The notes beneath the pieces are model-generated. The model was not told the origin of the DNA. It ran no database searches and worked only from the letters and a program-made list of their open reading frames with translations. Below are positions 1 through 64,000 of a DNA stretch of 64,000 nucleotides, one piece after another. Numbering within the stretch: position 1 is the stretch's first letter; every line of letters starts with the position of its first letter. The stretch is from Bdellovibrionales bacterium (GTDB lineage: Bacteria; Bdellovibrionota; Bdellovibrionia; Bdellovibrionales; JAGQZY01), in NCBI GenBank assembly GCA_964230645.1, contig CAXRHT010000002.1:224001-288000 (forward strand). The letters run 5' to 3'. The position numbers were made by a program, and so were the translations under genes.

Positions 1-12
1 GGAGTTAAAAAC

Positions 13-1185
13 ATGTCCACCCATTCGAAATCCAACTATTCATCCTATTTTGAACCTCTCAGTGTGGGTTCACAGAAATTTAATAATCGTGTCTTTATGG
101 CGCCGATGACAAGAAATCGGGCCGACCACTCCAAAGGGACTCCTTCCGGGTTGAATGCTCTTTATTACACCCAACGAGCCTCGGCAGGGCTTATCATTTC
201 TGAAGCCACCCAGATTAGCCAAGAAGGTAAAGGTTACGCTTGGACCCCTGGAATCCACAACGAGGATCATGTTACTGGGTGGAGGACTGTCACGGAAGCG
301 GTCCACAATGCTGGAGGTAAAATCTTTTGCCAACTTTGGCATGTGGGTGCGATTTCACACCCAGTTTTTCAACCAGGTGAGGAAGCTCCCGTTTCCGCTT
401 CGCCATTTAAACCGGAAGGGAAAGCCTTTGTCGGCGACCATCATCCCGATGGCCCCCAAGTAGATCATGTGGAGGCTCGTGAACTGAAGAAATCAGAGAT
501 TCCAAGATTATTAGAAGACTATAAGAAGGCCGCTGAGTACGCCAAGAAAGCCGGCTTTGATGGAGTTGAGATTCACTGTGCCAACGGGTATCTCATCGAT
601 CAATTTATAAGAGATTCAGTCAATAAAAGAACGGATGAATACGGCGGAGAGGCTAAAAATCGCGTTCGCTTAATGAGCGAAGTGGTGGATGCTGTTTTAC
701 AAGTGTGGTCCGGTGATCAAGTGGGTGTTCGTCTTTCACCCATTGGAGGCCTTGGAGGCAGTTATGACTCAAACCCAAAAAATACCTACACCACCGCCGC
801 AAAAGCTCTCTCAGGTAAGGGCTTACTCTATCTTCATGTAATAAGGCCCAACTCCCATACTGCTAAAGGCGATGAGGATGGTAACGAAATCGTTAAGTCT
901 ATGAGGAAAGCCTTTGGCGGCTGTCTCGTGGTTAATGGCGAAATGAGTCCTGATGAAGGGCACAAATGGATTGAAAGCGGGGAGGCGGATGCCGTGAGTT
1001 TTGGTCGACTGTTCCTCGCCAATCCTGATCTACCCGAGCGCATCCAAAGAGGAGGCCCCTTTAATGAAGCCAAAAAGGATGATTTTTATGGCGGAGGCCC
1101 GAAAGGCTATATCGATTATCCCACGCTAAACAAGGTGGAGCCTCCTTACAAAGAAAAAACAACAGAACTAAGTCAAAGTCTTTAA
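13..1185 (+). CDS. Old yellow enzyme family alkene reductase (NemA/XenB-like)
   Basis: MAPMTRNRA, QLWHVG, EIHCANGYLIDQF, RTDEYGG and FGRLFLANPDL motifs; GGAG RBS at 1-4. Confidence 0.93.
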   Translation: MSTHSKSNYSSYFEPLSVGSQKFNNRVFMAPMTRNRADHSKGTPSGLNALYYTQRASAGLIISEATQISQEGKGYAWTPGIHNEDHVTGWRTVTEAVHNAGGKIFCQLWHVGAISHPVFQPGEEAPVSASPFKPEGKAFVGDHHPDGPQVDHVEARELKKSEIPRLLEDYKKAAEYAKKAGFDGVEIHCANGYLIDQFIRDSVNKRTDEYGGEAKNRVRLMSEVVDAVLQVWSGDQVGVRLSPIGGLGGSYDSNPKNTYTTAAKALSGKGLLYLHVIRPNSHTAKGDEDGNEIVKSMRKAFGGCLVVNGEMSPDEGHKWIESGEADAVSFGRLFLANPDLPERIQRGGPFNEAKKDDFYGGGPKGYIDYPTLNKVEPPYKEKTTELSQSL

Positions 1186-1205
1186 ACCAAGGAAAGGAAG
1201 AATTT

Positions 1206-2630
1206 ATGTTAAACCAAGAAAAAATAAACAATGAAAAAAGAAGAGTCACTAAAAGAAGTGATGACTACTATGAGTCCATCAACCCAAGCACTGAAAAAGT
1301 GATTGAGACTTATCCTTACGACACTCTAGCAGGGCTCACTGAGAAATTACAGGTGGCTCACGCCGCTTTCCAAGATTGGAGTCAGGTTGAAATTGAAGAT
1401 CGCATCACCCCTATCGAAAAGTTTGGTAAAATTTTAAAAAAGAGAAAAAAAGAATTTGCCCGAGCCATGACTGAGGAGATGGGAAAACTCTATAATCAGG
1501 GGCTTGCCGAGATCGATCTTTGTGTGGCCATCTGTGAACACGCCGTTAATGAAGGACCGGAGATTCTTGCAACCGAAGAAAAAACTCTTGAAAATGGTAG
1601 AGCACTTGTAGCCTATGAACCGCAAGGAGTTATTCTTTCCATTCAGCCCTGGAACTTTCCCTTTTATCAAGCCATCCGCTATGCCGTTCCTAACATTACG
1701 GCCGGAAACACCACTCTTCTAAGCCATGCACCCAGTGTATGGGGATGCGCAAGACTTGTCGAAGAGGCCTTTAAAGAAGCCGGACTTCCAGAGGGAGTTT
1801 TTCAACTTATCTATGCCAAAGACGATGACATTGAGAAACTTTATGAGCAAAGAGAGGTCAGAGGTGTCACCTTCACAGGAAGTGCTGACACGGGAGCGAT
1901 CGTTGCCGAAAAGGCCGGCAAGCACTTGAAGAAAACGGTGCTCGAGCTCGGAGGTAATGATGCTTATATTGTTACAGAAAGTGCTGACATTAAAAAAGCC
2001 GTGAAAGCCTGTACTCAGGGCCGAATCTTTAACAACGGTCAAACTTGTACTGCCGCCAAGCGTTTTATTGTCCTTGAGGGTGTCTTTGACGAGTTTAAGA
2101 AAGCTTTCGTTAAAGCCATCTCCGAAACACAAATGGGAGATCCTATGGAGAAAACCTCAAAGCTTGGTCCTATTGCTAGAAAAGATCTTCTCGATAAGCT
2201 CAACGATCAAGTGCAGGAGTCTTTAGATCTTGGGGCCACTTGTTTGACAGGAGGTCATGTGGCTAAGCGTGATGGTTATTTTTTCGAACCCACAGTACTT
2301 ACTGATTTGGAAGAGGGGATGCCAGCTTATGACGATGAACTCTTTGGTCCCGTGGCCAGTCTCATTAAAGCCAAAGATCTTGATGAAGCCATAGAAATCT
2401 CCAACAATTCAAAATATGGCCTCGGTGGAGGAATATTTGGTTCGGAAGAAGAGGTTGTGGAAGTGGCTAAGAAAAAGCTCGATACCGGGGTTGTTAACGT
2501 TAACGGCTTCAGCCTTGCTAAACCTCATCTTCCCTATGGAGGAGTAAAGGATTCGGGTTATGGTCGTGAGCATGGTAAAAGTGGTTTCAAAGAGTTTGTG
2601 AACACTAAAACCGTAATGATTCATCAATAG
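1206..2630 (+). CDS. NAD(P)-dependent succinate-semialdehyde dehydrogenase-like aldehyde dehydrogenase
   Basis: PWNFP, FTGS, LELGG, GQTC, ELFGPV and PYGGVKDSGYGRE motifs. Confidence 0.9.
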   Translation: MLNQEKINNEKRRVTKRSDDYYESINPSTEKVIETYPYDTLAGLTEKLQVAHAAFQDWSQVEIEDRITPIEKFGKILKKRKKEFARAMTEEMGKLYNQGLAEIDLCVAICEHAVNEGPEILATEEKTLENGRALVAYEPQGVILSIQPWNFPFYQAIRYAVPNITAGNTTLLSHAPSVWGCARLVEEAFKEAGLPEGVFQLIYAKDDDIEKLYEQREVRGVTFTGSADTGAIVAEKAGKHLKKTVLELGGNDAYIVTESADIKKAVKACTQGRIFNNGQTCTAAKRFIVLEGVFDEFKKAFVKAISETQMGDPMEKTSKLGPIARKDLLDKLNDQVQESLDLGATCLTGGHVAKRDGYFFEPTVLTDLEEGMPAYDDELFGPVASLIKAKDLDEAIEISNNSKYGLGGGIFGSEEEVVEVAKKKLDTGVVNVNGFSLAKPHLPYGGVKDSGYGREHGKSGFKEFVNTKTVMIHQ

Positions 2631-2656
2631 CTTTTGACTCAAAAAATTGGTTTTAG

Positions 2657-2690
2657 AAAGGGGCTTTTTAAAAAAGCCCCTTTTATATTT
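2657..2690 (+). terminator. Intrinsic terminator, probably bidirectional
   Basis: AAAGGGGCTTTTT / AAAAAGCCCCTTT inverted repeat followed by a T-rich tract, just after the dehydrogenase stop. Confidence 0.75.
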
Positions 2691-2780
2691 TTTACAGAAA
2701 ACACAGGGAAATGGCCTGAGAATTGACTCTAAACCCTTGGCTGGGTAGCTCTTTAATTAAGCCAAAAAAGGGAGTCATTT

Positions 2781-3359
2781 TTGCCACGAAGATTTTTGTC
2801 ATCCTTAATTCTTACTCTAGTAACCGTATTATCAGCTAACCTTAGCCAAGCGGAATTTGAACTTCCCACCAATTTATTTCTCAATGATTTAAGCTGGGGA
2901 AAGACAAGTCCCAGTCGACGAAACAAGGTCGGTATTCGCTGCACAGCCTTAAGAGATTTTGATAAATACTCCCTGCTTTTTCATGAGGACTCTGGAAATC
3001 TCACTCCCTATGTGAGACTCAATAGACGAGGCTCCTGTCGATTGGCTTTTGAAGAGTTTGAAGAATTACTCTCTGAAAATGAAGTTCTTTCCCAGGAACT
3101 CGCCTTTTTGATCGAACAAATTCCTGAACAAGTAGAATTAATCCTTTCTAACTTAAACCCTTGGAGAGTTCGCTCAACTCAAGTGCGAATTTTGGTACGT
3201 CCTGAGAAAGATAAGGAGCTATGGGGGATGAGTGGTCTTATTCAGGGGCTCACTTTGCAGTGGCCCCGAAAGTGGGATTTGGCCTTACATATTGAATTTC
3301 GCTTTTTCCGAGACGGGGAGAAACCTTTGACTCGGATCATTCCCTTAAGTGATCTTTAA
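2781..3359 (+). CDS. Hypothetical secreted protein
   Basis: 192-aa ORF, GGGAG RBS before a TTG start, signal-peptide-like N terminus. Confidence 0.6.
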   Translation: MPRRFLSSLILTLVTVLSANLSQAEFELPTNLFLNDLSWGKTSPSRRNKVGIRCTALRDFDKYSLLFHEDSGNLTPYVRLNRRGSCRLAFEEFEELLSENEVLSQELAFLIEQIPEQVELILSNLNPWRVRSTQVRILVRPEKDKELWGMSGLIQGLTLQWPRKWDLALHIEFRFFRDGEKPLTRIIPLSDL

Positions 3360-3928
3360 AGAGAGCTTGGGATCTCCGCGCAAGCGATTCTAGCGCCTGA
3401 GGCTCCCGAGGGTTGCGAGACAAAATCGTCAGGAAACTCGTGGAGTACCAACGAGCGCCCTAAAATATTGTGGAGCTTATTTCCAGTGATTGATATTTCA
3501 ATAAAGTATTGATTAAAAACGGCCACTCCTTTTTTATTAGCGACGACATTTCCCAAATCTCCGACATGATGCTCATCCGCTGAGGGGGCTCCATGGGAAT
3601 TTTTCTCAGGATTGAAATGTCCACCAGCGCTTTTGAAGTCAGCACTTGAGCAGTCGCCCTTTTCGTGAATATGAAAGCCGTGGCGAGAGTCAGGTTTCAG
3701 ACCTTTAAACTTGGCAACAATTTTTAATCTTTTCTCCTCCTGAACCATTTCAATTTCCCCTCTAACGGAACTCTCTTTTTTTGTTTGAACTTTTAAGTCC
3801 AAAGAGGGGAGACCATTGTCGGAAGTGAGATTTTGCTCACTAACTTTGCCAGTAGCAGCACAACCCATTATTAACAAACACAAAGAAAGGGCACTGAGGC
3901 CCCTCGAGTAATTAGAAATATTTTTCAT
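3356..3928 (-). CDS. sodC: Cu/Zn superoxide dismutase family lipoprotein
   Basis: HGFHIHE, SAGGHFNP, HxGDLGN, GRSLVLH and GARIAC motifs; lipobox IMGC. Confidence 0.93.
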   Translation of the reverse strand: MKNISNYSRGLSALSLCLLIMGCAATGKVSEQNLTSDNGLPSLDLKVQTKKESSVRGEIEMVQEEKRLKIVAKFKGLKPDSRHGFHIHEKGDCSSADFKSAGGHFNPEKNSHGAPSADEHHVGDLGNVVANKKGVAVFNQYFIEISITGNKLHNILGRSLVLHEFPDDFVSQPSGASGARIACAEIPSSL

Positions 3929-3946
3929 CGAATCCTCATTGCATAT

Positions 3947-4525
3947 TTAGTGAAAGGCGTGACGGAAACCAACAAGGACTGAACCAGCATCAAAGACATC
4001 TTGGTCAAGTCCCACATTCGGTGAACCTGGAAGACTTTTTTCTTCATCGTAGTTGAGAAGAAAGTTAAACCGGTACTCGACAAAGAAAGAAGATCCAGAG
4101 TTCTCCTCAGGCCCAACCAAAGCGCTTAGTCCAAAAGATACAGGAAGAACAAGAAGACTGCCATCATAGAGATCTTCACTCACGATCAATGTTCCAATAC
4201 CAATTTTGCTATAAGAAGAAAGAATATCTTTATAAAGAGCATTCTCTGATTGTAAGGAGACTGTGATTTCCGCAGTTGATTTGTCCTCATCAGAAATGGA
4301 TTGCATATCACGACCGACAATGTCGAGTGTTAAACGGGCAAAGGCCTTTTCATGCCAGTCGAATAAATAGGGTGTAAATCCACTGATCCTGTAAACACCT
4401 TCGGTGTAAGATTGGGACCCAGCCCCGTATTCAAAACCCCAACCATTAAGAGCTTCATTCTCACTGGATTGAGCCCAGAGTGAAGTTGAAAACAATGCTG
4501 CACAAATAGTAAGCAATAAACGCAT
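3947..4525 (-). CDS. Secreted or outer-membrane beta-barrel-like protein
   Basis: Signal peptide, alternating beta-strand pattern, aromatic residue near C terminus; CAGGAG RBS. Confidence 0.6.
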   Translation of the reverse strand: MRLLLTICAALFSTSLWAQSSENEALNGWGFEYGAGSQSYTEGVYRISGFTPYLFDWHEKAFARLTLDIVGRDMQSISDEDKSTAEITVSLQSENALYKDILSSYSKIGIGTLIVSEDLYDGSLLVLPVSFGLSALVGPEENSGSSFFVEYRFNFLLNYDEEKSLPGSPNVGLDQDVFDAGSVLVGFRHAFH

Positions 4526-4741
4526 AGATATCTCCTGTTTTTATATTCCAGAGTTAAGATTACGAGTATCCATGCTTTAGAACATAGTCATCAGGTGTTT
4601 AAATTGTGTAAATCTCTTTAAAAATAAAGCCAGCAAGTGTGACTCATTATTAACAATGTCTCAAACTCCGCAAAAAGTAACATGAGCCCTTTTATGACAT
4701 TCTTGTGAGCACGTTGAATACTAAATGAAAGGAATCATTTT

Positions 4742-4876
4742 ATGGCTAACTCAAACAAGAACTACAGCAGTGATGGTAGAAAAACAGGAAAAAAAGGTTT
4801 ACCCAATGACAAAAACGAGCGTCGTCCTTCAGAAAAGCGCGATTCCTCTAAAACCCAGCACACAAAACAGTCGTAA
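4742..4876 (+). CDS. Small hydrophilic basic protein, 44 aa (MANSNKNYSSDGRKTGKKGLPNDKNERRPSEKRDSSKTQHTKQS)
   Basis: AAAGGA RBS before ATG 4742; open frame to TAA 4876; terminator follows; below the ORF-track cutoff. Confidence 0.6.
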   Translation: MANSNKNYSSDGRKTGKKGLPNDKNERRPSEKRDSSKTQHTKQS

Positions 4877-4906
4877 AAGACCTAAAGCTTTGAAAGCTGT
4901 TTTTGT

Positions 4907-4941
4907 AAAAGGCCCAATCTTTCAAGATTGGGCTTTTTTAT
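4907..4941. terminator. Bidirectional intrinsic terminator
   Basis: AAAAG-GCCCAATCT-TTCA-AGATTGGGC-TTTTTT between convergent genes. Confidence 0.8.
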
Positions 4942-4945
4942 TTCA

Positions 4946-5842
4946 TTAAAACACAACGGCGGGCAATTCAGGAACTGTTCGAGGTGCGCCATATTCGTGG
5001 CTTGGTAACTGAGGAACCTGCGGATCGGCGGGAATAAAAGGCGTTCGGTAAGAACTTTGTCGATGATCACAAGTCGCTGAAAAGTTATTTTCGCCAAAGG
5101 TTTCCTTCATAAATTCGAGAGCTTTTTGGCAAGAGCGATCTTGAGTTCTGCCGCCTAGAGAATCAAAGGCTTGAGGCATTGTCACGTAAGCGGCAATGAC
5201 TTCCGCAATTTCTTCCCCACGATCTCTGGTACAGTAGTTTGTTAACCGGCAAACTTCCCCATTCATATGCTGGAGATATTTGTTCATGATCTCAGAGTTA
5301 TTGTTTCCGGCAATATAGTGACCTATCTCATGGGCGATCAGGGCATGATTGTCTTGTCCACCACAGGAACTGGTGTGACCTGTCCCAGTTTGATTTTGAT
5401 TCCCACCAGTCAGTTGAATTTGGTTTCCTATACGTCGAGAATTGGTAGCCGTAGACTGAGGATTGGCAAAAACGATTTCAATAGGATCACCATCTTCTAG
5501 GGCAGTCATGCGGCCGTCTCCTATACGATCAATAGCCTCAACCACTCGTGCCACAGCCACAACTCTAGGGTCATTATAATCAGAGAAAGGTTGCATATTT
5601 TGGGCTCGCCCTCGCTCTTTCGGATTGTTCCCTGTATAGAGTTCGATATTATTGCGCTGAAGCAAATTGGGAATGGACTGGGGGGTACCTTGGGCTAAAC
5701 ATCTTCCAAGACCCGCATCGGTATTCAGCTTAATAAGGTCTCGGCAATTATTTTCGTTGGCATTTTCTAAGGAACATCCATAAGCCGAGTAGACTTTTGC
5801 AGAACTCAACAGAACAAATAAGACCACAAAAAACCGTTTCAT
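4946..5842 (-). CDS. Secreted Cys-rich protein with zincin-like HEXXH motif
   Basis: Signal peptide; IAHEIGHY followed by EEIAE; several Cys. Confidence 0.65.
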   Translation of the reverse strand: MKRFFVVLFVLLSSAKVYSAYGCSLENANENNCRDLIKLNTDAGLGRCLAQGTPQSIPNLLQRNNIELYTGNNPKERGRAQNMQPFSDYNDPRVVAVARVVEAIDRIGDGRMTALEDGDPIEIVFANPQSTATNSRRIGNQIQLTGGNQNQTGTGHTSSCGGQDNHALIAHEIGHYIAGNNNSEIMNKYLQHMNGEVCRLTNYCTRDRGEEIAEVIAAYVTMPQAFDSLGGRTQDRSCQKALEFMKETFGENNFSATCDHRQSSYRTPFIPADPQVPQLPSHEYGAPRTVPELPAVVF

Positions 5843-6069
5843 AGTATCCCCCCGGCTTACTTTTAATTTTAAGACACTTCCTTTCTTATCCCAAACAGTT
5901 AGAGCCTTTCGAAGAGTTTGTGTTTCAAAAGGGGACAGATGGCAGGCCTTTCTTACTCAGGTCGAGTTTAGACCTTGTTTTCTGGATCGCATAAAAGCTT
6001 TAAGTTTCGGAAATGGCTGGTTTTTTAGCTCGGTGGGCTGGACCTTTCTCAAAAAGAGGTCCGGTAATC

Positions 6070-6098
6070 TTGACTTACTTACATATAACTTACATATT
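6070..6098 (+). promoter_or_regulatory. Sigma70-like promoter (TTGACT-N17-CATATT) overlapped by direct-repeat operator ACTTACATATAACTTACA (6077-6094)
   Basis: Direct repeat ACTTACATAT at 6077 and 6088; same motif at 31110-31127 and 57760-57777. Confidence 0.75.
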
Positions 6099-6124
6099 TA
6101 AAGTCTTAAGAGGGGAACAGGTCT

Positions 6125-6766
6125 TTGATGAATCCAGCCGCTTTGTTTTTAAAAGAAGAGGACAGAAGAAAGCTTTGTCTGCTTGAGGATAAAAAAGAAC
6201 TCAATGCAAAAGAGCTTGAGAGCCCGCAAACCCCTTTGGCTTCTTTGAATGCTTTCCTAAAAGCACAGAGCTTTAAACACCAGCTCAGTGAGTGGGGTAC
6301 ACCCCATGGGAGTTTTTCAAAGCTCTTACCAAGCCTAATCGCTGCAAGCTTACAAAAAGAAGTTCTATGGCTGAGTGACCAGCAGGACTCGCTTATCTAC
6401 CCGCAAGCCTGGCGGGAGTTGCACTTTGATTTGAATCAAATTTATTTTTTAAGAGAAAAACGTGTTTTACGCAGTCTTCGCACCTTAATTCGTGAAGAGA
6501 GCTTTTCTTTTATTATGATCGACTCTCATCACTTCTTTTCAAAATCGGACCTTCACTTTTTGTCGCAATCTGCCCGCTCACAAAGAATGACTCTTTTTCT
6601 TTTTCGTCCTTATTTTCTAAGTGCCAAAAAAGGCAATCCCTTTTGTCGATTGCGTCTGAATAGCTCTTATGAGCTATCCAGCCAAAAGTTTCATTTATCT
6701 TTTATTAAAGGCGGGGAGAGAAAACGACATTTTAAAGCAAGCTTTGGTGAGGTTTTTAGTGGCTAA
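6125..6766 (+). CDS. imuA: ImuA-like (RecA/SulA-fold) mutasome accessory protein
   Basis: First gene of the cassette ahead of dnaE2; LSEWG..P.G degenerate P-loop, VLWL, YPQAW and hhhhD motifs. Confidence 0.65.
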   Translation: MMNPAALFLKEEDRRKLCLLEDKKELNAKELESPQTPLASLNAFLKAQSFKHQLSEWGTPHGSFSKLLPSLIAASLQKEVLWLSDQQDSLIYPQAWRELHFDLNQIYFLREKRVLRSLRTLIREESFSFIMIDSHHFFSKSDLHFLSQSARSQRMTLFLFRPYFLSAKKGNPFCRLRLNSSYELSSQKFHLSFIKGGERKRHFKASFGEVFSG

Positions 6767-8228
6767 GCTTCTCTCCCTTTTTAATTACGAAAAATCAAAA
6801 GAGGTTTTTCTTCCTTATCTGATCTTCTCAAGCTCTCAAAAAAAGAACCTCGACTTTCTCTCACCAAGCCTTATGAGAATCAGTGAAGACCTTTTTGTGA
6901 TCGATCTACAAATCACCCAAAGCTATTGGGAGAAACGAGCCAAAAAAGAGAGCAAAGAGCCCCAAGAACTCATTGAAGAAGTGTTTCAGTCTTATTTGCC
7001 TGAAAGTCCAATTCAACTCTTTTGCGAGCATCCTTTTCAAGGTCTTGTTTTTTTTCTTTATCTTAAAGAGCAAAACTCCAAAGGTTTTTTTAGCACTCAC
7101 TCCCTTTTTGCCCGTAAAATTTATGACAATATGGGTTGGCACTCTTGGATCTGGGCGGCTCGCCTGATCAATGACTGTTTTGAAGACAATAACTCCCTTG
7201 TTAAAGATAGAAAAAACTTCTCGTCTCAACTAAGACGTTTTTTAAGCTTTATTGAACGCACCGACCTCACTGAATTTTCCGACCTTAAACAGGCTCACTT
7301 TCACGAGATCCAGCGCCGCTTCCAAGGTTTTCTTGGGAAACTTTGGCTATGGAGCTTCCCGCAAGCCGAAGAAAGCGAAGACCTCAGCCTTTTTTCCCAC
7401 TACGAAAAACTAAAAGGCTTTGCTTGGATTCCCTATGAAAACAGTCCTAAACCACAGACTAAGACCTGGCTTGAGTACCCCTTGTCTTACTGGGAGGAGA
7501 TTAAACCTCTTTTGCTTTGTGATTTTGAAAAGCTAAGTCAGAAAAAAGAGCTACAAAGTCCCTATAAGCTTTTAAACATTGAATGGAGCTTTACTCTTTA
7601 TGATCTCAGTCAGCTTAAACAAAGTATTCCTTTCAAACATCCTCTTTGCCTCAGTTTAGAAAGGAAAAAGGATTTTGCCACTCTTACAGGTCAGTTCTCC
7701 TTTGCCTTTGAACAATTCAAAGAAACACTCAAAGAGAAAAATCATGATCTTGACGTTATTAACACCCCTCTTATTCTGGGATGGACTCTTAAGGTTTCTC
7801 AAAGGGTGCAAATTCGCGAGAAAAATCAGAATTTTATCTTTGAAAGTAATAGTGAAGTCCAGAGTAGTGCTGAGGAGCTAAAAGAGCTTAATAACAAATT
7901 ACAAAAGCCCCTTGAGTCTTATGTCGCTTTAGAGCACTTTATCCCCGGTCTTGATTTTATCTCTCAAGACCTCCACGAGAATGACAATCCTCTTTTTAAT
8001 GAAAAGCTTTTAATGCCAAAGCCTTTTTACCTATTTCCAAAGGAAAGAAAACTTTCGGCCTCTGAAATTGTCAGTTCGCAATTTCTTGATCGCAGCAGTC
8101 AAGACTGGTGGAACAGGGAAGAGACTTTGGATTCTGTGCGCGACTGCTTCATTTGCCAATTAAAAAATAAAGAGCTTGTCTTTGCTTTTCGCAATTTTCA
8201 AGGAGAGTGGTTCCAGTATGGCTACTAG
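6759..8228 (+). CDS. imuB: Highly divergent ImuB-like (inactive Y-family polymerase) protein
   Basis: Position between imuA-like gene and dnaE2; EIQRRFQG; C-terminal DWW..RDxF..W tail typical of ImuB; start inferred at GTG 6759 (GGTGAGG RBS). Confidence 0.55.
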   Translation: MAKLLSLFNYEKSKEVFLPYLIFSSSQKKNLDFLSPSLMRISEDLFVIDLQITQSYWEKRAKKESKEPQELIEEVFQSYLPESPIQLFCEHPFQGLVFFLYLKEQNSKGFFSTHSLFARKIYDNMGWHSWIWAARLINDCFEDNNSLVKDRKNFSSQLRRFLSFIERTDLTEFSDLKQAHFHEIQRRFQGFLGKLWLWSFPQAEESEDLSLFSHYEKLKGFAWIPYENSPKPQTKTWLEYPLSYWEEIKPLLLCDFEKLSQKKELQSPYKLLNIEWSFTLYDLSQLKQSIPFKHPLCLSLERKKDFATLTGQFSFAFEQFKETLKEKNHDLDVINTPLILGWTLKVSQRVQIREKNQNFIFESNSEVQSSAEELKELNNKLQKPLESYVALEHFIPGLDFISQDLHENDNPLFNEKLLMPKPFYLFPKERKLSASEIVSSQFLDRSSQDWWNREETLDSVRDCFICQLKNKELVFAFRNFQGEWFQYGY

Positions 8229-11200
8229 CCAAGATTTTGAAATTCATGAGTGGCTCACTAAGAGCAACTTTAGCTTTCTTATGAGCTCAGCTCATCCTCA
8301 TCAACTTATTCAGATGGCTTTGGGCTGTGGCTATAGCTCTTTATGCCTTAATGACTTTGATGGCCTTTATGGTAGCGCTCGTCTTTATAACGAGAAAAAA
8401 AGTATCTTTGAAAAAACGGGAAAAAGTATCAAGCTGAATTATGGCGCAGAGATCCACCTTCTTAGTGATCACGACAGTCCCTTATTAAAGCAGAAAACTC
8501 TTGTGTTAAATGTCTTTAATAAAAAAGGCTACACTAATTTATGTAAGCTTTTAAGTCTTTCCCATAAAGACTCAAAAACCAAGGCCTTTATTTCCTTTGA
8601 AACACTTCTTACACAAGATCTCTCTGGTCTTTTTGCCATTGTACCCATGAGAGGAGGATTTGATTTTTTCTTAAACAACGAAGAAAAGCTTAAAAAATTA
8701 AAAGAAAAGATGACGGGTGAAGTCTATTTGGCTTTAACTAAAAGTTTTCATCACTCCAGTGATCATCTTATTAAAAAGACTCTTGAGCTTTCTCAAAAAG
8801 TCGAAATTTCGCCTCTCTTTTCCCAAGATATTTTTATGAACCATCGCTCAGAAAAAGCTTTCCACGACCTACTTACAGCCATTCGAGTGAATCAAAGAGT
8901 GGATGAGTGTTTAGAACATCACCTCCCTAATGGAGAACGTTCCTTTCACTCCGCCCAACACTTTTATGAAATCTATCGACACTTCCCAAACTTCAAGAAA
9001 GTTTTCTTTCAGATGAAAGAGCTCAATGAAAAAGCTCAGTTCTGTCTTTCTTCTTTGCGCTACCATTATCCAAAAGAGTTTATCCCTGAGGGTCATTCGG
9101 CTCAGTCCTTTTTAGAGCTTAAGGCTTGGGAGGGAGCGCGTAAGCGCTACGGTGAGCATATCCCTACACCTGTTGTCACCACCATCAGTCGGGAGCTTGA
9201 TTTGATCGAAGATCTCGACTTTGCCGACTACTTTTTAACCGTTTGGGATATCGTGGCCTGGGCGAGAAGCCAAGACATTCTCTGCCAAGGAAGAGGCTCG
9301 GCCGCTAATTCATCTGTTTGTTATGCTCTCGGGATCACCTCTTGTGACCCCAGTCTCTTTGATCTTTTGTTTGAGCGCTTTGTAAGTAAGGAAAGAGGAG
9401 ATCCTCCGGATATTGATGTCGACTTTGAGCATGAGAGAAGAGAAGAGGTCATTCAGTACATTTACCGACGCTACGGCCGCAAGAAAGCCGCTATGGTGGC
9501 TAACGTTATTAGCTTTAAAAGTAAGGGCGCTTTACGAGCCGTGGGTAAGGCTTTAGGCGCCCCTGAGCCTTTATTAAAAAAGGCCTCTGATCTGTGCCGA
9601 ACGGTGGCCTTTAGAAAAGAAAGTCTTAACACTGTTATTAGTGAGGTGAAAAAGGGGAGTGAAGTCTCTCAAGCTTTTCCTTCTTTTTGGAAGTTTTGGT
9701 CCGAGTTCTCCGAAAAAATTCATGGCTTCCCTAGGCACTTGGGGCTACACTCAGGCGGCTTTATAATCTCTCAAAACCCGATTGATGAATTGGTACCAAG
9801 GGAGCCTGCCACCATGGAGGGCAGAACCGTTATTCAGTGGTGCAAAGATGATATTGAAGAACTGGGCTTTTTTAAAATTGATTGCTTAGCTCTTGGAATG
9901 CTTACAGCTTTGAGAAAAGCTTTTAAGTTGGTAAAAGATCACTATCAAGTCGACCTTGATCTTTACAACTTACCGCAAGAAGACAAGGCCACCTACCAGA
10001 TGATTCAAAAAGCCGACACCGTCGGTGTTTTTCAGATTGAATCACGGGCCCAAATGTCCATGCTTCCAAGGTTAAAGCCAAAAACTTTTTACGATTTGGT
10101 GATTGAAATCGCTATTATTCGGCCCGGTCCCATCCAAGGAAATGTCATTCATCCTTATTTAAAAAGAAGGGATGGCCTGGAGCCGATCACCTATCCTGAT
10201 GAAAGAATCAAAGATGTGCTGGCAAAAACTCTTGGGGTGATTCTTTTCCAAGAACAACTGATGAGAATAGCGATTGCATTGGGTGATTTTACCGCAGGCG
10301 AAGCCAATGAGCTGAGAAAACATATTGGTTCATGGAACTCCAAGGCTTTTAATAGAAACCTTAACCCCTATATTAATAAACTCTTTAGCGGCTTAAAAAA
10401 GAGAAACATCAATCCTAGTTTTATTAAACAGATGGTAGAGCAAATGAAAGGCTTTGCCGAATATGGTTTCCCTGAGTCCCATGCCATTTCTTTTGCTTTT
10501 ATTGCCTATGCCTCTTGTTATTTAAAGTGTCACTATCCTGCGGCCTTTTTCACTTCCGTGCTTAACTCCCAGCCCATGGGCTTTTACTCACCCCACGCTC
10601 TCTTGCAAGCGGCTAAGAGAAAAAACATTTCTATCTTACCTATTTGTGTGAATCATTCCACTTGGGATCACCAGCTTGAAGCCCTTCCCGGTAAAGAGGG
10701 GAGGCCCACCCAGTACGGTATTCGTTTAGGCTTTAGTTTGGTCTCAGGGCTTTCTAAAAAAGCTGTGGAAGCTCTTGTTAGAGTCAGAGAGGCTGAGGGT
10801 CCCTGGAAGGAGTTAAATGATTTTATCCATAGCACTCCCATTTACCGAGACGATTATTCAAGCCTTGCCGCGGCTAATGCTTTTGCTTGCTTTGGCTTAA
10901 GCCGCTTTGATGCTCTCTGGAAAGTGGAAGCCGTTCCCTATAAAGAGCTAGTGGATGTCGAGGAGCGTAAACTACAGTGGAAAAGTAAAAATAGCTTTGA
11001 AAAAGCCCAACTTGATTTCCGTGCCACGGGCACAAGTCTTGAAACTCATCCTGTACAGGTGATTCGCAAGTCTTATTGGTCTTATGAGATTGCGAGTCGT
11101 CATATTTCATTATCCTCAGAGCTTGAAAAAATGCGTACCAATGCTCATGTCCATGCCTTCGGCATGACACTCATAAAGCAAGCTCCTCCCTCGGCTAAGG

Positions 11201-11472
11201 GAATGGTTTTTATCACTCTTGAAGATGAAAAAGGTTTTATCAATCTAGCTTTTGATCCCAAAACTTATCGAAAGTTCCACCAACTCATTGAAGGCCATGG
11301 TTTTCTTTGCATTAGTGGGAAGCTACAAAAAGCCTCCAACTACCATTCTATTCTCGTGGAAAGAGTGCATCCGGAAAGACGCACTGACATTAAAGAGCTT
11401 CCTTTAGAAAAGTCGAAAGAACATCAACAGCAAGGTCTTAAGTTAAAACTTAAGCCTCGTAACTATTTTTAG
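8218..11472 (+). CDS. dnaE2: Error-prone DNA polymerase III alpha (DnaE2/ImuC)
   Basis: SNFSFL..S.HP PHP start, CQGRGSAANS, PPDIDVDFEHERREEVIQY, FPRHLGLHSGG, YGFPESHA, NSQPMGFY and FITLEDE motifs; start ATG 8218 after AAGGAG. Confidence 0.95.
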   Translation: MATSQDFEIHEWLTKSNFSFLMSSAHPHQLIQMALGCGYSSLCLNDFDGLYGSARLYNEKKSIFEKTGKSIKLNYGAEIHLLSDHDSPLLKQKTLVLNVFNKKGYTNLCKLLSLSHKDSKTKAFISFETLLTQDLSGLFAIVPMRGGFDFFLNNEEKLKKLKEKMTGEVYLALTKSFHHSSDHLIKKTLELSQKVEISPLFSQDIFMNHRSEKAFHDLLTAIRVNQRVDECLEHHLPNGERSFHSAQHFYEIYRHFPNFKKVFFQMKELNEKAQFCLSSLRYHYPKEFIPEGHSAQSFLELKAWEGARKRYGEHIPTPVVTTISRELDLIEDLDFADYFLTVWDIVAWARSQDILCQGRGSAANSSVCYALGITSCDPSLFDLLFERFVSKERGDPPDIDVDFEHERREEVIQYIYRRYGRKKAAMVANVISFKSKGALRAVGKALGAPEPLLKKASDLCRTVAFRKESLNTVISEVKKGSEVSQAFPSFWKFWSEFSEKIHGFPRHLGLHSGGFIISQNPIDELVPREPATMEGRTVIQWCKDDIEELGFFKIDCLALGMLTALRKAFKLVKDHYQVDLDLYNLPQEDKATYQMIQKADTVGVFQIESRAQMSMLPRLKPKTFYDLVIEIAIIRPGPIQGNVIHPYLKRRDGLEPITYPDERIKDVLAKTLGVILFQEQLMRIAIALGDFTAGEANELRKHIGSWNSKAFNRNLNPYINKLFSGLKKRNINPSFIKQMVEQMKGFAEYGFPESHAISFAFIAYASCYLKCHYPAAFFTSVLNSQPMGFYSPHALLQAAKRKNISILPICVNHSTWDHQLEALPGKEGRPTQYGIRLGFSLVSGLSKKAVEALVRVREAEGPWKELNDFIHSTPIYRDDYSSLAAANAFACFGLSRFDALWKVEAVPYKELVDVEERKLQWKSKNSFEKAQLDFRATGTSLETHPVQVIRKSYWSYEIASRHISLSSELEKMRTNAHVHAFGMTLIKQAPPSAKGMVFITLEDEKGFINLAFDPKTYRKFHQLIEGHGFLCISGKLQKASNYHSILVERVHPERRTDIKELPLEKSKEHQQQGLKLKLKPRNYF

Positions 11473-11474
11473 AT

Positions 11475-11783
11475 TGTCATTCTGAGTGTATTGTCACTAA
11501 AGCATCTTTGTCATTCTGAGCGCAGCGAAGAATCTAACACCACTAAGTTCGCGTACTATTGAAAGTCCTCAGCAATAGGTCCTTCACTTTGCTTAGGACG
11601 ACAATGGGGAGTATTTGTAATTCTATCCTGATGTCGTTCGAAACAACTTGTCATTCTGAGCGTAGCGAAGAATCTTTCGCTACTAAGTTCGCATTTTCAA
11701 TCATAGTCTTCGGTAAAAGGTCCTTCGCTACGCTCAGGACGACAGTGTCGCTTTGCTCGGGACGACAATTTGCTAGGACGACG
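11475..11783. repeat. REP/REPIN-like cluster A: two 95-96 bp units (11509-11603, 11649-11744) plus degenerate half-repeats
   Basis: TGTCATTCTGAGCG(C/T)AGCGAAGAATCT ... AGGTCCTTCGCTACGCTCAGGACGACA inverted termini. Confidence 0.9.
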
Positions 11784-11797
11784 ATATAAAGTTACGA

Positions 11798-11962
11798 TTA
11801 AACCTTGCCTCTTCGGTCCAAGCGGTAGCGTTGGATGATTCTTTTCCACGCCTTATCCGTCGCTGAAGCTTTGGTGTCGCCCTCGTGCATATAAGTGTGA
11901 ATAAGGATTTCGGCCAATCGTTTTTGATTTTCGGTAAATTCAATGGTGTCGGATAGTTTCAT
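11798..11962 (-). CDS. Small protein, 54 aa; weak resemblance to ChaB-like / 'plasmid stabilization' small proteins
   Basis: GGGAGGG RBS before ATG 11962; FTENQKRLAE....AWKRI pattern. Confidence 0.5.
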   Translation of the reverse strand: MKLSDTIEFTENQKRLAEILIHTYMHEGDTKASATDKAWKRIIQRYRLDRRGKV

Positions 11963-12116
11963 TATACCCTCCCTGGAAAAGTAGTATGCCAAAAGCCCAA
12001 TCCAAAGAAATGGTGAATATGCGAATATTTTTTGCAAGATTTTTCACATTTCGCCCCGTCCCAGCCTTTAGAGAAGCTATCAATTCTGCTCTGCCTCCCT
12101 TAATCTCTAGGGAATC

Positions 12117-13172
12117 ATGAAATGGCTTTTTTCAAAATTAGAGCTGGGAATCAATTTTCTCATCAAAAGAATCCGCACGCTTATGGGCCAAAGGGGCTCT
12201 CATGTGGTGGTGCCTTACACCGGGTACGCCAACCTTAAGCAAGTTCACCTAATGGGTCGGGTGGTCGAAGAGTTTCATCCTCATGATTTCACCAAAGATT
12301 TTAAACGAATCCAGCACTTCTACCAGGTGGTAAAGCTCTTCCTCACCTTCAAGGTTCCCCATAAAACCGTTTATATTAAAATTAACGAAGAACTCTTTGA
12401 GGCCAAAACCAATCATCAGGGTTATTTCTATAAAACAGTCACCTTAAAAACACCTCTTGACCTCAACCCTAAAGAAGAGGGACGCCACCGAGTCTACTAC
12501 TCGCTTGAGCCATTTTCGAGTGAGCCTAAGCGGGTCTGGCCGGGACGCTACAGTCTTCCTGAAGAAGATACCAAACTCTTGGTTGTCAGTGATGTGGACG
12601 ACACCATTATAAAAAGCCGCGCCACTAGCTTTTTACAAATTGCACTCAGAACACTTTTCTTTCCGGTCGATAAAAGAAAGACCTTCGATGAGGCCAGTCA
12701 GTTTTATAATGAATTACAGCAGGGGCATTATACAGGGCTTAAAGGCCTTTTCTTCTACGTTTCAAGTAGTACATGGAACATCTATCCTGTTTTATCCGGT
12801 TTTTTAGAGCACAATCAATTCCCTGAAGGCTCCCTTATTCTTAATGACAACCAAACCAAATCCCAAGTGGAAGGCTCAGAGCTCAAACATCAACACAAAA
12901 AAGATCGCATCGAAGAAATCATGAGCCTTTATCCAAACCTTAAAGTTCTCCTTATTGGAGACGCCGGCCAAGAGGACCCCAAACTCTATTTATCTTTAGC
13001 TAAAAAACATGGGAACCGCGTCTTTGCTATTTTAATTCGCGAGTCCTGGTGGCACTCCAAGTTCTCCTTGGATGAGAGTTTCCGTTTAAAGGCTAAAAAG
13101 ATGAATGTTCCTTTTTATAGTTTTCAGAGTCTGACCGAGCTTGAAGATGAACTCTCACTAGCCCGCCCTTAA
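12117..13172 (+). CDS. App1 family phosphatidate phosphatase (DUF2183)
   Basis: VSDVDDTI, FYVSSSTWN and LIGDAGQEDPKLY motifs. Confidence 0.88.
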   Translation: MKWLFSKLELGINFLIKRIRTLMGQRGSHVVVPYTGYANLKQVHLMGRVVEEFHPHDFTKDFKRIQHFYQVVKLFLTFKVPHKTVYIKINEELFEAKTNHQGYFYKTVTLKTPLDLNPKEEGRHRVYYSLEPFSSEPKRVWPGRYSLPEEDTKLLVVSDVDDTIIKSRATSFLQIALRTLFFPVDKRKTFDEASQFYNELQQGHYTGLKGLFFYVSSSTWNIYPVLSGFLEHNQFPEGSLILNDNQTKSQVEGSELKHQHKKDRIEEIMSLYPNLKVLLIGDAGQEDPKLYLSLAKKHGNRVFAILIRESWWHSKFSLDESFRLKAKKMNVPFYSFQSLTELEDELSLARP

Positions 13173-13618
13173 CGTAAAGAACTATTAAAAGCCTTGTCGG
13201 TGATCCAAAGGGGGCCGATCAACAAAAATGTTAGATCTTCAAAAAAAGAGGGTTTAGCCGCTTCATATTTGTGACCAATAAACTGTAAAAGCCACGAACC
13301 CAAAAAGATACCAATCTGTGTATAGAGTTGGGTATAGGGATCAGGATAATAACGAAAGCTAAAGACCATAATTAAACTAATGAGAACGAGTACGATGCCT
13401 AGGTTTAAATTGAGCCTCAGATAGAAAAAACCACAAAGAGCCACTAAAAGGTAGGCCAAAGAAAAAGGAAGATTTAAAAAGGGTTCTTTAGAAAACACAT
13501 CAAATAAACCCAAAGTAGAATAGGTAATTAGGGGAACACAAAAATAATGAATCCATTTATTGCCCGGGTGTTGGTGGTTGTGGGCGTATTCCGATAACCA
13601 CTGATCAAGGTTTTTCAT
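13169..13618 (-). CDS. DUF962/Mpo1-like membrane protein
   Basis: YAHNHQHPGNKWIHYFCVP and QFIGHKYEAAKPSFFEDL motifs. Confidence 0.88.
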   Translation of the reverse strand: MKNLDQWLSEYAHNHQHPGNKWIHYFCVPLITYSTLGLFDVFSKEPFLNLPFSLAYLLVALCGFFYLRLNLNLGIVLVLISLIMVFSFRYYPDPYTQLYTQIGIFLGSWLLQFIGHKYEAAKPSFFEDLTFLLIGPLWITDKAFNSSLR

Positions 13619-13750
13619 ATTTTATCTATTCCACAAAGGCATTTTAGACACAAGCAAAACACAAGCTTTGCGAAAACTTGACCATTTTTTGGTTTCAGAC
13701 CGTGAAATTTTGACTTTGTAGGGGAGGGGAGGATAGCCATTGCCCCATAA

Positions 13751-14055
13751 TGTCGTCCAAAGCGTAGTCCACTGTCATCCAGGGCTTAGCTCCACTGTCG
13801 TCTAAAGAGTAGTGACACTGTCGTCCTGAGCGTAGCGAAGGACCTTTACCGAGGACTACGTTTTAAAACGCAAACTTAGTGGCGATAGATTCTTCGCTAC
13901 GCTTAGAATGACAGTAGGCTCAGAATGACATTTCACTCTACATTGTCGTCCTGAGCGCAGCGAAGGACCTTTGCCGAGAACTACGTTTTAAGACGCAAAC
14001 TTGGTGGCAATAGATTCTTCGCTACGCTCAGAATGACAGTAGAATCAGAATGAAA
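13751..14055. repeat. REP/REPIN-like cluster B: two 95-bp units (13819-13913, 13944-14038) plus 22-23 bp tandem half-repeats
   Basis: Reverse-complement homologues of the cluster A units, including the internal spacer. Confidence 0.9.
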
Positions 14056-14067
14056 GTTCACTCAGCC

Positions 14068-16029
14068 TCAAAAGTTATCCGGACGCATAGGGGGAAGAGG
14101 ATCAGTGGGTGGATTCACCGTGGGAATCCCGACAGAGTCATCATTGTCATCACCCTCCTCTTCTTCACCCAAATCTATGCCAGGATAGTTGATTGCAAGT
14201 TTTGGGAGTCCTGGACAAAGCTTTTGTTCATCGACTTTAAAAATTAAATCAATAGCTAAATTAAAAAAGCTTTTTTCGCCTTCGTAACCATGACCATTTT
14301 CTAAATGGTAGGCGATTTCAGAAGGCCTTTTTAAAAGGTTCTCATTATCTCCCTGCATGAGAACAGCTGAACGTAAATGAGTCCCATTTCCAAAAGCATC
14401 TTCTTCATCTTGGTGGACAATGTGGCAAGCATTGATCGCTGCAATACCGTGATCGGCTAGGGACTGGATTTCTCCGTATTCGCTGACACCGTTGCGGTTT
14501 TCATCCACCCAGATTTTGAGTTGATTGTCGTAGATGTCTTTATCCCAGGGACCTATGTATCGATTGCGAACGTTTGAACTCTCGCAATCTTTTCCGGCAT
14601 AAACTCTTAAGGCCTCAAAACCGTTTTCATAAGTCTTACCAGCCACCATCATGTTATCTCCAAACATTTGGGTGGAGCTTCGAACCTGGCCTTGGTCATC
14701 CGGAAGGACTAAAAATCCATCAGATGATTTCAATCGAACATCGAGGTTCACACGAGGGTCAGGATTCACACCTTGGTTGTAATCCTGGTAATCTCCACCG
14801 ATCCAAGCTGTACGATGAGCCTGACCTTGACCTTTATCATCGTCTTCAAGGGCTGCCATATTAAAATAGGTTCCCCAGCGCACACTAGAGGTTTTAACTC
14901 CATTGCCATCAAGGTCAATCACAATGGGTGTGTATTGTGATGAAAGAAGAGTTCCGTCCACGTCATGGGAAAGAATATTGTTAACCAACTGAACAGCGCC
15001 TTGAATCGGGTCGAACTGATAACCATTGACTGTTTCAGGAAGACTAAGATTTTTAGTCACATCATAATAGTTTTTATGAACCTCACAGACGTTAAGGATA
15101 TTATCAATGGAGGAGTCGATCTCAACTCCTCGGGTGGTGTCTTCTGAGAGTCTCACAATATCGTGTTTCATTTGTTCTGACCTAAGATCAGCCATATAGA
15201 GTTTTATGATTTGCGGTTCGCCATTCTCTAACGAGGGAACCGGCTGAAATAAACGGTTGGCGTATTCTCCAGCAAAGGCCTGATCAGATGCACAGCGGCC
15301 GACCTTACAGTAACCAATGTACATATAGTGAACCATATGCCGAATCAAGTTCACCTTGCTTTTTGTGTTCTTTTTCTTTCTTAACAGATCGGCCATAGCA
15401 GGAATATCAGACTCGTCCACATCAATAAAATCAAAGTAGCCTCCTTTAACAACCAAACTTTGAGGATCGACTTTTAGAGTGCTAAAAAAACAGCGCTCAC
15501 CCGTGCGGTACTGCCTGGCCACCTCGGTATTATCGACCGGGTAATAAGCGTTTTTACCAGAAGCAAATTTATTACTCTTTTTTCCAGCCACAGGGATATA
15601 ACTGACACCCCCGTTGGTTTCACTTAAAACCGCTCTTTGGTTGGCATACTTTGCGAGAACATCATGTTTTTTCCCAAAGGAATAAGAAAATTTAACAGGA
15701 ACAGTGGAACCAGTAGGATCAGCGGCCGCTTCATTTAAGGCCATTTGTTTTTCCATTTCATAAAGACCTGGAGTGGTGCAATCTCGCACCGGAATTTCGA
15801 TGGCTTCTGAGATTTGATCGACATGAAAAGGGCGCGAAGGGGGGATTGCGTCTAAGCTGGAATGAACATCACCCACGTGATCGTGAACATTGAAGGTTTG
15901 ACTTAAAGCTGTTGATTGTAAAGCTCTCTGTTCGGTTAGACTCGTACTTTTACCCTGACTACAAGCACTGACTATAAAAGGAAAACTTAAAAAGAATAGG
16001 GCCTTAGAAAAAGACTTTAAATCTGACAT
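14068..16029 (-). CDS. Lipoprotein with C-terminal Ca-binding module resembling the FrpC self-processing module
   Basis: Lipobox IVSAC; TPIVIDLDGNGV, DGFLVL, NGFEAL and IWVDENRNGVS motifs; start ATG 16029 after GAGGAG. Confidence 0.65.
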   Translation of the reverse strand: MSDLKSFSKALFFLSFPFIVSACSQGKSTSLTEQRALQSTALSQTFNVHDHVGDVHSSLDAIPPSRPFHVDQISEAIEIPVRDCTTPGLYEMEKQMALNEAAADPTGSTVPVKFSYSFGKKHDVLAKYANQRAVLSETNGGVSYIPVAGKKSNKFASGKNAYYPVDNTEVARQYRTGERCFFSTLKVDPQSLVVKGGYFDFIDVDESDIPAMADLLRKKKNTKSKVNLIRHMVHYMYIGYCKVGRCASDQAFAGEYANRLFQPVPSLENGEPQIIKLYMADLRSEQMKHDIVRLSEDTTRGVEIDSSIDNILNVCEVHKNYYDVTKNLSLPETVNGYQFDPIQGAVQLVNNILSHDVDGTLLSSQYTPIVIDLDGNGVKTSSVRWGTYFNMAALEDDDKGQGQAHRTAWIGGDYQDYNQGVNPDPRVNLDVRLKSSDGFLVLPDDQGQVRSSTQMFGDNMMVAGKTYENGFEALRVYAGKDCESSNVRNRYIGPWDKDIYDNQLKIWVDENRNGVSEYGEIQSLADHGIAAINACHIVHQDEEDAFGNGTHLRSAVLMQGDNENLLKRPSEIAYHLENGHGYEGEKSFFNLAIDLIFKVDEQKLCPGLPKLAINYPGIDLGEEEEGDDNDDSVGIPTVNPPTDPLPPMRPDNF

Positions 16030-16383
16030 TGACTCACTCCTCACGCAACTGAAGTTCTACTTTGTTGAGGTTTTTCTACTGACTTATTCAATCGCAATAT
16101 TTGAACCTTCACACCTATCGACCTTGGTCTGGAGCGAGTGTAAAAATAAACTAAAAATCGCCTAAATTTGCGCCAGTTTGATTCGAAAATAACGACTTTG
16201 CTCAGGAATTTACCAAAAAAAAGAGAAAAGAAACGAACACTCTCAAGCCATTTAAAATTCCCAAATGTCCCTGAGGTTTTAGCGCGTCTTATCTTGAGAT
16301 TTTATTTTCGTGGGCCCTAAAGAAAAAACGAGTCTTTTTTCAACCTCAGTCGTTATACTTTAAAGACATAAAAGGGAGGACCC

Positions 16384-16674
16384 ATGAGAGGTTTTTTGAA
16401 ACTTGTAGTGCTTTTGCTTTTAAATATTAGTTTCCTTGCTTCAACGGCTTTCGCCGATCAAGGCGACCGACAGGCTCGCCAACAAAATCGTAAAGAGAAC
16501 AGAGCGGAAAGACAAGACAATCGCCAGGAGAGAAGAGTGAACCGCCAAGAACGCCGATCGGAGCGCCGTGACGCGAGAAAAGTGCGTCGCGCCAGCCGCA
16601 AAGATCGACGCGGAGCTAGGCAGGATCAACGCAGTCAAAGGCGAAGTGATCGACAACAAAAACGTCAGAAATAG
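16384..16674 (+). CDS. Small secreted Arg/Gln-rich repeat protein
   Basis: AGGGAGGA RBS, signal peptide ending AFA, approximately 7-residue R-rich repeats. Confidence 0.75.
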   Translation: MRGFLKLVVLLLLNISFLASTAFADQGDRQARQQNRKENRAERQDNRQERRVNRQERRSERRDARKVRRASRKDRRGARQDQRSQRRSDRQQKRQK

Positions 16675-16680
16675 GTTTCT

Positions 16681-16880
16681 ATGTGGTCTTTTGGGAAGAC
16701 ATGTCTTTTTGAGTGAGGACATGTCTTCTTGAGCAAAAACATGTCGTCTTGAGCGCAGCGAAAGACCTAAGATCCTTCGCTTCGCTCAGGATGACAATAA
16801 CTTCGCTCAAGATGACAATTGCGTTGCTCAGGATGACAATGCATAACGCCCAGGAGAACAATGGATAACGCTCAGGAGGC
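16681..16880. repeat. REP-like cluster C: one compact REP pair flanked by 20-bp (left) and 21-22 bp (right) decaying tandem half-repeats
   Basis: ATGT...GAC/AAC units at 16681, 16701, 16721 and 16741; GCTCAGGATGACAAT copies to the right. Confidence 0.88.
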
Positions 16881-16924
16881 GGGGCCTTTTATTTTTCTCG
16901 CTCAAAAGATCGGGCTATGCTAGT

Positions 16925-17356
16925 GTGAAATCACACTTGAAGGCGGCCCCTATGATTCGAAGTTTTTTAGTCTCATTGATTTTGTTTCTAGTCCTTGATT
17001 GGCTTTGGTTCACGGTATTTATGAAGAAGTTTGCTCTTGAACAACTTCGTCCGATCTTAAAACTCAATGCCGATGGTTCCATGAATGCCAATATGGTCGC
17101 AGCCGCTGGAGCCTATCTCTGCATGACCATCATAGTAACTTTGTTTTTAGAGAGTAAACTCACCGGTCCGTTCTTCTGGCAAGGCTTCTTTTATTCGGCC
17201 GCCATGGGATTTTTAGTCTTCGCGATTTTTGATTTCACCAATCTCGCTCTATTTAAAAGCTACCCGGTGAGCTTTGTGATCACAGATATCCTTTGGGGTA
17301 CTTTTCTTTTCTCAGTCGTTGGATTTTGCCTTAAGCTTTCAAAACAGGTGGCTTAG
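16925..17356 (+). CDS. DUF2177 family membrane protein
   Basis: LDWLW, FAIFDFTNLA and DILWGT motifs; real start may be ATG 16952. Confidence 0.8.
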   Translation: MKSHLKAAPMIRSFLVSLILFLVLDWLWFTVFMKKFALEQLRPILKLNADGSMNANMVAAAGAYLCMTIIVTLFLESKLTGPFFWQGFFYSAAMGFLVFAIFDFTNLALFKSYPVSFVITDILWGTFLFSVVGFCLKLSKQVA

Positions 17357-17549
17357 ATCCTTAAAAAGGGGAGTTTAGCCAATCCATCCCACTAAAGTGT
17401 GTTAATTTGATTTTCATATCCAATTTGGTGCTAGCTGCCGGATTTTTTTGGGGCCAAAAATCATAAATGGCCTGATTTTCAGGCAAAATTTACGACTCCT
17501 AGACATAAAATACTGTGCATTTCCAGGCACTTGAAGAATTTCCTCTTAT

Positions 17550-17617
17550 TTTTAAACAAACGTTTGATTTTGTTTTACATCCCATTCAGTCTCTGTTAAT
17601 TTTAAACAAACGTTTGA
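17550..17617 (+). promoter_or_regulatory. Two copies of a TetR-type operator TTTTAAACAAACGTTTGA (17550-17567, 17600-17617)
   Basis: Identical 18-mers 50 bp apart; imperfect palindrome TTAAAC-N4-GTTTGA upstream of an operon ending in tetR. Confidence 0.75.
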
Positions 17618-17636
17618 ATAATGTAGGAGTTGAAAT

Positions 17637-18956
17637 ATGTCCCTCAAGCTGTTTGGATCAGTCGGTGTTTTTATTATCCGTTTGAGCCTTCTAATACTAA
17701 TAGCCTTCCCCGCGATGGCACAAACCCGAGTCCTAGGACTCAATGAAGCTCTGGAACTTGCTAAAAAGAACAGTGAAGACCTGAAGCTAAAGAAAGTAGA
17801 CACTCAAAAACGGTCCCAACAGTACGATGAAGCCTTCGGTACCGTTCTTCCTCAGGTTTCTGTGGAAGCCAGCTACCAACGTTATTTCAAACAACCCGTA
17901 TTCTTTGGAAACCGTATTCCGATCCAAGACCAAGTCCAATCAGGTATCGTAGTTAACCAACTTTTATGGGCTTTCGGAAGAGTGGGAAGTTCTTTGGAAG
18001 CGGCAAAAGCGGCTGTTGAACTGGTCAAACACGAAAAAGAATACACACTGGTTCAAGTTGAGTATTCGACAAGGCTGGCTTACTACAGTGTCCTTTTCGC
18101 TAAAGACCAGCTCGAAGTGGCTAAGAAAAATTTAGAAAACTCCCAGGAAAACTTGCGAATTCTGGAAAGAAAATTTCGCGGTGGAAGACCCCCACAATCC
18201 GACTTATTAAGACTGCGCTCAGACATTGCCTCTCAAGCTCCAATGGTGCGAACAGCAAAGAGTCAGTACGATCAGGCTCGCATGACCTTAGCTCAAGTTT
18301 GTGGGCTCTCTGATTATGAAAATATCAAAATCAATACAGCTGACATTGATCGTATGACTCAACTCAGTCGCAATGCTCTGGCCAGTGAGCTCAAAAAAGA
18401 TCATCCCAAAATTAAACTTCTTAAAGAGCAAATTCATTATTCTGAAAAAGTAGCTGACTCTATGTCAGCGGCCAATTTACCAACGATAAATCTCACCGCA
18501 GGCTACAACTATGCCGGTGCTTCTACATCAACGATTGCCGGGGAGGACCTATTTGATTCCTCTTATGCCGCTTTGTCTCTACAGTGGAACTTATGGGATG
18601 GAGGATCAACTCGGGCGAAATACAAACAGTCTGTCTCCGATCGAATGGCGGCCGAATTGCAACTGGCCAAAGAAAAAGAGCAACTCAATTTATCCTTGAG
18701 CAAAAAGTTTAATGATTACGTTACCCTCAAGGAAAATCTTGATGAAACAAAAAGTGCTGTCAAATTGGCCGAGCGATCTTTTGCCATCTCTCAAAAAAGA
18801 TTCTCCTCAGGACAGACAGCCATTACCGAAATCAATACCAACCAATTTTCCCTCAACCAAATTCGCTTGAACCTTGCAAATATTCGCTATCAGCTTCTTA
18901 GCACTCATGCTGAAATTGAAATGATCGCTGGTCGCACCTCGGAGAACTCCCTATGA
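17637..18956 (+). CDS. TolC family outer membrane efflux protein
   Basis: Signal peptide; LNEALELA, LPQVS and LQWNLWDGG motifs; duplicated OEP architecture. Confidence 0.88.
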   Translation: MSLKLFGSVGVFIIRLSLLILIAFPAMAQTRVLGLNEALELAKKNSEDLKLKKVDTQKRSQQYDEAFGTVLPQVSVEASYQRYFKQPVFFGNRIPIQDQVQSGIVVNQLLWAFGRVGSSLEAAKAAVELVKHEKEYTLVQVEYSTRLAYYSVLFAKDQLEVAKKNLENSQENLRILERKFRGGRPPQSDLLRLRSDIASQAPMVRTAKSQYDQARMTLAQVCGLSDYENIKINTADIDRMTQLSRNALASELKKDHPKIKLLKEQIHYSEKVADSMSAANLPTINLTAGYNYAGASTSTIAGEDLFDSSYAALSLQWNLWDGGSTRAKYKQSVSDRMAAELQLAKEKEQLNLSLSKKFNDYVTLKENLDETKSAVKLAERSFAISQKRFSSGQTAITEINTNQFSLNQIRLNLANIRYQLLSTHAEIEMIAGRTSENSL

Positions 18957-19663
18957 AGAAAATAAATATTCTTAGAATTGTGATTTACCTGGGCCTGATG
19001 GCCGCTTTTGTCTTCTACATTCAAATTGAAAAACAAGAAGTTGTTGAAAGTCGGGCCCGCGAAGCCATCACCTTGATTGGTGAGAAAATGGAGCACGGCA
19101 CCCCCGTTGATGTTCAAGAAGTTCATTCTCGCTCCCTACCAGAAACCCTGCGAGTGAGTGTGACCGAACTTAATAGCGAGAGTAAAACTTTGACCTTTTA
19201 TTTTGATCGCTCTCAAAAAACAAAATTACGCCAGGGCCAAGAGGTTTTAAGTACAAATGAAGACAAAACGGTGGGAGAGCTTTCCTCGCTTTCAAATCGA
19301 CTTTCTTCCTCTCTGGGGCTTTATAAGGGAAAAATTAAACTTTCTGAAAAAGCGGATATGAACGATTTAAAATTAAAGTCCCTAGATGTGGTTGTTGGAA
19401 CGAAGAAAGGAAGCCTCGCTGTACCTATGGCGGCCATTCTATATGACCGAATGGATGGCCCCTATGTATGGATCAGTGATTCAGGTATTGCTAAAAAGCA
19501 AAAAGTGAACATTGGACAAAGTTACAATCTTGAGTCCGAAATTACCTCAGGGGTTGAAGAAGGCACGCGAGTTGTGATCAATGGTGCCAAAAAATTGGAA
19601 GCGGGCGAAAAACTAAGAGTGAGACGTTGTGTTGATTGTGCAGGAGTGGTGAAAAATGATTGA
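18953..19663 (+). CDS. Short RND membrane fusion (adaptor) protein
   Basis: N-terminal TM; LAVPMAAI..YVW..EITSGVEEGTRVVING C-terminal MFP motif; between tolC and the RND gene. Confidence 0.75.
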   Translation: MKKINILRIVIYLGLMAAFVFYIQIEKQEVVESRAREAITLIGEKMEHGTPVDVQEVHSRSLPETLRVSVTELNSESKTLTFYFDRSQKTKLRQGQEVLSTNEDKTVGELSSLSNRLSSSLGLYKGKIKLSEKADMNDLKLKSLDVVVGTKKGSLAVPMAAILYDRMDGPYVWISDSGIAKKQKVNIGQSYNLESEITSGVEEGTRVVINGAKKLEAGEKLRVRRCVDCAGVVKND

Positions 19664-22600
19664 ATTATCAGTAAAAAGACCGGTTACAACTCTAATCTTA
19701 ATTCTGGTTTTTGTCTTATTGGGGCTTGTTTCTTTTACAAACCTCAACGTGGAACAATCTCCTCGAATTGATTTTCCTCTGATTAGTGTGAATGTCACTT
19801 ATTTCGGTGCCTCTCCTGAAGAGATCGAAACTCAAATCATTAAGCCAATTGAAGACGCTATTGTCGAAGTCTCTGAAATTAAGAAGATTAAATCACGAGC
19901 CTTTGAAAACTTCGGTTATGTATTGATCGAATTTAATCTCTCAGCTGACGTAAACGTGAAATCATCAGAGGTAAAAGATAAGGTCGAGGCCATTGTCAAT
20001 GAATTACCTGACGGCATTGAGAAGCCAATCGTTGAAAGAATCGATCCCTTTGCCACCCCTGTGGTGAATATCGCACTGACTAGTGACAAGCATTCTCCAC
20101 GCGAGCTTTATGAGTACGCTGATAAAAACCTAAAGAATCAATTTACAAAAGTTTCTGGTGTGGGAGCGGTGGATCTTTTTGGGGGAGAAGAGCGTGAAAT
20201 AAAAGTAGAGGTTGATCCTGTGCAACTTCAAGCCAGGTATCTTTCGATCATGGATGTGGTCAGTGCTTTGAAATCACAAAATATCAACCTTCCGGCCGGA
20301 AAGATCGATAACAAAGTCACAACTTTTAGTGTGCGCTATGAAGGCGAATTTGAAGATGTTGAAGCTCTAAGAAAACTCACCTTAAAAAATAGGGACGGTG
20401 TCACCTTTACCCTAGGTGATGTGGCCCTTGTTTATGATGGTTCTAAAAAGATTGAAACGATTTCTCGTTTTAACGACAAGCCGGTTGTTTCAATGTCGGT
20501 AAAAAAGATTTCTGATGGTAACGAAATCAATGTGGCTCGAGGGGTTAAAGACATGATCCCTGAGATTGAAAAAACACTGCCTGAGGGGATGGACCTTGAG
20601 GTTTCCTTTGATGGTTCTAAAAAAATCGTCAGTGAAACCGAAAACACCATTCAAAGCATTATTTTAGGAGTTATTCTCACAGTTTTTATTCTCTTTATAT
20701 TCTCCGGAAACTTTCGTCTAACCATCATTGCCTCAGTGGTGATTCCATCTTCTCTGATCTCCGGCTTTCTGTTGATGGATTTTTCTGGCTTTACCATTAA
20801 CTTTATTTCCCTTCTCGCTATGGCCACAGCCCTTGGAACATTAATTGCCAACGCCATCGTTATCATCGAGGCCGTTCTTACCCAACTCCAAATGGGAAAA
20901 GATCCTCAAACAGCGGCCATCGATGGAACCAAAGAAGTTCTTGTGCCCGTTCTTGCCTCCTGTGGAACAAACCTTGTGGTGTTTACTCCTATTGCTTTTA
21001 TGGGAGGTATTGTCGGTCAATTTATGCTTCAGTTTGGAATGACTGTGGTTTATGCCACGCTTTTTTCTCTTCTCGCTTCTTTCACTTTAACACCCATGAT
21101 GTGTGGACTTTTGCTTAAACCAATAAAAAAAGGCGAGGAAAAACAGAATATCATAGTGAAGACGACCGATCGTGTGGTGGGTTTCTTTTTAAAAGAATAC
21201 CGAGTCCTTTTTAACCTTATGTTTAAACATCCTATCCTCTGGACACTTTTTATTATTGCTACAGTGATTGGTGGCTTTAAGCTGGCACCCTATGTAGGAA
21301 ACGAATTCATCCCTATTTCAGATGAGGACCGTATCGAAATTCTTCTAACCCTACCGCAAGGGTCGACTATTTGGGAGACCAGTGAGGCCTCAAAAGATGT
21401 GGAAGCCTTACTTAAAGATATTCCTGAGGTGGATTCACAGGTTGTGATCCTAGGAGAAAACGGTACTGAAAATGGACGAATCATAGTGAACCTCAAACCT
21501 TCCGAATCAAGAGAGCGAAGTGATGTGGATCTTATTGATCAACTCACTCCCCAGGTCGCAAAAATCCCCAATATGGAAGTGGAGTTTCGGCGAGGAGATG
21601 GCGGCGGGGGAGCGGAAGCCGATATCTCCCTTAACATCGTAGGCAAAAACTACGATGAGATGGTTGAGGTCTCAAAGAAAGTTATGAAGGAAATGAAAGC
21701 CTCCGGCTATTTTCGCTCACTCACGTCTTCTTATAAAAACCCGAGCTCTGAGCTGACCTTTATCCCAGATCTAAAAAAAATGGAGCAGTATGGTGTTAAT
21801 GGCTCCATCATCGGTGGCACGATCCGTACAGCGATTTATGGTGACGACACCAACGTCTTTCGAGAAGACGGGGAGGAGTATGATATTCGAGTGGAGATGA
21901 AAGAGAGCTACAAACAAACGGCTGATGCTTTTTCTAAAATCAATATTCTCACAAACTTTGGATTAGTACCCATCACCCAACTTGGAACGATCAAACGAAG
22001 TGCTGCCACGCCTAACCTCTGGCGCCGAGATCGAAACCGAATCATTCAAATCAACGGTTATTTGGCGAAATCAACAGCCGGGGTTGTGCAGGCTGAGCTT
22101 GAAAAAACTTTTAAAGATATGGATTTTGGTAAAGAAAACTCCTATATGTTTGTTGGAAACTCAGAAAGCCAAGAAGAAACAGGTAAAGAAATCGGAAAAG
22201 CCTTTGGGCTCGCTATTATTCTTACCTTTATGCTCCTTTGTGCGATCTTAAATTCCTTTGTGCACCCCTTTACGATCTCTTCTTCGATTATCACCTCTTA
22301 CGCAGGTGTCTTTTTACTTCTTTTCCTTGGGGGGTCTTCTATTAATATTGCCTCCATGCTCGGAATCGTCATGCTTGTGGGACTTGTGGTTAATAACGCT
22401 ATCCTTCTGATCGACCAAACCCAACAGATTGTTGACAATGGAGAGAAGGACTTAAAAGAAGCCCTCTGGAGGGGAGTGGAAGATAAATTTCGAGCCATTC
22501 TTATGACCTCAATTGCCATTGTTGCTGGTGTTCTCCCGCAGCTGTGGTCACCGGACCTAGCTAAAGCCTCTATGGGTTTTGTTATCGCTGGTGGAACTTT

Positions 22601-22694
22601 GGCTTCAATTGTTTATACCTTTTTACTGACTCCTATTGTCTACTATGCCTTAGAGAAAACTAGGACCTTTGTGATCCGTAAGGTGGTCTCATGA
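19656..22694 (+). CDS. RND (AcrB/AcrD/AcrF family) efflux permease
   Basis: SVKRPV, GASPEEIE, two large periplasmic loops, RAILMTS; 1012 aa. Confidence 0.92.
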   Translation: MIELSVKRPVTTLILILVFVLLGLVSFTNLNVEQSPRIDFPLISVNVTYFGASPEEIETQIIKPIEDAIVEVSEIKKIKSRAFENFGYVLIEFNLSADVNVKSSEVKDKVEAIVNELPDGIEKPIVERIDPFATPVVNIALTSDKHSPRELYEYADKNLKNQFTKVSGVGAVDLFGGEEREIKVEVDPVQLQARYLSIMDVVSALKSQNINLPAGKIDNKVTTFSVRYEGEFEDVEALRKLTLKNRDGVTFTLGDVALVYDGSKKIETISRFNDKPVVSMSVKKISDGNEINVARGVKDMIPEIEKTLPEGMDLEVSFDGSKKIVSETENTIQSIILGVILTVFILFIFSGNFRLTIIASVVIPSSLISGFLLMDFSGFTINFISLLAMATALGTLIANAIVIIEAVLTQLQMGKDPQTAAIDGTKEVLVPVLASCGTNLVVFTPIAFMGGIVGQFMLQFGMTVVYATLFSLLASFTLTPMMCGLLLKPIKKGEEKQNIIVKTTDRVVGFFLKEYRVLFNLMFKHPILWTLFIIATVIGGFKLAPYVGNEFIPISDEDRIEILLTLPQGSTIWETSEASKDVEALLKDIPEVDSQVVILGENGTENGRIIVNLKPSESRERSDVDLIDQLTPQVAKIPNMEVEFRRGDGGGGAEADISLNIVGKNYDEMVEVSKKVMKEMKASGYFRSLTSSYKNPSSELTFIPDLKKMEQYGVNGSIIGGTIRTAIYGDDTNVFREDGEEYDIRVEMKESYKQTADAFSKINILTNFGLVPITQLGTIKRSAATPNLWRRDRNRIIQINGYLAKSTAGVVQAELEKTFKDMDFGKENSYMFVGNSESQEETGKEIGKAFGLAIILTFMLLCAILNSFVHPFTISSSIITSYAGVFLLLFLGGSSINIASMLGIVMLVGLVVNNAILLIDQTQQIVDNGEKDLKEALWRGVEDKFRAILMTSIAIVAGVLPQLWSPDLAKASMGFVIAGGTLASIVYTFLLTPIVYYALEKTRTFVIRKVVS

Positions 22695-23323
22695 CAAAAG
22701 AAGCGAAGAATACCAAAGAGTTGATTATGGAAAAAGCTTCCGAACTTTTCGCTATGACAGGATTTCAGGGAACCTCCATTCGTGAAATCGCCCAGGTTTG
22801 CGATGTGAATGTGGCCTCGATTAATTATTACTTCGGTAGCAAACAGGGCCTTTATGTTGAAATTTCAAACCGCTCTTATGACTGGCTTGAAAACGGCTTA
22901 AGGGAGATTGGAGAGAAAACAGAGAAACTCGATGACTTTGTGGTGAAATCTTTTGAATTTATGATTTCAAAGCCTGAGGTGATTTGTACCTCTGTGCGCC
23001 TCATTCTCACCGACGGACTCGATGATCCCGAAAATAGTCATTGTCAATACAAAGGCTATAATGGTCCTCCCGGCTCAGAATTCTTTTATAAAATGATACA
23101 AAAAGAATTTGAAGACAATCTACCCGAAAAAGCCACTGACTTTCTGGTGAAAAACCTTTTCTCGCAAGTCATGCACTACGCCATGATTTACTCTTCTCCT
23201 CGTTTTGATGAAATGAAAAAGAAGGTGAGTGGACTGAGTAAGAAATCAATTTGTGAAAATTTGATGCATCACACCCGCGCTGTTACGGCCTATGTTAGTT
23301 CTAATAGAGAGATGAAGCTCTAG
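22691..23323 (+). CDS. TetR/AcrR family transcriptional regulator
   Basis: ELFAMTGFQGTSIREIA..VNVASINYYFGSKQGLY HTH. Confidence 0.92.
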   Translation: MTKEAKNTKELIMEKASELFAMTGFQGTSIREIAQVCDVNVASINYYFGSKQGLYVEISNRSYDWLENGLREIGEKTEKLDDFVVKSFEFMISKPEVICTSVRLILTDGLDDPENSHCQYKGYNGPPGSEFFYKMIQKEFEDNLPEKATDFLVKNLFSQVMHYAMIYSSPRFDEMKKKVSGLSKKSICENLMHHTRAVTAYVSSNREMKL

Positions 23324-23331
23324 AGAATTAT

Positions 23332-23544
23332 TGTCATCTTGGGGAAACACACTGTCATCCTGAGGAATCCCATTGTCATCCTGAGGAATCCCATTGTCAT
23401 CCTGAGGCGAAGCCGAAGGATCTATGGGCCCTCGTTCGATCCACGGTCCTACAGATCCTTCGGCTTCGCCTCAGGATGACATTTCCAAATCGTCTCAGGA
23501 TGACAGTGTGTTTCCTCAGGATGACATTGAGGCGCAAGACCACA
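23332..23544. repeat. REP-like cluster D: variant unit 23395-23481 with 21-bp tandem half-repeats
   Basis: TGTCATCCTGAGGCGAAGCCGAAGGATCT / AGATCCTTCGGCTTCGCCTCAGGATGACA perfect inverted termini; TGTCATC at 23332, 23353, 23374 and 23395. Confidence 0.9.
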
Positions 23545-23667
23545 TTAAAACCAAAGGGCTTTATTGTAATTTTTTTAAAAAAGTCAGCAGCCCTTACCAT
23601 CCCCTGATTTCACCTTTCCATTTTAACTTTGTTAATTTAGTGTCCGAATTTCTTTAGGGACAATGAA

Positions 23668-25290
23668 ATGACGATTGAGAATAAGCCGGGAAACTGGTGG
23701 AAAGGGGCCTCTCTTTACCAAGTTTACCCCCGTAGTTTTAAAGATAGTAATCAAGATGGCGTGGGTGACCTTAAAGGTCTGACCGAAAAACTTAATTATA
23801 TCGCCTCCCTTGGGGTGCAGGGTATCTGGCTAGGCCCTGTCTTTCAAAGTCCGATGGTGGACTTTGGCTATGACGTTTCTGATTATAAAAAAATCGACCC
23901 TCTCTTTGGAAGCGAAAACGATTTCGGCGAATTGGTGGAGGAGTGCCATAAACGGCAACTAAAAATTATTGCCGATCTTGTTTTAAGCCATACCTCTGAG
24001 CAACACTCTTGGTTCAAGCAAAGTGTGGAAAATCCCTTGGGCCCTTATGGTGATTGGTATGTGTGGAGTGATCCCGTTGACGGTGGAGAGCCCAATAACT
24101 GGCTTTCTGTTTTTGGAGGTTCGGCTTGGAGCTGGAATGAAAAAAGGCAGCAGTATTACCTACATAACTTTCTTAAAGAACAACCTGACCTTAATTTCCA
24201 TAACCCTCAAGTGAGAAAAGCCATTTTAGAGGTGGCCGAGTTTTGGCTCAATAGAGGCGTGGATGGTTTTAGACTTGATGCCTGCAACTGCTATTTTCAC
24301 GATGCTAGCCTTAAAAGCAACCCTGTGAGCCTTGAAAACACGGGCCACGTTCAAGATGAAAACAACCCCTACTTCAAACAAGTGCATATCTACGACAAAA
24401 GTCAGAAAGAAAACTATGACTTTATGGTGGAGCTTCGAAAACTCAGTGATCGCTATTCCAATCGCTTTTTAGTGGGTGAGGTTTTTTGTGACCGCGAAGT
24501 GGAGACCACAAAACTTTACACCGAAAATGCCTATCCTCTTCATTCTGCTTACAATTTCTCTCTCTTGCAAAATCAAAGAGAACCCGGCCTTTTTCGCTCC
24601 ACAGTCTCCACCTACTATAATATCTGCGAGGAGACCTCTTGGTCTTTATCCAATCACGATGTCACCAGAGTGGTCTCCCGCTGGAAAGATTCAAAAAACC
24701 TTGAGGACCGAGCAAAGTCCTATCTTACCCTATTGACCGGTTTACCGGGAATGATTTTTCTCTATCAAGGAGAAGAATTAGGACTGGAAGAAGCCAATTT
24801 GAGTTCTGAGTATCGTTTTGATCCTTTTGGTGAGAATATCGATAGCCCTTATCCTGGACGAGATGGCTGCAGAACACCTATTCCCTGGGTAGAGAATTCT
24901 CCTTTCTGTGGCTTTAGTGACAGCGAACCATGGTTGCCGATTGCAAAAAGCCATGAGTCACTAAATGTGCAGTCGCAACTAAAAGATCCTCACTCGGTTT
25001 TAAATTTTACTAAAACGTTATTGAAGTTCCGTAACGAAGAGCCTGTTTTTTCCAAAGGCAATATTCAATTTTGGTGTGATGATGAAAGTCTTTTGGCTTA
25101 CTCACGCAGCTTTGAGGGAAAAACCTATTTGGTTCTTTCTTCTTTTGCAACCAAAGAGCTTCGTCTTAAAGATGTGGAGGTTGTTAAAATAAAAACCGAA
25201 TTAAGTGCTGGTATTGAGTTGGACGAAAAGGGCACTCTTACTTTAAAACCGGGTGCCTTCGGGGTCGTCGCCATCGGAAGAGTGCGGTAA
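23668..25290 (+). CDS. GH13 alpha-glucosidase
   Basis: YQVYPRSF, DFGYDVSDY, DGFRLDA, VGE, SNHD, YQGEELG and GRDGCRTP motifs. Confidence 0.92.
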   Translation: MTIENKPGNWWKGASLYQVYPRSFKDSNQDGVGDLKGLTEKLNYIASLGVQGIWLGPVFQSPMVDFGYDVSDYKKIDPLFGSENDFGELVEECHKRQLKIIADLVLSHTSEQHSWFKQSVENPLGPYGDWYVWSDPVDGGEPNNWLSVFGGSAWSWNEKRQQYYLHNFLKEQPDLNFHNPQVRKAILEVAEFWLNRGVDGFRLDACNCYFHDASLKSNPVSLENTGHVQDENNPYFKQVHIYDKSQKENYDFMVELRKLSDRYSNRFLVGEVFCDREVETTKLYTENAYPLHSAYNFSLLQNQREPGLFRSTVSTYYNICEETSWSLSNHDVTRVVSRWKDSKNLEDRAKSYLTLLTGLPGMIFLYQGEELGLEEANLSSEYRFDPFGENIDSPYPGRDGCRTPIPWVENSPFCGFSDSEPWLPIAKSHESLNVQSQLKDPHSVLNFTKTLLKFRNEEPVFSKGNIQFWCDDESLLAYSRSFEGKTYLVLSSFATKELRLKDVEVVKIKTELSAGIELDEKGTLTLKPGAFGVVAIGRVR

Positions 25291-26837
25291 TGGCGTTTTT
25301 TGACCTCTCTGTTATCGCTATTTATTTTGTTGTCGTCTTTCTTATCGGTGTTTGGGTTTCACGCTCTCTTGAAACATCTGAAGATCTCTTTTTAGCAGGA
25401 AGATCCCTTCCTTGGCCGGCTATTGGCTTTTCCCTTTTTGCCTCGAACATATCAAGCTCCACTATGATTGGCCTTGCGGGAGCGGCCTACTCCACAGGAA
25501 TCGCAGTGGCCAACTATGAATGGATGGCCTCCTTTGTACTTTTGGTCATGGCCTTTTTCTTTATACCTGTTTTTTTGCGCGCAAAAATCACCACTCTCCC
25601 TGAACTTCTAGAAAGACAGTTTGAGCGCAGAGCCCGAGTCTACTACTCATTGATTACTATTTTACTAAGTATCATTGTGGATACGGCGGGTGGGCTCTAT
25701 GCGGGATCACTGGCATTGAAAGTGTTCTTTCCTGATCTTCCCATTTGGCAGACCTGTGTGGCTCTCGCTCTTTTCGCAGGACTTTACACAGCGATCGGAG
25801 GGCTCAAAGCTGTTGTGTATACTGACTTTATTCAGGCCATTGTTTTACTTGTTGGCTCCTTTGTTCTTACATTTCTTGTTTTCCAAAGGCTCGATTTTTC
25901 CTGGGCCAGTGTTTTAAGCTCTGTTCCTCCCAACCATTTATCTTTGTTTCGTCCACTCGATGACCCGCATCTACCATGGCTTGGAACGATTTTTGGCCTT
26001 CCTGTTTTAGGGTTTTGGTACTGGTCGACCAATCAATACATCACTCAAAGAATCCTCGCGGCTAAAGACACTGAAAACGCCCGTTGGGGTGCCGTACTTG
26101 GTGGCTCCCTAAAACTTATTCCTCTGTTCACTATGGTTTTGCCAGGAGTAATGGCCATTCAACTTTTTCCCGACCTTCCTCATCCCGATATGGTCTATCC
26201 CACCTTAATAAAAGAAATTCTCCCTGTGGGTCTGACCGGTCTTGTGGTGGCAGGCCTGATTGCCGCCATTATGTCGAGCGTGGACTCAACTCTTAACTCA
26301 GCCTCCACCCTTGTTATTCATGATTTTGTGCTTCCCGCAAAACCTGGCATCTCCTCAGTTCAACTTTTAAGACTCAGTCGACTGGCCACAATCTTCTTTA
26401 TGGTGGTCGCAGCCCTTTGGGCTCCTTTTATAGGTGAGCTGGGTGGACTTTATTTTTATTTGCAGCAGTCTTTTTCAATTTTAGTTCCACCGGTTGTTGT
26501 TCTTTTCGTTATGGGTGTTTTTTCGAATAGAAAGGCCTATGGACTTGGCTTTTCCACCTTAGCCTTTGGACACTCTCTGGGTCTCCTATTTTTTCTACTG
26601 AATCAATTTGATTTAATAACTATTCACTTTAGTATTTCAGCTGGAATAGTGACGATTTTAAGTTTTGCGTTTTTCTTTTTATTAAGTGAGGCATCAGAAA
26701 CCCCTAAAGACAAAGACTTACGTTTTTATAAAGAAGACATTCTACCCACTAAAGAGGTGGCCTTTTATCAAGACTACCGCCTCTATGCACTGGTAACCTT
26801 TGTGCTTTTATCATTGATTGTGATTTACTTTCGGTAG
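25290..26837 (+). CDS. Sodium:solute (SSS/SGLT-like) symporter
   Basis: FLAGRSL, SLFASNISS, GGLKAVVYTD, WYWSTNQYITQR and AAIMSS motifs. Confidence 0.92.
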   Translation: MAFFDLSVIAIYFVVVFLIGVWVSRSLETSEDLFLAGRSLPWPAIGFSLFASNISSSTMIGLAGAAYSTGIAVANYEWMASFVLLVMAFFFIPVFLRAKITTLPELLERQFERRARVYYSLITILLSIIVDTAGGLYAGSLALKVFFPDLPIWQTCVALALFAGLYTAIGGLKAVVYTDFIQAIVLLVGSFVLTFLVFQRLDFSWASVLSSVPPNHLSLFRPLDDPHLPWLGTIFGLPVLGFWYWSTNQYITQRILAAKDTENARWGAVLGGSLKLIPLFTMVLPGVMAIQLFPDLPHPDMVYPTLIKEILPVGLTGLVVAGLIAAIMSSVDSTLNSASTLVIHDFVLPAKPGISSVQLLRLSRLATIFFMVVAALWAPFIGELGGLYFYLQQSFSILVPPVVVLFVMGVFSNRKAYGLGFSTLAFGHSLGLLFFLLNQFDLITIHFSISAGIVTILSFAFFFLLSEASETPKDKDLRFYKEDILPTKEVAFYQDYRLYALVTFVLLSLIVIYFR

Positions 26838-26849
26838 GGGATAAGACAA

Positions 26850-27794
26850 ATGAGCGTTGAAAGTAAAATTTTATCTATAGACATAGGGGGCACTAAAATT
26901 CGTGCCGGACTTTTCTATAATAACAACCTAGAGTCAGTAAAAAGCATCCCCACTCCGCAAGGAACGACCTCAGAGTTTCTGGGAGGGCTTGTTTCTTTTT
27001 TGCAGAATAGCTATGACATCAAAGCGATTGATCTTGTTTCCATTGCTTCAGCGGGTCCCGTTGATACTCAGAACGGGGTCCTTCTTAATCCAGCCAATAT
27101 CGGTGATGGCTCTGAAAGCTGGGGCTTTTTCGAACTAAAGCAAAACCTACAAGCCATTCTTGATAAGCCGGTCCTTGTGGAAAATGACGCCGCCATGACC
27201 GCCTACGGTTATTTTTTTGAAAACCAGAAACAAAATTCTAATTTCGTGATGATGACTCTTGGTACGGGCGTGGGAGTTGGCACGATTATTTATGGAAAGT
27301 TACAAAAATCCGCAAAAGGAATGCATCCAGAGCTTGGACATTTAGTTTTAAGAGAATCCCATGAAGAGAATCTCGGACAGGTGAAAGGTTATGAAACGGT
27401 TGAAACCTGTCTTTCCGGCTTCCATTTTTCTAGACGGGTAGGACAAGAAACAAAACAAAAGCTTAATGGGGAAGACTTGATTGCTTTGAGTTCAAAAGAC
27501 CCTCAAACCTATACCCCATTCTGGGAGCAGTACGCTAAAGATATGGCAGCCTTTTGGTGTAATCTGACCCACATTTATTATCCCGAGAAATTTGTTCTCG
27601 GAGGAGGATTTATCAAAGGAGCTCAAGAATTTTTTCTTAGTAAGTCTGTCGATTATTATAAAAGGTATCTGCAAAAATCTCAGCACTCAAATCCATCCTT
27701 GCCCGCGATCGAAGTGGTCAAAAATCTTGACGAACTCCCTCTGCTTGGAGCGGCGGCTTGGGCTCTAAAAAATCAAAAAAATACAAGCCTTTAG
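26850..27794 (+). CDS. ROK family sugar kinase
   Basis: DIGGTK, VENDA, TLGTGVG and ELGH motifs. Confidence 0.88.
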   Translation: MSVESKILSIDIGGTKIRAGLFYNNNLESVKSIPTPQGTTSEFLGGLVSFLQNSYDIKAIDLVSIASAGPVDTQNGVLLNPANIGDGSESWGFFELKQNLQAILDKPVLVENDAAMTAYGYFFENQKQNSNFVMMTLGTGVGVGTIIYGKLQKSAKGMHPELGHLVLRESHEENLGQVKGYETVETCLSGFHFSRRVGQETKQKLNGEDLIALSSKDPQTYTPFWEQYAKDMAAFWCNLTHIYYPEKFVLGGGFIKGAQEFFLSKSVDYYKRYLQKSQHSNPSLPAIEVVKNLDELPLLGAAAWALKNQKNTSL

Positions 27795-27888
27795 CCGAAA
27801 TGATTAAAACCACCAGCAAGATTCATCTCTAATTTCTCACTACGAGACAACGACAAAGAAATATTCAACAGAATCCAGGGCATAAGCT

Positions 27889-27915
27889 TAAAACTAGTAG
27901 GTGAAAAACCGATAA
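27889..27915 (+). promoter_or_regulatory. Sigma28 (FliA)-like promoter TAAA-N15-ACCGATAA
   Basis: One mismatch to TAAA-N15-GCCGATAA, ending 7 nt before ATG 27923. Confidence 0.6.
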
Positions 27916-27922
27916 AAGTACC

Positions 27923-30900
27923 ATGAAATTCCTGCTGGTCTGCTTTGTGTTTTTTCTCCCTTTTACTTTTGCTGAGGTAACTTTAGCAGGTTCAACAAAA
28001 CAAAAGCATTCACCTAGAAAAATAGAATGGGGCTACAAGAAACTACCTATTTTAAAAAGACAAAAGAGGGATTACTTACCAAGACGCGTTCGTGTGGGAC
28101 GGAAAACATTTTTAAAAGCCCGCATGCAAAAAGGTTCCGCCACCCATCCTTACTGGGGCATTGAACAGCTTTATACCGATGTTCGTTTAGAGAAAATTGT
28201 GGCGGTGAAAAAACGAGTGGTCGTTAGTGGTGAAAATGTTGTGGGTGGTTGGAGAAAGTTAAATAAAGGCTATGTGCTTCATCTAAAAAGAGGCCAACTT
28301 GTAACAGCCTATTTCACCCAAGGATTAGATCACAGAGAGCGTTATTACTTGGAAAGAAAACTGCGCCGCGCTCATAAAGTCGCCCATTGGACCGAGCTTT
28401 TTTTCAAATCCGCTTATGCCAGTGAAGTGACGGGTGGAGGAGGCACCGGTGCAACTGACCCAGCTCGCCCCAGAGAACTAACAGGAGATGATTTTGGCCC
28501 AAGACAGATCGCTGTGCACACGGCGAAGTGTGTGGGCTCCTCGGTCGCTGAAGGGGCTGTGGAGGCAGTGGGAAATTCTTGGGAAGGCTTAAAGAGTGCG
28601 GGATCTTCGGTGCGCGATGCAGGCTCAGCCCTTGTGAACGATTTTCGAGGTTCCATGCAAAATGTTGGAAATTGGTTATGGGACCGGGGTGAAGCCGTGG
28701 TCGATGCCGGAGGACAGGCCGTAAACTATGTCGGCGAGGCGATCATAGATCCCAGCATGGTTCGCGATGACATCATGAATGCGGTCAACCAAACAGTGGA
28801 GGTCGCCCAAAGACTTTATCAAGCTCTCGCCAACACCATAACTGGCTGGGATGAACTGCCCGGCCCCATCAAAGCGGAAATAATGTGTATGGGAATTCTC
28901 ATCGGAGGCCCCACTTTGGCTGCAGGTCTACTAGCTTGGACCGGTGTGGGATCGGCTATGTCGGCAAGGCTTGCCGCATGGGTGGCCGGTTTTGCAGGGA
29001 GAGTGGCGGGAGTCCTTCCACAACTGATGCAAATTTGGAACAGTGCTAGTGGAAGTGTTCAAGAAAAAATGACTCAAATTAGACAGACTTGGACAAACTT
29101 TATGGAGGATGAGTCTTCAGGCTCTCCCACTCCCGTCACAACAGCTGGAGCGGCTAGTGGTAATGGAGATTATGTGGGATTTCGAAATCGATATCCCGAT
29201 GGGAGTGCTCGTAACCAAGCCATGGCCGCTAACCGCGCTTTGAACGATAGCGAAAGAATCTCCGCCATTGAGGAACAACTCGGCGTCACTCTGACAGCCT
29301 CCCAACGACAAAGACTTCTTGAAATTCATAATGTGCAATGTGCTTCTCAGACCTGTACGGCTCAGGAGATCAGAGACTTAAAAGATCTCCGCGGTGTCAT
29401 GGCGATGTTCCCCGATGTTCCAAGGGAAAGAGTTCTTGATCTTTACCGCTCAAACCTACTGGGAGGAGAAGAAGTGGATATGTCGGAATTTGCCGATCTT
29501 CTCAATCAACCCGCTTTTCCAAGAGCCCCTAGACAGACTCCTGATGAAATCGCGGCGGCTCGGTTAAGCGGAATGCAAAGCGACTTAAACAGTATTGACG
29601 AGAGAATCGCCCAACTTCAAGCCAATCCCAATCACTCCTCTATCGAGATGGCGGACCTTAGACGTCGAAGGAACTTACTTCTCAGTGCCATCGCAAGAGA
29701 AGAGGTGGAACAAGCCGATGTTGACATGAGTGAGTTTGAAGCTCTCTTGCAACAACCCGTTAATCTTTCTCGTAGAGATGCTGATGCTCCGGAAGGGGAA
29801 GCTGTAGAAATTGATCCCGATTCACGCTTGGCTCGTGATGCCTATGGAGCGAATGCCGATGAAGACGATCAAATGGGTGACGTGATGGCAGCAGTGAATC
29901 AAGAGATCACAGACGCTGACCGCGAAGAATTTCAGGCTTTACTTAGAATGACAGGAATTGAAAGACCGATTCTGGAAAGAGCCCACGATAGATTTGAAAG
30001 AGCCACCGAGACGGCTCCTGAATCTGCTCGTTATGTTTCGCCTTCCACAGGTGAAATGACCGACGTTCGCGTGATTGGGGTAGGTGAGGGTGAAGGACTG
30101 GATCAATTGGTTCGAGTTCGAGTTCGCACAGAAGATGGTCGTGTGGTAACTAGAAATGTTCGCATGGGATCTCTTGTTCCCGACGGAGAGGCTGACACTC
30201 TACAAGCCATAAGTGGCCCCAATGGCACTCAAGGTATTGTCGATGAGATGGCAAGGAACGCAACCAGTGACCGTGAAAGAATTAGAGAATTGGACCGGGA
30301 AATAGAGCAAGCCTCAAGAGATCGGGACATGGCAGCCTCAATAAAACTGACCAATGAACGCGACGAACTAGCAAGAAGAGACACCCCATTAAGAAACAAT
30401 GAGGTCGATGCCATTCAAGCCGTATCAGAAGCCTTTACTGCGGAAGGTGTGGCCGAGCGTATTCCTCTTAATGTTTTACCCAATGGACAGATCCAAATAC
30501 GGCCGGGCTACAATGGGCGAGAGTTAAGTTTCACGCCAGAAGAGATGAGAGACTTTCAAAGAGTGCAGTCCTATGTGGATGCAAGAAGGGGAGCAGCAAG
30601 GGCCGAAGAAGACCAGGCTTTATTTCAAAGAGTGAGTGAACTCAACCCCAATGAACTTTTAAGGCAAAGAGCTTTGAACCGCCAACGACAACTCACCCGT
30701 GAGATGGCAAGCTTTACTAACAATCGATCAAGGCCTTATGAGATTCCTCGTTTTGCAGAGTACAGACAGTATGACCCTAGAAGCCTTTCACAGGCCTACG
30801 GATCTTCAAGCTCCATTCGCCAAGCTCTCGAAACGGTTGATACAATTATTCGCTCACCCAGTCCCACTTTAGGGACACAAGACATCACTCAACTTAATCG

Positions 30901-31033
30901 TGCATTGGGAACTTTAACGGATCGAAGATATCAAAATATTATCAACGAAAACCCAGCGCTCAGAGACTACCTTAACTTCGCCGCCAACCGAGCAGCGGAA
31001 TCCTCACTTCGTCATATGCGAGACGGACTTTAG
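27923..31033 (+). CDS. Large secreted hypothetical protein (1036 aa)
   Basis: Signal peptide, basic N-terminal domain, Gly/Ala-rich hydrophobic middle, helical acidic C-terminal half. Confidence 0.75.
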   Translation: MKFLLVCFVFFLPFTFAEVTLAGSTKQKHSPRKIEWGYKKLPILKRQKRDYLPRRVRVGRKTFLKARMQKGSATHPYWGIEQLYTDVRLEKIVAVKKRVVVSGENVVGGWRKLNKGYVLHLKRGQLVTAYFTQGLDHRERYYLERKLRRAHKVAHWTELFFKSAYASEVTGGGGTGATDPARPRELTGDDFGPRQIAVHTAKCVGSSVAEGAVEAVGNSWEGLKSAGSSVRDAGSALVNDFRGSMQNVGNWLWDRGEAVVDAGGQAVNYVGEAIIDPSMVRDDIMNAVNQTVEVAQRLYQALANTITGWDELPGPIKAEIMCMGILIGGPTLAAGLLAWTGVGSAMSARLAAWVAGFAGRVAGVLPQLMQIWNSASGSVQEKMTQIRQTWTNFMEDESSGSPTPVTTAGAASGNGDYVGFRNRYPDGSARNQAMAANRALNDSERISAIEEQLGVTLTASQRQRLLEIHNVQCASQTCTAQEIRDLKDLRGVMAMFPDVPRERVLDLYRSNLLGGEEVDMSEFADLLNQPAFPRAPRQTPDEIAAARLSGMQSDLNSIDERIAQLQANPNHSSIEMADLRRRRNLLLSAIAREEVEQADVDMSEFEALLQQPVNLSRRDADAPEGEAVEIDPDSRLARDAYGANADEDDQMGDVMAAVNQEITDADREEFQALLRMTGIERPILERAHDRFERATETAPESARYVSPSTGEMTDVRVIGVGEGEGLDQLVRVRVRTEDGRVVTRNVRMGSLVPDGEADTLQAISGPNGTQGIVDEMARNATSDRERIRELDREIEQASRDRDMAASIKLTNERDELARRDTPLRNNEVDAIQAVSEAFTAEGVAERIPLNVLPNGQIQIRPGYNGRELSFTPEEMRDFQRVQSYVDARRGAARAEEDQALFQRVSELNPNELLRQRALNRQRQLTREMASFTNNRSRPYEIPRFAEYRQYDPRSLSQAYGSSSSIRQALETVDTIIRSPSPTLGTQDITQLNRALGTLTDRRYQNIINENPALRDYLNFAANRAAESSLRHMRDGL

Positions 31034-31035
31034 TA

Positions 31036-31063
31036 GAAAACAGGGGCTAAGCCCCCTGTTTTC
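31036..31063. terminator. Intrinsic terminator
   Basis: GAAAACAGGGG / CCCCTGTTTTC inverted repeat directly after the stop. Confidence 0.75.
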
Positions 31064-31109
31064 GATCTGATCGTTCAAAAAGCCTTGAACTTCTAAGAAA
31101 TTCGATATA

Positions 31110-31127
31110 TGTATGTTTTATGTAAGT
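31110..31127 (-). promoter_or_regulatory. Direct-repeat operator (reverse complement ACTTACATAAAACATACA) upstream of the radical SAM-UdgX operon
   Basis: TGTATGT-TTTA-TGTAAGT on + strand, between a TTGAAC -35 candidate (31085) and the GGAGG RBS (31143). Confidence 0.7.
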
Positions 31128-31154
31128 AATTTGCGCCTAACCGGAGGCCTCAAC

Positions 31155-32408
31155 ATGGATGTACAGAAAAAACTTGAAATACTGGCCGATGCGGCCAAAT
31201 ACGATGCTTCTTGCGCCAGCAGTGGATCTAAAAGAAAAGCTAAAAAAGGGTTCTTGGGAGACTCCAACTCTGTTGGAATTTGCCATAGCTACACACCCGA
31301 TGGACGATGCGTTTCTCTTTTAAAAGTTCTTTTTAGCAATCACTGTATTTATGATTGCAAATACTGTGTGAACCGAGTGACAAGCGATGTCCCACGCGCC
31401 AGTTTTACGGTGCAAGAAATCGTGGACCTTACCATCAACTTTTATAAAAGAAACTATATTGAAGGCCTCTTTTTAAGCTCTGGAATATTCAAGGACTCAG
31501 ACACCACAATGAACCAACTCACGGAGGTGGCTAGAAAGCTCCGTGTAGAGGAAAGGTTCAATGGCTACATTCATCTTAAAGCTGTGGCCGGAGCCAGTGA
31601 CGAAGTTCTGGCTGAGGCCAGTCTTTATGCCGATCGGCTCAGTGCCAATATCGAACTCTCTGAAGATCAGGAACTAAAAGAATTAGCCCCAGGAAAAACC
31701 CATGCCTCCGTTTTTCAAGCCATGGGAAAACTCAAAGAGGTAAAATCTGAGGGAGCCACCGAACAGAAGAGCCGACTTCCCTCTGCTTTAAAAAATCGCC
31801 TCACGCCAGCCGGACAAAGCACACAAATGATCGTGGGAGCCACGGGGAGCGCAGACCGAAGTCTACTTAAAAGGTCCAGTGAGCTCTATTCACGCTTTGA
31901 ACTCAAAAGAGTCTATTACTCCTCCTACAGTCCAATTCAAAAAAGCTCTCCTCTTCTTCCCTCCAAACAACCGGAACTCGTTAGAGAGCATCGACTCTAT
32001 CAAGCCGACTGGCTTATGCGTTTTTATGGGTTTTCTACGGATGAAATTGTACCAGAAAGTCATCCCCATTTGAGTCTTGAGCAAGACCCTAAACTCAGTT
32101 GGGCTTTAAGAAATCGTCACCTTTTCCCAGTGGACGTCAATAAAGCGGATAAAGAGTCCCTTTTAAGAGTCCCTGGTCTTGGCGTGCGGAATGTTCAGCG
32201 CATCCTTTCAGCCAGACGTTTTAAAAGATTGCGTTACCAAGATTTAGTGAAGATGAATCTACAAATGGCGCGAGCGAAGTACTTTCTATTGACCTCAGAC
32301 TTTAACCCCTTTGCCATGCGCCTTGATGACCAATCTCTTCAGTTCAGGCAAGAAGAGCAGCTTTCCTTTTTCTCAGAACAATTCTCTGGTCTCACAGGCG
32401 AGGTCTAG
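31155..32408 (+). CDS. Putative DNA modification/repair radical SAM protein (TIGR03916-type)
   Basis: ADAAKYDASCASSG, GICHSYTPDGRC, CIYDCKYC, REHRLYQADWL and HhH LLRVPGLG motifs; start ATG 31155 after GGAGG. Confidence 0.93.
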   Translation: MDVQKKLEILADAAKYDASCASSGSKRKAKKGFLGDSNSVGICHSYTPDGRCVSLLKVLFSNHCIYDCKYCVNRVTSDVPRASFTVQEIVDLTINFYKRNYIEGLFLSSGIFKDSDTTMNQLTEVARKLRVEERFNGYIHLKAVAGASDEVLAEASLYADRLSANIELSEDQELKELAPGKTHASVFQAMGKLKEVKSEGATEQKSRLPSALKNRLTPAGQSTQMIVGATGSADRSLLKRSSELYSRFELKRVYYSSYSPIQKSSPLLPSKQPELVREHRLYQADWLMRFYGFSTDEIVPESHPHLSLEQDPKLSWALRNRHLFPVDVNKADKESLLRVPGLGVRNVQRILSARRFKRLRYQDLVKMNLQMARAKYFLLTSDFNPFAMRLDDQSLQFRQEEQLSFFSEQFSGLTGEV

Positions 32409-32410
32409 AG

Positions 32411-33793
32411 ATGCTTTATCCCACCTATGAGCAGTGGCTAAAATCCCAGATTGAAAACCAACCTGAGATTGAACTCTCAAACCAGCTCCCCCAACAAATA
32501 AGTTTTCTTGATGGACTATCTCCTCGAGAGTCCAATAAGAAACCATTTACCATTGAAAAATATAAGAATGATAAGCGCTTACAAAAAGTTGTTGAACCTG
32601 TTTTTATACATTCTGACCCTGAACGTTTTAAAATCCTGCAGAGTTTTTTTAAAGACTATCAGCAAGACCCTAAACAAATGTTCAACCCTCTCAACCCTCA
32701 TGTGAAAAAAATTGAGCGCTTCACCAAACAGGTGGGTCGTGACATCCATAAAATGCGAGCCTTTGTGCGCTTTAAAGAACAGATAAGAGAGGGCATTAAA
32801 CTTTATGTTGCCTATTATGAACCCGACCATTTTATTTTAAAGAAGAACACGGAATTCTTTGTGCGGCGATTCAATTCCATGAATTGGCTTATTATCACTC
32901 CCCACGCTTGGGCTCTATGGAACCAGAAACAACTCTTGTATGAAGAGGAGAGGTTAAAAAAACCGAATCTTGATGAAGATGGCTTTGAAGAACTATGGAA
33001 GACCTATTACTCAAAAATTTTCAATCCCGCCCGGGTAAAGATTAAGGCCATGAAAAATGAGATGCCAACACGCTTCTGGAAGAACCTTCCTGAAGCGGAA
33101 TGCATCGCGCCTCTTATTCAATCAGCCCCTACGAGGGTGTCCAATATGGTCACCACCCAAAAGTCTCATTTTCGAAAACCTTCTTTTAGCACATTGAGAG
33201 AACTCAATTCGAGTATAAAAAACTGCCAGGCCTGTAATCTCTGCCAACTTCCTACTCAAGCCGTGGTAGGGGAGGGCCCCAAGCAAGCTCGGCTGATGAT
33301 TGTGGGAGAAGCCCCTGGAGATGAAGAGGAAAAAAGGGGACGACCTTTTGTTGGACCTGCCGGCAAGGTTTTAAGGAAAGTTTTAAAAGATTTGGGCGAA
33401 GACGTGGGGAATATTTATTTAACCAATGCTGTAAAACATTTTAACTACAGGAAGTCTGGAAAACTTAGAATTCACAAAAACCCGGAGGCTCAACATATCA
33501 TGCACTGTCATGGCATACTACAAACGGAGATCAAACTACAAAAACCTCAATTGATTTTAGGCCTGGGGCGCTCGGCGGCTCACTCGCTTTTTGGTTTCTC
33601 AGTTTCTCTTTCAAACTACCGAGGGATACTCACAAAAACAGTGGACGACACCCCTTGTGTGATCAGTCACCATCCGGCCAGGCTTTTAAGGGAAAAAGAC
33701 CCGGCAAGACGTGAGCAATTAACCAAAGAGTTTCGCCAAGACATTCAACTAGCCTTGCGGACTCTTGAGCGGACAAAAGAATTAGTCGTCTAA
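32411..33793 (+). CDS. udgX: DUF4130 (TIGR03915) domain fused to UdgX-family uracil-DNA binding protein
   Basis: DIHKMRAFVRF and LWKTYY..IFNPARVK..AM..EMP..FWKNLPEA; then CQACNLC, VGEAPG, PFVGPAG, TNAVKHF, KLRIH and HP motifs. Confidence 0.88.
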   Translation: MLYPTYEQWLKSQIENQPEIELSNQLPQQISFLDGLSPRESNKKPFTIEKYKNDKRLQKVVEPVFIHSDPERFKILQSFFKDYQQDPKQMFNPLNPHVKKIERFTKQVGRDIHKMRAFVRFKEQIREGIKLYVAYYEPDHFILKKNTEFFVRRFNSMNWLIITPHAWALWNQKQLLYEEERLKKPNLDEDGFEELWKTYYSKIFNPARVKIKAMKNEMPTRFWKNLPEAECIAPLIQSAPTRVSNMVTTQKSHFRKPSFSTLRELNSSIKNCQACNLCQLPTQAVVGEGPKQARLMIVGEAPGDEEEKRGRPFVGPAGKVLRKVLKDLGEDVGNIYLTNAVKHFNYRKSGKLRIHKNPEAQHIMHCHGILQTEIKLQKPQLILGLGRSAAHSLFGFSVSLSNYRGILTKTVDDTPCVISHHPARLLREKDPARREQLTKEFRQDIQLALRTLERTKELVV

Positions 33794-34285
33794 AGAAAGA
33801 ACGATCACCGCTTTTTTTGGAGCCCCTTTTTGTTTGTAGATTTGGTACTTCCGTTCGTAAACCTCATCATCTTCTGTACTCTCGGAGATCGCTGATTTGA
33901 AGTCATCTAACTGGAATACGCGAACAAACCAATTGGAGCCTTCGGCCATATTGTAGGCTTCCATATCATCAACGTCGGCTTTGGTTTTTTTGATATAATC
34001 TTTAATCGCTTTGATACGATTTTTTGCGATGCTCCTTTGCTGTTTATCAAGGCTCTTTTTCACCCCAGGGAAGTCCTCATCGGCCCAGACAGCCATATGC
34101 ACATCGATTTCTTTTTTATCGAGGGCTGCACTTTTAAGAATCGCATCAATCTCTTTACTATGCTTGGCGTTAAGTTCTGTCACTCCCGTATCGAAATCCA
34201 AAACAATGGATTGCATATTTTCGCCCGCAGACCAGGCGCTTAGTGGCAGAATTAAAAAAGCGACTAAAGTTAGAATCTGTTTCAT
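33782..34285 (-). CDS. Secreted hypothetical protein, remotely OmpA-C-like
   Basis: AAGGAGG RBS, signal peptide, FDTGVTEL...AVWAD...AKNRIKAIKDYI pattern. Confidence 0.6.
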   Translation of the reverse strand: MKQILTLVAFLILPLSAWSAGENMQSIVLDFDTGVTELNAKHSKEIDAILKSAALDKKEIDVHMAVWADEDFPGVKKSLDKQQRSIAKNRIKAIKDYIKKTKADVDDMEAYNMAEGSNWFVRVFQLDDFKSAISESTEDDEVYERKYQIYKQKGAPKKAVIVLSLDD

Positions 34286-34495
34286 TGTGAAACCTCCTTA
34301 TCATTAATTTTTAACAATACAGTTTTCCAATTGGGGATACATGGAGACTTTCTCAATAGGTTGTGCCCGAATCTACAAATCAATCGTATTAGAGAACACT
34401 TCCCACTATTTTGGCAAAATTTGGTTGCCTGTTTTTTCAATGATAAATACTCTCTCATTTCGTTTATTTTAATTGCAGATAAGGAGAAATCTAAG

Positions 34496-34927
34496 GTGAG
34501 TGGATTTATAACAGGTTTTCGTAAGTTTATTGCTCGTGGCAACTTGATGGACTTGGCTATCGGGGTCATGGTCGGGGGAGCATTTAGCTCTCTAGTAAAG
34601 TCTTTTGTGGACGATATTCTCTCCCCTTTGGTGGGAATCTTTCTCGGGCACAGCAAAATGGAGAGCTGGAGTTTTAAATTTGAAGTTCCTGGAATCAGCG
34701 AAGCCGGTGCATCCAAACCGGTGATTTTAAGTTATGGTAAGTTTATCCAGACTTCCATTGATTTCATAATTCTAGCTTTTGTCATTTACTGCCTCTTTAA
34801 GGTGGTGACAAAAGTTCGTGAAAAAGCCGAAGATCCGAAAGACACGAGTGTTCCCACACCAAAGGATATTGAGCTTCTCACAGAGATTAGAGACGCTCTC
34901 ACTACAAAACAGGCGCCAAAATCTTAA
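34496..34927 (+). CDS. mscL: Large-conductance mechanosensitive channel
   Basis: FRKFIARGNLMDLAIGVMVGGAF, YGKFIQ and ELLTEIRD motifs; GTG start 34496 after AAGGAG. Confidence 0.95.
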   Translation: MSGFITGFRKFIARGNLMDLAIGVMVGGAFSSLVKSFVDDILSPLVGIFLGHSKMESWSFKFEVPGISEAGASKPVILSYGKFIQTSIDFIILAFVIYCLFKVVTKVREKAEDPKDTSVPTPKDIELLTEIRDALTTKQAPKS

Positions 34928-34947
34928 TCTTTTTGAAAGCCTAAGGG

Positions 34948-34973
34948 GAGGAGAAATGTCTACGTTTCTCCTC
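34948..34973 (+). terminator. Hairpin after mscL, possible terminator
   Basis: GAGGAGAAA / TTTCTCCTC stem; weak U tract. Confidence 0.4.
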
Positions 34974-35044
34974 ATAATTTTAAAACCTGAGAAGAGACCT
35001 ACTCTAAAAATCCTTTATCCTGTTTTTCTATGGGAGGTCCAAAT

Positions 35045-36049
35045 ATGTCAAATAAACAGTTAATTCTCAAAAGTCGTCCAAAAACTTATCCTGAGCCCTC
35101 AAACTTTGAACTCGTGGATCAGAACTTGAATGAACTTAAAGACAATCAAGTCAAAGTGCAAATCCAGTGCATTTCTCTAGATCCAGCGATGCGAGGCTGG
35201 ATTGAGGATCAAGAGTCCTATATTGAACCTGTGAAAATTGGCTCTGTGATGAGAGCCTTTGCCGCCGGAGTGGTGGAGGAATCAAAAAGTAAGGACTTTA
35301 AAAAGGGCGATTCTGTGGTGGGACTATTAGGAGTGAGAGACTACGCAATTGCTGACAGTAAGGATATCTATAAGGTTGATCCCGATGTAGCCCCCCTTGA
35401 AACTTGGGTCGGAGGCCTAGGAATGCCCGGATTGACCGCTTATTTCGGTATGACAGAGATTGCAAACATGAAAAAAGGCGAAACGATTGTTGTTTCGGCA
35501 GCCTCAGGAGCTGTTGGGCAAGTGGTGGGCCAATTGGCAAAAAACCAAGGAGCCCGAGTCATTGGGATCGCTGGGGGGAAAGAAAAGTGTGATCTGATTA
35601 AAAAGGAATTTGGTTTTGATGAGAGCATTGATTACAAAAACTCTAAAGTCTCTGAGGAACTCGATCAACTTTGCCCCGATGGTTTTGATGTTTACTGGGA
35701 AAGTGTGGGCGGTCCTATTGCTAACGCTGCGATTGCGCGTGTGAAAACCCATGGGCGAGTGGTTTTATGTGGTATGATCTCAAATTACAATGAACCTGAT
35801 GAGATGGGATTAAGCCTTGAAGCCTATGGAAATCTTTTGAAAAATCGCATTCAACTGCAAGGCTTTGTGATCCTGGACTATATGGATCGCAGCGAAGAGG
35901 GGATTAAAGAACTCTCCAAACTCAAAAAACAAGGCAATCTCACTTTCAAAGATGACGTTCGACAAGTGGGACTTGATAAGTTCACCGAAACCCTCAATGA
36001 TCTCTATTCGGGAGACAACAAGGGCAAGCTAGTGATGAAAATCCATTGA
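35045..36049 (+). CDS. NADP-dependent MDR oxidoreductase (CurA/YncB/PTGR-like)
   Basis: SLDPAMRGW, GMPGLTAYFG, VSAASGAVG and GDNKGKLV motifs; start ATG 35045 after GGGAGG. Confidence 0.9.
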   Translation: MSNKQLILKSRPKTYPEPSNFELVDQNLNELKDNQVKVQIQCISLDPAMRGWIEDQESYIEPVKIGSVMRAFAAGVVEESKSKDFKKGDSVVGLLGVRDYAIADSKDIYKVDPDVAPLETWVGGLGMPGLTAYFGMTEIANMKKGETIVVSAASGAVGQVVGQLAKNQGARVIGIAGGKEKCDLIKKEFGFDESIDYKNSKVSEELDQLCPDGFDVYWESVGGPIANAAIARVKTHGRVVLCGMISNYNEPDEMGLSLEAYGNLLKNRIQLQGFVILDYMDRSEEGIKELSKLKKQGNLTFKDDVRQVGLDKFTETLNDLYSGDNKGKLVMKIH

Positions 36050-36244
36050 AACTTTACTAGCGAAGACTTTTATCAAAAAGTTATACGAACTACGGGACTT
36101 TTTGAAGGTGATTTTGAAATGGGTAAGCAACACCTAAAACTCGTTGTTAAATCGTCTTAGTCACACCTTTTTGTACAATTCTGTGTAGTTAGTTACACGC
36201 TAACTACACTTGCTAGTTTTAAAAGACACTTTTAGATTTGGGCA

Positions 36245-37543
36245 ATGGAAGTTCAAAAATTAGACCCTAATAATATTCCAAGTGATAGAAATTTTTCCTT
36301 GCTGTCAGAACTAATTTGTGAGGACTACCCCTGCGTTATGGCTCAGGCTATGCTAAAAAAGGGAAGTATTTTTGAAGCTCAAGGTAAAAGTTCTTGTCCG
36401 GTCAAACTCAGTCAACAGATTAGACGATCGCTTGCAGACTTTGAACGAAATTACCCTAGCACTGAAACGGAACTTCAAACCTTCATCTTCTATCTTCCTG
36501 GTTTAAGCAATGCCTCCTTTGAAAAAAGTGAAAAGGTATTCTGGGGTTTAGTTGGGAGACTTCTCTCCGAAAGCCACTCTCGGGATACAAGTCCATCCCA
36601 AAATTTAGAAGATATCATAAGGGATCCCAACTTTTCCCTAAAAGTGAATAATGTGGAATACTTTCTGATTTTTCTTCATCCCAAAAGTCCTAGGAAAGCG
36701 CGACGATTAGCACAGCCTGCAATTGTCTTTAACCGCTTCAGTCAGTTTGAATCTTTACGAGACGAAGGAGTTTTTGAAATGATCAAGAAACAAATCCGTG
36801 AACGAGATAAAAGTTATAGTGGCTCAGTGAATCCTATGGTCGCCGATCATGGAGAATCTAGTGAAATTTTGCAATACTCCGGGAGAGATTACTCATCGGA
36901 GAGCGGTTGCCCCTTCCAATCAATTGCAAAAAACTTCCAGACCATTCCCCCTCGTTCAGGCATGGCCCTTAAAATAGAAAAAGGCGATTTTCTGACTGTT
37001 TTTGATCCTGAAGGGGAGCAGGTGAGTGACCTTTTTTGTTTCAACGCCCAAGATAGAAATGAGTATTTCTCAAGTGGACGAACTATTGATTACAACTCAA
37101 AGCTGTTTTTAGGTGAGGGCGATTACCTTTATTCATCCGAAAGTCGAAAAATGCTTAAAATTATGCAAGATGATGTAGGGCGACATGACCTCCTACTAAC
37201 ACCTTGTTCCAGCGATACTTTCAAACTCCTCTATGAGGGTGAGCCCTTCCACCGTGGATGCCAGGGTAACCTCATCGCTGCTTTTAAAAATTATGACATA
37301 GACCTTCAAAACCTGCCCTCAGCTTTTAACATATTTATGAATGTCACTGTCGATTCTAGTAGTGGTCAAATTGAGGTTTTAGCCCCAAAATCAAAGCCAG
37401 GAGACAAAATAACTTTTCAAGCCCAAATGGATCTTATAGTTGGCTTGACGGCTTGTTCAGCACCTATGTCAAACGCCGGAGTCTGTAAAAAAATAAACTT
37501 CCTTCATTCACAGAAAGATTCGAATCTGGAGGTTCTGAGATGA
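36245..37543 (+). CDS. Fusion of YqcI/YcgG (GntA/DcsA-like heme protein) and DUF1989 (urea carboxylase-associated) domains
   Basis: N half: YPCVMA, HPKSPRKARR, IVFN..QFE.LR, QYSGR, GCPF; C half: DPEGEQVSDL, GRHDLLLTPC, GCQGN, AFNIFMNV, LTACSA. Confidence 0.82.
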   Translation: MEVQKLDPNNIPSDRNFSLLSELICEDYPCVMAQAMLKKGSIFEAQGKSSCPVKLSQQIRRSLADFERNYPSTETELQTFIFYLPGLSNASFEKSEKVFWGLVGRLLSESHSRDTSPSQNLEDIIRDPNFSLKVNNVEYFLIFLHPKSPRKARRLAQPAIVFNRFSQFESLRDEGVFEMIKKQIRERDKSYSGSVNPMVADHGESSEILQYSGRDYSSESGCPFQSIAKNFQTIPPRSGMALKIEKGDFLTVFDPEGEQVSDLFCFNAQDRNEYFSSGRTIDYNSKLFLGEGDYLYSSESRKMLKIMQDDVGRHDLLLTPCSSDTFKLLYEGEPFHRGCQGNLIAAFKNYDIDLQNLPSAFNIFMNVTVDSSSGQIEVLAPKSKPGDKITFQAQMDLIVGLTACSAPMSNAGVCKKINFLHSQKDSNLEVLR

Positions 37544-38049
37544 ATTGGGACACATTCCTTAATATTTTATTTTCTGCTTTTGCCATTTACATTGTTTTAT
37601 TGATATTTGTTCGACTACTGGGGTTAAGAAGTTTCGCTGAAATGTCAGCTCCCGATCTAGCGGTGACGGTTGCTATTGGAACTGTTATATCCTCAACCCT
37701 TCTTCCTTCCTCTCCCACATTTGTTGACGGTGTCACCGTTTTGTTTATCCTTTTCATGATACAATTTTGCTTTTCTCAAATTAGATTAAAGTCTCAAAAA
37801 GCCAAAGAAACCATTGAGAACTCTCCCATGCTTGTTATGGACTCAAAAGGAATCATTGCAGAAAATCTTCGTCAAACCTATTTAACTGAAGATGACTTGA
37901 TGGCAAAATTGCGAGAAGCCAACGCCTATGATCTAACAAAAATCCATGCTGTTATTTTCGAAACAACAGGTGATATTAGTGTACTGCATGGGGAGGGTTC
38001 TGTTTCCTCGGAAGTCTTGAACAATGTACGAAGAAGTAAAGAGAGCTAG
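37540..38049 (+). CDS. DUF421 (YetF) domain membrane protein
   Basis: GLRSFAEMSAPD, DLMAKLREAN and FETTGDISV motifs. Confidence 0.88.
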   Translation: MNWDTFLNILFSAFAIYIVLLIFVRLLGLRSFAEMSAPDLAVTVAIGTVISSTLLPSSPTFVDGVTVLFILFMIQFCFSQIRLKSQKAKETIENSPMLVMDSKGIIAENLRQTYLTEDDLMAKLREANAYDLTKIHAVIFETTGDISVLHGEGSVSSEVLNNVRRSKES

Positions 38050-38077
38050 TTTCTTTAATGGTCGATAGGAGAAGGTT

Positions 38078-38380
38078 ATGTGTCGCGGTGTAATAAAGGT
38101 GGATCTGTTTTTCCCCATTAAAAAGTCTACCGATGAGACTAAAGATTGGTTTGAAGAAAAAATACTAAAAAAATTCGGAGGTTTCACTGTCGACGGCGAA
38201 TCCAAGCGGGGAGAGTGGCGTGATTCCTCCAAACATATTGACCAAATTAGGAAATACGAAATAATCATTCCTAGTGAAGACTTTAATCCCTCCTACTTCA
38301 GAGGTCTTAAAAATGAGCTTGAAGATCAACTCCATGAGAAGAAAATCCTCATAAAATACCAATCTGTCCAGCAGATCTGA
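38078..38380 (+). CDS. Small hypothetical protein, possibly PII-like (DUF3574-like) fold
   Basis: AGGAG RBS; KFGGFT....GEW pattern. Confidence 0.55.
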   Translation: MCRGVIKVDLFFPIKKSTDETKDWFEEKILKKFGGFTVDGESKRGEWRDSSKHIDQIRKYEIIIPSEDFNPSYFRGLKNELEDQLHEKKILIKYQSVQQI

Positions 38381-38386
38381 TATGCC

Positions 38387-40732
38387 TTATCCTGTGGTCA
38401 ACATCCCACATGAAATACCCGCCACTGTTTTCCGAACCAATTCTTGGTCATCATCTTTATGGCCAAGAATTTGAAGTACATTGAGTGGATGAATCATAGA
38501 GGATCGTAGTTTGATAGATTCGTCCAACCAAGGGGTGTGCCAAAGAAGACTACGCTCTCCAGAGACTTCTCGCACAAACTGCGTGGCCGCAGACAACTCT
38601 TTTGAGAAGGTGTTTATAATCTCTTCTTTTTCATTTTCGTTAAGATCACTATGGGAGAGATAGAGTTTAAAAACACTAAAATCGACTTTAGAAAGAGTAA
38701 AGCCAAGCGTTCTCACAAAAGAGGCAAAAAGAGGACTCTCCTTATAGGCCTTCACCAAACGTGCCCGTTTCTTGTCGTCTCTTTTGATCTTCTGCCAAGC
38801 CGTACCGATTCCCCACCAGGTGGGGAAAAGAAGTCTCGTTTGTGTCCAACACAGAATCCAAGGAATAGCTCTAATCGAGGAGAAATCAAGTGGCCCTTCT
38901 TTCTTTCTTTTTGTAGGTCTGGATCCAAGCTTTAGAACATCCAAGTACGAGTAGGGAGTTGCTGCCTCCACCATTTTTAGAAACAAGGGCTCTTGCAACT
39001 TTTGAGCGTATTGCTCTTCTACCTGATCAGAAAACTCATCGACAATTTTTGAAATTTTGATGGGACCTGAGCGAACCTTAGAGCGCTGTGAATTTTTGAT
39101 AATTTTATGACAATTAGAACTCACCACCTCAGGGGAGGTAAAATAGCGCTCGACCATCTCGCCTTGCACAGTGGCCTTATAAAGGTTTAAGGCTGACTTT
39201 GGCCACCAGGCGGTTTGATCAACAAGTTTTCCACCGCCTCGATCCACAGAGCCCCCGGAGCCATGAAAGAAGACCGGCGTGAATTTTTTTGAGGAGATCA
39301 ACTGATCTAGGTTTCTTAGAGTTTTTGCTATATTCACTCGGCTAGCAAGAACTCCCATGCCCTTTGACGAGTCGGAATAACCGAGCATCACCTCAAGCCG
39401 ATTGTAGAAAAGCTTTTTTATGTTTTTGGTGTATGTCTTGTTAGCTATAATTTTTTCGACCAATTGATAGGAATCAGCCAGGGCCTGATCAGTTTCAAAT
39501 AGAGGTATAATGGGTACTTCAATTTTACCGACCGTCTCCATTTGCAGTTTGTAGGCATTGTTAAAGTCCTCGTTGGTGTGAAACATACTGATCACAAAAC
39601 CTTGAGCGTAGTTCCTAATGGAATAATCACCCGCAAGTTCTTTTAGTTTTGAAAGCATTCGAGAAATAGCGAAATCCTTAGTTTTAGCATTAACAGCTTG
39701 AGCAATAACCTCACTGTCTTCTCGTAATTCGATCGGAATCACCAGACCTGGGAAAAGGGAGAATAGCTGTTCAACTTTATCAAGTCTCGGATTTTTAGCA
39801 CCCACTTTATCAACGTATTCTTTTTGTAAGTTGAGAACTTGGGCTTTAATTTCTTTTACTTTGTTAAGGTCACCAGGCTTTATTTTTCTAATTTTTTTAG
39901 TCAGACTTTTGAGGTTTTGACCTTTTTTAATAAAGTCTCCAAGGGTGTCGCCAGTGAGCTCATTAACAAACATATCAAGATAGGAGTCTAGAAATTGAGC
40001 AAACTTATTTCTTGAGGCATTCAGACAATCAAGCATGACTTTATCGTCAATACCGGGATGCCCATCTTTATCTCCGCCCACCCAGGTTCTAATTCTAAGG
40101 GGGTGATAGTCTCTATTGGTGCGAAGAATCGTATCGAGAATGTCTTTTCTTAATAAAATTGAAAATAAATGATTAGCCTCATCCAGGACCTCTGGTTTCT
40201 TGTGCTTAGTAACAGGGATGAGCCAAGCTAATTTTAAATTGTGTTTAATAATGCTTAGCAAATAATTTTCCTCCCCTGTCTGCTCGAGAATTCTGACACA
40301 AACATTTTGAATTCGCTGGAACAAAAACATATTATCGGTCGAACGCACCTCTGTCGGATGGGCTGTCAATACAAAAACAATGCTACTTTCTGAAGGCGCT
40401 AACTGCCCGTGAATTTGGCTCTGCCGGATTCGGAAGGTGCGGTACGCCGTTTCACAAACATTAATTAGCTCCAACATAAGCGTGTTGGCTGTCACTATAT
40501 CGTGCCGATGGCTGCTTTTGGCCTTTTCAAGGGTGCGATAGAGGCTTGTAAGAAGCTTTTCTTGATCTTTTTTACCGGCTTTTCTATACTCAATCATTTT
40601 CAGGCGAATACTTTCCACCTGATTGTAGAGTTTGTCTCCACCTTCTTCTTTTATAACTTCACCAAGAAGTGAGAGACACTGACTGACGAGATTCTGGAGT
40701 TGTTTTGGTAAACCCTTTTGTTTGTTCTTCAT
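38387..40732 (-). CDS. ppc: Phosphoenolpyruvate carboxylase (compact, divergent)
   Basis: VLTAHPTE, WVGGDKDG, PLFET, MLGYSDSSK, TVQGE, GSRP and RAIPW motifs; C-terminal TG. Confidence 0.9.
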   Translation of the reverse strand: MKNKQKGLPKQLQNLVSQCLSLLGEVIKEEGGDKLYNQVESIRLKMIEYRKAGKKDQEKLLTSLYRTLEKAKSSHRHDIVTANTLMLELINVCETAYRTFRIRQSQIHGQLAPSESSIVFVLTAHPTEVRSTDNMFLFQRIQNVCVRILEQTGEENYLLSIIKHNLKLAWLIPVTKHKKPEVLDEANHLFSILLRKDILDTILRTNRDYHPLRIRTWVGGDKDGHPGIDDKVMLDCLNASRNKFAQFLDSYLDMFVNELTGDTLGDFIKKGQNLKSLTKKIRKIKPGDLNKVKEIKAQVLNLQKEYVDKVGAKNPRLDKVEQLFSLFPGLVIPIELREDSEVIAQAVNAKTKDFAISRMLSKLKELAGDYSIRNYAQGFVISMFHTNEDFNNAYKLQMETVGKIEVPIIPLFETDQALADSYQLVEKIIANKTYTKNIKKLFYNRLEVMLGYSDSSKGMGVLASRVNIAKTLRNLDQLISSKKFTPVFFHGSGGSVDRGGGKLVDQTAWWPKSALNLYKATVQGEMVERYFTSPEVVSSNCHKIIKNSQRSKVRSGPIKISKIVDEFSDQVEEQYAQKLQEPLFLKMVEAATPYSYLDVLKLGSRPTKRKKEGPLDFSSIRAIPWILCWTQTRLLFPTWWGIGTAWQKIKRDDKKRARLVKAYKESPLFASFVRTLGFTLSKVDFSVFKLYLSHSDLNENEKEEIINTFSKELSAATQFVREVSGERSLLWHTPWLDESIKLRSSMIHPLNVLQILGHKDDDQELVRKTVAGISCGMLTTG

Positions 40733-40845
40733 ATTTACACCTCAAACAAATCTTACCAGGTGACCTGAAGGAATCAACTTTACCGGTTAGAAAACAAGAA
40801 ATTTACAAACTTTTATTTTGTAAGCATTAATGAGGAGATCCACCC

Positions 40846-41928
40846 ATGACGTCAACGGGACCAACACCGATCCAGCTGTTCAAAACCCCTGAGCCTAAAA
40901 ACGTTCCGGATGAATCCTCTCTCGGATTTGGTCAACACTTTACGGATCATATGTTGATGGCGAAATACGAAGTTCAAAAAGGCTGGCATGATATTCGAAT
41001 TTGTCCCTATGGACACTTTGATATTAGTCCAGCCTCGGCCGTCCTTCATTACAGTCAATGTTTGTTTGAGGGCTTAAAAGCTTACAATCTCGACAGCGGT
41101 GATATCGCTACTTTCAGGCCAGAGTTTAACTGGAAGCGTATGACAAATGGGAGTGAACGTCTTTGTATGCCCATGGTTTCAAAAGAGCTTTTCATTGATG
41201 GCATTCAGCAACTGGTACAAACCGACAAGCACTGGATTCCAAAATCGGACGATGGCTCCCTTTATATTCGTCCTACACTTATCGCCACAGAGTCCTTTCT
41301 AGGTATTAGACCATCAAAAGAGTTTATCTTTTTTATTATCATGTCTCCAGTGGGTGCTTATTACGGTAAAACCCTAAGTCCAGTGAAGATTTGGATTGAA
41401 ACTAAATATCTGAGAGCCGCTCCAGGGGGACTGGGAGACACTAAAGCAGGGGCCAATTACGCTGCCAGTATCAAAGCGGCGGAAGAGGCTAAAAAGAAAG
41501 GCTTTAACCAAGTGCTATGGCTTGATTATGAAAAAAAGAATATCGAAGAGGTGGGAACAATGAATGTTTTCTTTGTTCTGAACGATGAGATCGTAACCCC
41601 ACGCCTTAGTGGCTCTATTTTAGAAGGTAAAATCAGAAACTCGGCCATTACTTTGCTAAAAGATGAGGGCTATAAGGTTTCCGAGAGAACTCTCTCGCTA
41701 GAGGAAGTTAAAAAGGCCGCAGACTCTGGAGATCTTAAAGAGGTCTTTGGCACGGGAACAGCTGCGGTGATTAGTCCTGTGGGTGAATTTGGAAACGAAG
41801 ACCTCTCGATTTCAATTAATAATAACCAGGTTGGAGAAATCACTTCTTGGCTTCACAAAAAACTGACCAGTATCCAGTACGGACGTGTCAACGATCCTTA
41901 TGGGTGGGTGCATTCCCTTTCTAACTAA
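40846..41928 (+). CDS. ilvE: Branched-chain amino acid aminotransferase
   Basis: GFGQHFTDHM, LHYSQCLFEGLKAY, KAGANYA, EEVGTMN and FGTGTAAVISPVG motifs. Confidence 0.95.
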   Translation: MTSTGPTPIQLFKTPEPKNVPDESSLGFGQHFTDHMLMAKYEVQKGWHDIRICPYGHFDISPASAVLHYSQCLFEGLKAYNLDSGDIATFRPEFNWKRMTNGSERLCMPMVSKELFIDGIQQLVQTDKHWIPKSDDGSLYIRPTLIATESFLGIRPSKEFIFFIIMSPVGAYYGKTLSPVKIWIETKYLRAAPGGLGDTKAGANYAASIKAAEEAKKKGFNQVLWLDYEKKNIEEVGTMNVFFVLNDEIVTPRLSGSILEGKIRNSAITLLKDEGYKVSERTLSLEEVKKAADSGDLKEVFGTGTAAVISPVGEFGNEDLSISINNNQVGEITSWLHKKLTSIQYGRVNDPYGWVHSLSN

Positions 41929-41939
41929 ATAGGGGAGAG

Positions 41940-43091
41940 ATGAAAAAAAATATATTGATAATTGGAGTACGTCGCAAATGCTATCAGACCGCTCTTAATC
42001 TTGGTCACAATGTCTTTTTATGGAGTGATGAGGCTCTTTCTCAAAAAAGAAAAAAACATCTCAATGGATTCCTAGAGGTTCCCTATAAATCCTGCGCCTT
42101 TGAGCTCACCCAAGAAGTAAAAGATTTTTTAGACAACAATTCCATCAACATAGTTATCGCTTGCACCGAAAAAAGCGTTCAACTAGGGGCTCTTGCAAGA
42201 CAACACTTGGGCTTAAAAAGCCTTGGGCTTAATATTGTGGAGAGATTTCACAATAAATTCACCATGAAAAATACGGCCCATAAAGCCGGTATACCAATGA
42301 CCCCCTATCGTTTAATCGAGAAGACGACGACCCATGAGGAACTGATCGAAAAACTTAAATTACCCGTCGTGATAAAGCCGGTGGACTCCTCAGGAGCGCA
42401 AGACGTACGCATTGCTAAAGATACTGAAGAGGTCAAAGCTCTAATGAAGCCTGGGTGGCTCGCTGAAAGCTTTGTTGAAGGCTTTGAAGTGAGTGTTGAA
42501 TCTTTTGTGCAAGATGGAAAGGTTCTTTTTCACAATATGACTCATTATCTTCATCAATGGAAAAAGTCGGTGGCACCCGCTCATTTGGAAGAAGAAATAA
42601 AAAAAGAAGTCTTACGCCTTAATGATGCCGTTATCAAAGATTTTGGTCTCGACCGTGGAATGACTCACGCCGAGTTTTATATCACCCCTAAAGGCCCACT
42701 CTTTGGAGAAATTGCCGTTCGACCTCCCGGGGGTTATTATATGGAATTGATCCAAAGAGTTTATGGGTTTGATCCATGGAAAGCCTATATCAAGCTTTGC
42801 TGCAAAGAATCTGTCGACTTTCCTCAAAGCTCTCAAGGTCATGCAGCCGTCATGCTCCTTCATCCTGGTGTGGGTGAAATTGTCTCGGTCAGTGGTGAAA
42901 ACATACTAAAAGAAAAACTTTCTGAGATTGTCGACTTTAGTCTCCGCTGTGAGCCAGGAGATATTATCACCGAGCACATCAATACCAGCAATGAAGTGGG
43001 TCATATTATCTTTTGGGAAAAATCTTGGAACGATATTTTATCGGCCATTAAGGTGGTTGAAGACCATTTAGTTTTTGAAATGAAAAGCTAG
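41940..43091 (+). CDS. ATP-grasp domain protein (L-amino acid ligase/ddaF-like clade)
   Basis: HNKFTMK, PVVIKPVDSSG, ESFVEGFEVSVES, THAEFY and GEIAVRPPGG motifs. Confidence 0.82.
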   Translation: MKKNILIIGVRRKCYQTALNLGHNVFLWSDEALSQKRKKHLNGFLEVPYKSCAFELTQEVKDFLDNNSINIVIACTEKSVQLGALARQHLGLKSLGLNIVERFHNKFTMKNTAHKAGIPMTPYRLIEKTTTHEELIEKLKLPVVIKPVDSSGAQDVRIAKDTEEVKALMKPGWLAESFVEGFEVSVESFVQDGKVLFHNMTHYLHQWKKSVAPAHLEEEIKKEVLRLNDAVIKDFGLDRGMTHAEFYITPKGPLFGEIAVRPPGGYYMELIQRVYGFDPWKAYIKLCCKESVDFPQSSQGHAAVMLLHPGVGEIVSVSGENILKEKLSEIVDFSLRCEPGDIITEHINTSNEVGHIIFWEKSWNDILSAIKVVEDHLVFEMKS

Positions 43092-43256
43092 TTTTTTTTG
43101 ATCTCATTTTGAGATCCCAAATAGAGAATCTCAACCCTTAAGGAACAAGGTTCCCCTTATACTTTTCTAGTTACCTTATTTTTCTGAAAAATGGCCGATC
43201 GTTTTTCAATTTCCTTAATCTTCGGCTATAATAGGGACTCGGGTCTTTGACTCTTT

Positions 43257-44558
43257 GTGGGAAAGTTCGAAGGGGGAACTTTGCATCTGGTACGCCGTCT
43301 ATTAGTTTTTTTCAGTTTTGTCCTCATTTTAGGTTACTCCTTTCAAAATTGTTCGCAATATCAAGGAGATTCTCAGGTGGACGCTCCCTCCGAGGCCGAT
43401 CCTATTTCTGCTGAAGGCCAACATACCATCCACTTTTCCGGTGAATTTGCCATACTCTCAACACTTGGAAAAAACCTCTATTCAGAAGAGGTGACAGGCT
43501 TAAAGCTTGAGGCCCTAAGGCCTGAGCCAATGGAGGTTGAATATGTTGAGTGGTTTCAAAAAAGCACCCAAGGAGAAGAAACTAAGCTCACTGAGACTGA
43601 CGGATTAGAGTTTGAGTGGAAAGCCCCCGGACAGGGAATCTACGAAATCTATGCCGTTGTTCATAGCCTAGAAACGGCAAAAACCTCGGATCCCTTGTTA
43701 ATAACTGTGGCCAGTGGAATTCGTGATGGCCGCAAGCCCGCCTTCATAATGGTTCCAAACGATACTGTTGTTTTGCAGGAAGATAGACTCAATTTAGAAG
43801 TTCAAGCTGACGGGAACCCCTCCCCCCGTTATCAGTGGTTTAAAGACGGTGAGAGCTTAGCAAATGCCTTTTCCAGCCTTAACATTAGAAACTTTAACAG
43901 AGAAGACGAGGGTTTATACAAAGTCATCGCCTCGAACTCCGAAGGGTCCACGGAGAGTCGACTTATTCGCCTTAGAATGGCAGAGCCTTTAGTGATCTCG
44001 GCTCAACCTGACGGCAGGACCGTTCCTAGTGGTCAATCCACAAGATTTAACGTTGAGGTGAGCGGTGGCGAAGCTCCACTAAGCTATGAATGGCGAAAAA
44101 ATGGAGAAAAGATTGGGGCGAATAAAAGCTACACAATTGATAATCCCAAAGAGGCTCACGAGGGCAATTACCGAGTGCTAATTAAAGACTCTCTTGGACA
44201 AAAGGTCTTAAGTGAGGTCGCTGCACTTACGGTCAATACACCTTACCAGGTCGAAGAGTGTAACAATCTCGGAGCTTCACGCAATAAACCCAACTTTAAT
44301 GATGGCTATGTAAAATTTTGGAGCCCCAACGACAGAACAGCCAAAAAAATCTGTCAGGCCAGGGGCTATAAGATCATGAAAAGTTACAGTCAAAACATAC
44401 CGGATCAAAAGGGTTGGGCGCCATACCGCAATTTGAGAATTTATAGTTGGGAGGGAGAGTGGAAGATTCTCTGCCAACATGGCGCTAACTGTTTCACTAA
44501 AAAGACTCCATTTATCATTCAACTTAAGTGCTGCAACAAGGTTGATAAGGTGAAGTAG
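43257..44558 (+). CDS. Lipoprotein with immunoglobulin-like domains and Cys-rich C-terminal domain
   Basis: SFQNC lipobox; GNPSPRYQWFKDG...DEGLYKV and YEWRKNG...HEGNYRV I-set motifs; exact start uncertain. Confidence 0.8.
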   Translation: MGKFEGGTLHLVRRLLVFFSFVLILGYSFQNCSQYQGDSQVDAPSEADPISAEGQHTIHFSGEFAILSTLGKNLYSEEVTGLKLEALRPEPMEVEYVEWFQKSTQGEETKLTETDGLEFEWKAPGQGIYEIYAVVHSLETAKTSDPLLITVASGIRDGRKPAFIMVPNDTVVLQEDRLNLEVQADGNPSPRYQWFKDGESLANAFSSLNIRNFNREDEGLYKVIASNSEGSTESRLIRLRMAEPLVISAQPDGRTVPSGQSTRFNVEVSGGEAPLSYEWRKNGEKIGANKSYTIDNPKEAHEGNYRVLIKDSLGQKVLSEVAALTVNTPYQVEECNNLGASRNKPNFNDGYVKFWSPNDRTAKKICQARGYKIMKSYSQNIPDQKGWAPYRNLRIYSWEGEWKILCQHGANCFTKKTPFIIQLKCCNKVDKVK

Positions 44559-44683
44559 AACTATAATTATGTTGCCACCCGAGTCACAAGCCCTGCAACC
44601 ACATCGGGAGCCTCAGCTGGCTCAGATCGAAGATTTTGCGCCTGGGTGGATTGATGAGATAAAAAAACACTTATTAAAGAATC

Positions 44684-44953
44684 TCATTGGTTAATCTCAG
44701 AGATCGGACTTTTTCTCACACCTTTTTGTCTTAACTTCCAAAAGAGAAAAACTAAAAGGTTTATCAGAGGTAAAGCCAATAATGAGAGTATCATAAAGCC
44801 CATTACAGGCATCATCCAGCTATCTGCCATAGGATTTGTAGAAGGAGAATCCATTGCTATTTCGATCATTTTGAAAAAAACGAAATTCAATAGTAGCCAT
44901 AGAAAAGAGTTCGCTATAACAAGGATGATTATTTTCTTAAGAATTTTTCTCAT
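44684..44953 (-). CDS. Small two-TM membrane protein
   Basis: 89-aa ORF with two hydrophobic segments. Confidence 0.5.
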   Translation of the reverse strand: MRKILKKIIILVIANSFLWLLLNFVFFKMIEIAMDSPSTNPMADSWMMPVMGFMILSLLALPLINLLVFLFWKLRQKGVRKSPISEINQ

Positions 44954-45091
44954 TTTTCGATTCCATTTTTTTAAGTCTAAGAGTGAGTGAGAGTTTAAAA
45001 CGCTGATCTAAATTATTTAGTGGGCATTAGACTGAGCGGAATCGAATGCAGACTAGGCAGTGGATGGGATGATAAATAATAGTTAATAATA

Positions 45092-45232
45092 GTCGTCCTG
45101 GGTATAGATTAACAATTGTCGTCCTGAGCGTAGCGAAGGATCTTGCGCCGTGGGCTACGATCAACAATGTAAACTCAGTGGGGGTAGATTCTTCGCTATG
45201 CTCAGAATGACAGTGTGACGCTTAAAGTGACA
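45092..45232. repeat. REP/REPIN-like cluster E: one 96-bp unit (45117-45212) with degenerate flanking half-repeats
   Basis: TGTCGTCCTGAGCGTAGCGAAGGATCT ... AGATTCTTCGCTATGCTCAGAATGACA; spacer homologous to clusters A and B. Confidence 0.88.
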
Positions 45233-45474
45233 ATGTGAGGTTGAGAAATTCCGAATATTCACTTTGCTGATAATTTATCTTATGTTACATCGATAGTGTA
45301 TCATACTGAAATCACTAAGATAGTCAAAACTTCACTTTTCCACCCTCAACCTCATTTAGCGGGAAAAAAATACAGATATGAACACCATATGGACAGGCCC
45401 TTTTTAATTTTCTTGAGTCCAAACTCAATATATAGATCCTAGAGTCTATTTCCAAAGGGCACTTAATTTGCACA

Positions 45475-46251
45475 ATGTATAAACTTATCATGTTCAAATT
45501 CCAAAGTCGTCTTTTGTGCCTTGTGGTTCTTATAGTTTGCTCTAGTTTTTCGGCACATGCGCAGTTGCTGTGTCAGCGCGTTTTTTACTCTCGCCCCAAA
45601 CTAAGTTTGTCAGGAAGAACAACCCCTGTGGTATCAGAGCAAACCTTAGCAGACAGGGATCGAAGGCAGCGGCAAGAGAGACTTCGTAATGACTCAACCC
45701 AGGTCTCAAGAGATCCCGAGCTTTTAAAAAGCTTAATTAAGAACAGAAAATACCACTCACTCAGCCGTTTGGACAGTCATGGCAAGAAAATCAGCTGGTT
45801 TCTCTCTCTAAGTGATAATGGACGATTCTATCGAATGGTGGTTCGTTACGATAGCTCTGGCCAAGCCATAGATATGTTTGCCGATGAACCCACTAGCCAG
45901 GTAGAAAAAGCCTATTTTCATAGTATTGTTCAGACCTATAATGTTGAAGCCATAAGTGCTGAAATCAACCTGCCTCGGCGAGGTAAAAGGGAACTTGTTA
46001 TTCACCCCACAATCCTAGTCAAATTGGATGTAAAACACGATATTACCGCGGATATGCTGATCAAAGCTCTTCGACAAATTCCAAGACATATCAAATATCG
46101 CCCCAATATTGATCCAAGATTTGCTGGTAAGGATTCCTTTCTCATATTTTTAGACATGGGCTTCCGAACCCCTCTGGAAGTCGTGATGGTTCATGAGGAT
46201 GACGCTTATTATATCGTGACCGCTTTTTTCCCGGATTCCTATCGCTACTAG
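45475..46251 (+). CDS. Secreted protein with BrnT/DUF4258-like C-terminal domain(s)
   Basis: Signal peptide ending AHA; LVIHPTILVKLDVKHDIT...LEVVMV...IVTAF pattern. Confidence 0.55.
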   Translation: MYKLIMFKFQSRLLCLVVLIVCSSFSAHAQLLCQRVFYSRPKLSLSGRTTPVVSEQTLADRDRRQRQERLRNDSTQVSRDPELLKSLIKNRKYHSLSRLDSHGKKISWFLSLSDNGRFYRMVVRYDSSGQAIDMFADEPTSQVEKAYFHSIVQTYNVEAISAEINLPRRGKRELVIHPTILVKLDVKHDITADMLIKALRQIPRHIKYRPNIDPRFAGKDSFLIFLDMGFRTPLEVVMVHEDDAYYIVTAFFPDSYRY

Positions 46252-46253
46252 TA

Positions 46254-49200
46254 TTAATTACTACAACACCACACCGGTAAAGAGTTACAAGGTAAAAGAC
46301 CATCATTAGTGGTACCCGTTTCATACACATTGTATCCCGAGTTTTTATAACCACCGATATCAGCCACCCATCCACGGTGTTGATTGGATGTATAATCGAC
46401 AAAATTCCCCATGCAGTTTATGGCATCATCGCCAGCATCTGGACGAGAGGTGTTACAAGAACCCGTTCCTCGTTCAGCCGCAGTACACACCCAGGTTCCT
46501 TGTGGGCAAGCCGCTTGAGCGCCGTACCAGGCCGCAGTAGTATAGCTTAAACCAAAATTAACACTGCCATTACTACAAAGCCCTGCTTCCACTCCTGATG
46601 TTCCATATCTTTGGGTTCCAGGTCTCCCCTCTCCCCAGAGTCGATTGTCGCCGGCACTATCCACTGAGCGTACCTCACCAACAACTTCAAGCTTTGCTTC
46701 GGGATCGGCAGTACCTATACCTACATCTCCGACTCTTGTAATCGTCATTTGTTCATCATAGTAGTCGCTACCAAAAGGATTAACCATTCCCTGTCCTAGT
46801 ACAATTCGATCGGCCCCTCCGTTATCAGAAACAATTCCTAAAAATCCGGTAGAGATTTCTTGATAAACGTTGGTGGCTTCAAATTTTAAAAAGGAAGCCG
46901 TATTATCAGCCTCCTCAGTGTTGGTAATTTTTAAAGAAGGACCACCTGGTGCAGATAAGGAACTTGAAGAGGACGAATAGGAGGTCGAATCTTGCTCAGA
47001 AGCCTGCATAAGCGCTGTCGGTGCTGTTGTTCCAATACCAACATTGCCCGTATTATCAATTCTAACTTTCTCACTCCCATTGGTGGAAAAACCAATGTTG
47101 TCAGCCGCTGGATTGAACAATCCCGTATTAGAGTCCGCAGAAAAGCTCATGGCCGGGGTTGAAGCTCCAGAATTACTTAGAAGTAACTCCGCACCAGCGT
47201 TTAGGGCGAAGTTTTGGTACGAAGTCGTTACAGAAGCCCCTCCGTCGATATTTAAAAAAGAGTTGAATCCCGAACAATCCGAATTCGCACAGTAACCAAA
47301 TGAAAAAAGTTCCAAACCACTGCTGGTTCTCATTGCGTAAGCATTAGAGAGATCATTGGGAGTCGTGTCATGGGCGATTATACCACTCGTGTCGGTGAGA
47401 ACCATTCTTCCTTCATTAGTAATAAATAGCGCATCTATTTCACTACCATCAGCGGAATCTAAAGAGTGACCGTCGCCACCCGAGGCTCCCCCACCAGCTT
47501 CCACCCATGCACTGCCATCATAAAATTTTAACTTATTAGAATCACCACTATCGACGGCAATGTCACCGGCTACAGGCGAGCCTGGTAGAGTCGAAGCCGT
47601 TAAGCGCATTGGCCCATTTATGTGTAACTTTCGTGCTGGAGCACTTGTGCCAATTCCAAGATTACCTGTGGGATCAATTCTTAAGGTCTCCGTCCCCCCA
47701 TTGGTAAAACCAATTGAGTTGGCTGCGGGTCGGAAAACTCCAGTGTCATCGTCATCTCGAAAAGAGTAGCTCGGATTTGTAACTCCCCCTCCCCAAAGAT
47801 TGATAAAAAACGAGCCACTTTGCCAACCGTAGAGACTTCCAGAATCGATCGTCATACGCTCGTTCCCACCGAGACTAAATGCCATGGCATCACCATAAGG
47901 ACTAAAAATTCCAGTATTGGTATCCCCATCAAAGGAAAACCCCGGAGTTGAACTGGCTCCCACATTGGCTAAAATCGTATCTCCGTCTGTGTAGCCAGCA
48001 CCTCCTGCGGCACCTGTGTCCACCCAACTAGATCCGTCAAAAAATTTTAATTTATTAGAGTCTCCGCTATCGATAGCTATATCACCAGCCGCAGGAGCCC
48101 CTGGAAGAGCCCCTGGATTCAAGCGAGCAGGGCCATCAACATGTAGCTTACGTGCTGGAGTCGTTGTCCCTATCCCTATATTTCCAGTTGAGTCGATGAC
48201 CAGTCGATCTTCTCCAGCAGTAGTAAAGCTCATTAGGTCAGCCCCGAGTCTATAAATTCCGGTGTCCACATCGGATGAAAATGAGAAGGAAGGTGTGGTT
48301 TTACTGGGAACTGAAGTAGACAAAAACCAAGATCCCACAGTGGGAGATTGAATGGCCTCTGGACTTACTATCATTCGCTGTTGTCCACCGGCATATAATC
48401 TAAACTGATTGGCCGAACCACTTCTAAAAATTCCTGTGTCCTCATCACCCGCAAAGTTGAGAGCATAGGATGAGCCCCTTAGGGTTAAAGCTCCGGTCAT
48501 ATCAACCGATCCATCAGCGAGGAAATCTCCACTTCCTCCTACAGGATCGACCCATGATAACGCTCCTGAACCGTCTGTTTGTAAAACTTGATTCGCATCC
48601 CCGTCATCTACTGGAAGTGTTAGAGTGTAGTTATTGGCTAAAGAAGCCGGCGCAATTATTTCTACATCGTTTAGTCCATTATCAGAGTCTTCTGACAGCC
48701 GAATGGCTCCAGCCGTTGAGGCGTTACCTCTAACTCTTAAAGTGCGATTAACGGACGAACTCGTTGAACCAAACGTAGCGAAAATCCCCCCTACATCACC
48801 CATTTCAATCTCTTGATTGGTCGGCTCCGTGGTTCCAGTCCCTGCAATCACTAAACTTGATGAAGAGGTTCCAGGTAAGAGACCGCCTGGGGAGTCTTCT
48901 ACTTGGATGATCCAACCGTCAGTGGTGTTATCAAGTTTGATTCCTGGATTTTCATCAGATTGAAGTTGTAAAACGGCGTGATTGCCGGCACCCGTAGCGT
49001 TCACTGTGAGGAGTTCTGAAGGGGCCGTTGATCCAATACCCACTCTTCCATTGGCATCAAGCCGAAGGCGTTCAGTTCCACCTAAAGAAAAACCGATTTG
49101 ATTCGAAGCTGGACGAAAAATTCCGGTATCAGAATCAGCCCAGAAAGAAAAGGCTGGGGTACTGGCATCAAGACCATCTCGAGTCATGAATCCGGTTCCG

Positions 49201-52200
49201 GCAAAAGTACCTGCCACAAATCCTGAAGGCGCAAACTGAAAACGTAAACTTCCTCCCAAGGAAAGGCCTAATTCATTCGCTCCGATACGATAAAATCCAG
49301 AGTCTTGATCTGCTGCAAAAGAAATGCTAGGTGCTGAGGCATTTCCAGAGGCGGCATCAAATTGCCCAGTCATTGCCACAGAACCATCGGCCAAAAAATC
49401 TCCTGAGCTGCCACCAATTCCACTAGATAAATCTAGACAATTAGTATTGTTCTCATCGCAAATTTCGGCTGCATTAATACTTCCAGTATGAACGTCTAAG
49501 GCAACAGCGGGAGCAGTGGTGCCAATACCGACATTTCCTGTTCCTGTTACGATCGCAGGACCTGAATTTGAAGTGAAATATCCAGCCACGCTGGTATCAC
49601 TTTGAGCACGGATAGCATAACTATCTAAAGAAAGGGCATCCACTCCGTACCCAGTATCCGATTCACCATAAACTCCCGTCGACGCACTCGAATATCCATA
49701 AACACCGATCACAGGTGAAGAGCCGTGAATCGCAATCCCATTTGTGGAGGACGCGTTTAGACCATAGTCAAAACCGGTGGAAGAAATATTAAGCTCTTCA
49801 CTGGCTGAATCCCATGACAAACCTGAAGTTGCGGCAAATGAGCCTGCATTATTGAACTGTAATTGTCCTGTACTACCAGCCGGAGTTCCTCCTCCTGCCG
49901 ATCCACCGGCTTCCACCCAACTAGAGCCGTCGTAAAATTTTAATTTGTTAGAGTCAGCGCTATCAAAATACAAATCCCCTGCGCTAGGAGAGCTTGGGAC
50001 TGCCTGTGGTGTCAGCCTCATGGCTCCATTAACATGCAACAGTCGCTCTGGTGCCGTTGTTCCAATTCCCACATTCTGTGTGGTGCTTTGAATCCTCATT
50101 GATTCATTGCCATCGTTGCTGAAAGTGATATCTTCACCAGCGAATGCACCAATATCAAATATCCCTGTGGCTTCGTTGAGAGTCAATACACCAGCACCGG
50201 CTCCATCTTGCAACATCAGTGTTGCAAAACCACCGGAATTATCAACCGTAACCACTGTTGAATCATTTGATTCTAGTCTTAATATATTGTTATTGGAACC
50301 AAGAGTTACGATACCGTCGTTTCCACCATTATTAATGTCCCCACCACCACCACTGATACCAGAGGAAAGATCTAAACAATTCGCATTATTTTCATCACAA
50401 ATTTCAGCTGCGTTAATGCTCCCTGTATTTACATCAAGTGCTACAACAGGAGATGAGGTCCCTACACCAACAAATCCGCCCGAATTCAAACGAAGCCTCT
50501 CAGAGCCATCAATTTGAAAGATAATATCGCTACCAGGGTTTGTATTATTGTCATCAGCCTGTAGTATAATTGATCCAGAGTTATCGGAAACGATCAATCC
50601 ATAGGCCCCAGTGTCTGAATCTTGAAGTCTAATTCCTGGAACCGCGCTATTTATATGCAAATTGTGAAGAGGATTAGTGGTTCCGATTCCAATAAGTCCT
50701 CCACTATTAATTGTCATTCTCGTCGTGTCGTTAGTCTCAAACCTTAAATCAAAGGCGTCGTTGGTACCAGTGGTTAGGTTCGCCCCCAGAGTATTTCCTC
50801 CATTAACTAAATAACCATCATCAGCAATAATCGCCTCTACTTCGGCACTTGATAGGACGAAATTACTTCGAGTCATTTTTCTCAAACCACCAGCAGAAAC
50901 ATCATGAATTAAAATTTCATCACCACTGGCTACAATGGCTTCACTTGTTTCATTGGTAATATCAACATTGACACCACTTCCATCCACTGAGATTCCTGAA
51001 CCTCCAGCGACTTCGATATCGTCGGCATTAACATTGATTCCATTACCCGCTCCGATAGCAAGAGTTAGATTGGTGGAAAGGTTGCCACCACCTGTTAGTC
51101 CCGCGCCAGAAATGATTTGTGTCGAGGTAGCTACTTTGTCACTATTAAGTTCAGCGATTGCTGCCTGTAAAGTCGTTGCCGTTAAGGGTGTAGTTCCAAC
51201 AGGAATGGCAGTGGGATCAAACTGGGCTTCATCCACTGTTAAAGTGACGACATCAGCAACTGTCGAAACTCCAATTTTAGTATTCGCAGACGCTAAACTT
51301 CTAAACTCAAAGTCCACTCCACTTTTTTGTTTGAAAATAGGTGAGCCCGCACCAACAGTAGAAGCCGTGTTAGCCTCTCCACCCGAAGCTGTGCCAAAAG
51401 CCTCCCAATTACTGCCATCACAAAAAGAAACAGATCCACCGACATATTTTAATGTTCCGGCTTTGGTGCCATCACAAGCATCAAGGTCGTCACCAATTTG
51501 TACGCCACCTGAAACCTGCAGTAACGAAGAAGGCTGAATTGTTCCAATACCAACGTTGCCATCAGAAGTGATCCTCATTCTCTCGTCGTAACCTCCGGAG
51601 CCGTTGTTTAGGAAGAGCAGGTCACCGTAACCATTTGTGGAGTCTGTTATTTTTGTTCCAATTACTCCGATTGAATCAGAAACAGAGTTACCCATCGATA
51701 CGGAAACCATCCGTCCAATGGCTCCTCCCTCTGCCGCATCATTCTGAATAAGAAGTCCGGCGTGGTTACCAAGTGTATTTGCATTGTTTCGTCCACGAAT
51801 GACGGCTCCCCAGTTCTTAGTTGTGTTAAAAGCTTTTAAGGGTACGGAGTCATCTGTTGTCTGAATGTCGAGACGATTTGAAGGGCTTGTTGTTCCGATA
51901 CCTACATTTCCTGCATAGTCGATTCGCATGGCCTCAGCCATGGGGTTAGTCCCAGTTGTTGAGGGATGAGTAAAGAATGCAATTCCTAACCTGTCAGAAC
52001 CTGACCCCTCCTGGACTGAAGAGATTGCAGCTCTTCTTTCAGTACTATCACTTTTACTCCAGGCAATCGCTGATCCATGTGAGGAAGCGCCTATCCCTCT
52101 ATTGTCCAAAAGAAAACCTGTTCCAGTCTGACTGGCCCCAGCAGAGGCGTCAAAACTTTCTCCAGCAGTCAAATGAAAAGGTGCCAACGGTGTTGATGTT

Positions 52201-54473
52201 CCGATTCCAAGGGAGCCACTTACAACAAGACGGTCATTTATCAACGCATCGTCGAGCACCTGCAATTGAAAAGAATTATCCACTTCTGTGCCCTCCCCGA
52301 TCAATACTCTTCCGTTTCCGTTCCCTATAGCACGTAAGGCAATATCACCCGTCGGAGTTTCGACACTTAACATTGGTGATCCACCTTTTATTTCGAGTGC
52401 ATGCGTTGGTGCTGTGGTTCCTATACCCACCATCCCACTATTTGCGACAGTCATGGCAATTGTGTTATTTGTTTCAAAATTTAAATCGAAATTATCATTA
52501 TTCCCTACTGTCAAATTCGCACCGGTACTGTTACCACCATCTTGAAGGTATCCATTGTTGGCTACAAAGCTATCAACCTCTGATTCCGACAAAACAAAGT
52601 TGGCGCGAGTCATTTCTTTTAAATTTCCAGCATCAGAGCTGTCGCGAATTAAAAGAGAATCCGTCCCTTGCACAATGGCTTCATCAGCAGTACCTGCAAT
52701 ATCAACGTTTACCCCACTGCCGTTAACACTAATTCCACTTCCCGCTCGCACTTCAATATCATCAGCGTTCACAGTGATTCCGTTACCAGCTCCAATATCA
52801 AAGCTTCGATCAGTGGAAAGATCACCACCACCCGTTAAACCTGCACCTGCGGTTAAAGCTCTACTATCAGAAACATAATCAAGGGGCTCTTTATCAACCC
52901 AACTTAATACTCCAGCGCCGCTTGTTGAAAGAACCTGCCCGGGTGTGCCGTCAGCTACCGGAAGTGTCCAAACAAATGATGAAGGAGCAGTGATTGTGTT
53001 GGGAGCCTTAAAACCAATGTATCTTGTACCGGTGTCTTGGAAGCGAATCTCTGTGGTAACTCCACCATTGAGATCCATAACGAGATTTCCGGTCATCGAG
53101 TCACCACTCTTAGCAAGCTTTTCAGTGCTTAACTCTTCAATCCCAGCTTGCACATTTGTGGCCGTATCAACATCGCCCCCATAGGTGTTATCAAAATCTA
53201 TCTGTGAAGCATCATAGTCACCCGCAAGCGCCGAAACGTTTCCAGACCTGCCAAAAACTTGTGTCACGCCAGCGTTTACGTCTTGCCATGAAAGAATACC
53301 ACTGCCATCAGTTTGTAAATACTGACCTGGATCACCATCATTATTTGGAAGAGTGAGATTAACATTTCCACCCAATGTTGCCGGAGATTTTAAAGAAACA
53401 TATTCCGTTCCATTAGCAGAATTTTCAAGCAGACGTAGTTCCATTTCATTATTAACTTGCAGGTTACCACCTGAAATTAGACCATTGGTCACACCAATGC
53501 CTCCACCCACGGTGACATTTCCGCCAGTTGTAATTTGATCGACATTGGTGATATTTTGATTTCCCATATCAATGGGGCCAGACATTGTTCCACCGGCAGT
53601 GGGGAGTTTTGTGGTGTCATCGATAACACTTGTGATCCACTGAGTTCCATCCCAACTGATCACTTTACCGACGTCAGCACCACCAGCAAGGGAACCAATA
53701 TTTGTCGTATCAACAGCTCGGCCTCCAATATAACTTCTAGCGTGGCGTACGTTCACAGCATCTGTGTCAGCGACAGGGTTAGGATCATCGAGGTTTATTA
53801 TTTTTTGGTTGTTGTTATCAACATCGGCTGTGGGAGCTCCGGCTGAAAAGCTAGAACTTGTGCCGTCAAGGAGGGCTTGAAGTTCTGTCCAATTGGCATC
53901 GTTAAAGACAAAATCAAGATTGGTTTGGGTAAGATTAAAACCTGTGCCACTATTGATCCTTAAAAGTTCTGAGGCGGTAATACCACTCACACTGGCTGCG
54001 TTGGCTGCATAGGGGACACTGACCACATTGTGATCCTGAGCGAGAGTCACAGGACCTGAACCATCATCAAAAGTGATTCTTAATTTTCTCCCATCACTAG
54101 GGTCAGGTGTATAAGTCGGCCCCGCAACACAATCATCAGGACTTACGACTCCTGTGAAATTATTAAGAGCATTGGTAAGAGTATTTAGATCTTGGAAACT
54201 GCCATCTCCGGGTCTTGCGCCCTCTCCGACTGTAACAGCAAAAATTCCGTTGGAGTTGATCATATTGAGCGTGTGGGACTCTTCATAAAGCACACAAAGC
54301 TCAGGCTCGGGCGAAAGAATTTCGACTTGAAAGTAAACGTTGTTAGCCTCTAAGGCCTGACCGTTGGGTTTAATAATCTGACCTTGGTAGGTAAAATAGG
54401 CGGGCGCTCCCAAGGCAAATGCCGGCAACACCATGGAAAGTAGTAATATTGAAAATCTTCCTCTTACGTGCAC
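46254..54473 (-). CDS. Giant Bdellovibrio-type fibre/adhesin protein (MAT-like), 2739 aa
   Basis: N-terminal TYQGQIIKPNG..LE...CVLYEE and SVPYA motifs; many GNVGIGTT repeats; LTLP..DG..GQ.L.TDG.G.LSW fibre modules. Confidence 0.85.
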   Translation of the reverse strand: MHVRGRFSILLLSMVLPAFALGAPAYFTYQGQIIKPNGQALEANNVYFQVEILSPEPELCVLYEESHTLNMINSNGIFAVTVGEGARPGDGSFQDLNTLTNALNNFTGVVSPDDCVAGPTYTPDPSDGRKLRITFDDGSGPVTLAQDHNVVSVPYAANAASVSGITASELLRINSGTGFNLTQTNLDFVFNDANWTELQALLDGTSSSFSAGAPTADVDNNNQKIINLDDPNPVADTDAVNVRHARSYIGGRAVDTTNIGSLAGGADVGKVISWDGTQWITSVIDDTTKLPTAGGTMSGPIDMGNQNITNVDQITTGGNVTVGGGIGVTNGLISGGNLQVNNEMELRLLENSANGTEYVSLKSPATLGGNVNLTLPNNDGDPGQYLQTDGSGILSWQDVNAGVTQVFGRSGNVSALAGDYDASQIDFDNTYGGDVDTATNVQAGIEELSTEKLAKSGDSMTGNLVMDLNGGVTTEIRFQDTGTRYIGFKAPNTITAPSSFVWTLPVADGTPGQVLSTSGAGVLSWVDKEPLDYVSDSRALTAGAGLTGGGDLSTDRSFDIGAGNGITVNADDIEVRAGSGISVNGSGVNVDIAGTADEAIVQGTDSLLIRDSSDAGNLKEMTRANFVLSESEVDSFVANNGYLQDGGNSTGANLTVGNNDNFDLNFETNNTIAMTVANSGMVGIGTTAPTHALEIKGGSPMLSVETPTGDIALRAIGNGNGRVLIGEGTEVDNSFQLQVLDDALINDRLVVSGSLGIGTSTPLAPFHLTAGESFDASAGASQTGTGFLLDNRGIGASSHGSAIAWSKSDSTERRAAISSVQEGSGSDRLGIAFFTHPSTTGTNPMAEAMRIDYAGNVGIGTTSPSNRLDIQTTDDSVPLKAFNTTKNWGAVIRGRNNANTLGNHAGLLIQNDAAEGGAIGRMVSVSMGNSVSDSIGVIGTKITDSTNGYGDLLFLNNGSGGYDERMRITSDGNVGIGTIQPSSLLQVSGGVQIGDDLDACDGTKAGTLKYVGGSVSFCDGSNWEAFGTASGGEANTASTVGAGSPIFKQKSGVDFEFRSLASANTKIGVSTVADVVTLTVDEAQFDPTAIPVGTTPLTATTLQAAIAELNSDKVATSTQIISGAGLTGGGNLSTNLTLAIGAGNGINVNADDIEVAGGSGISVDGSGVNVDITNETSEAIVASGDEILIHDVSAGGLRKMTRSNFVLSSAEVEAIIADDGYLVNGGNTLGANLTTGTNDAFDLRFETNDTTRMTINSGGLIGIGTTNPLHNLHINSAVPGIRLQDSDTGAYGLIVSDNSGSIILQADDNNTNPGSDIIFQIDGSERLRLNSGGFVGVGTSSPVVALDVNTGSINAAEICDENNANCLDLSSGISGGGGDINNGGNDGIVTLGSNNNILRLESNDSTVVTVDNSGGFATLMLQDGAGAGVLTLNEATGIFDIGAFAGEDITFSNDGNESMRIQSTTQNVGIGTTAPERLLHVNGAMRLTPQAVPSSPSAGDLYFDSADSNKLKFYDGSSWVEAGGSAGGGTPAGSTGQLQFNNAGSFAATSGLSWDSASEELNISSTGFDYGLNASSTNGIAIHGSSPVIGVYGYSSASTGVYGESDTGYGVDALSLDSYAIRAQSDTSVAGYFTSNSGPAIVTGTGNVGIGTTAPAVALDVHTGSINAAEICDENNTNCLDLSSGIGGSSGDFLADGSVAMTGQFDAASGNASAPSISFAADQDSGFYRIGANELGLSLGGSLRFQFAPSGFVAGTFAGTGFMTRDGLDASTPAFSFWADSDTGIFRPASNQIGFSLGGTERLRLDANGRVGIGSTAPSELLTVNATGAGNHAVLQLQSDENPGIKLDNTTDGWIIQVEDSPGGLLPGTSSSSLVIAGTGTTEPTNQEIEMGDVGGIFATFGSTSSSVNRTLRVRGNASTAGAIRLSEDSDNGLNDVEIIAPASLANNYTLTLPVDDGDANQVLQTDGSGALSWVDPVGGSGDFLADGSVDMTGALTLRGSSYALNFAGDEDTGIFRSGSANQFRLYAGGQQRMIVSPEAIQSPTVGSWFLSTSVPSKTTPSFSFSSDVDTGIYRLGADLMSFTTAGEDRLVIDSTGNIGIGTTTPARKLHVDGPARLNPGALPGAPAAGDIAIDSGDSNKLKFFDGSSWVDTGAAGGAGYTDGDTILANVGASSTPGFSFDGDTNTGIFSPYGDAMAFSLGGNERMTIDSGSLYGWQSGSFFINLWGGGVTNPSYSFRDDDDTGVFRPAANSIGFTNGGTETLRIDPTGNLGIGTSAPARKLHINGPMRLTASTLPGSPVAGDIAVDSGDSNKLKFYDGSAWVEAGGGASGGDGHSLDSADGSEIDALFITNEGRMVLTDTSGIIAHDTTPNDLSNAYAMRTSSGLELFSFGYCANSDCSGFNSFLNIDGGASVTTSYQNFALNAGAELLLSNSGASTPAMSFSADSNTGLFNPAADNIGFSTNGSEKVRIDNTGNVGIGTTAPTALMQASEQDSTSYSSSSSSLSAPGGPSLKITNTEEADNTASFLKFEATNVYQEISTGFLGIVSDNGGADRIVLGQGMVNPFGSDYYDEQMTITRVGDVGIGTADPEAKLEVVGEVRSVDSAGDNRLWGEGRPGTQRYGTSGVEAGLCSNGSVNFGLSYTTAAWYGAQAACPQGTWVCTAAERGTGSCNTSRPDAGDDAINCMGNFVDYTSNQHRGWVADIGGYKNSGYNVYETGTTNDGLLPCNSLPVWCCSN

Positions 54474-54643
54474 CTCTTATATTCGGAGTATTTGTTAAAA
54501 AACTAGAGGGATATTGGCCAAAATTTTGGACACTTAGCGCTTTTTTTTAACTTCGCCTGAGACTAGCCTCTTTGTGGGAAGCAGATTCAAAAAGAATCGT
54601 CTCATCTTGAGACCTGAAAAGAGGAAAAGACCCTTGCCATTCT

Positions 54644-54663
54644 TGTTTTAGTGTATTAAAACA
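54644..54663. promoter_or_regulatory. Palindromic operator TGTTTTA-N6-TAAAACA upstream of the TrpR-like gene
   Basis: Perfect 7-bp arms, ending 9 nt before ATG 54673, downstream of TTGCCA (-35 candidate, 54634). Confidence 0.65.
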
Positions 54664-54672
54664 GTAAGTCAG

Positions 54673-54969
54673 ATGCAAAAAAATCAAAACAACTCATTAA
54701 AAAGCCTAAAGCCTCTCATTAAGGCTTTTGTTAGTCTTAAAACTAACAATGAATGTGAAGACTTTCTTTACGACATCTTCACCCCTGCAGAACTGCAATC
54801 TTTGCGCGACCGTTTAGAGGTGGCTCAAAGAATCCTAAAGGGGGAAAGTTATCGCAGCATTGCCCAAGTCACTCAATGCTCTACGGCAACCATCACTCGT
54901 GTCGGTCGAACCCTTAAGTATGGTCGACAAGGGTACCAAAAGGTTCTTAAACCAATGGAGTTAAAGTAA
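54673..54969 (+). CDS. YerC/YecD family TrpR-like repressor
   Basis: FL.DIFTPAEL..L.DRL.VA and SYRSIA..T.CSTATITRV.R.L.YG..GY motifs. Confidence 0.92.
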   Translation: MQKNQNNSLKSLKPLIKAFVSLKTNNECEDFLYDIFTPAELQSLRDRLEVAQRILKGESYRSIAQVTQCSTATITRVGRTLKYGRQGYQKVLKPMELK

Positions 54970-54974
54970 ATCCC

Positions 54975-55571
54975 ATGTTCCCCTCTCTCATCGCTCTTAT
55001 GACTCTCTTTTTCAGTGCTACTTGTTTTGGAGCCCCCGTATGCTCCGATATTTTTAAACCAGCCCCACAAGAATTCTACGAGGCCGCTGTTTTTCCTGGC
55101 GACCCGGAATGGATGGTCTCACTTTTTGATCGCCGTATTCATGAGCAAGAATTTAAAATCTTCCCTCGTGACGAGGGTGTTATTCGTTGGCTACAAAAAA
55201 TAGCCCGCTTAAATCAGGAATACCCTATCGCTTCTCTGAGTCGCAATCGAGGTCTTATTGAGATCTCAAAGGATGTGTGGGAGCGTTTTATAAAAGAAGA
55301 TTTTAATGAAATTTTAATTCTACTCGAAGGTGTCGAGTTAGAGCGCAGTAACCGTTCCCCCAATAGGGATGTTGTATCTCAAACAAAAATTCCTTTCCTT
55401 TTTGAGGCCAATGAGGACACCACCGCCGGGGTTTATACATTGGAGCTTGAGCGTTCTGTGATCGAGTTTATGTTAAAGATGGAAGAACCCGCCTACTATT
55501 CACAGGCCATAGAAAATGGCTGGTACCGGGTGAGCCGCCGCTACACTCCTCCCCCAAGAAATCCTTACTAA
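54975..55571 (+). CDS. Secreted hypothetical protein
   Basis: Signal peptide followed by CSDIF; 198-aa ORF. Confidence 0.6.
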   Translation: MFPSLIALMTLFFSATCFGAPVCSDIFKPAPQEFYEAAVFPGDPEWMVSLFDRRIHEQEFKIFPRDEGVIRWLQKIARLNQEYPIASLSRNRGLIEISKDVWERFIKEDFNEILILLEGVELERSNRSPNRDVVSQTKIPFLFEANEDTTAGVYTLELERSVIEFMLKMEEPAYYSQAIENGWYRVSRRYTPPPRNPY

Positions 55572-57748
55572 AGGTCGATCCCAAGACGTTTACGATTCAC
55601 TTTAATCAAAATCTGGGCGGCCGCACGAGCGTCGTGCAAAGCTCTATGATGAGTTTCTAGGTCGATGTCGAGATCCCGACAGAGGTTTTTAAGACTGTAG
55701 GACTTAAAACCCGGAAGGTGTTTACGGGCTAGTCGAACTGTGCAAGCATTGGGACAAATAAAGCTTTCATTCAAACTTTGAAATTCCCTTTGTATAAAAC
55801 CATAATCAAAGCGAACATTATGGGCGACAAAAATAGCTTCACCTAAAAAGTCTAAAAACTCCTGACGAACTTCTTCAAAAAGGGGAGCCCCTTTTACCAG
55901 TTCATTACTAATGCCAGTGAGTTTGACAATGTTTTTTGGGATCAAACGCCGAGGGTCCAAAAGTGTTGTCCATTCATCCACAATTTCTAGTCCCCTCACC
56001 TTAACAGCACCAATTTCGGTGATTTTTTGCCCCGGCTTATTGCTCCCAGTGGTTTCAATGTCCACCACCACGTACTCCTGATTCTCATTGAGGCTATAAC
56101 GTGTCGTTATCACTTCTGCTTTAAAGCCCGCTTGTTCTAAGCGCTTTAATTGATGCAGTTGATTGGGGCGAATCACATCTCCCTCAGCCTTCACTTCAAT
56201 AAATTGGGCGCAACCATCTTTGTAAGCCACTAGATCCGGATAGCCCGACTTATTGTTTCTAAAATCCTGACAAATTCCTAAAAGCACTTCCTCAAGAGCT
56301 TGAGCTTCTGAGTTTTCAATCAGACGTTGAATTTTTAGATACAGTGACTTTCTCCAAATAAAAAGTGAGTTCCTCTTGCCATAGTTTTCCGTAAAGTTTT
56401 TGAGAATAAAGAGAAGGGTTTGCGAGCTTTTAATATGCTCCAGTCTTTTTTCGATCTTTTCCTTATTGTCAGTGTAAAATTTTTGATCTCTTAGTGTGGC
56501 TGGAAAAAAATCAAATTCGGTTAGCATGCCTCTGGAATTTTCACCAAAAAGTAGATCCCAGAACAAAAGTCCAAACAATCCACACCAAAGATTGTTTTCA
56601 GCTCGATCAACTGTGTATCCCCGTCTCATAAGTTCACTGCGTAAGCCCCACTCAGGCTTACCACGGTAGGCCTCATCAATTGAAATTTGAGAGGCTTGTC
56701 TAAGAACCTTTGTTTGCTGATTGAGTTTTTCACCAGAAAAGTGTCTTGCAAAAAGATTCTCGGCAAGAATCAACTCATCCCCATCTCCTGGATCTGATAA
56801 TATCTTTTTAAGAAGCTCTTTACTTTGGCTCTCTTCCTCTTCTTTGAGCAAAACTCGCACATTTTCAATTCTAGCAGGAGGCCCTGTCGCCTTGGCCAGC
56901 AGTTCTCTTTTAGCTTCAGAACTTTGATTTTTGAGCTTAGCCATTCTCAAAAGTACTTTATTGAAAAGGCGCCTTTCCGGCTCCTCTTTGGGTTCGGGCC
57001 AATTCGATATTGGATATATGTGAAGAGTGTCCTCTTTTAAAATTTCAATGTCCTTAAAAATCTTGGAGAAAAAGTAAATATTTTGAAATTTTAGAGCGGA
57101 CTCAAAACGAGGACCTCTGGAGATCTTAAAGCCAGAGGATTTGGTTACCTGAAGGTCTCGCAGTGTAAAGGCCGACATGTCTTTGCGATTGCTACCAAAA
57201 TAAAGAAACAACAATTGCTCAAACACTAACTGACGGTCGAAAATAAAACCTAAAAAATCAAGGTCTTCGTCTTGAACACTTTCTCTCATTTTTTTTAAAC
57301 GGAGAATCATAGCCTCTTTTTTTAACTGAGGAGAAAGAGACAACTGCACTCTTGCCGCTAAGATTCTAAGTTCCTCTTTTGTCATCTGAGGCAGAACAAA
57401 AAGAAAGTCCCGCGCTAGTGGCACTCTAAAAACTCCCTTTCCTAAAAGCGAGAAAAAAGCTTTTTCTGCATGAGAGATTTCTGGGTAGCTAAAATCCTTT
57501 TCAGAGAAGAAATTCTTTTTGCGGTTAAAAGCCCTAACAACAACACAGCGCTCATTCTGAGGAAGTGATAAAAAATTTCGAGCCTCTTGAAATAGTTTTT
57601 CATCAAAGTCTTTAGGATAATCTCGTAGAACCTGCTTTAATACCGCTTCGAAGTGATTGAGGTAGTAAAATTGTGGCAAGACCTTTAAAGCCCAGGGGGA
57701 AGCTTTGGTGTGGCTGCTGTTGTACTGATGAGAATCGCTATAGCTCAT
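55568..57748 (-). CDS. FAN1-like VRR-NUC nuclease fused to DEDDh (DnaQ-like) 3'-5' exonuclease
   Basis: FYYLNHF N terminus; GYPDL...FIEVK.EGD..RPNQ VRR-NUC; VVVDIETTG, AHNVRFD and HHRALHDA exonuclease motifs. Confidence 0.9.
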   Translation of the reverse strand: MSYSDSHQYNSSHTKASPWALKVLPQFYYLNHFEAVLKQVLRDYPKDFDEKLFQEARNFLSLPQNERCVVVRAFNRKKNFFSEKDFSYPEISHAEKAFFSLLGKGVFRVPLARDFLFVLPQMTKEELRILAARVQLSLSPQLKKEAMILRLKKMRESVQDEDLDFLGFIFDRQLVFEQLLFLYFGSNRKDMSAFTLRDLQVTKSSGFKISRGPRFESALKFQNIYFFSKIFKDIEILKEDTLHIYPISNWPEPKEEPERRLFNKVLLRMAKLKNQSSEAKRELLAKATGPPARIENVRVLLKEEEESQSKELLKKILSDPGDGDELILAENLFARHFSGEKLNQQTKVLRQASQISIDEAYRGKPEWGLRSELMRRGYTVDRAENNLWCGLFGLLFWDLLFGENSRGMLTEFDFFPATLRDQKFYTDNKEKIEKRLEHIKSSQTLLFILKNFTENYGKRNSLFIWRKSLYLKIQRLIENSEAQALEEVLLGICQDFRNNKSGYPDLVAYKDGCAQFIEVKAEGDVIRPNQLHQLKRLEQAGFKAEVITTRYSLNENQEYVVVDIETTGSNKPGQKITEIGAVKVRGLEIVDEWTTLLDPRRLIPKNIVKLTGISNELVKGAPLFEEVRQEFLDFLGEAIFVAHNVRFDYGFIQREFQSLNESFICPNACTVRLARKHLPGFKSYSLKNLCRDLDIDLETHHRALHDARAAAQILIKVNRKRLGIDL

Positions 57749-57757
57749 AACAAAAGA

Positions 57758-57787
57758 AGTGTAAGTTATCTGTAAGTCTTAAGTCAA
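57758..57787 (-). promoter_or_regulatory. Sigma70-like promoter (TTGACT-N18-TACACT) overlapped by operator ACTTACAGATAACTTACA (57777-57760)
   Basis: TGTAAGT-TATC-TGTAAGT on + strand; the -10 element ends 9 nt before ATG 57748. Confidence 0.75.
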
Positions 57788-57875
57788 ATCATGCTTTTAA
57801 TTACAAGGTCTAGTTCTCATAGAATGCGCTAAAGACTTTGAGACTTTCCGAGCAATTTCCTAAAATAAAAGCCTT

Positions 57876-58463
57876 ATGAGTGAACTCTTTAGTCCTAATG
57901 TAGATAATGTCCGTCTTGCCAATGCCACTGTTCTTACTGCCGAGGGGCAGCAAATTAAACTCGGCCAAATCTGGCAATCAAAACCAGTCATCCTTGTCTT
58001 TCTACGCCATTTTGCCTGCATTGCGTGCAGAACTCACGCCCTGGAAGTTTGGCGAGATCGGCAAGACTACCTTAAACATGGAAACATCGTTTTTATTGGC
58101 AATGGCGACGCGAGCTACATTGAAAAGTTCAAAACAGAACTCAAAATGCGAGAGGCTTTGGTACTCACAGATCCTAGCCTCGAATCTTTTCGAGCCGCCG
58201 GTTTTCACTATGGCTTTTTTTACGTCGTGCAAACGGCTACAATTAAAAACGTCGTAAAAATGTTGAGAAAAGGGCACAAGCAGGTAAGCTACACCAAAAA
58301 AGCGGGCACCCATTGGCAACTTGGTGGTGTCCTCGGAGTGAACACCAACGGTGAGGTTTTCTATCAGTACATTAGTGAGTCAATGGGAGATTTCCCGGAT
58401 AAAACTAATCTTGAACTTATAAAAGAAGACGAAAAAAAAAGGGACTCCCCTACCCTTTCTTGA
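57876..58463 (+). CDS. Peroxiredoxin-like AhpC/TSA (PRXL2/AAED1-like) protein
   Basis: VFLRHFACIACR, LTDPS and QLGG motifs. Confidence 0.82.
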   Translation: MSELFSPNVDNVRLANATVLTAEGQQIKLGQIWQSKPVILVFLRHFACIACRTHALEVWRDRQDYLKHGNIVFIGNGDASYIEKFKTELKMREALVLTDPSLESFRAAGFHYGFFYVVQTATIKNVVKMLRKGHKQVSYTKKAGTHWQLGGVLGVNTNGEVFYQYISESMGDFPDKTNLELIKEDEKKRDSPTLS

Positions 58464-58552
58464 TGAGGCAAACGACTATCAATCTTTTTGTTGCCATCTT
58501 CTTTTCTGTTGCCTATCGTTAACCAATAACCGTTTACAATTGAGGGGACAAT

Positions 58553-59128
58553 ATGCAGCCACTGAAGTTTTTACTTCCACTTTTCTTGCTTTTAAGTTTA
58601 AACGCCAACGCCAAAGACTCCAGTGGTTTTGGCCTGTCTGTTGGTTCGGGAATTCCCTACCTGGGACAAGGGGGCGTGCATTTCCGCCTTTCTGAAAAGA
58701 TCACTTTCTATGGAGGCTACAACATTCTCTCTTTGTCCACAGGCTCTGCAAAAGCTGAGCTCACAATGCCTGAGGTTTTGGTGCAATATCACCCTTTCTC
58801 AGGATCATTTTTTGTTGGTGGGGGTCTTGGGCAAGAGGCCTTGGTAGCAACCGCTCAAGATGCAGACAGTGGCCAGGAAGTTCGCGCTGAAGTTAACGCC
58901 ACTACCGCTATTGCTAAGCTTGGCTGGATGTGGGGCGCTTCCAATGGAGGCTTTTGGTTTGGGATTGATGTTTCCTATGTGATTCCTATGAGTCCTGAAA
59001 CGACTATCACAGCCCCTGGAGTTCCTCAGAACGATCCTGATTACCAAGATGTTGAAGACGCAGCAAATCGTTTTGGGGAAACCTCTTATTTTAACTTTAC
59101 ATTTGCAAGATTGGGTTACATTTTTTAA
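58553..59128 (+). CDS. Outer-membrane beta-barrel-like protein
   Basis: Signal peptide, YHPFSGSFFVGGG, terminal LGYIF. Confidence 0.7.
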   Translation: MQPLKFLLPLFLLLSLNANAKDSSGFGLSVGSGIPYLGQGGVHFRLSEKITFYGGYNILSLSTGSAKAELTMPEVLVQYHPFSGSFFVGGGLGQEALVATAQDADSGQEVRAEVNATTAIAKLGWMWGASNGGFWFGIDVSYVIPMSPETTITAPGVPQNDPDYQDVEDAANRFGETSYFNFTFARLGYIF

Positions 59129-59137
59129 CGTAGAAAT

Positions 59138-60025
59138 ATGTTAAGCACCATCGTACCCCATAGCCTGAAAGAGGTGGAGTCACTCATCAGAGACTCCACA
59201 ACCTCTCTTTACGAAAATTATGGGAGTTTCAAATTATTTATTGTTCGCAAGGCCGAAATCACTAAAGACAATCTTAGTTTCTCGACTGAGACCTATATTA
59301 TCAGCAGTGAGAAAAAAGAGGTCTATTACTACGACCAAAAAAATAATAAAGTCGATAAACTTCCTAAAGCCTTTCAAAGCTTTCTAAGACGAATGGAAAA
59401 GATTTATAATAACAACCAGAAAATCATCAACACCTACTCTCATGGAGTAGAAAATCTTGAAGACTATCTCTACAATCGAACCACTCCGAGTTACTTTATG
59501 GATATGTGGTTTGACCTTAAACGAGTCCTCTCAAAACTAGAGAACTACTACTACCGCAATTCCGTGGTTTATCGTGAGTTTTTTAAAGACATGGAGGAAA
59601 TGTTTGGTGACTGGTGGGATGAATTCAAAGACATCGAAGAAAACATTAGTTTTCAGATTTCAAACATTAACACCATGATTTCACGACTGGATGGAGTCTA
59701 TAATTACTTTGAATCCATCAAAGCCGATCGGCTCAATAAAACCCTTCTCAGCTTAACGGTCATCTCGGGAATTTTTCTTCCCCTTAATCTTATCGTTGGT
59801 TTTTTTGGCATGAATACCCCAGGTCTTTATTTCCTTGAAGACAAACAGGGGACTCAAAAAGTGCTCATGATTTTAGGAGGAGTGTTACTGACTTTTCTCG
59901 TCGGTTTTAAAGTGGTAAGACTCATTGATCGATATCTGCTTCGCTTTATCCTTGGTCGCTATAACTTTTATAAAAATATCACCTCAAAGCTTGAAGACTT
60001 TAATTCTCGAATGCACGGTCGATAA
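59138..60025 (+). CDS. corA: CorA family divalent cation transporter
   Basis: LTVISGIFLPLNLIVGFFGMN signature and two C-terminal TMs. Confidence 0.85.
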   Translation: MLSTIVPHSLKEVESLIRDSTTSLYENYGSFKLFIVRKAEITKDNLSFSTETYIISSEKKEVYYYDQKNNKVDKLPKAFQSFLRRMEKIYNNNQKIINTYSHGVENLEDYLYNRTTPSYFMDMWFDLKRVLSKLENYYYRNSVVYREFFKDMEEMFGDWWDEFKDIEENISFQISNINTMISRLDGVYNYFESIKADRLNKTLLSLTVISGIFLPLNLIVGFFGMNTPGLYFLEDKQGTQKVLMILGGVLLTFLVGFKVVRLIDRYLLRFILGRYNFYKNITSKLEDFNSRMHGR

Positions 60026-60892
60026 TTAATTTTCAAGAGCTTGGAACGTCACCCTGTCAGGACTCGGGAGTGTGGTGTAGTTAAAAAATAACACCCTCAA
60101 GTTTCTTTTCTTTTTTGCGCCAGATCGATCACTTCTTTCGGAGAGCAGAATAAGCTTTTCGATAGCAGAATGTAAAATCCCAATAGCTTCTTCAAACTCC
60201 TCGTCAGAGAGAAAAGAGTTGAAAAGTGAGAAGCGGTTATCTCTACCCTTAGGGAGCCGCATGGTGTTTTGCAAAAAAGGAAGAAGGTCCAGATAGGCTC
60301 CCCTACCGAGTTTCGTTAGCTTTCTATTTTTGTCATTATTAATACTCAGAAAATCCCCTGACCTCTCAATAACTCCAATATCTCGATTAAGAAAGCGGAG
60401 TCTTTCATAAACGACACTGTCGGCAAAAAAATGGCTAAAGACTTTTCTTACCTGCGACCAAGTCACTTGTTTGTTACCTCTAATAAATTCAATGATAATT
60501 TTATCTATGGAGCTTAAGCTAGGGATCTCAGCAAACTGATCCTGCCAGAATTCTAAAATAAAACGGTTGGATCTTAAATAGGTCTCTTTTTCATCCGCCT
60601 CTTTACCCTCTGCAAGAAGAAGGTTTAACAAAAATTGCTCTTCCATGGCCGAAAAGTTTTCGTTGGCTAAAATCCTTTTGTACAATTCAAAGTTAAATTT
60701 TCTTTTGCCTCGCAAAACATCAGAAACAAAGGAAGGTGTTTTATAACCCAAAAATGTAGAAAGTTTTCGAATGGAGTATTTTTTATTTTTTTGGCTCTTG
60801 AAATCATAATAGACCTTAAAAAAGTCGCCCGCTGTCACGCACTGACGCAATTGTTCTATTATGTATTTAGAGTCCATTGACTGATGCAACAT
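60026..60892 (-). CDS. TIGR02147-like HTH protein
   Basis: YSIRKLSTFLGYKTPSFVSDVLRGKRK HTH and EEQF motif typical of this Bdellovibrio/Fibrobacter family. Confidence 0.7.
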   Translation of the reverse strand: MLHQSMDSKYIIEQLRQCVTAGDFFKVYYDFKSQKNKKYSIRKLSTFLGYKTPSFVSDVLRGKRKFNFELYKRILANENFSAMEEQFLLNLLLAEGKEADEKETYLRSNRFILEFWQDQFAEIPSLSSIDKIIIEFIRGNKQVTWSQVRKVFSHFFADSVVYERLRFLNRDIGVIERSGDFLSINNDKNRKLTKLGRGAYLDLLPFLQNTMRLPKGRDNRFSLFNSFLSDEEFEEAIGILHSAIEKLILLSERSDRSGAKKKRNLRVLFFNYTTLPSPDRVTFQALEN

Positions 60893-61123
60893 AGTGGCTG
60901 CTTACCAAAAGAGAAGGGATCGATCGAGAAGTCTTTGTCACCAGACGCTGTTTAGAAAAAAAACCTCGTCAACGAAACTACTGACGAGGCACTCATTTGA
61001 ATATAATGGACTTTGAGTCCTAGAGCTAAAGTTTACAATATTTGCACATTTATTTCATTTTTGTGTGATTCAATTAGATGGGCTTTCTATAAAATAGGGG
61101 CATAACTGGGTCACGGAGGATCT

Positions 61124-61429
61124 ATGTTGAAGTTTTTAGTAGTCAGTATTATCGGTATCAGCTTTTATACGACTCATTTGAAAGCCAAGGATGATACACC
61201 TAAAGAAAAACCCCGTAAAAGTGTAGAAAATTGGTATCGCAACCAGACTAGGCGCCCAGCCAGCGTCGTCGTTACTGATTATTATATTCTTAAAAGTGAT
61301 GATTTTAACTTCTCTCCTACGGAATCCACCTCTATCCATAAACAGTATACCTGTAGCACAATCGCCTCCGGGCAAGGAATTCCTGAGTCTGCCTTGGAAC
61401 CAAAACAAACAAAAAGGACAGCGAGATGA
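61124..61429 (+). CDS. Small secreted protein with RRPAS motif
   Basis: GGAGG RBS, signal peptide. Confidence 0.55.
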   Translation: MLKFLVVSIIGISFYTTHLKAKDDTPKEKPRKSVENWYRNQTRRPASVVVTDYYILKSDDFNFSPTESTSIHKQYTCSTIASGQGIPESALEPKQTKRTAR

Positions 61430-61450
61430 CTACTAAATAGTCCCAACGAC

Positions 61451-61486
61451 AAGGCTCCCTTTCGTCCCATGGGAGTCTTTTTTTTT
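61451..61486 (+). terminator. Intrinsic terminator
   Basis: GGCTCCC / GGGAGTC stem followed by a T9 run. Confidence 0.65.
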
Positions 61487-61505
61487 AAACAAAGGAGTGC
61501 TCATC

Positions 61506-62000
61506 ATGAAGGGCTTAAAGATTTTAATTGTTTCAGCATTATTATTTTCCTGCTTTTCCGCATGGGCAGAAAGTCTACAAAAAACTAAAATCCCTTTTCA
61601 CTCCTCTCATACCGGCGAGCAGACGGAGTCATCCTATCTTGAATTCTCGAATAAAAAAATAAAGCAAGTTCAACGAAGCCTCAATCAAAATGGTCACAAC
61701 CTACAAATCGATGGGATCCTGGGCCCGAATACTAAAATGGCCCTAAGGGATTTTCAAAAAAAACATCGCCTCCTCGCTAGTGGATCACTAACACCTAATA
61801 CTCTTTCCACCTTAGGAATAGAAAACGCCACAGCCTCCCAAACTCGAAAACCTGCCAGTATTCAGCAGGACCCTAGTTCTTTGGAGGTCGAAGAGGATGA
61901 TCAAAGATTTCGAGAAAAATTGAAAAAAGAGAAGGAACTGGATTATGAAGAGCTCGATGTTGAAATCCCTATCAACTCTACCCCTATTGATAATTACTGA
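61506..62000 (+). CDS. Secreted peptidoglycan-binding domain protein
   Basis: IKQVQRSL...DGILGPNTKMALRDFQKKHRL..SG..T PG_binding_1 motif; start ATG 61506 after AAGGAG. Confidence 0.85.
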   Translation: MKGLKILIVSALLFSCFSAWAESLQKTKIPFHSSHTGEQTESSYLEFSNKKIKQVQRSLNQNGHNLQIDGILGPNTKMALRDFQKKHRLLASGSLTPNTLSTLGIENATASQTRKPASIQQDPSSLEVEEDDQRFREKLKKEKELDYEELDVEIPINSTPIDNY

Positions 62001-62194
62001 GCGAGACGTTAGTCCTGTGTCTTCATTGAGATGTTACCAATAAGATCCGTCAAGATGCGCTCCTACTCACCATGACACAACCCTACTGAGCGTTTTAATT
62101 ATCAGGACAAAATGAGCGGGACCTGACCACACCTTTGTGAAGCTTTCTTCACAATTAATGGAATTTTCCTTAACAATTTGCTAACCTGTAAGAC

Positions 62195-62986
62195 GTGTTC
62201 AGTTCTAGAATCTACAACCTTTTTAGTCTATTCATTCTGATTGCTCTTTTACCGGTATCAGTCAATGCTGGCGGTTCTAATAATGACTTTTTTAAAATAG
62301 CGGTCATCGATACGGGCTGTGATTTTGACCATCCTCTTTTAGAGTCTTATGTGCGCCTCCCTAGTCTTCGCGACGGTAAAGATGAGACCGGCCACGGTAC
62401 TCATATTGCGGGCATCATCGTGCGCGGTCTGCAGGAAAAAAAAATAGATAAAAAATTAGAAATAGTACCGATCAAGTTTTTTGAAAACTCAGACAGTGAT
62501 TCCGAATTAACCAAGTCTTTTGCTCATGCCTTGAGACGAGCCATTGATCTTGATGTTCAAATTATCCATGTTTCAGCTGGTGGACCACAACCCAGTGAAC
62601 TAGAGCTCAACCTCCTCCTTGAAGCACAAAGAAAAGGGATTCTCGTGGTAGCCGCTGCTGGCAACAAGCGCCCCAAAGACCCGACTTATTCTTTTTATCC
62701 CGCCGCTTACCCTTTGGATCACGTTATTTCTGTGGTCGGTACCGATCAAAGAGGAAACCGGCTTCTTACCAGTAATATTAATTACGGTAAAAAGAACCTC
62801 TATTTTCCAGGTGAAAATATTCTCTCTTCACTACCAGGGGAGCGCTTTGGGCGCCTCACAGGATCCTCGCAAGCCGCTGCCAAAGCGACCGTTTTAATTG
62901 CCTCTTTATGGATCAGTGAAGGTCAGGCCCAGGCTTTTAAAAAAGTGATTCCTGACTCTGCCATGCAAGCCAATAACAACCACTAG
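62195..62986 (+). CDS. S8 family (subtilisin-like) serine peptidase
   Basis: AVIDTG, GHGTHIAG, AAAGN and TGSSQA catalytic motifs. Confidence 0.88.
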   Translation: MFSSRIYNLFSLFILIALLPVSVNAGGSNNDFFKIAVIDTGCDFDHPLLESYVRLPSLRDGKDETGHGTHIAGIIVRGLQEKKIDKKLEIVPIKFFENSDSDSELTKSFAHALRRAIDLDVQIIHVSAGGPQPSELELNLLLEAQRKGILVVAAAGNKRPKDPTYSFYPAAYPLDHVISVVGTDQRGNRLLTSNINYGKKNLYFPGENILSSLPGERFGRLTGSSQAAAKATVLIASLWISEGQAQAFKKVIPDSAMQANNNH

Positions 62987-62989
62987 TTC

Positions 62990-63769
62990 TTAATTAGGAC
63001 AGCGACTTTTCTCTTTATTAGCTCGGTAGATATCCATGTATCGTGGCGCTAACTCACTTAATTTTTGAATTCTAGTTTCGGGACTGGGGTGGGTAGATAA
63101 AAACTCTGGAGGCCCTCCGCCTTTTTGAGCCATTTTTCGCCAAAGCTCTGGAGCCTCTCTAGGGTCAAAGCCCGCTTGTGACATATATTTCACGCCGAGC
63201 TCGTCAGCCTCTGACTCATGCTTTCGACTAAAAGGCAAAAGCACTCCCACTTGGGCTCCTAATCCCATAGCTCCTAAAAGAAGACGATCTGTCGTCTTAC
63301 TTTGACCAAGGGCAATTTGTGCCACTGCCATCCCCCCTTGCACCGCCATTTGCTGGGAAGCTCTCTCGTTTCCATGCTCTGCAATCACGTGGGCAATCTC
63401 ATGTCCAATCACCGCGGCCAACTGGCCGTTGTTATCCACTAAATCGATCATACCCGTGTGCACTCCAAAGTTATTGCCTGGAAGGGCAAAAGCATTGGGT
63501 TCATCGGCTTTAAAGACATTGATATCCCAGTCGCTAGGATTTTTACCCATGGCCTTTAAAAGGGCATCTGATATACAGCGCACTCGTTTATGCTCAGGAG
63601 AACTCTCAGAAAGTGTGGGCTGCTTTTTCACCATGTCAGAAAAAGCCGAATCCCCCATCTGATTCATTTGGTCTGAGGGCAAGGCGGTAAACTGCTTTCT
63701 GCCTGTAGGCGAAGTTGAGCAAGAAACTAGAAAAAATAGGCCGACGATAAAAAATGTGAAATTTCTCAT
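62990..63769 (-). CDS. M48 family metallopeptidase lipoprotein
   Basis: Lipobox LVSC; NAFALPG, GHEIAH, FSRKHESEAD and FLSTHP motifs. Confidence 0.92.
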   Translation of the reverse strand: MRNFTFFIVGLFFLVSCSTSPTGRKQFTALPSDQMNQMGDSAFSDMVKKQPTLSESSPEHKRVRCISDALLKAMGKNPSDWDINVFKADEPNAFALPGNNFGVHTGMIDLVDNNGQLAAVIGHEIAHVIAEHGNERASQQMAVQGGMAVAQIALGQSKTTDRLLLGAMGLGAQVGVLLPFSRKHESEADELGVKYMSQAGFDPREAPELWRKMAQKGGGPPEFLSTHPSPETRIQKLSELAPRYMDIYRANKEKSRCPN

Positions 63770-63877
63770 AGTTAAAAATTAGTCTTTTTCACCAACGAAG
63801 ACTTTCACCTTAGTTGCTGATATTGTTTAGGAATATCCACAATTCGAGGAGAACTCCTTGGCCCTTATTTCTTAGGC

Positions 63878-63902
63878 AAAAAAAAAGCTTCCCAAAGGAA
63901 GC
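63878..63902 (-). terminator. Intrinsic terminator on minus strand
   Basis: GCTTCC / GGAAGC stem with an A9 run on its left. Confidence 0.55.
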
Positions 63903-63933
63903 CCTTTCTTTTCAATGGCTCTCGGCAATGATT

Positions 63934-63999
63934 TTAGTTACAGATCACGTGACCCTCATGGGTCGTTCCCGCACCAACAGCAAAAGAAACTTTATATAC
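63934..63999 (-). CDS. Possible 3' end of a gene entering from beyond the window (..VYKVSFAVGAGTTHEGHVICN)
   Basis: Open frame to TAA followed by the minus-strand terminator. Confidence 0.35.
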   Translation of the reverse strand, partial: VYKVSFAVGAGTTHEGHVICN

Positions 64000-64000
64000 T

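Follow-up and report, generated by a model that had tools for sequence, protein, structure and literature searches.

The window (the whole stretch of 64,000 nucleotides that was analysed) comes from a genome placed by its sequence in the Bdellovibrionales, outside the Bdellovibrio family: its same-order relatives include members of the family of Bdellovibrio sp. HCB288, and the closest named LexA proteins are labelled Bdellovibrionales. Three 18-mers are present in the window, at 6077-6094 on the plus strand and at 31127-31110 and 57777-57760 on the minus strand, in agreement with the initial annotation, which had proposed them as a direct-repeat SOS box bound by LexA. As claimed there, 15 of the 18 positions are invariant and the half-sites recur with a period of 11 bp. 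The pattern ACTTACANANAACWTACA, used to search for the 18-mer, matched the window three times at up to two mismatches, each time exactly (expected 0.12; three matches reached in 0 of 100 shuffles). In the whole genome (3,777,340 bases) the same three were the only exact matches; no match had one mismatch and six had two, of which two overlap each other directly upstream of lexA.

Site 1, a candidate operator on the plus strand with ACTTACA half-sites at 6077-6083 and 6088-6094 (period 11), precedes a mutagenesis cassette. A putative -35 of the imuA promoter, TTGACT, lies at 6070-6075 (plus strand), and a putative -10, CATATT, was placed by eye at 6093-6098, 17 bp from the -35 and overlapping the second half-site. 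The first gene of the cassette is imuA-like (6128-6766, plus strand; start TTG 6125 or ATG 6128), and is followed by a probable imuB (6669-8228, plus strand) and by dnaE2, encoding an error-prone DNA polymerase (8176-11472, plus strand). The naming of these genes as imuA-imuB-dnaE2 stands in full for dnaE2, which scores 1092 bits against NF004225 (cut-off 939) and has Pol III alpha domains, whereas imuA has a weak match below the cut-off (NF033429, E = 3e-4) and imuB is named by position only, with no Pfam or NCBIfam match to its open reading frame at E ≤ 0.001.

Site 2, also a candidate operator (31110-31127, minus strand; 25.4 bits), is opposed to the direction of its gene and lies 28-45 bases before position 31155, where the gene probably starts with ATG. 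The gene encodes a UDG-linked radical SAM repair protein (31155-32408, plus strand; TIGR03916, 575 bits, above cut-off), preceded by GGAGG at 31143-31147. It is followed by a gene for a TIGR03915 domain fused to a UdgX-family uracil-DNA binding protein (32411-33793, plus strand; TIGR03914 and TIGR03915 above cut-off, DUF4130 and UDG domains). Just upstream of site 2 there is an open reading frame of 1036 amino acids without a Pfam match (27923-31033).

Site 3 (57760-57777, minus strand; 24.2 bits), the third candidate operator, precedes a gene on the minus strand for a FAN1-HTH / VRR-NUC / DEDDh exonuclease (55568-57748; PF21315, PF08774, PF00929; ATG at 57748), and its first half-site reads TACAG. 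A putative -35, TTGACT, is found at 57782-57787 (minus strand), and a putative -10, TACACT, was placed by eye at 57758-57763 (minus strand), 18 bp from the -35 and overlapping the second half-site. With the -10 at 57763-57758 and the ATG at 57748, the nuclease transcript is likely to be almost leaderless. The minus strand also carries an open reading frame of 2739 amino acids at 46254-54473.

At two loci the motif had been described as lying between TTGACT and the -10, in a repressor position. TTGACT is indeed present at both, but each putative -10 shares bases with the second half-site instead of following it. A core promoter under the motif is a reading by eye, from putative -35 and -10 elements, at sites 1 and 3 and at lexA; a sigma-70 scan found no promoter at site 2. 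Most orthologous promoters of imuA and lexA have TTGAC on the 5' side of the repeat.

lexA and the predicted regulon

The only lexA of the genome lies on contig C3 (441412-442068, minus strand; TIGR00498 above cut-off). Inspection upstream of lexA had been suggested as a check, and three overlapping units with a period of 11 were found before this sole copy, at C3:442090-442118, a span that ends 22 bases and begins 50 bases before the likely start; a further unit, the fourth, is degenerate and covers part of the -35. The LexA protein keeps Ala103-Gly104, Ser138 and Lys175 and is the single S24 peptidase of the genome. With these residues present, the presumed cognate repressor is predicted to be of the self-cleaving type. 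One copy of recA is present.

A matrix was built from 27 strict-pattern sites of same-genus relatives, with no contribution from this genome, and the whole genome was scanned with it, the recN, ssb and ruvABC promoters included. Site 1, before imuA, had the best score genome-wide (31.9 bits), and the other leading matches were those at lexA (26.3 and 23.1 bits), the radical SAM gene (25.4 bits) and the nuclease gene (24.2 bits). These top five matches all fall within four repair or lexA promoters; the next (18.8 bits) is AT-rich and lies at the start of an unrelated gene, and the remainder all score below 13 bits. The motif is thus rare before non-repair genes in the scan, as had been expected of a LexA box. 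No site was found by the same scan at recA, cinA, dinB or the two uvrA-like genes (C2:1909611-1912463 and C3:126388-128952, neither with a repeat), and the enrichment anticipated before recA, uvrA and dinB did not appear in this genome. The regulon predicted here from sequence comprises four promoters, those of the imuA cassette, radical SAM-udgX, the VRR-NUC nuclease and lexA. A wider regulon than that of Bdellovibrio bacteriovorus had been proposed; the four promoters lack recA, uvrA and dinB, and the number of strict sites equals that in genomes with B. bacteriovorus LexA.

Orthologous promoters and distribution of the repeat

The orthologous promoters, which had been named as a further check, retain the site to different degrees. 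Of 12 relatives in the same genus, 10 gave a lexA, and the repeat is present in all 11 promoters when the window's genome is counted. imuA was found in 8 of 60 relatives and its strict site is kept in 8/8 promoters. A search of 64 relatives gave ten with the radical SAM gene and a reverse-oriented site in three of the ten promoters, these three being from genomes whose LexA matches the type of this genome; of the other seven, four face a second lexA, a contig end truncates another, and the last two are without the site. For the nuclease, the closest of three homologues found has the site and the two distant ones lack it. At recA the site occurs in 1 of 30 upstream regions scanned (62 recA genes were found), and three further cases were met elsewhere.

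Three of the four radical SAM loci facing a second lexA were inspected and have a repeat of another kind. In these genomes (G019, G016 and G024; loci L222, L223 and L225, at ~1400-1500) the second lexA is divergent from the radical SAM-udg genes, and the region between them holds its own TATACA-like array with steps of 12 and 11 bases. By sequence, the second lexA and radical SAM-udg form a separate LexA cassette with another box.

Twenty further strict matches were fetched from relatives, some gene labels among them resting on likeness to the scanned proteins. Eleven stand before recognisable repair genes (umuD(C), dinB-type polymerases, radical SAM, the nuclease, a TIGR04122 exonuclease or recA), two before probable ones (imuA/imuB-like genes without HMM matches) and seven before unrelated genes. 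In Bacteriovoracaceae genome G064, TTACGC-N5-TTACGC precedes lexA, recA, uvrA and umuDC, in four of five sites fetched out of 21 loose matches; the match count of a loose period-11 pattern across genomes was not above control. The same-genus genome G012 (2 contigs, 100% complete) keeps recA, but lexA was not found in it, and the imuA, radical SAM and nuclease queries were all without a match. Its one strict match (control 1) lies away from repair genes, and the whole SOS module has apparently been lost.

Two side observations were made on these promoters. Strict sites occur near DEAD-box RNA helicase genes in two distant genomes (L151 in G064 and L178 in G034), which could be chance; the LexA regulon given for Balneolota likewise lists a helicase (PMC7739468). 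Many repeat promoters end within a few bases of a start codon that has no Shine-Dalgarno sequence, or overlap it (57748 in the window; L055, L117, L146 and L183), suggesting leaderless transcripts.

For a wider comparison, 140 lexA loci were collected; removal of 12 duplicates and of one without upstream DNA left 127, which were grouped by hand from titles, kinship codes and identity. A promoter was scored as having the repeat if an identical TAC-containing 5-mer recurred at period 11. In a sample biased towards this clade, since it was collected by LexA similarity, 75 of the 81 Bdellovibrionota promoters had a repeat at period 11 and 10 had one at period 12, the next best. The repeat is present in 11/11 promoters of the genus, 13/13 of other clade-A Bdellovibrionales, 33/38 of the Bdellovibrio family, 9/9 of other Bdellovibrionota LexA types and 9/10 of the Bacteriovoracia. 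Arrays comprise three to six units, with six in L014.

Outside the phylum, the count was 4/24 for Acidobacteriota-type promoters, 0/9 for the Desulfobacterota/Eisenbacteria type (4/9 if any 5-mer is allowed, as TTCAC variants) and 0/11 for the Patescibacteria type (10/11 if any 5-mer is allowed, as GTTC). Period-11 repeats of TTACGC/TTTCGC, TTTCAC or TTCAC lie over the lexA -35 in L074, L078, L080, L083 and L084 (Acidobacteriota) and in L063, L103, L107, L095 and L112; records with such repeats are from Thermoanaerobaculia, Desulfobacterota-type, Eisenbacteria, Sumerlaeota and CSSED10-310. Patescibacteria-type promoters (L081, L082, L088, L089, L092, L098 and L104) have GTTC-N7-GTTC, often followed by GAAC-N7-GAAC. 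One match, L215, was unrelated and was set aside.

In an even draw of 301 genomes of the phylum, 90 had an exact match to a 20-letter pattern of the -35 plus the repeat, in 14 of 35 families, while the control gave 3 matches; the adjoining genes were checked for a minority of these matches. The pattern undercounts, as it gives 0/8 in the family of this genome itself. Several families were without any match to it (0/28, 0/14, 0/10 and 0/10), so that a phylum-wide occurrence of the repeat cannot be claimed.

The letters of the repeat were compared with the recognition helix of the adjacent LexA in those lexA promoters, 92 of 128, in which the repeat could be scored. All 116 half-sites paired with Asn at helix position 3 read TACA/TTCA, and all 40 paired with Gly read TACG/TTCG. 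For Asp at position 7 the letters are TACGG in 12 of 14, and this pairing is seen in two separate clades. Other residues at position 3 have mixed letters (Ala: 13 G, 2 A, 1 T; Ser: 8 G, 2 T; Phe: 2 A). On the tree, the match between helix and base amounts to four state changes and two independent pairs on well-supported branches (p = 0.5), too few pairs for significance in a test whose rows had been coded from already fitting cases. E. coli LexA has 45 residues between the helix and the Ala-Gly cleavage site, the LexAs of this genus have 62 and those of four alphaproteobacteria 75-94; the median for the Bacteriovoracia is 47.5 (11 rows were skipped by the pattern). A long linker as a prerequisite for direct-repeat binding was ruled out by the Bacteriovoracia, which have the repeat despite their short median distance.

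The Bdellovibrio palindrome and the probable operator of LexA

In B. bacteriovorus, only lexA and the imuA cassette are reportedly regulated. The palindrome TTAC-N3-GTAA is cited as the LexA box of this species (Campoy et al. 2005, via PMC8565304 and PMC3323433). We found TTAC-N3-GTA(A/G) in 31 of 38 Bdellovibrio-family lexA promoters and in 1 of 43 others. Its surroundings follow the layout TTGAC-TTACAY-N5-TTACAC-T-GTAA, in which the first half-site overlaps TTGAC in 36 of 38 promoters. A further inverted half-site lies beyond the palindrome arm in 35 of the 36 promoters that could be anchored, at a distance of 11 (25 promoters) or 12 bases (10), and the family's lexA promoter consists of two half-sites forward and then two backward.

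Three genomes (G133, G121 and G145) have a LexA identical to that of B. bacteriovorus (UniProt Q6MHM9) and four strict repeat sites each (controls 1, 2 and 1). In these, lexA and imuA have the four-unit layout, while dinB and the gene for mobile mystery protein A (TIGR02612) have the repeat alone. Genomes G102 and G141 have 5 and 7 strict sites (controls 3 and 3), dinB included, and Bdellovibrio sp. HCB288 has sites at lexA, imuA and dinB. The dinB site is a repeat alone in 5/5 Bdellovibrio genomes, reverse-oriented and without a -35. Before the gene for mobile mystery protein A, a repeat-only site lies ~180 bases upstream in four of five Bdellovibrio genomes (L193, L189, L201 and L200; G133, G121, G145 and G102), from which it is a predicted SOS gene. 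In G141, lexA (L206) appears to be split into overlapping frames at 1538-1855 and 1704-2261, through a frameshift or a sequence error, and four extra strict sites (L197, L202, L204 and L205) lie within 10 kb before small open reading frames, one of them for a Phd-type antitoxin.

The simplest reading of these layouts is that the Bdellovibrio palindrome is the junction of two direct-repeat operators placed back to back, one on each strand. If TTAC is the counterpart of ATAC in E. coli and of GTTC in Bacillus, the polarity of the published palindrome would be opposite to that of canonical LexA boxes.

The initial annotation took the direct repeat as a lineage-specific switch from a palindrome. 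This is not supported, given the presence of the repeat in the lexA and imuA promoters of Bdellovibrio itself and across two classes. The history appears to be reversed, since the repeat is common to the Bdellovibrionales and Bacteriovoracia and the palindrome is nearly confined to the Bdellovibrio family; the direct-repeat geometry is likely to be old in this LexA lineage, as far as promoter sequences tell. In quick trees the Bdellovibrio family falls inside clade A (support 92), and a placement outside the other clade-A LexAs was not rejected (p-AU 0.25). Because the tree leaves this alternative standing, the direction of the history rests on parsimony, with repeat-only promoters in all surrounding groups.

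The 18-mer is best explained as the operator of the genome's single LexA, consisting of two WTACAY half-sites arranged head-to-tail one helical turn apart, a reading to which, taken whole, we assign a probability of roughly 85%. A shared direct-repeat operator at repressor positions, as first proposed, is most probably that of LexA, given its presence before lexA, its retention at imuA in all eight orthologues and its rarity elsewhere. In the standard SOS model, LexA blocks initiation until RecA-triggered self-cleavage frees the promoter (PMC9578287). In this genome, LexA bound over the -35/-10 spacer and the -10 would block RNA polymerase in either orientation of the site, and DNA damage would lead through RecA filaments and LexA self-cleavage to the opening of the four promoters. 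A period of 11 puts both half-sites on one face of the DNA in the same direction, so that either one DNA-binding domain would be turned on its linker, away from the usual two-fold arrangement, or repressors would be stacked head-to-tail. The arrays (three units at lexA here, up to six in L014) suggest a fit with cooperative head-to-tail stacking. We know of no structure that explains how a two-fold symmetric LexA dimer binds direct repeats.

That LexA binds these promoters in another geometry, through the TTAC-N3-GTAA palindrome or through cooperative single half-sites, with a real second and symmetric mode in the Bdellovibrio family, is improbable. It has in its favour that the palindrome is cited as the B. 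bacteriovorus motif from a binding study (PMC8565304, PMC3323433), and that the N3 junction, kept both at imuA and in those 31 of 38 lexA promoters of the family, is nearly fixed, a spacing that independent operators would not need. Against this, TTAC-N3-GTAA is absent from the four promoters of the window's genome and from 11/11 lexA promoters of its genus, in which GTAW-N4-WTAC, of canonical polarity, also occurs in 0/11; the Bdellovibrio dinB promoters have the repeat alone; and the inverted arms seen in other Bdellovibrionales are spaced differently (N7 in L039 and L041, a pair further off in L019). The palindrome arm can also be read as a TAnnnT -10 hexamer, 18 bp away from the -35, a role that may explain the nearly fixed 3-base junction. 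Genome-wide counts of the short palindrome against control (15 vs 20, 28 vs 29, 20 vs 23, 40 vs 70 and 53 vs 48) exceed it only barely, in one of five genomes, and decide nothing.

Direct repeats with a period of 11 are typical of OmpR/PhoB-family response regulators. Control of lexA and the repair genes by such a regulator, or another that binds 11-bp direct repeats, is very unlikely, although the period is reported for PhoP (PMC2275107) and the sites occur in either orientation. The letters of the repeat shift with the helix of the adjacent LexA, even for divergent LexA types inside one family, the repeat is lost together with lexA in G012 and occurs at only four promoters of this genome, and Balneola LexA binds a period-11 YACAY repeat (PMC7739468). 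That the repeat arises from promoter composition (a TTGACT -35 and an AT-rich spacer) or by chance, without operator function, has a negligible probability. In its favour, TTGAC often extends into the first half-site, A and T dominate the motif, and 7 of the 20 fetched matches lie away from repair genes, but this reading is largely refuted by the restriction to repair genes, and against it also stand the excess in the window over the 0.12 expected, the reverse-oriented sites without a -35 (site 2, Bdellovibrio dinB), the arrays of up to six units and the 90 of 301 genomes against 3 control matches.

Beyond the 18-mer itself, we lean slightly towards a broader account. B. bacteriovorus LexA would itself be a direct-repeat binder, its palindrome only the junction of opposed operators and its regulon under-counted by dinB and mobile mystery protein A. 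Head-to-tail binding would have been inherited in a large LexA lineage (Bdellovibrionales, Bacteriovoracia and parts of the Acidobacteriota, Desulfobacterota and Eisenbacteria), in which the half-site bases would be readable from the helix and LexA may stack on operator arrays as long as six units. If true, the limits of what has been cited as the shortest LexA palindrome since 2005 may have been wrongly drawn, and B. bacteriovorus would have overlooked SOS genes in dinB and the gene for mobile mystery protein A. The repeat provides a usable predicted SOS motif for much of a predatory phylum, and the lineage offers natural variants for the symmetry question, since its arrays range from two to six units, some operators form opposed pairs, linkers differ in length and the helix shows Asn/Gly/Asp swaps.

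Comparison with known LexA boxes

The alphaproteobacterial repeat, the Bdellovibrio palindrome and the general context are covered by PMC8565304, PMC3323433, PMC3901139, PMC9578287 and PMC1978210. A direct-repeat LexA box in Bdellovibrionota was not found in the full-text literature searched, which lacks most subscription work, Campoy 2005 included, where the repeats might be mentioned.

The closest known box is that of Balneolota, whose LexA direct repeat has been tested by gel shift and printed as the consensus TTACACATATTTTWTACATA (Kilic et al. 2020, PMC7739468). A +3 change of the spacer is among the mutations reported there to disrupt LexA binding, and the regulon given includes lexA, translesion polymerases, a radical SAM protein and recA. 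Like the box described here, it is a direct repeat of period 11, with a core YACAY-N6-YACAY in the sites listed; the targets in common are lexA, translesion polymerases and a radical SAM protein, and the LexA of Balneola vulgaris (WP_018127146.1, L214) has Asn at helix position 3 and sites reading YACA. The 5' flank differs (TTRY-ACAY against ACTT-ACAY here), the Balneolota regulon includes recA whereas that of this genome does not, and our matrix scores the two B. vulgaris lexA sites at 11.2 and 3.4 bits. Balneolota LexA is 30% identical to the LexA here and lies on a long branch, and a tree test neither establishes common descent nor rejects it (p-AU 0.48). The box is not, as first suggested, of a new kind, a period-11 LexA repeat with a YACAY core having already been gel-shift-tested in Balneolota (PMC7739468). 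The initial annotation was right on function and symmetry and overstated the novelty of the box type and the size of the regulon.

The alphaproteobacterial LexA box, GTTC-N7-GTTC (PMC9578287 Table 1; PMC8565304), is likewise a direct repeat of period 11, with three-unit arrays at lexA (L207, L216) and a long interdomain linker. It differs in its half-site (GTTC against TTAC), in its helix (SKSG[VI]HRL against SNNSVQNY) and in the separate branch of its LexA in quick trees. The Patescibacteria-type layout combines the alphaproteobacterial half-site with the forward-forward-backward-backward arrangement of Bdellovibrio, and may already have been published (2017).

The canonical palindromes, TACTG(TA)5CAGTA of E. 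coli and CGAAC-N4-GTTCG of Bacillus (PMC9578287), share with the box described here a LexA of the cleavable type and, at the putative promoters read by eye, a position over the core promoter, and are unlike it in their inverted symmetry and 4-base centre. The E. coli half-site can be read as ATACAG, resembling TTACAY here, and E. coli LexA has Asn at helix position 3; the half-sites are putative homologues.

B. bacteriovorus shares with this genome the half-site TTAC, the LexA clade (SH-aLRT 99-100), the targets lexA and imuA cassette, and a recA that is mostly without a site. Unlike the window's lineage it has the palindrome, and on either side of this each arm has a half-site of its own direction at a distance of one turn. 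Direct-repeat LexA boxes had been published before, one of them with the same period and core, and what is added here is the proposed re-reading of the B. bacteriovorus box.
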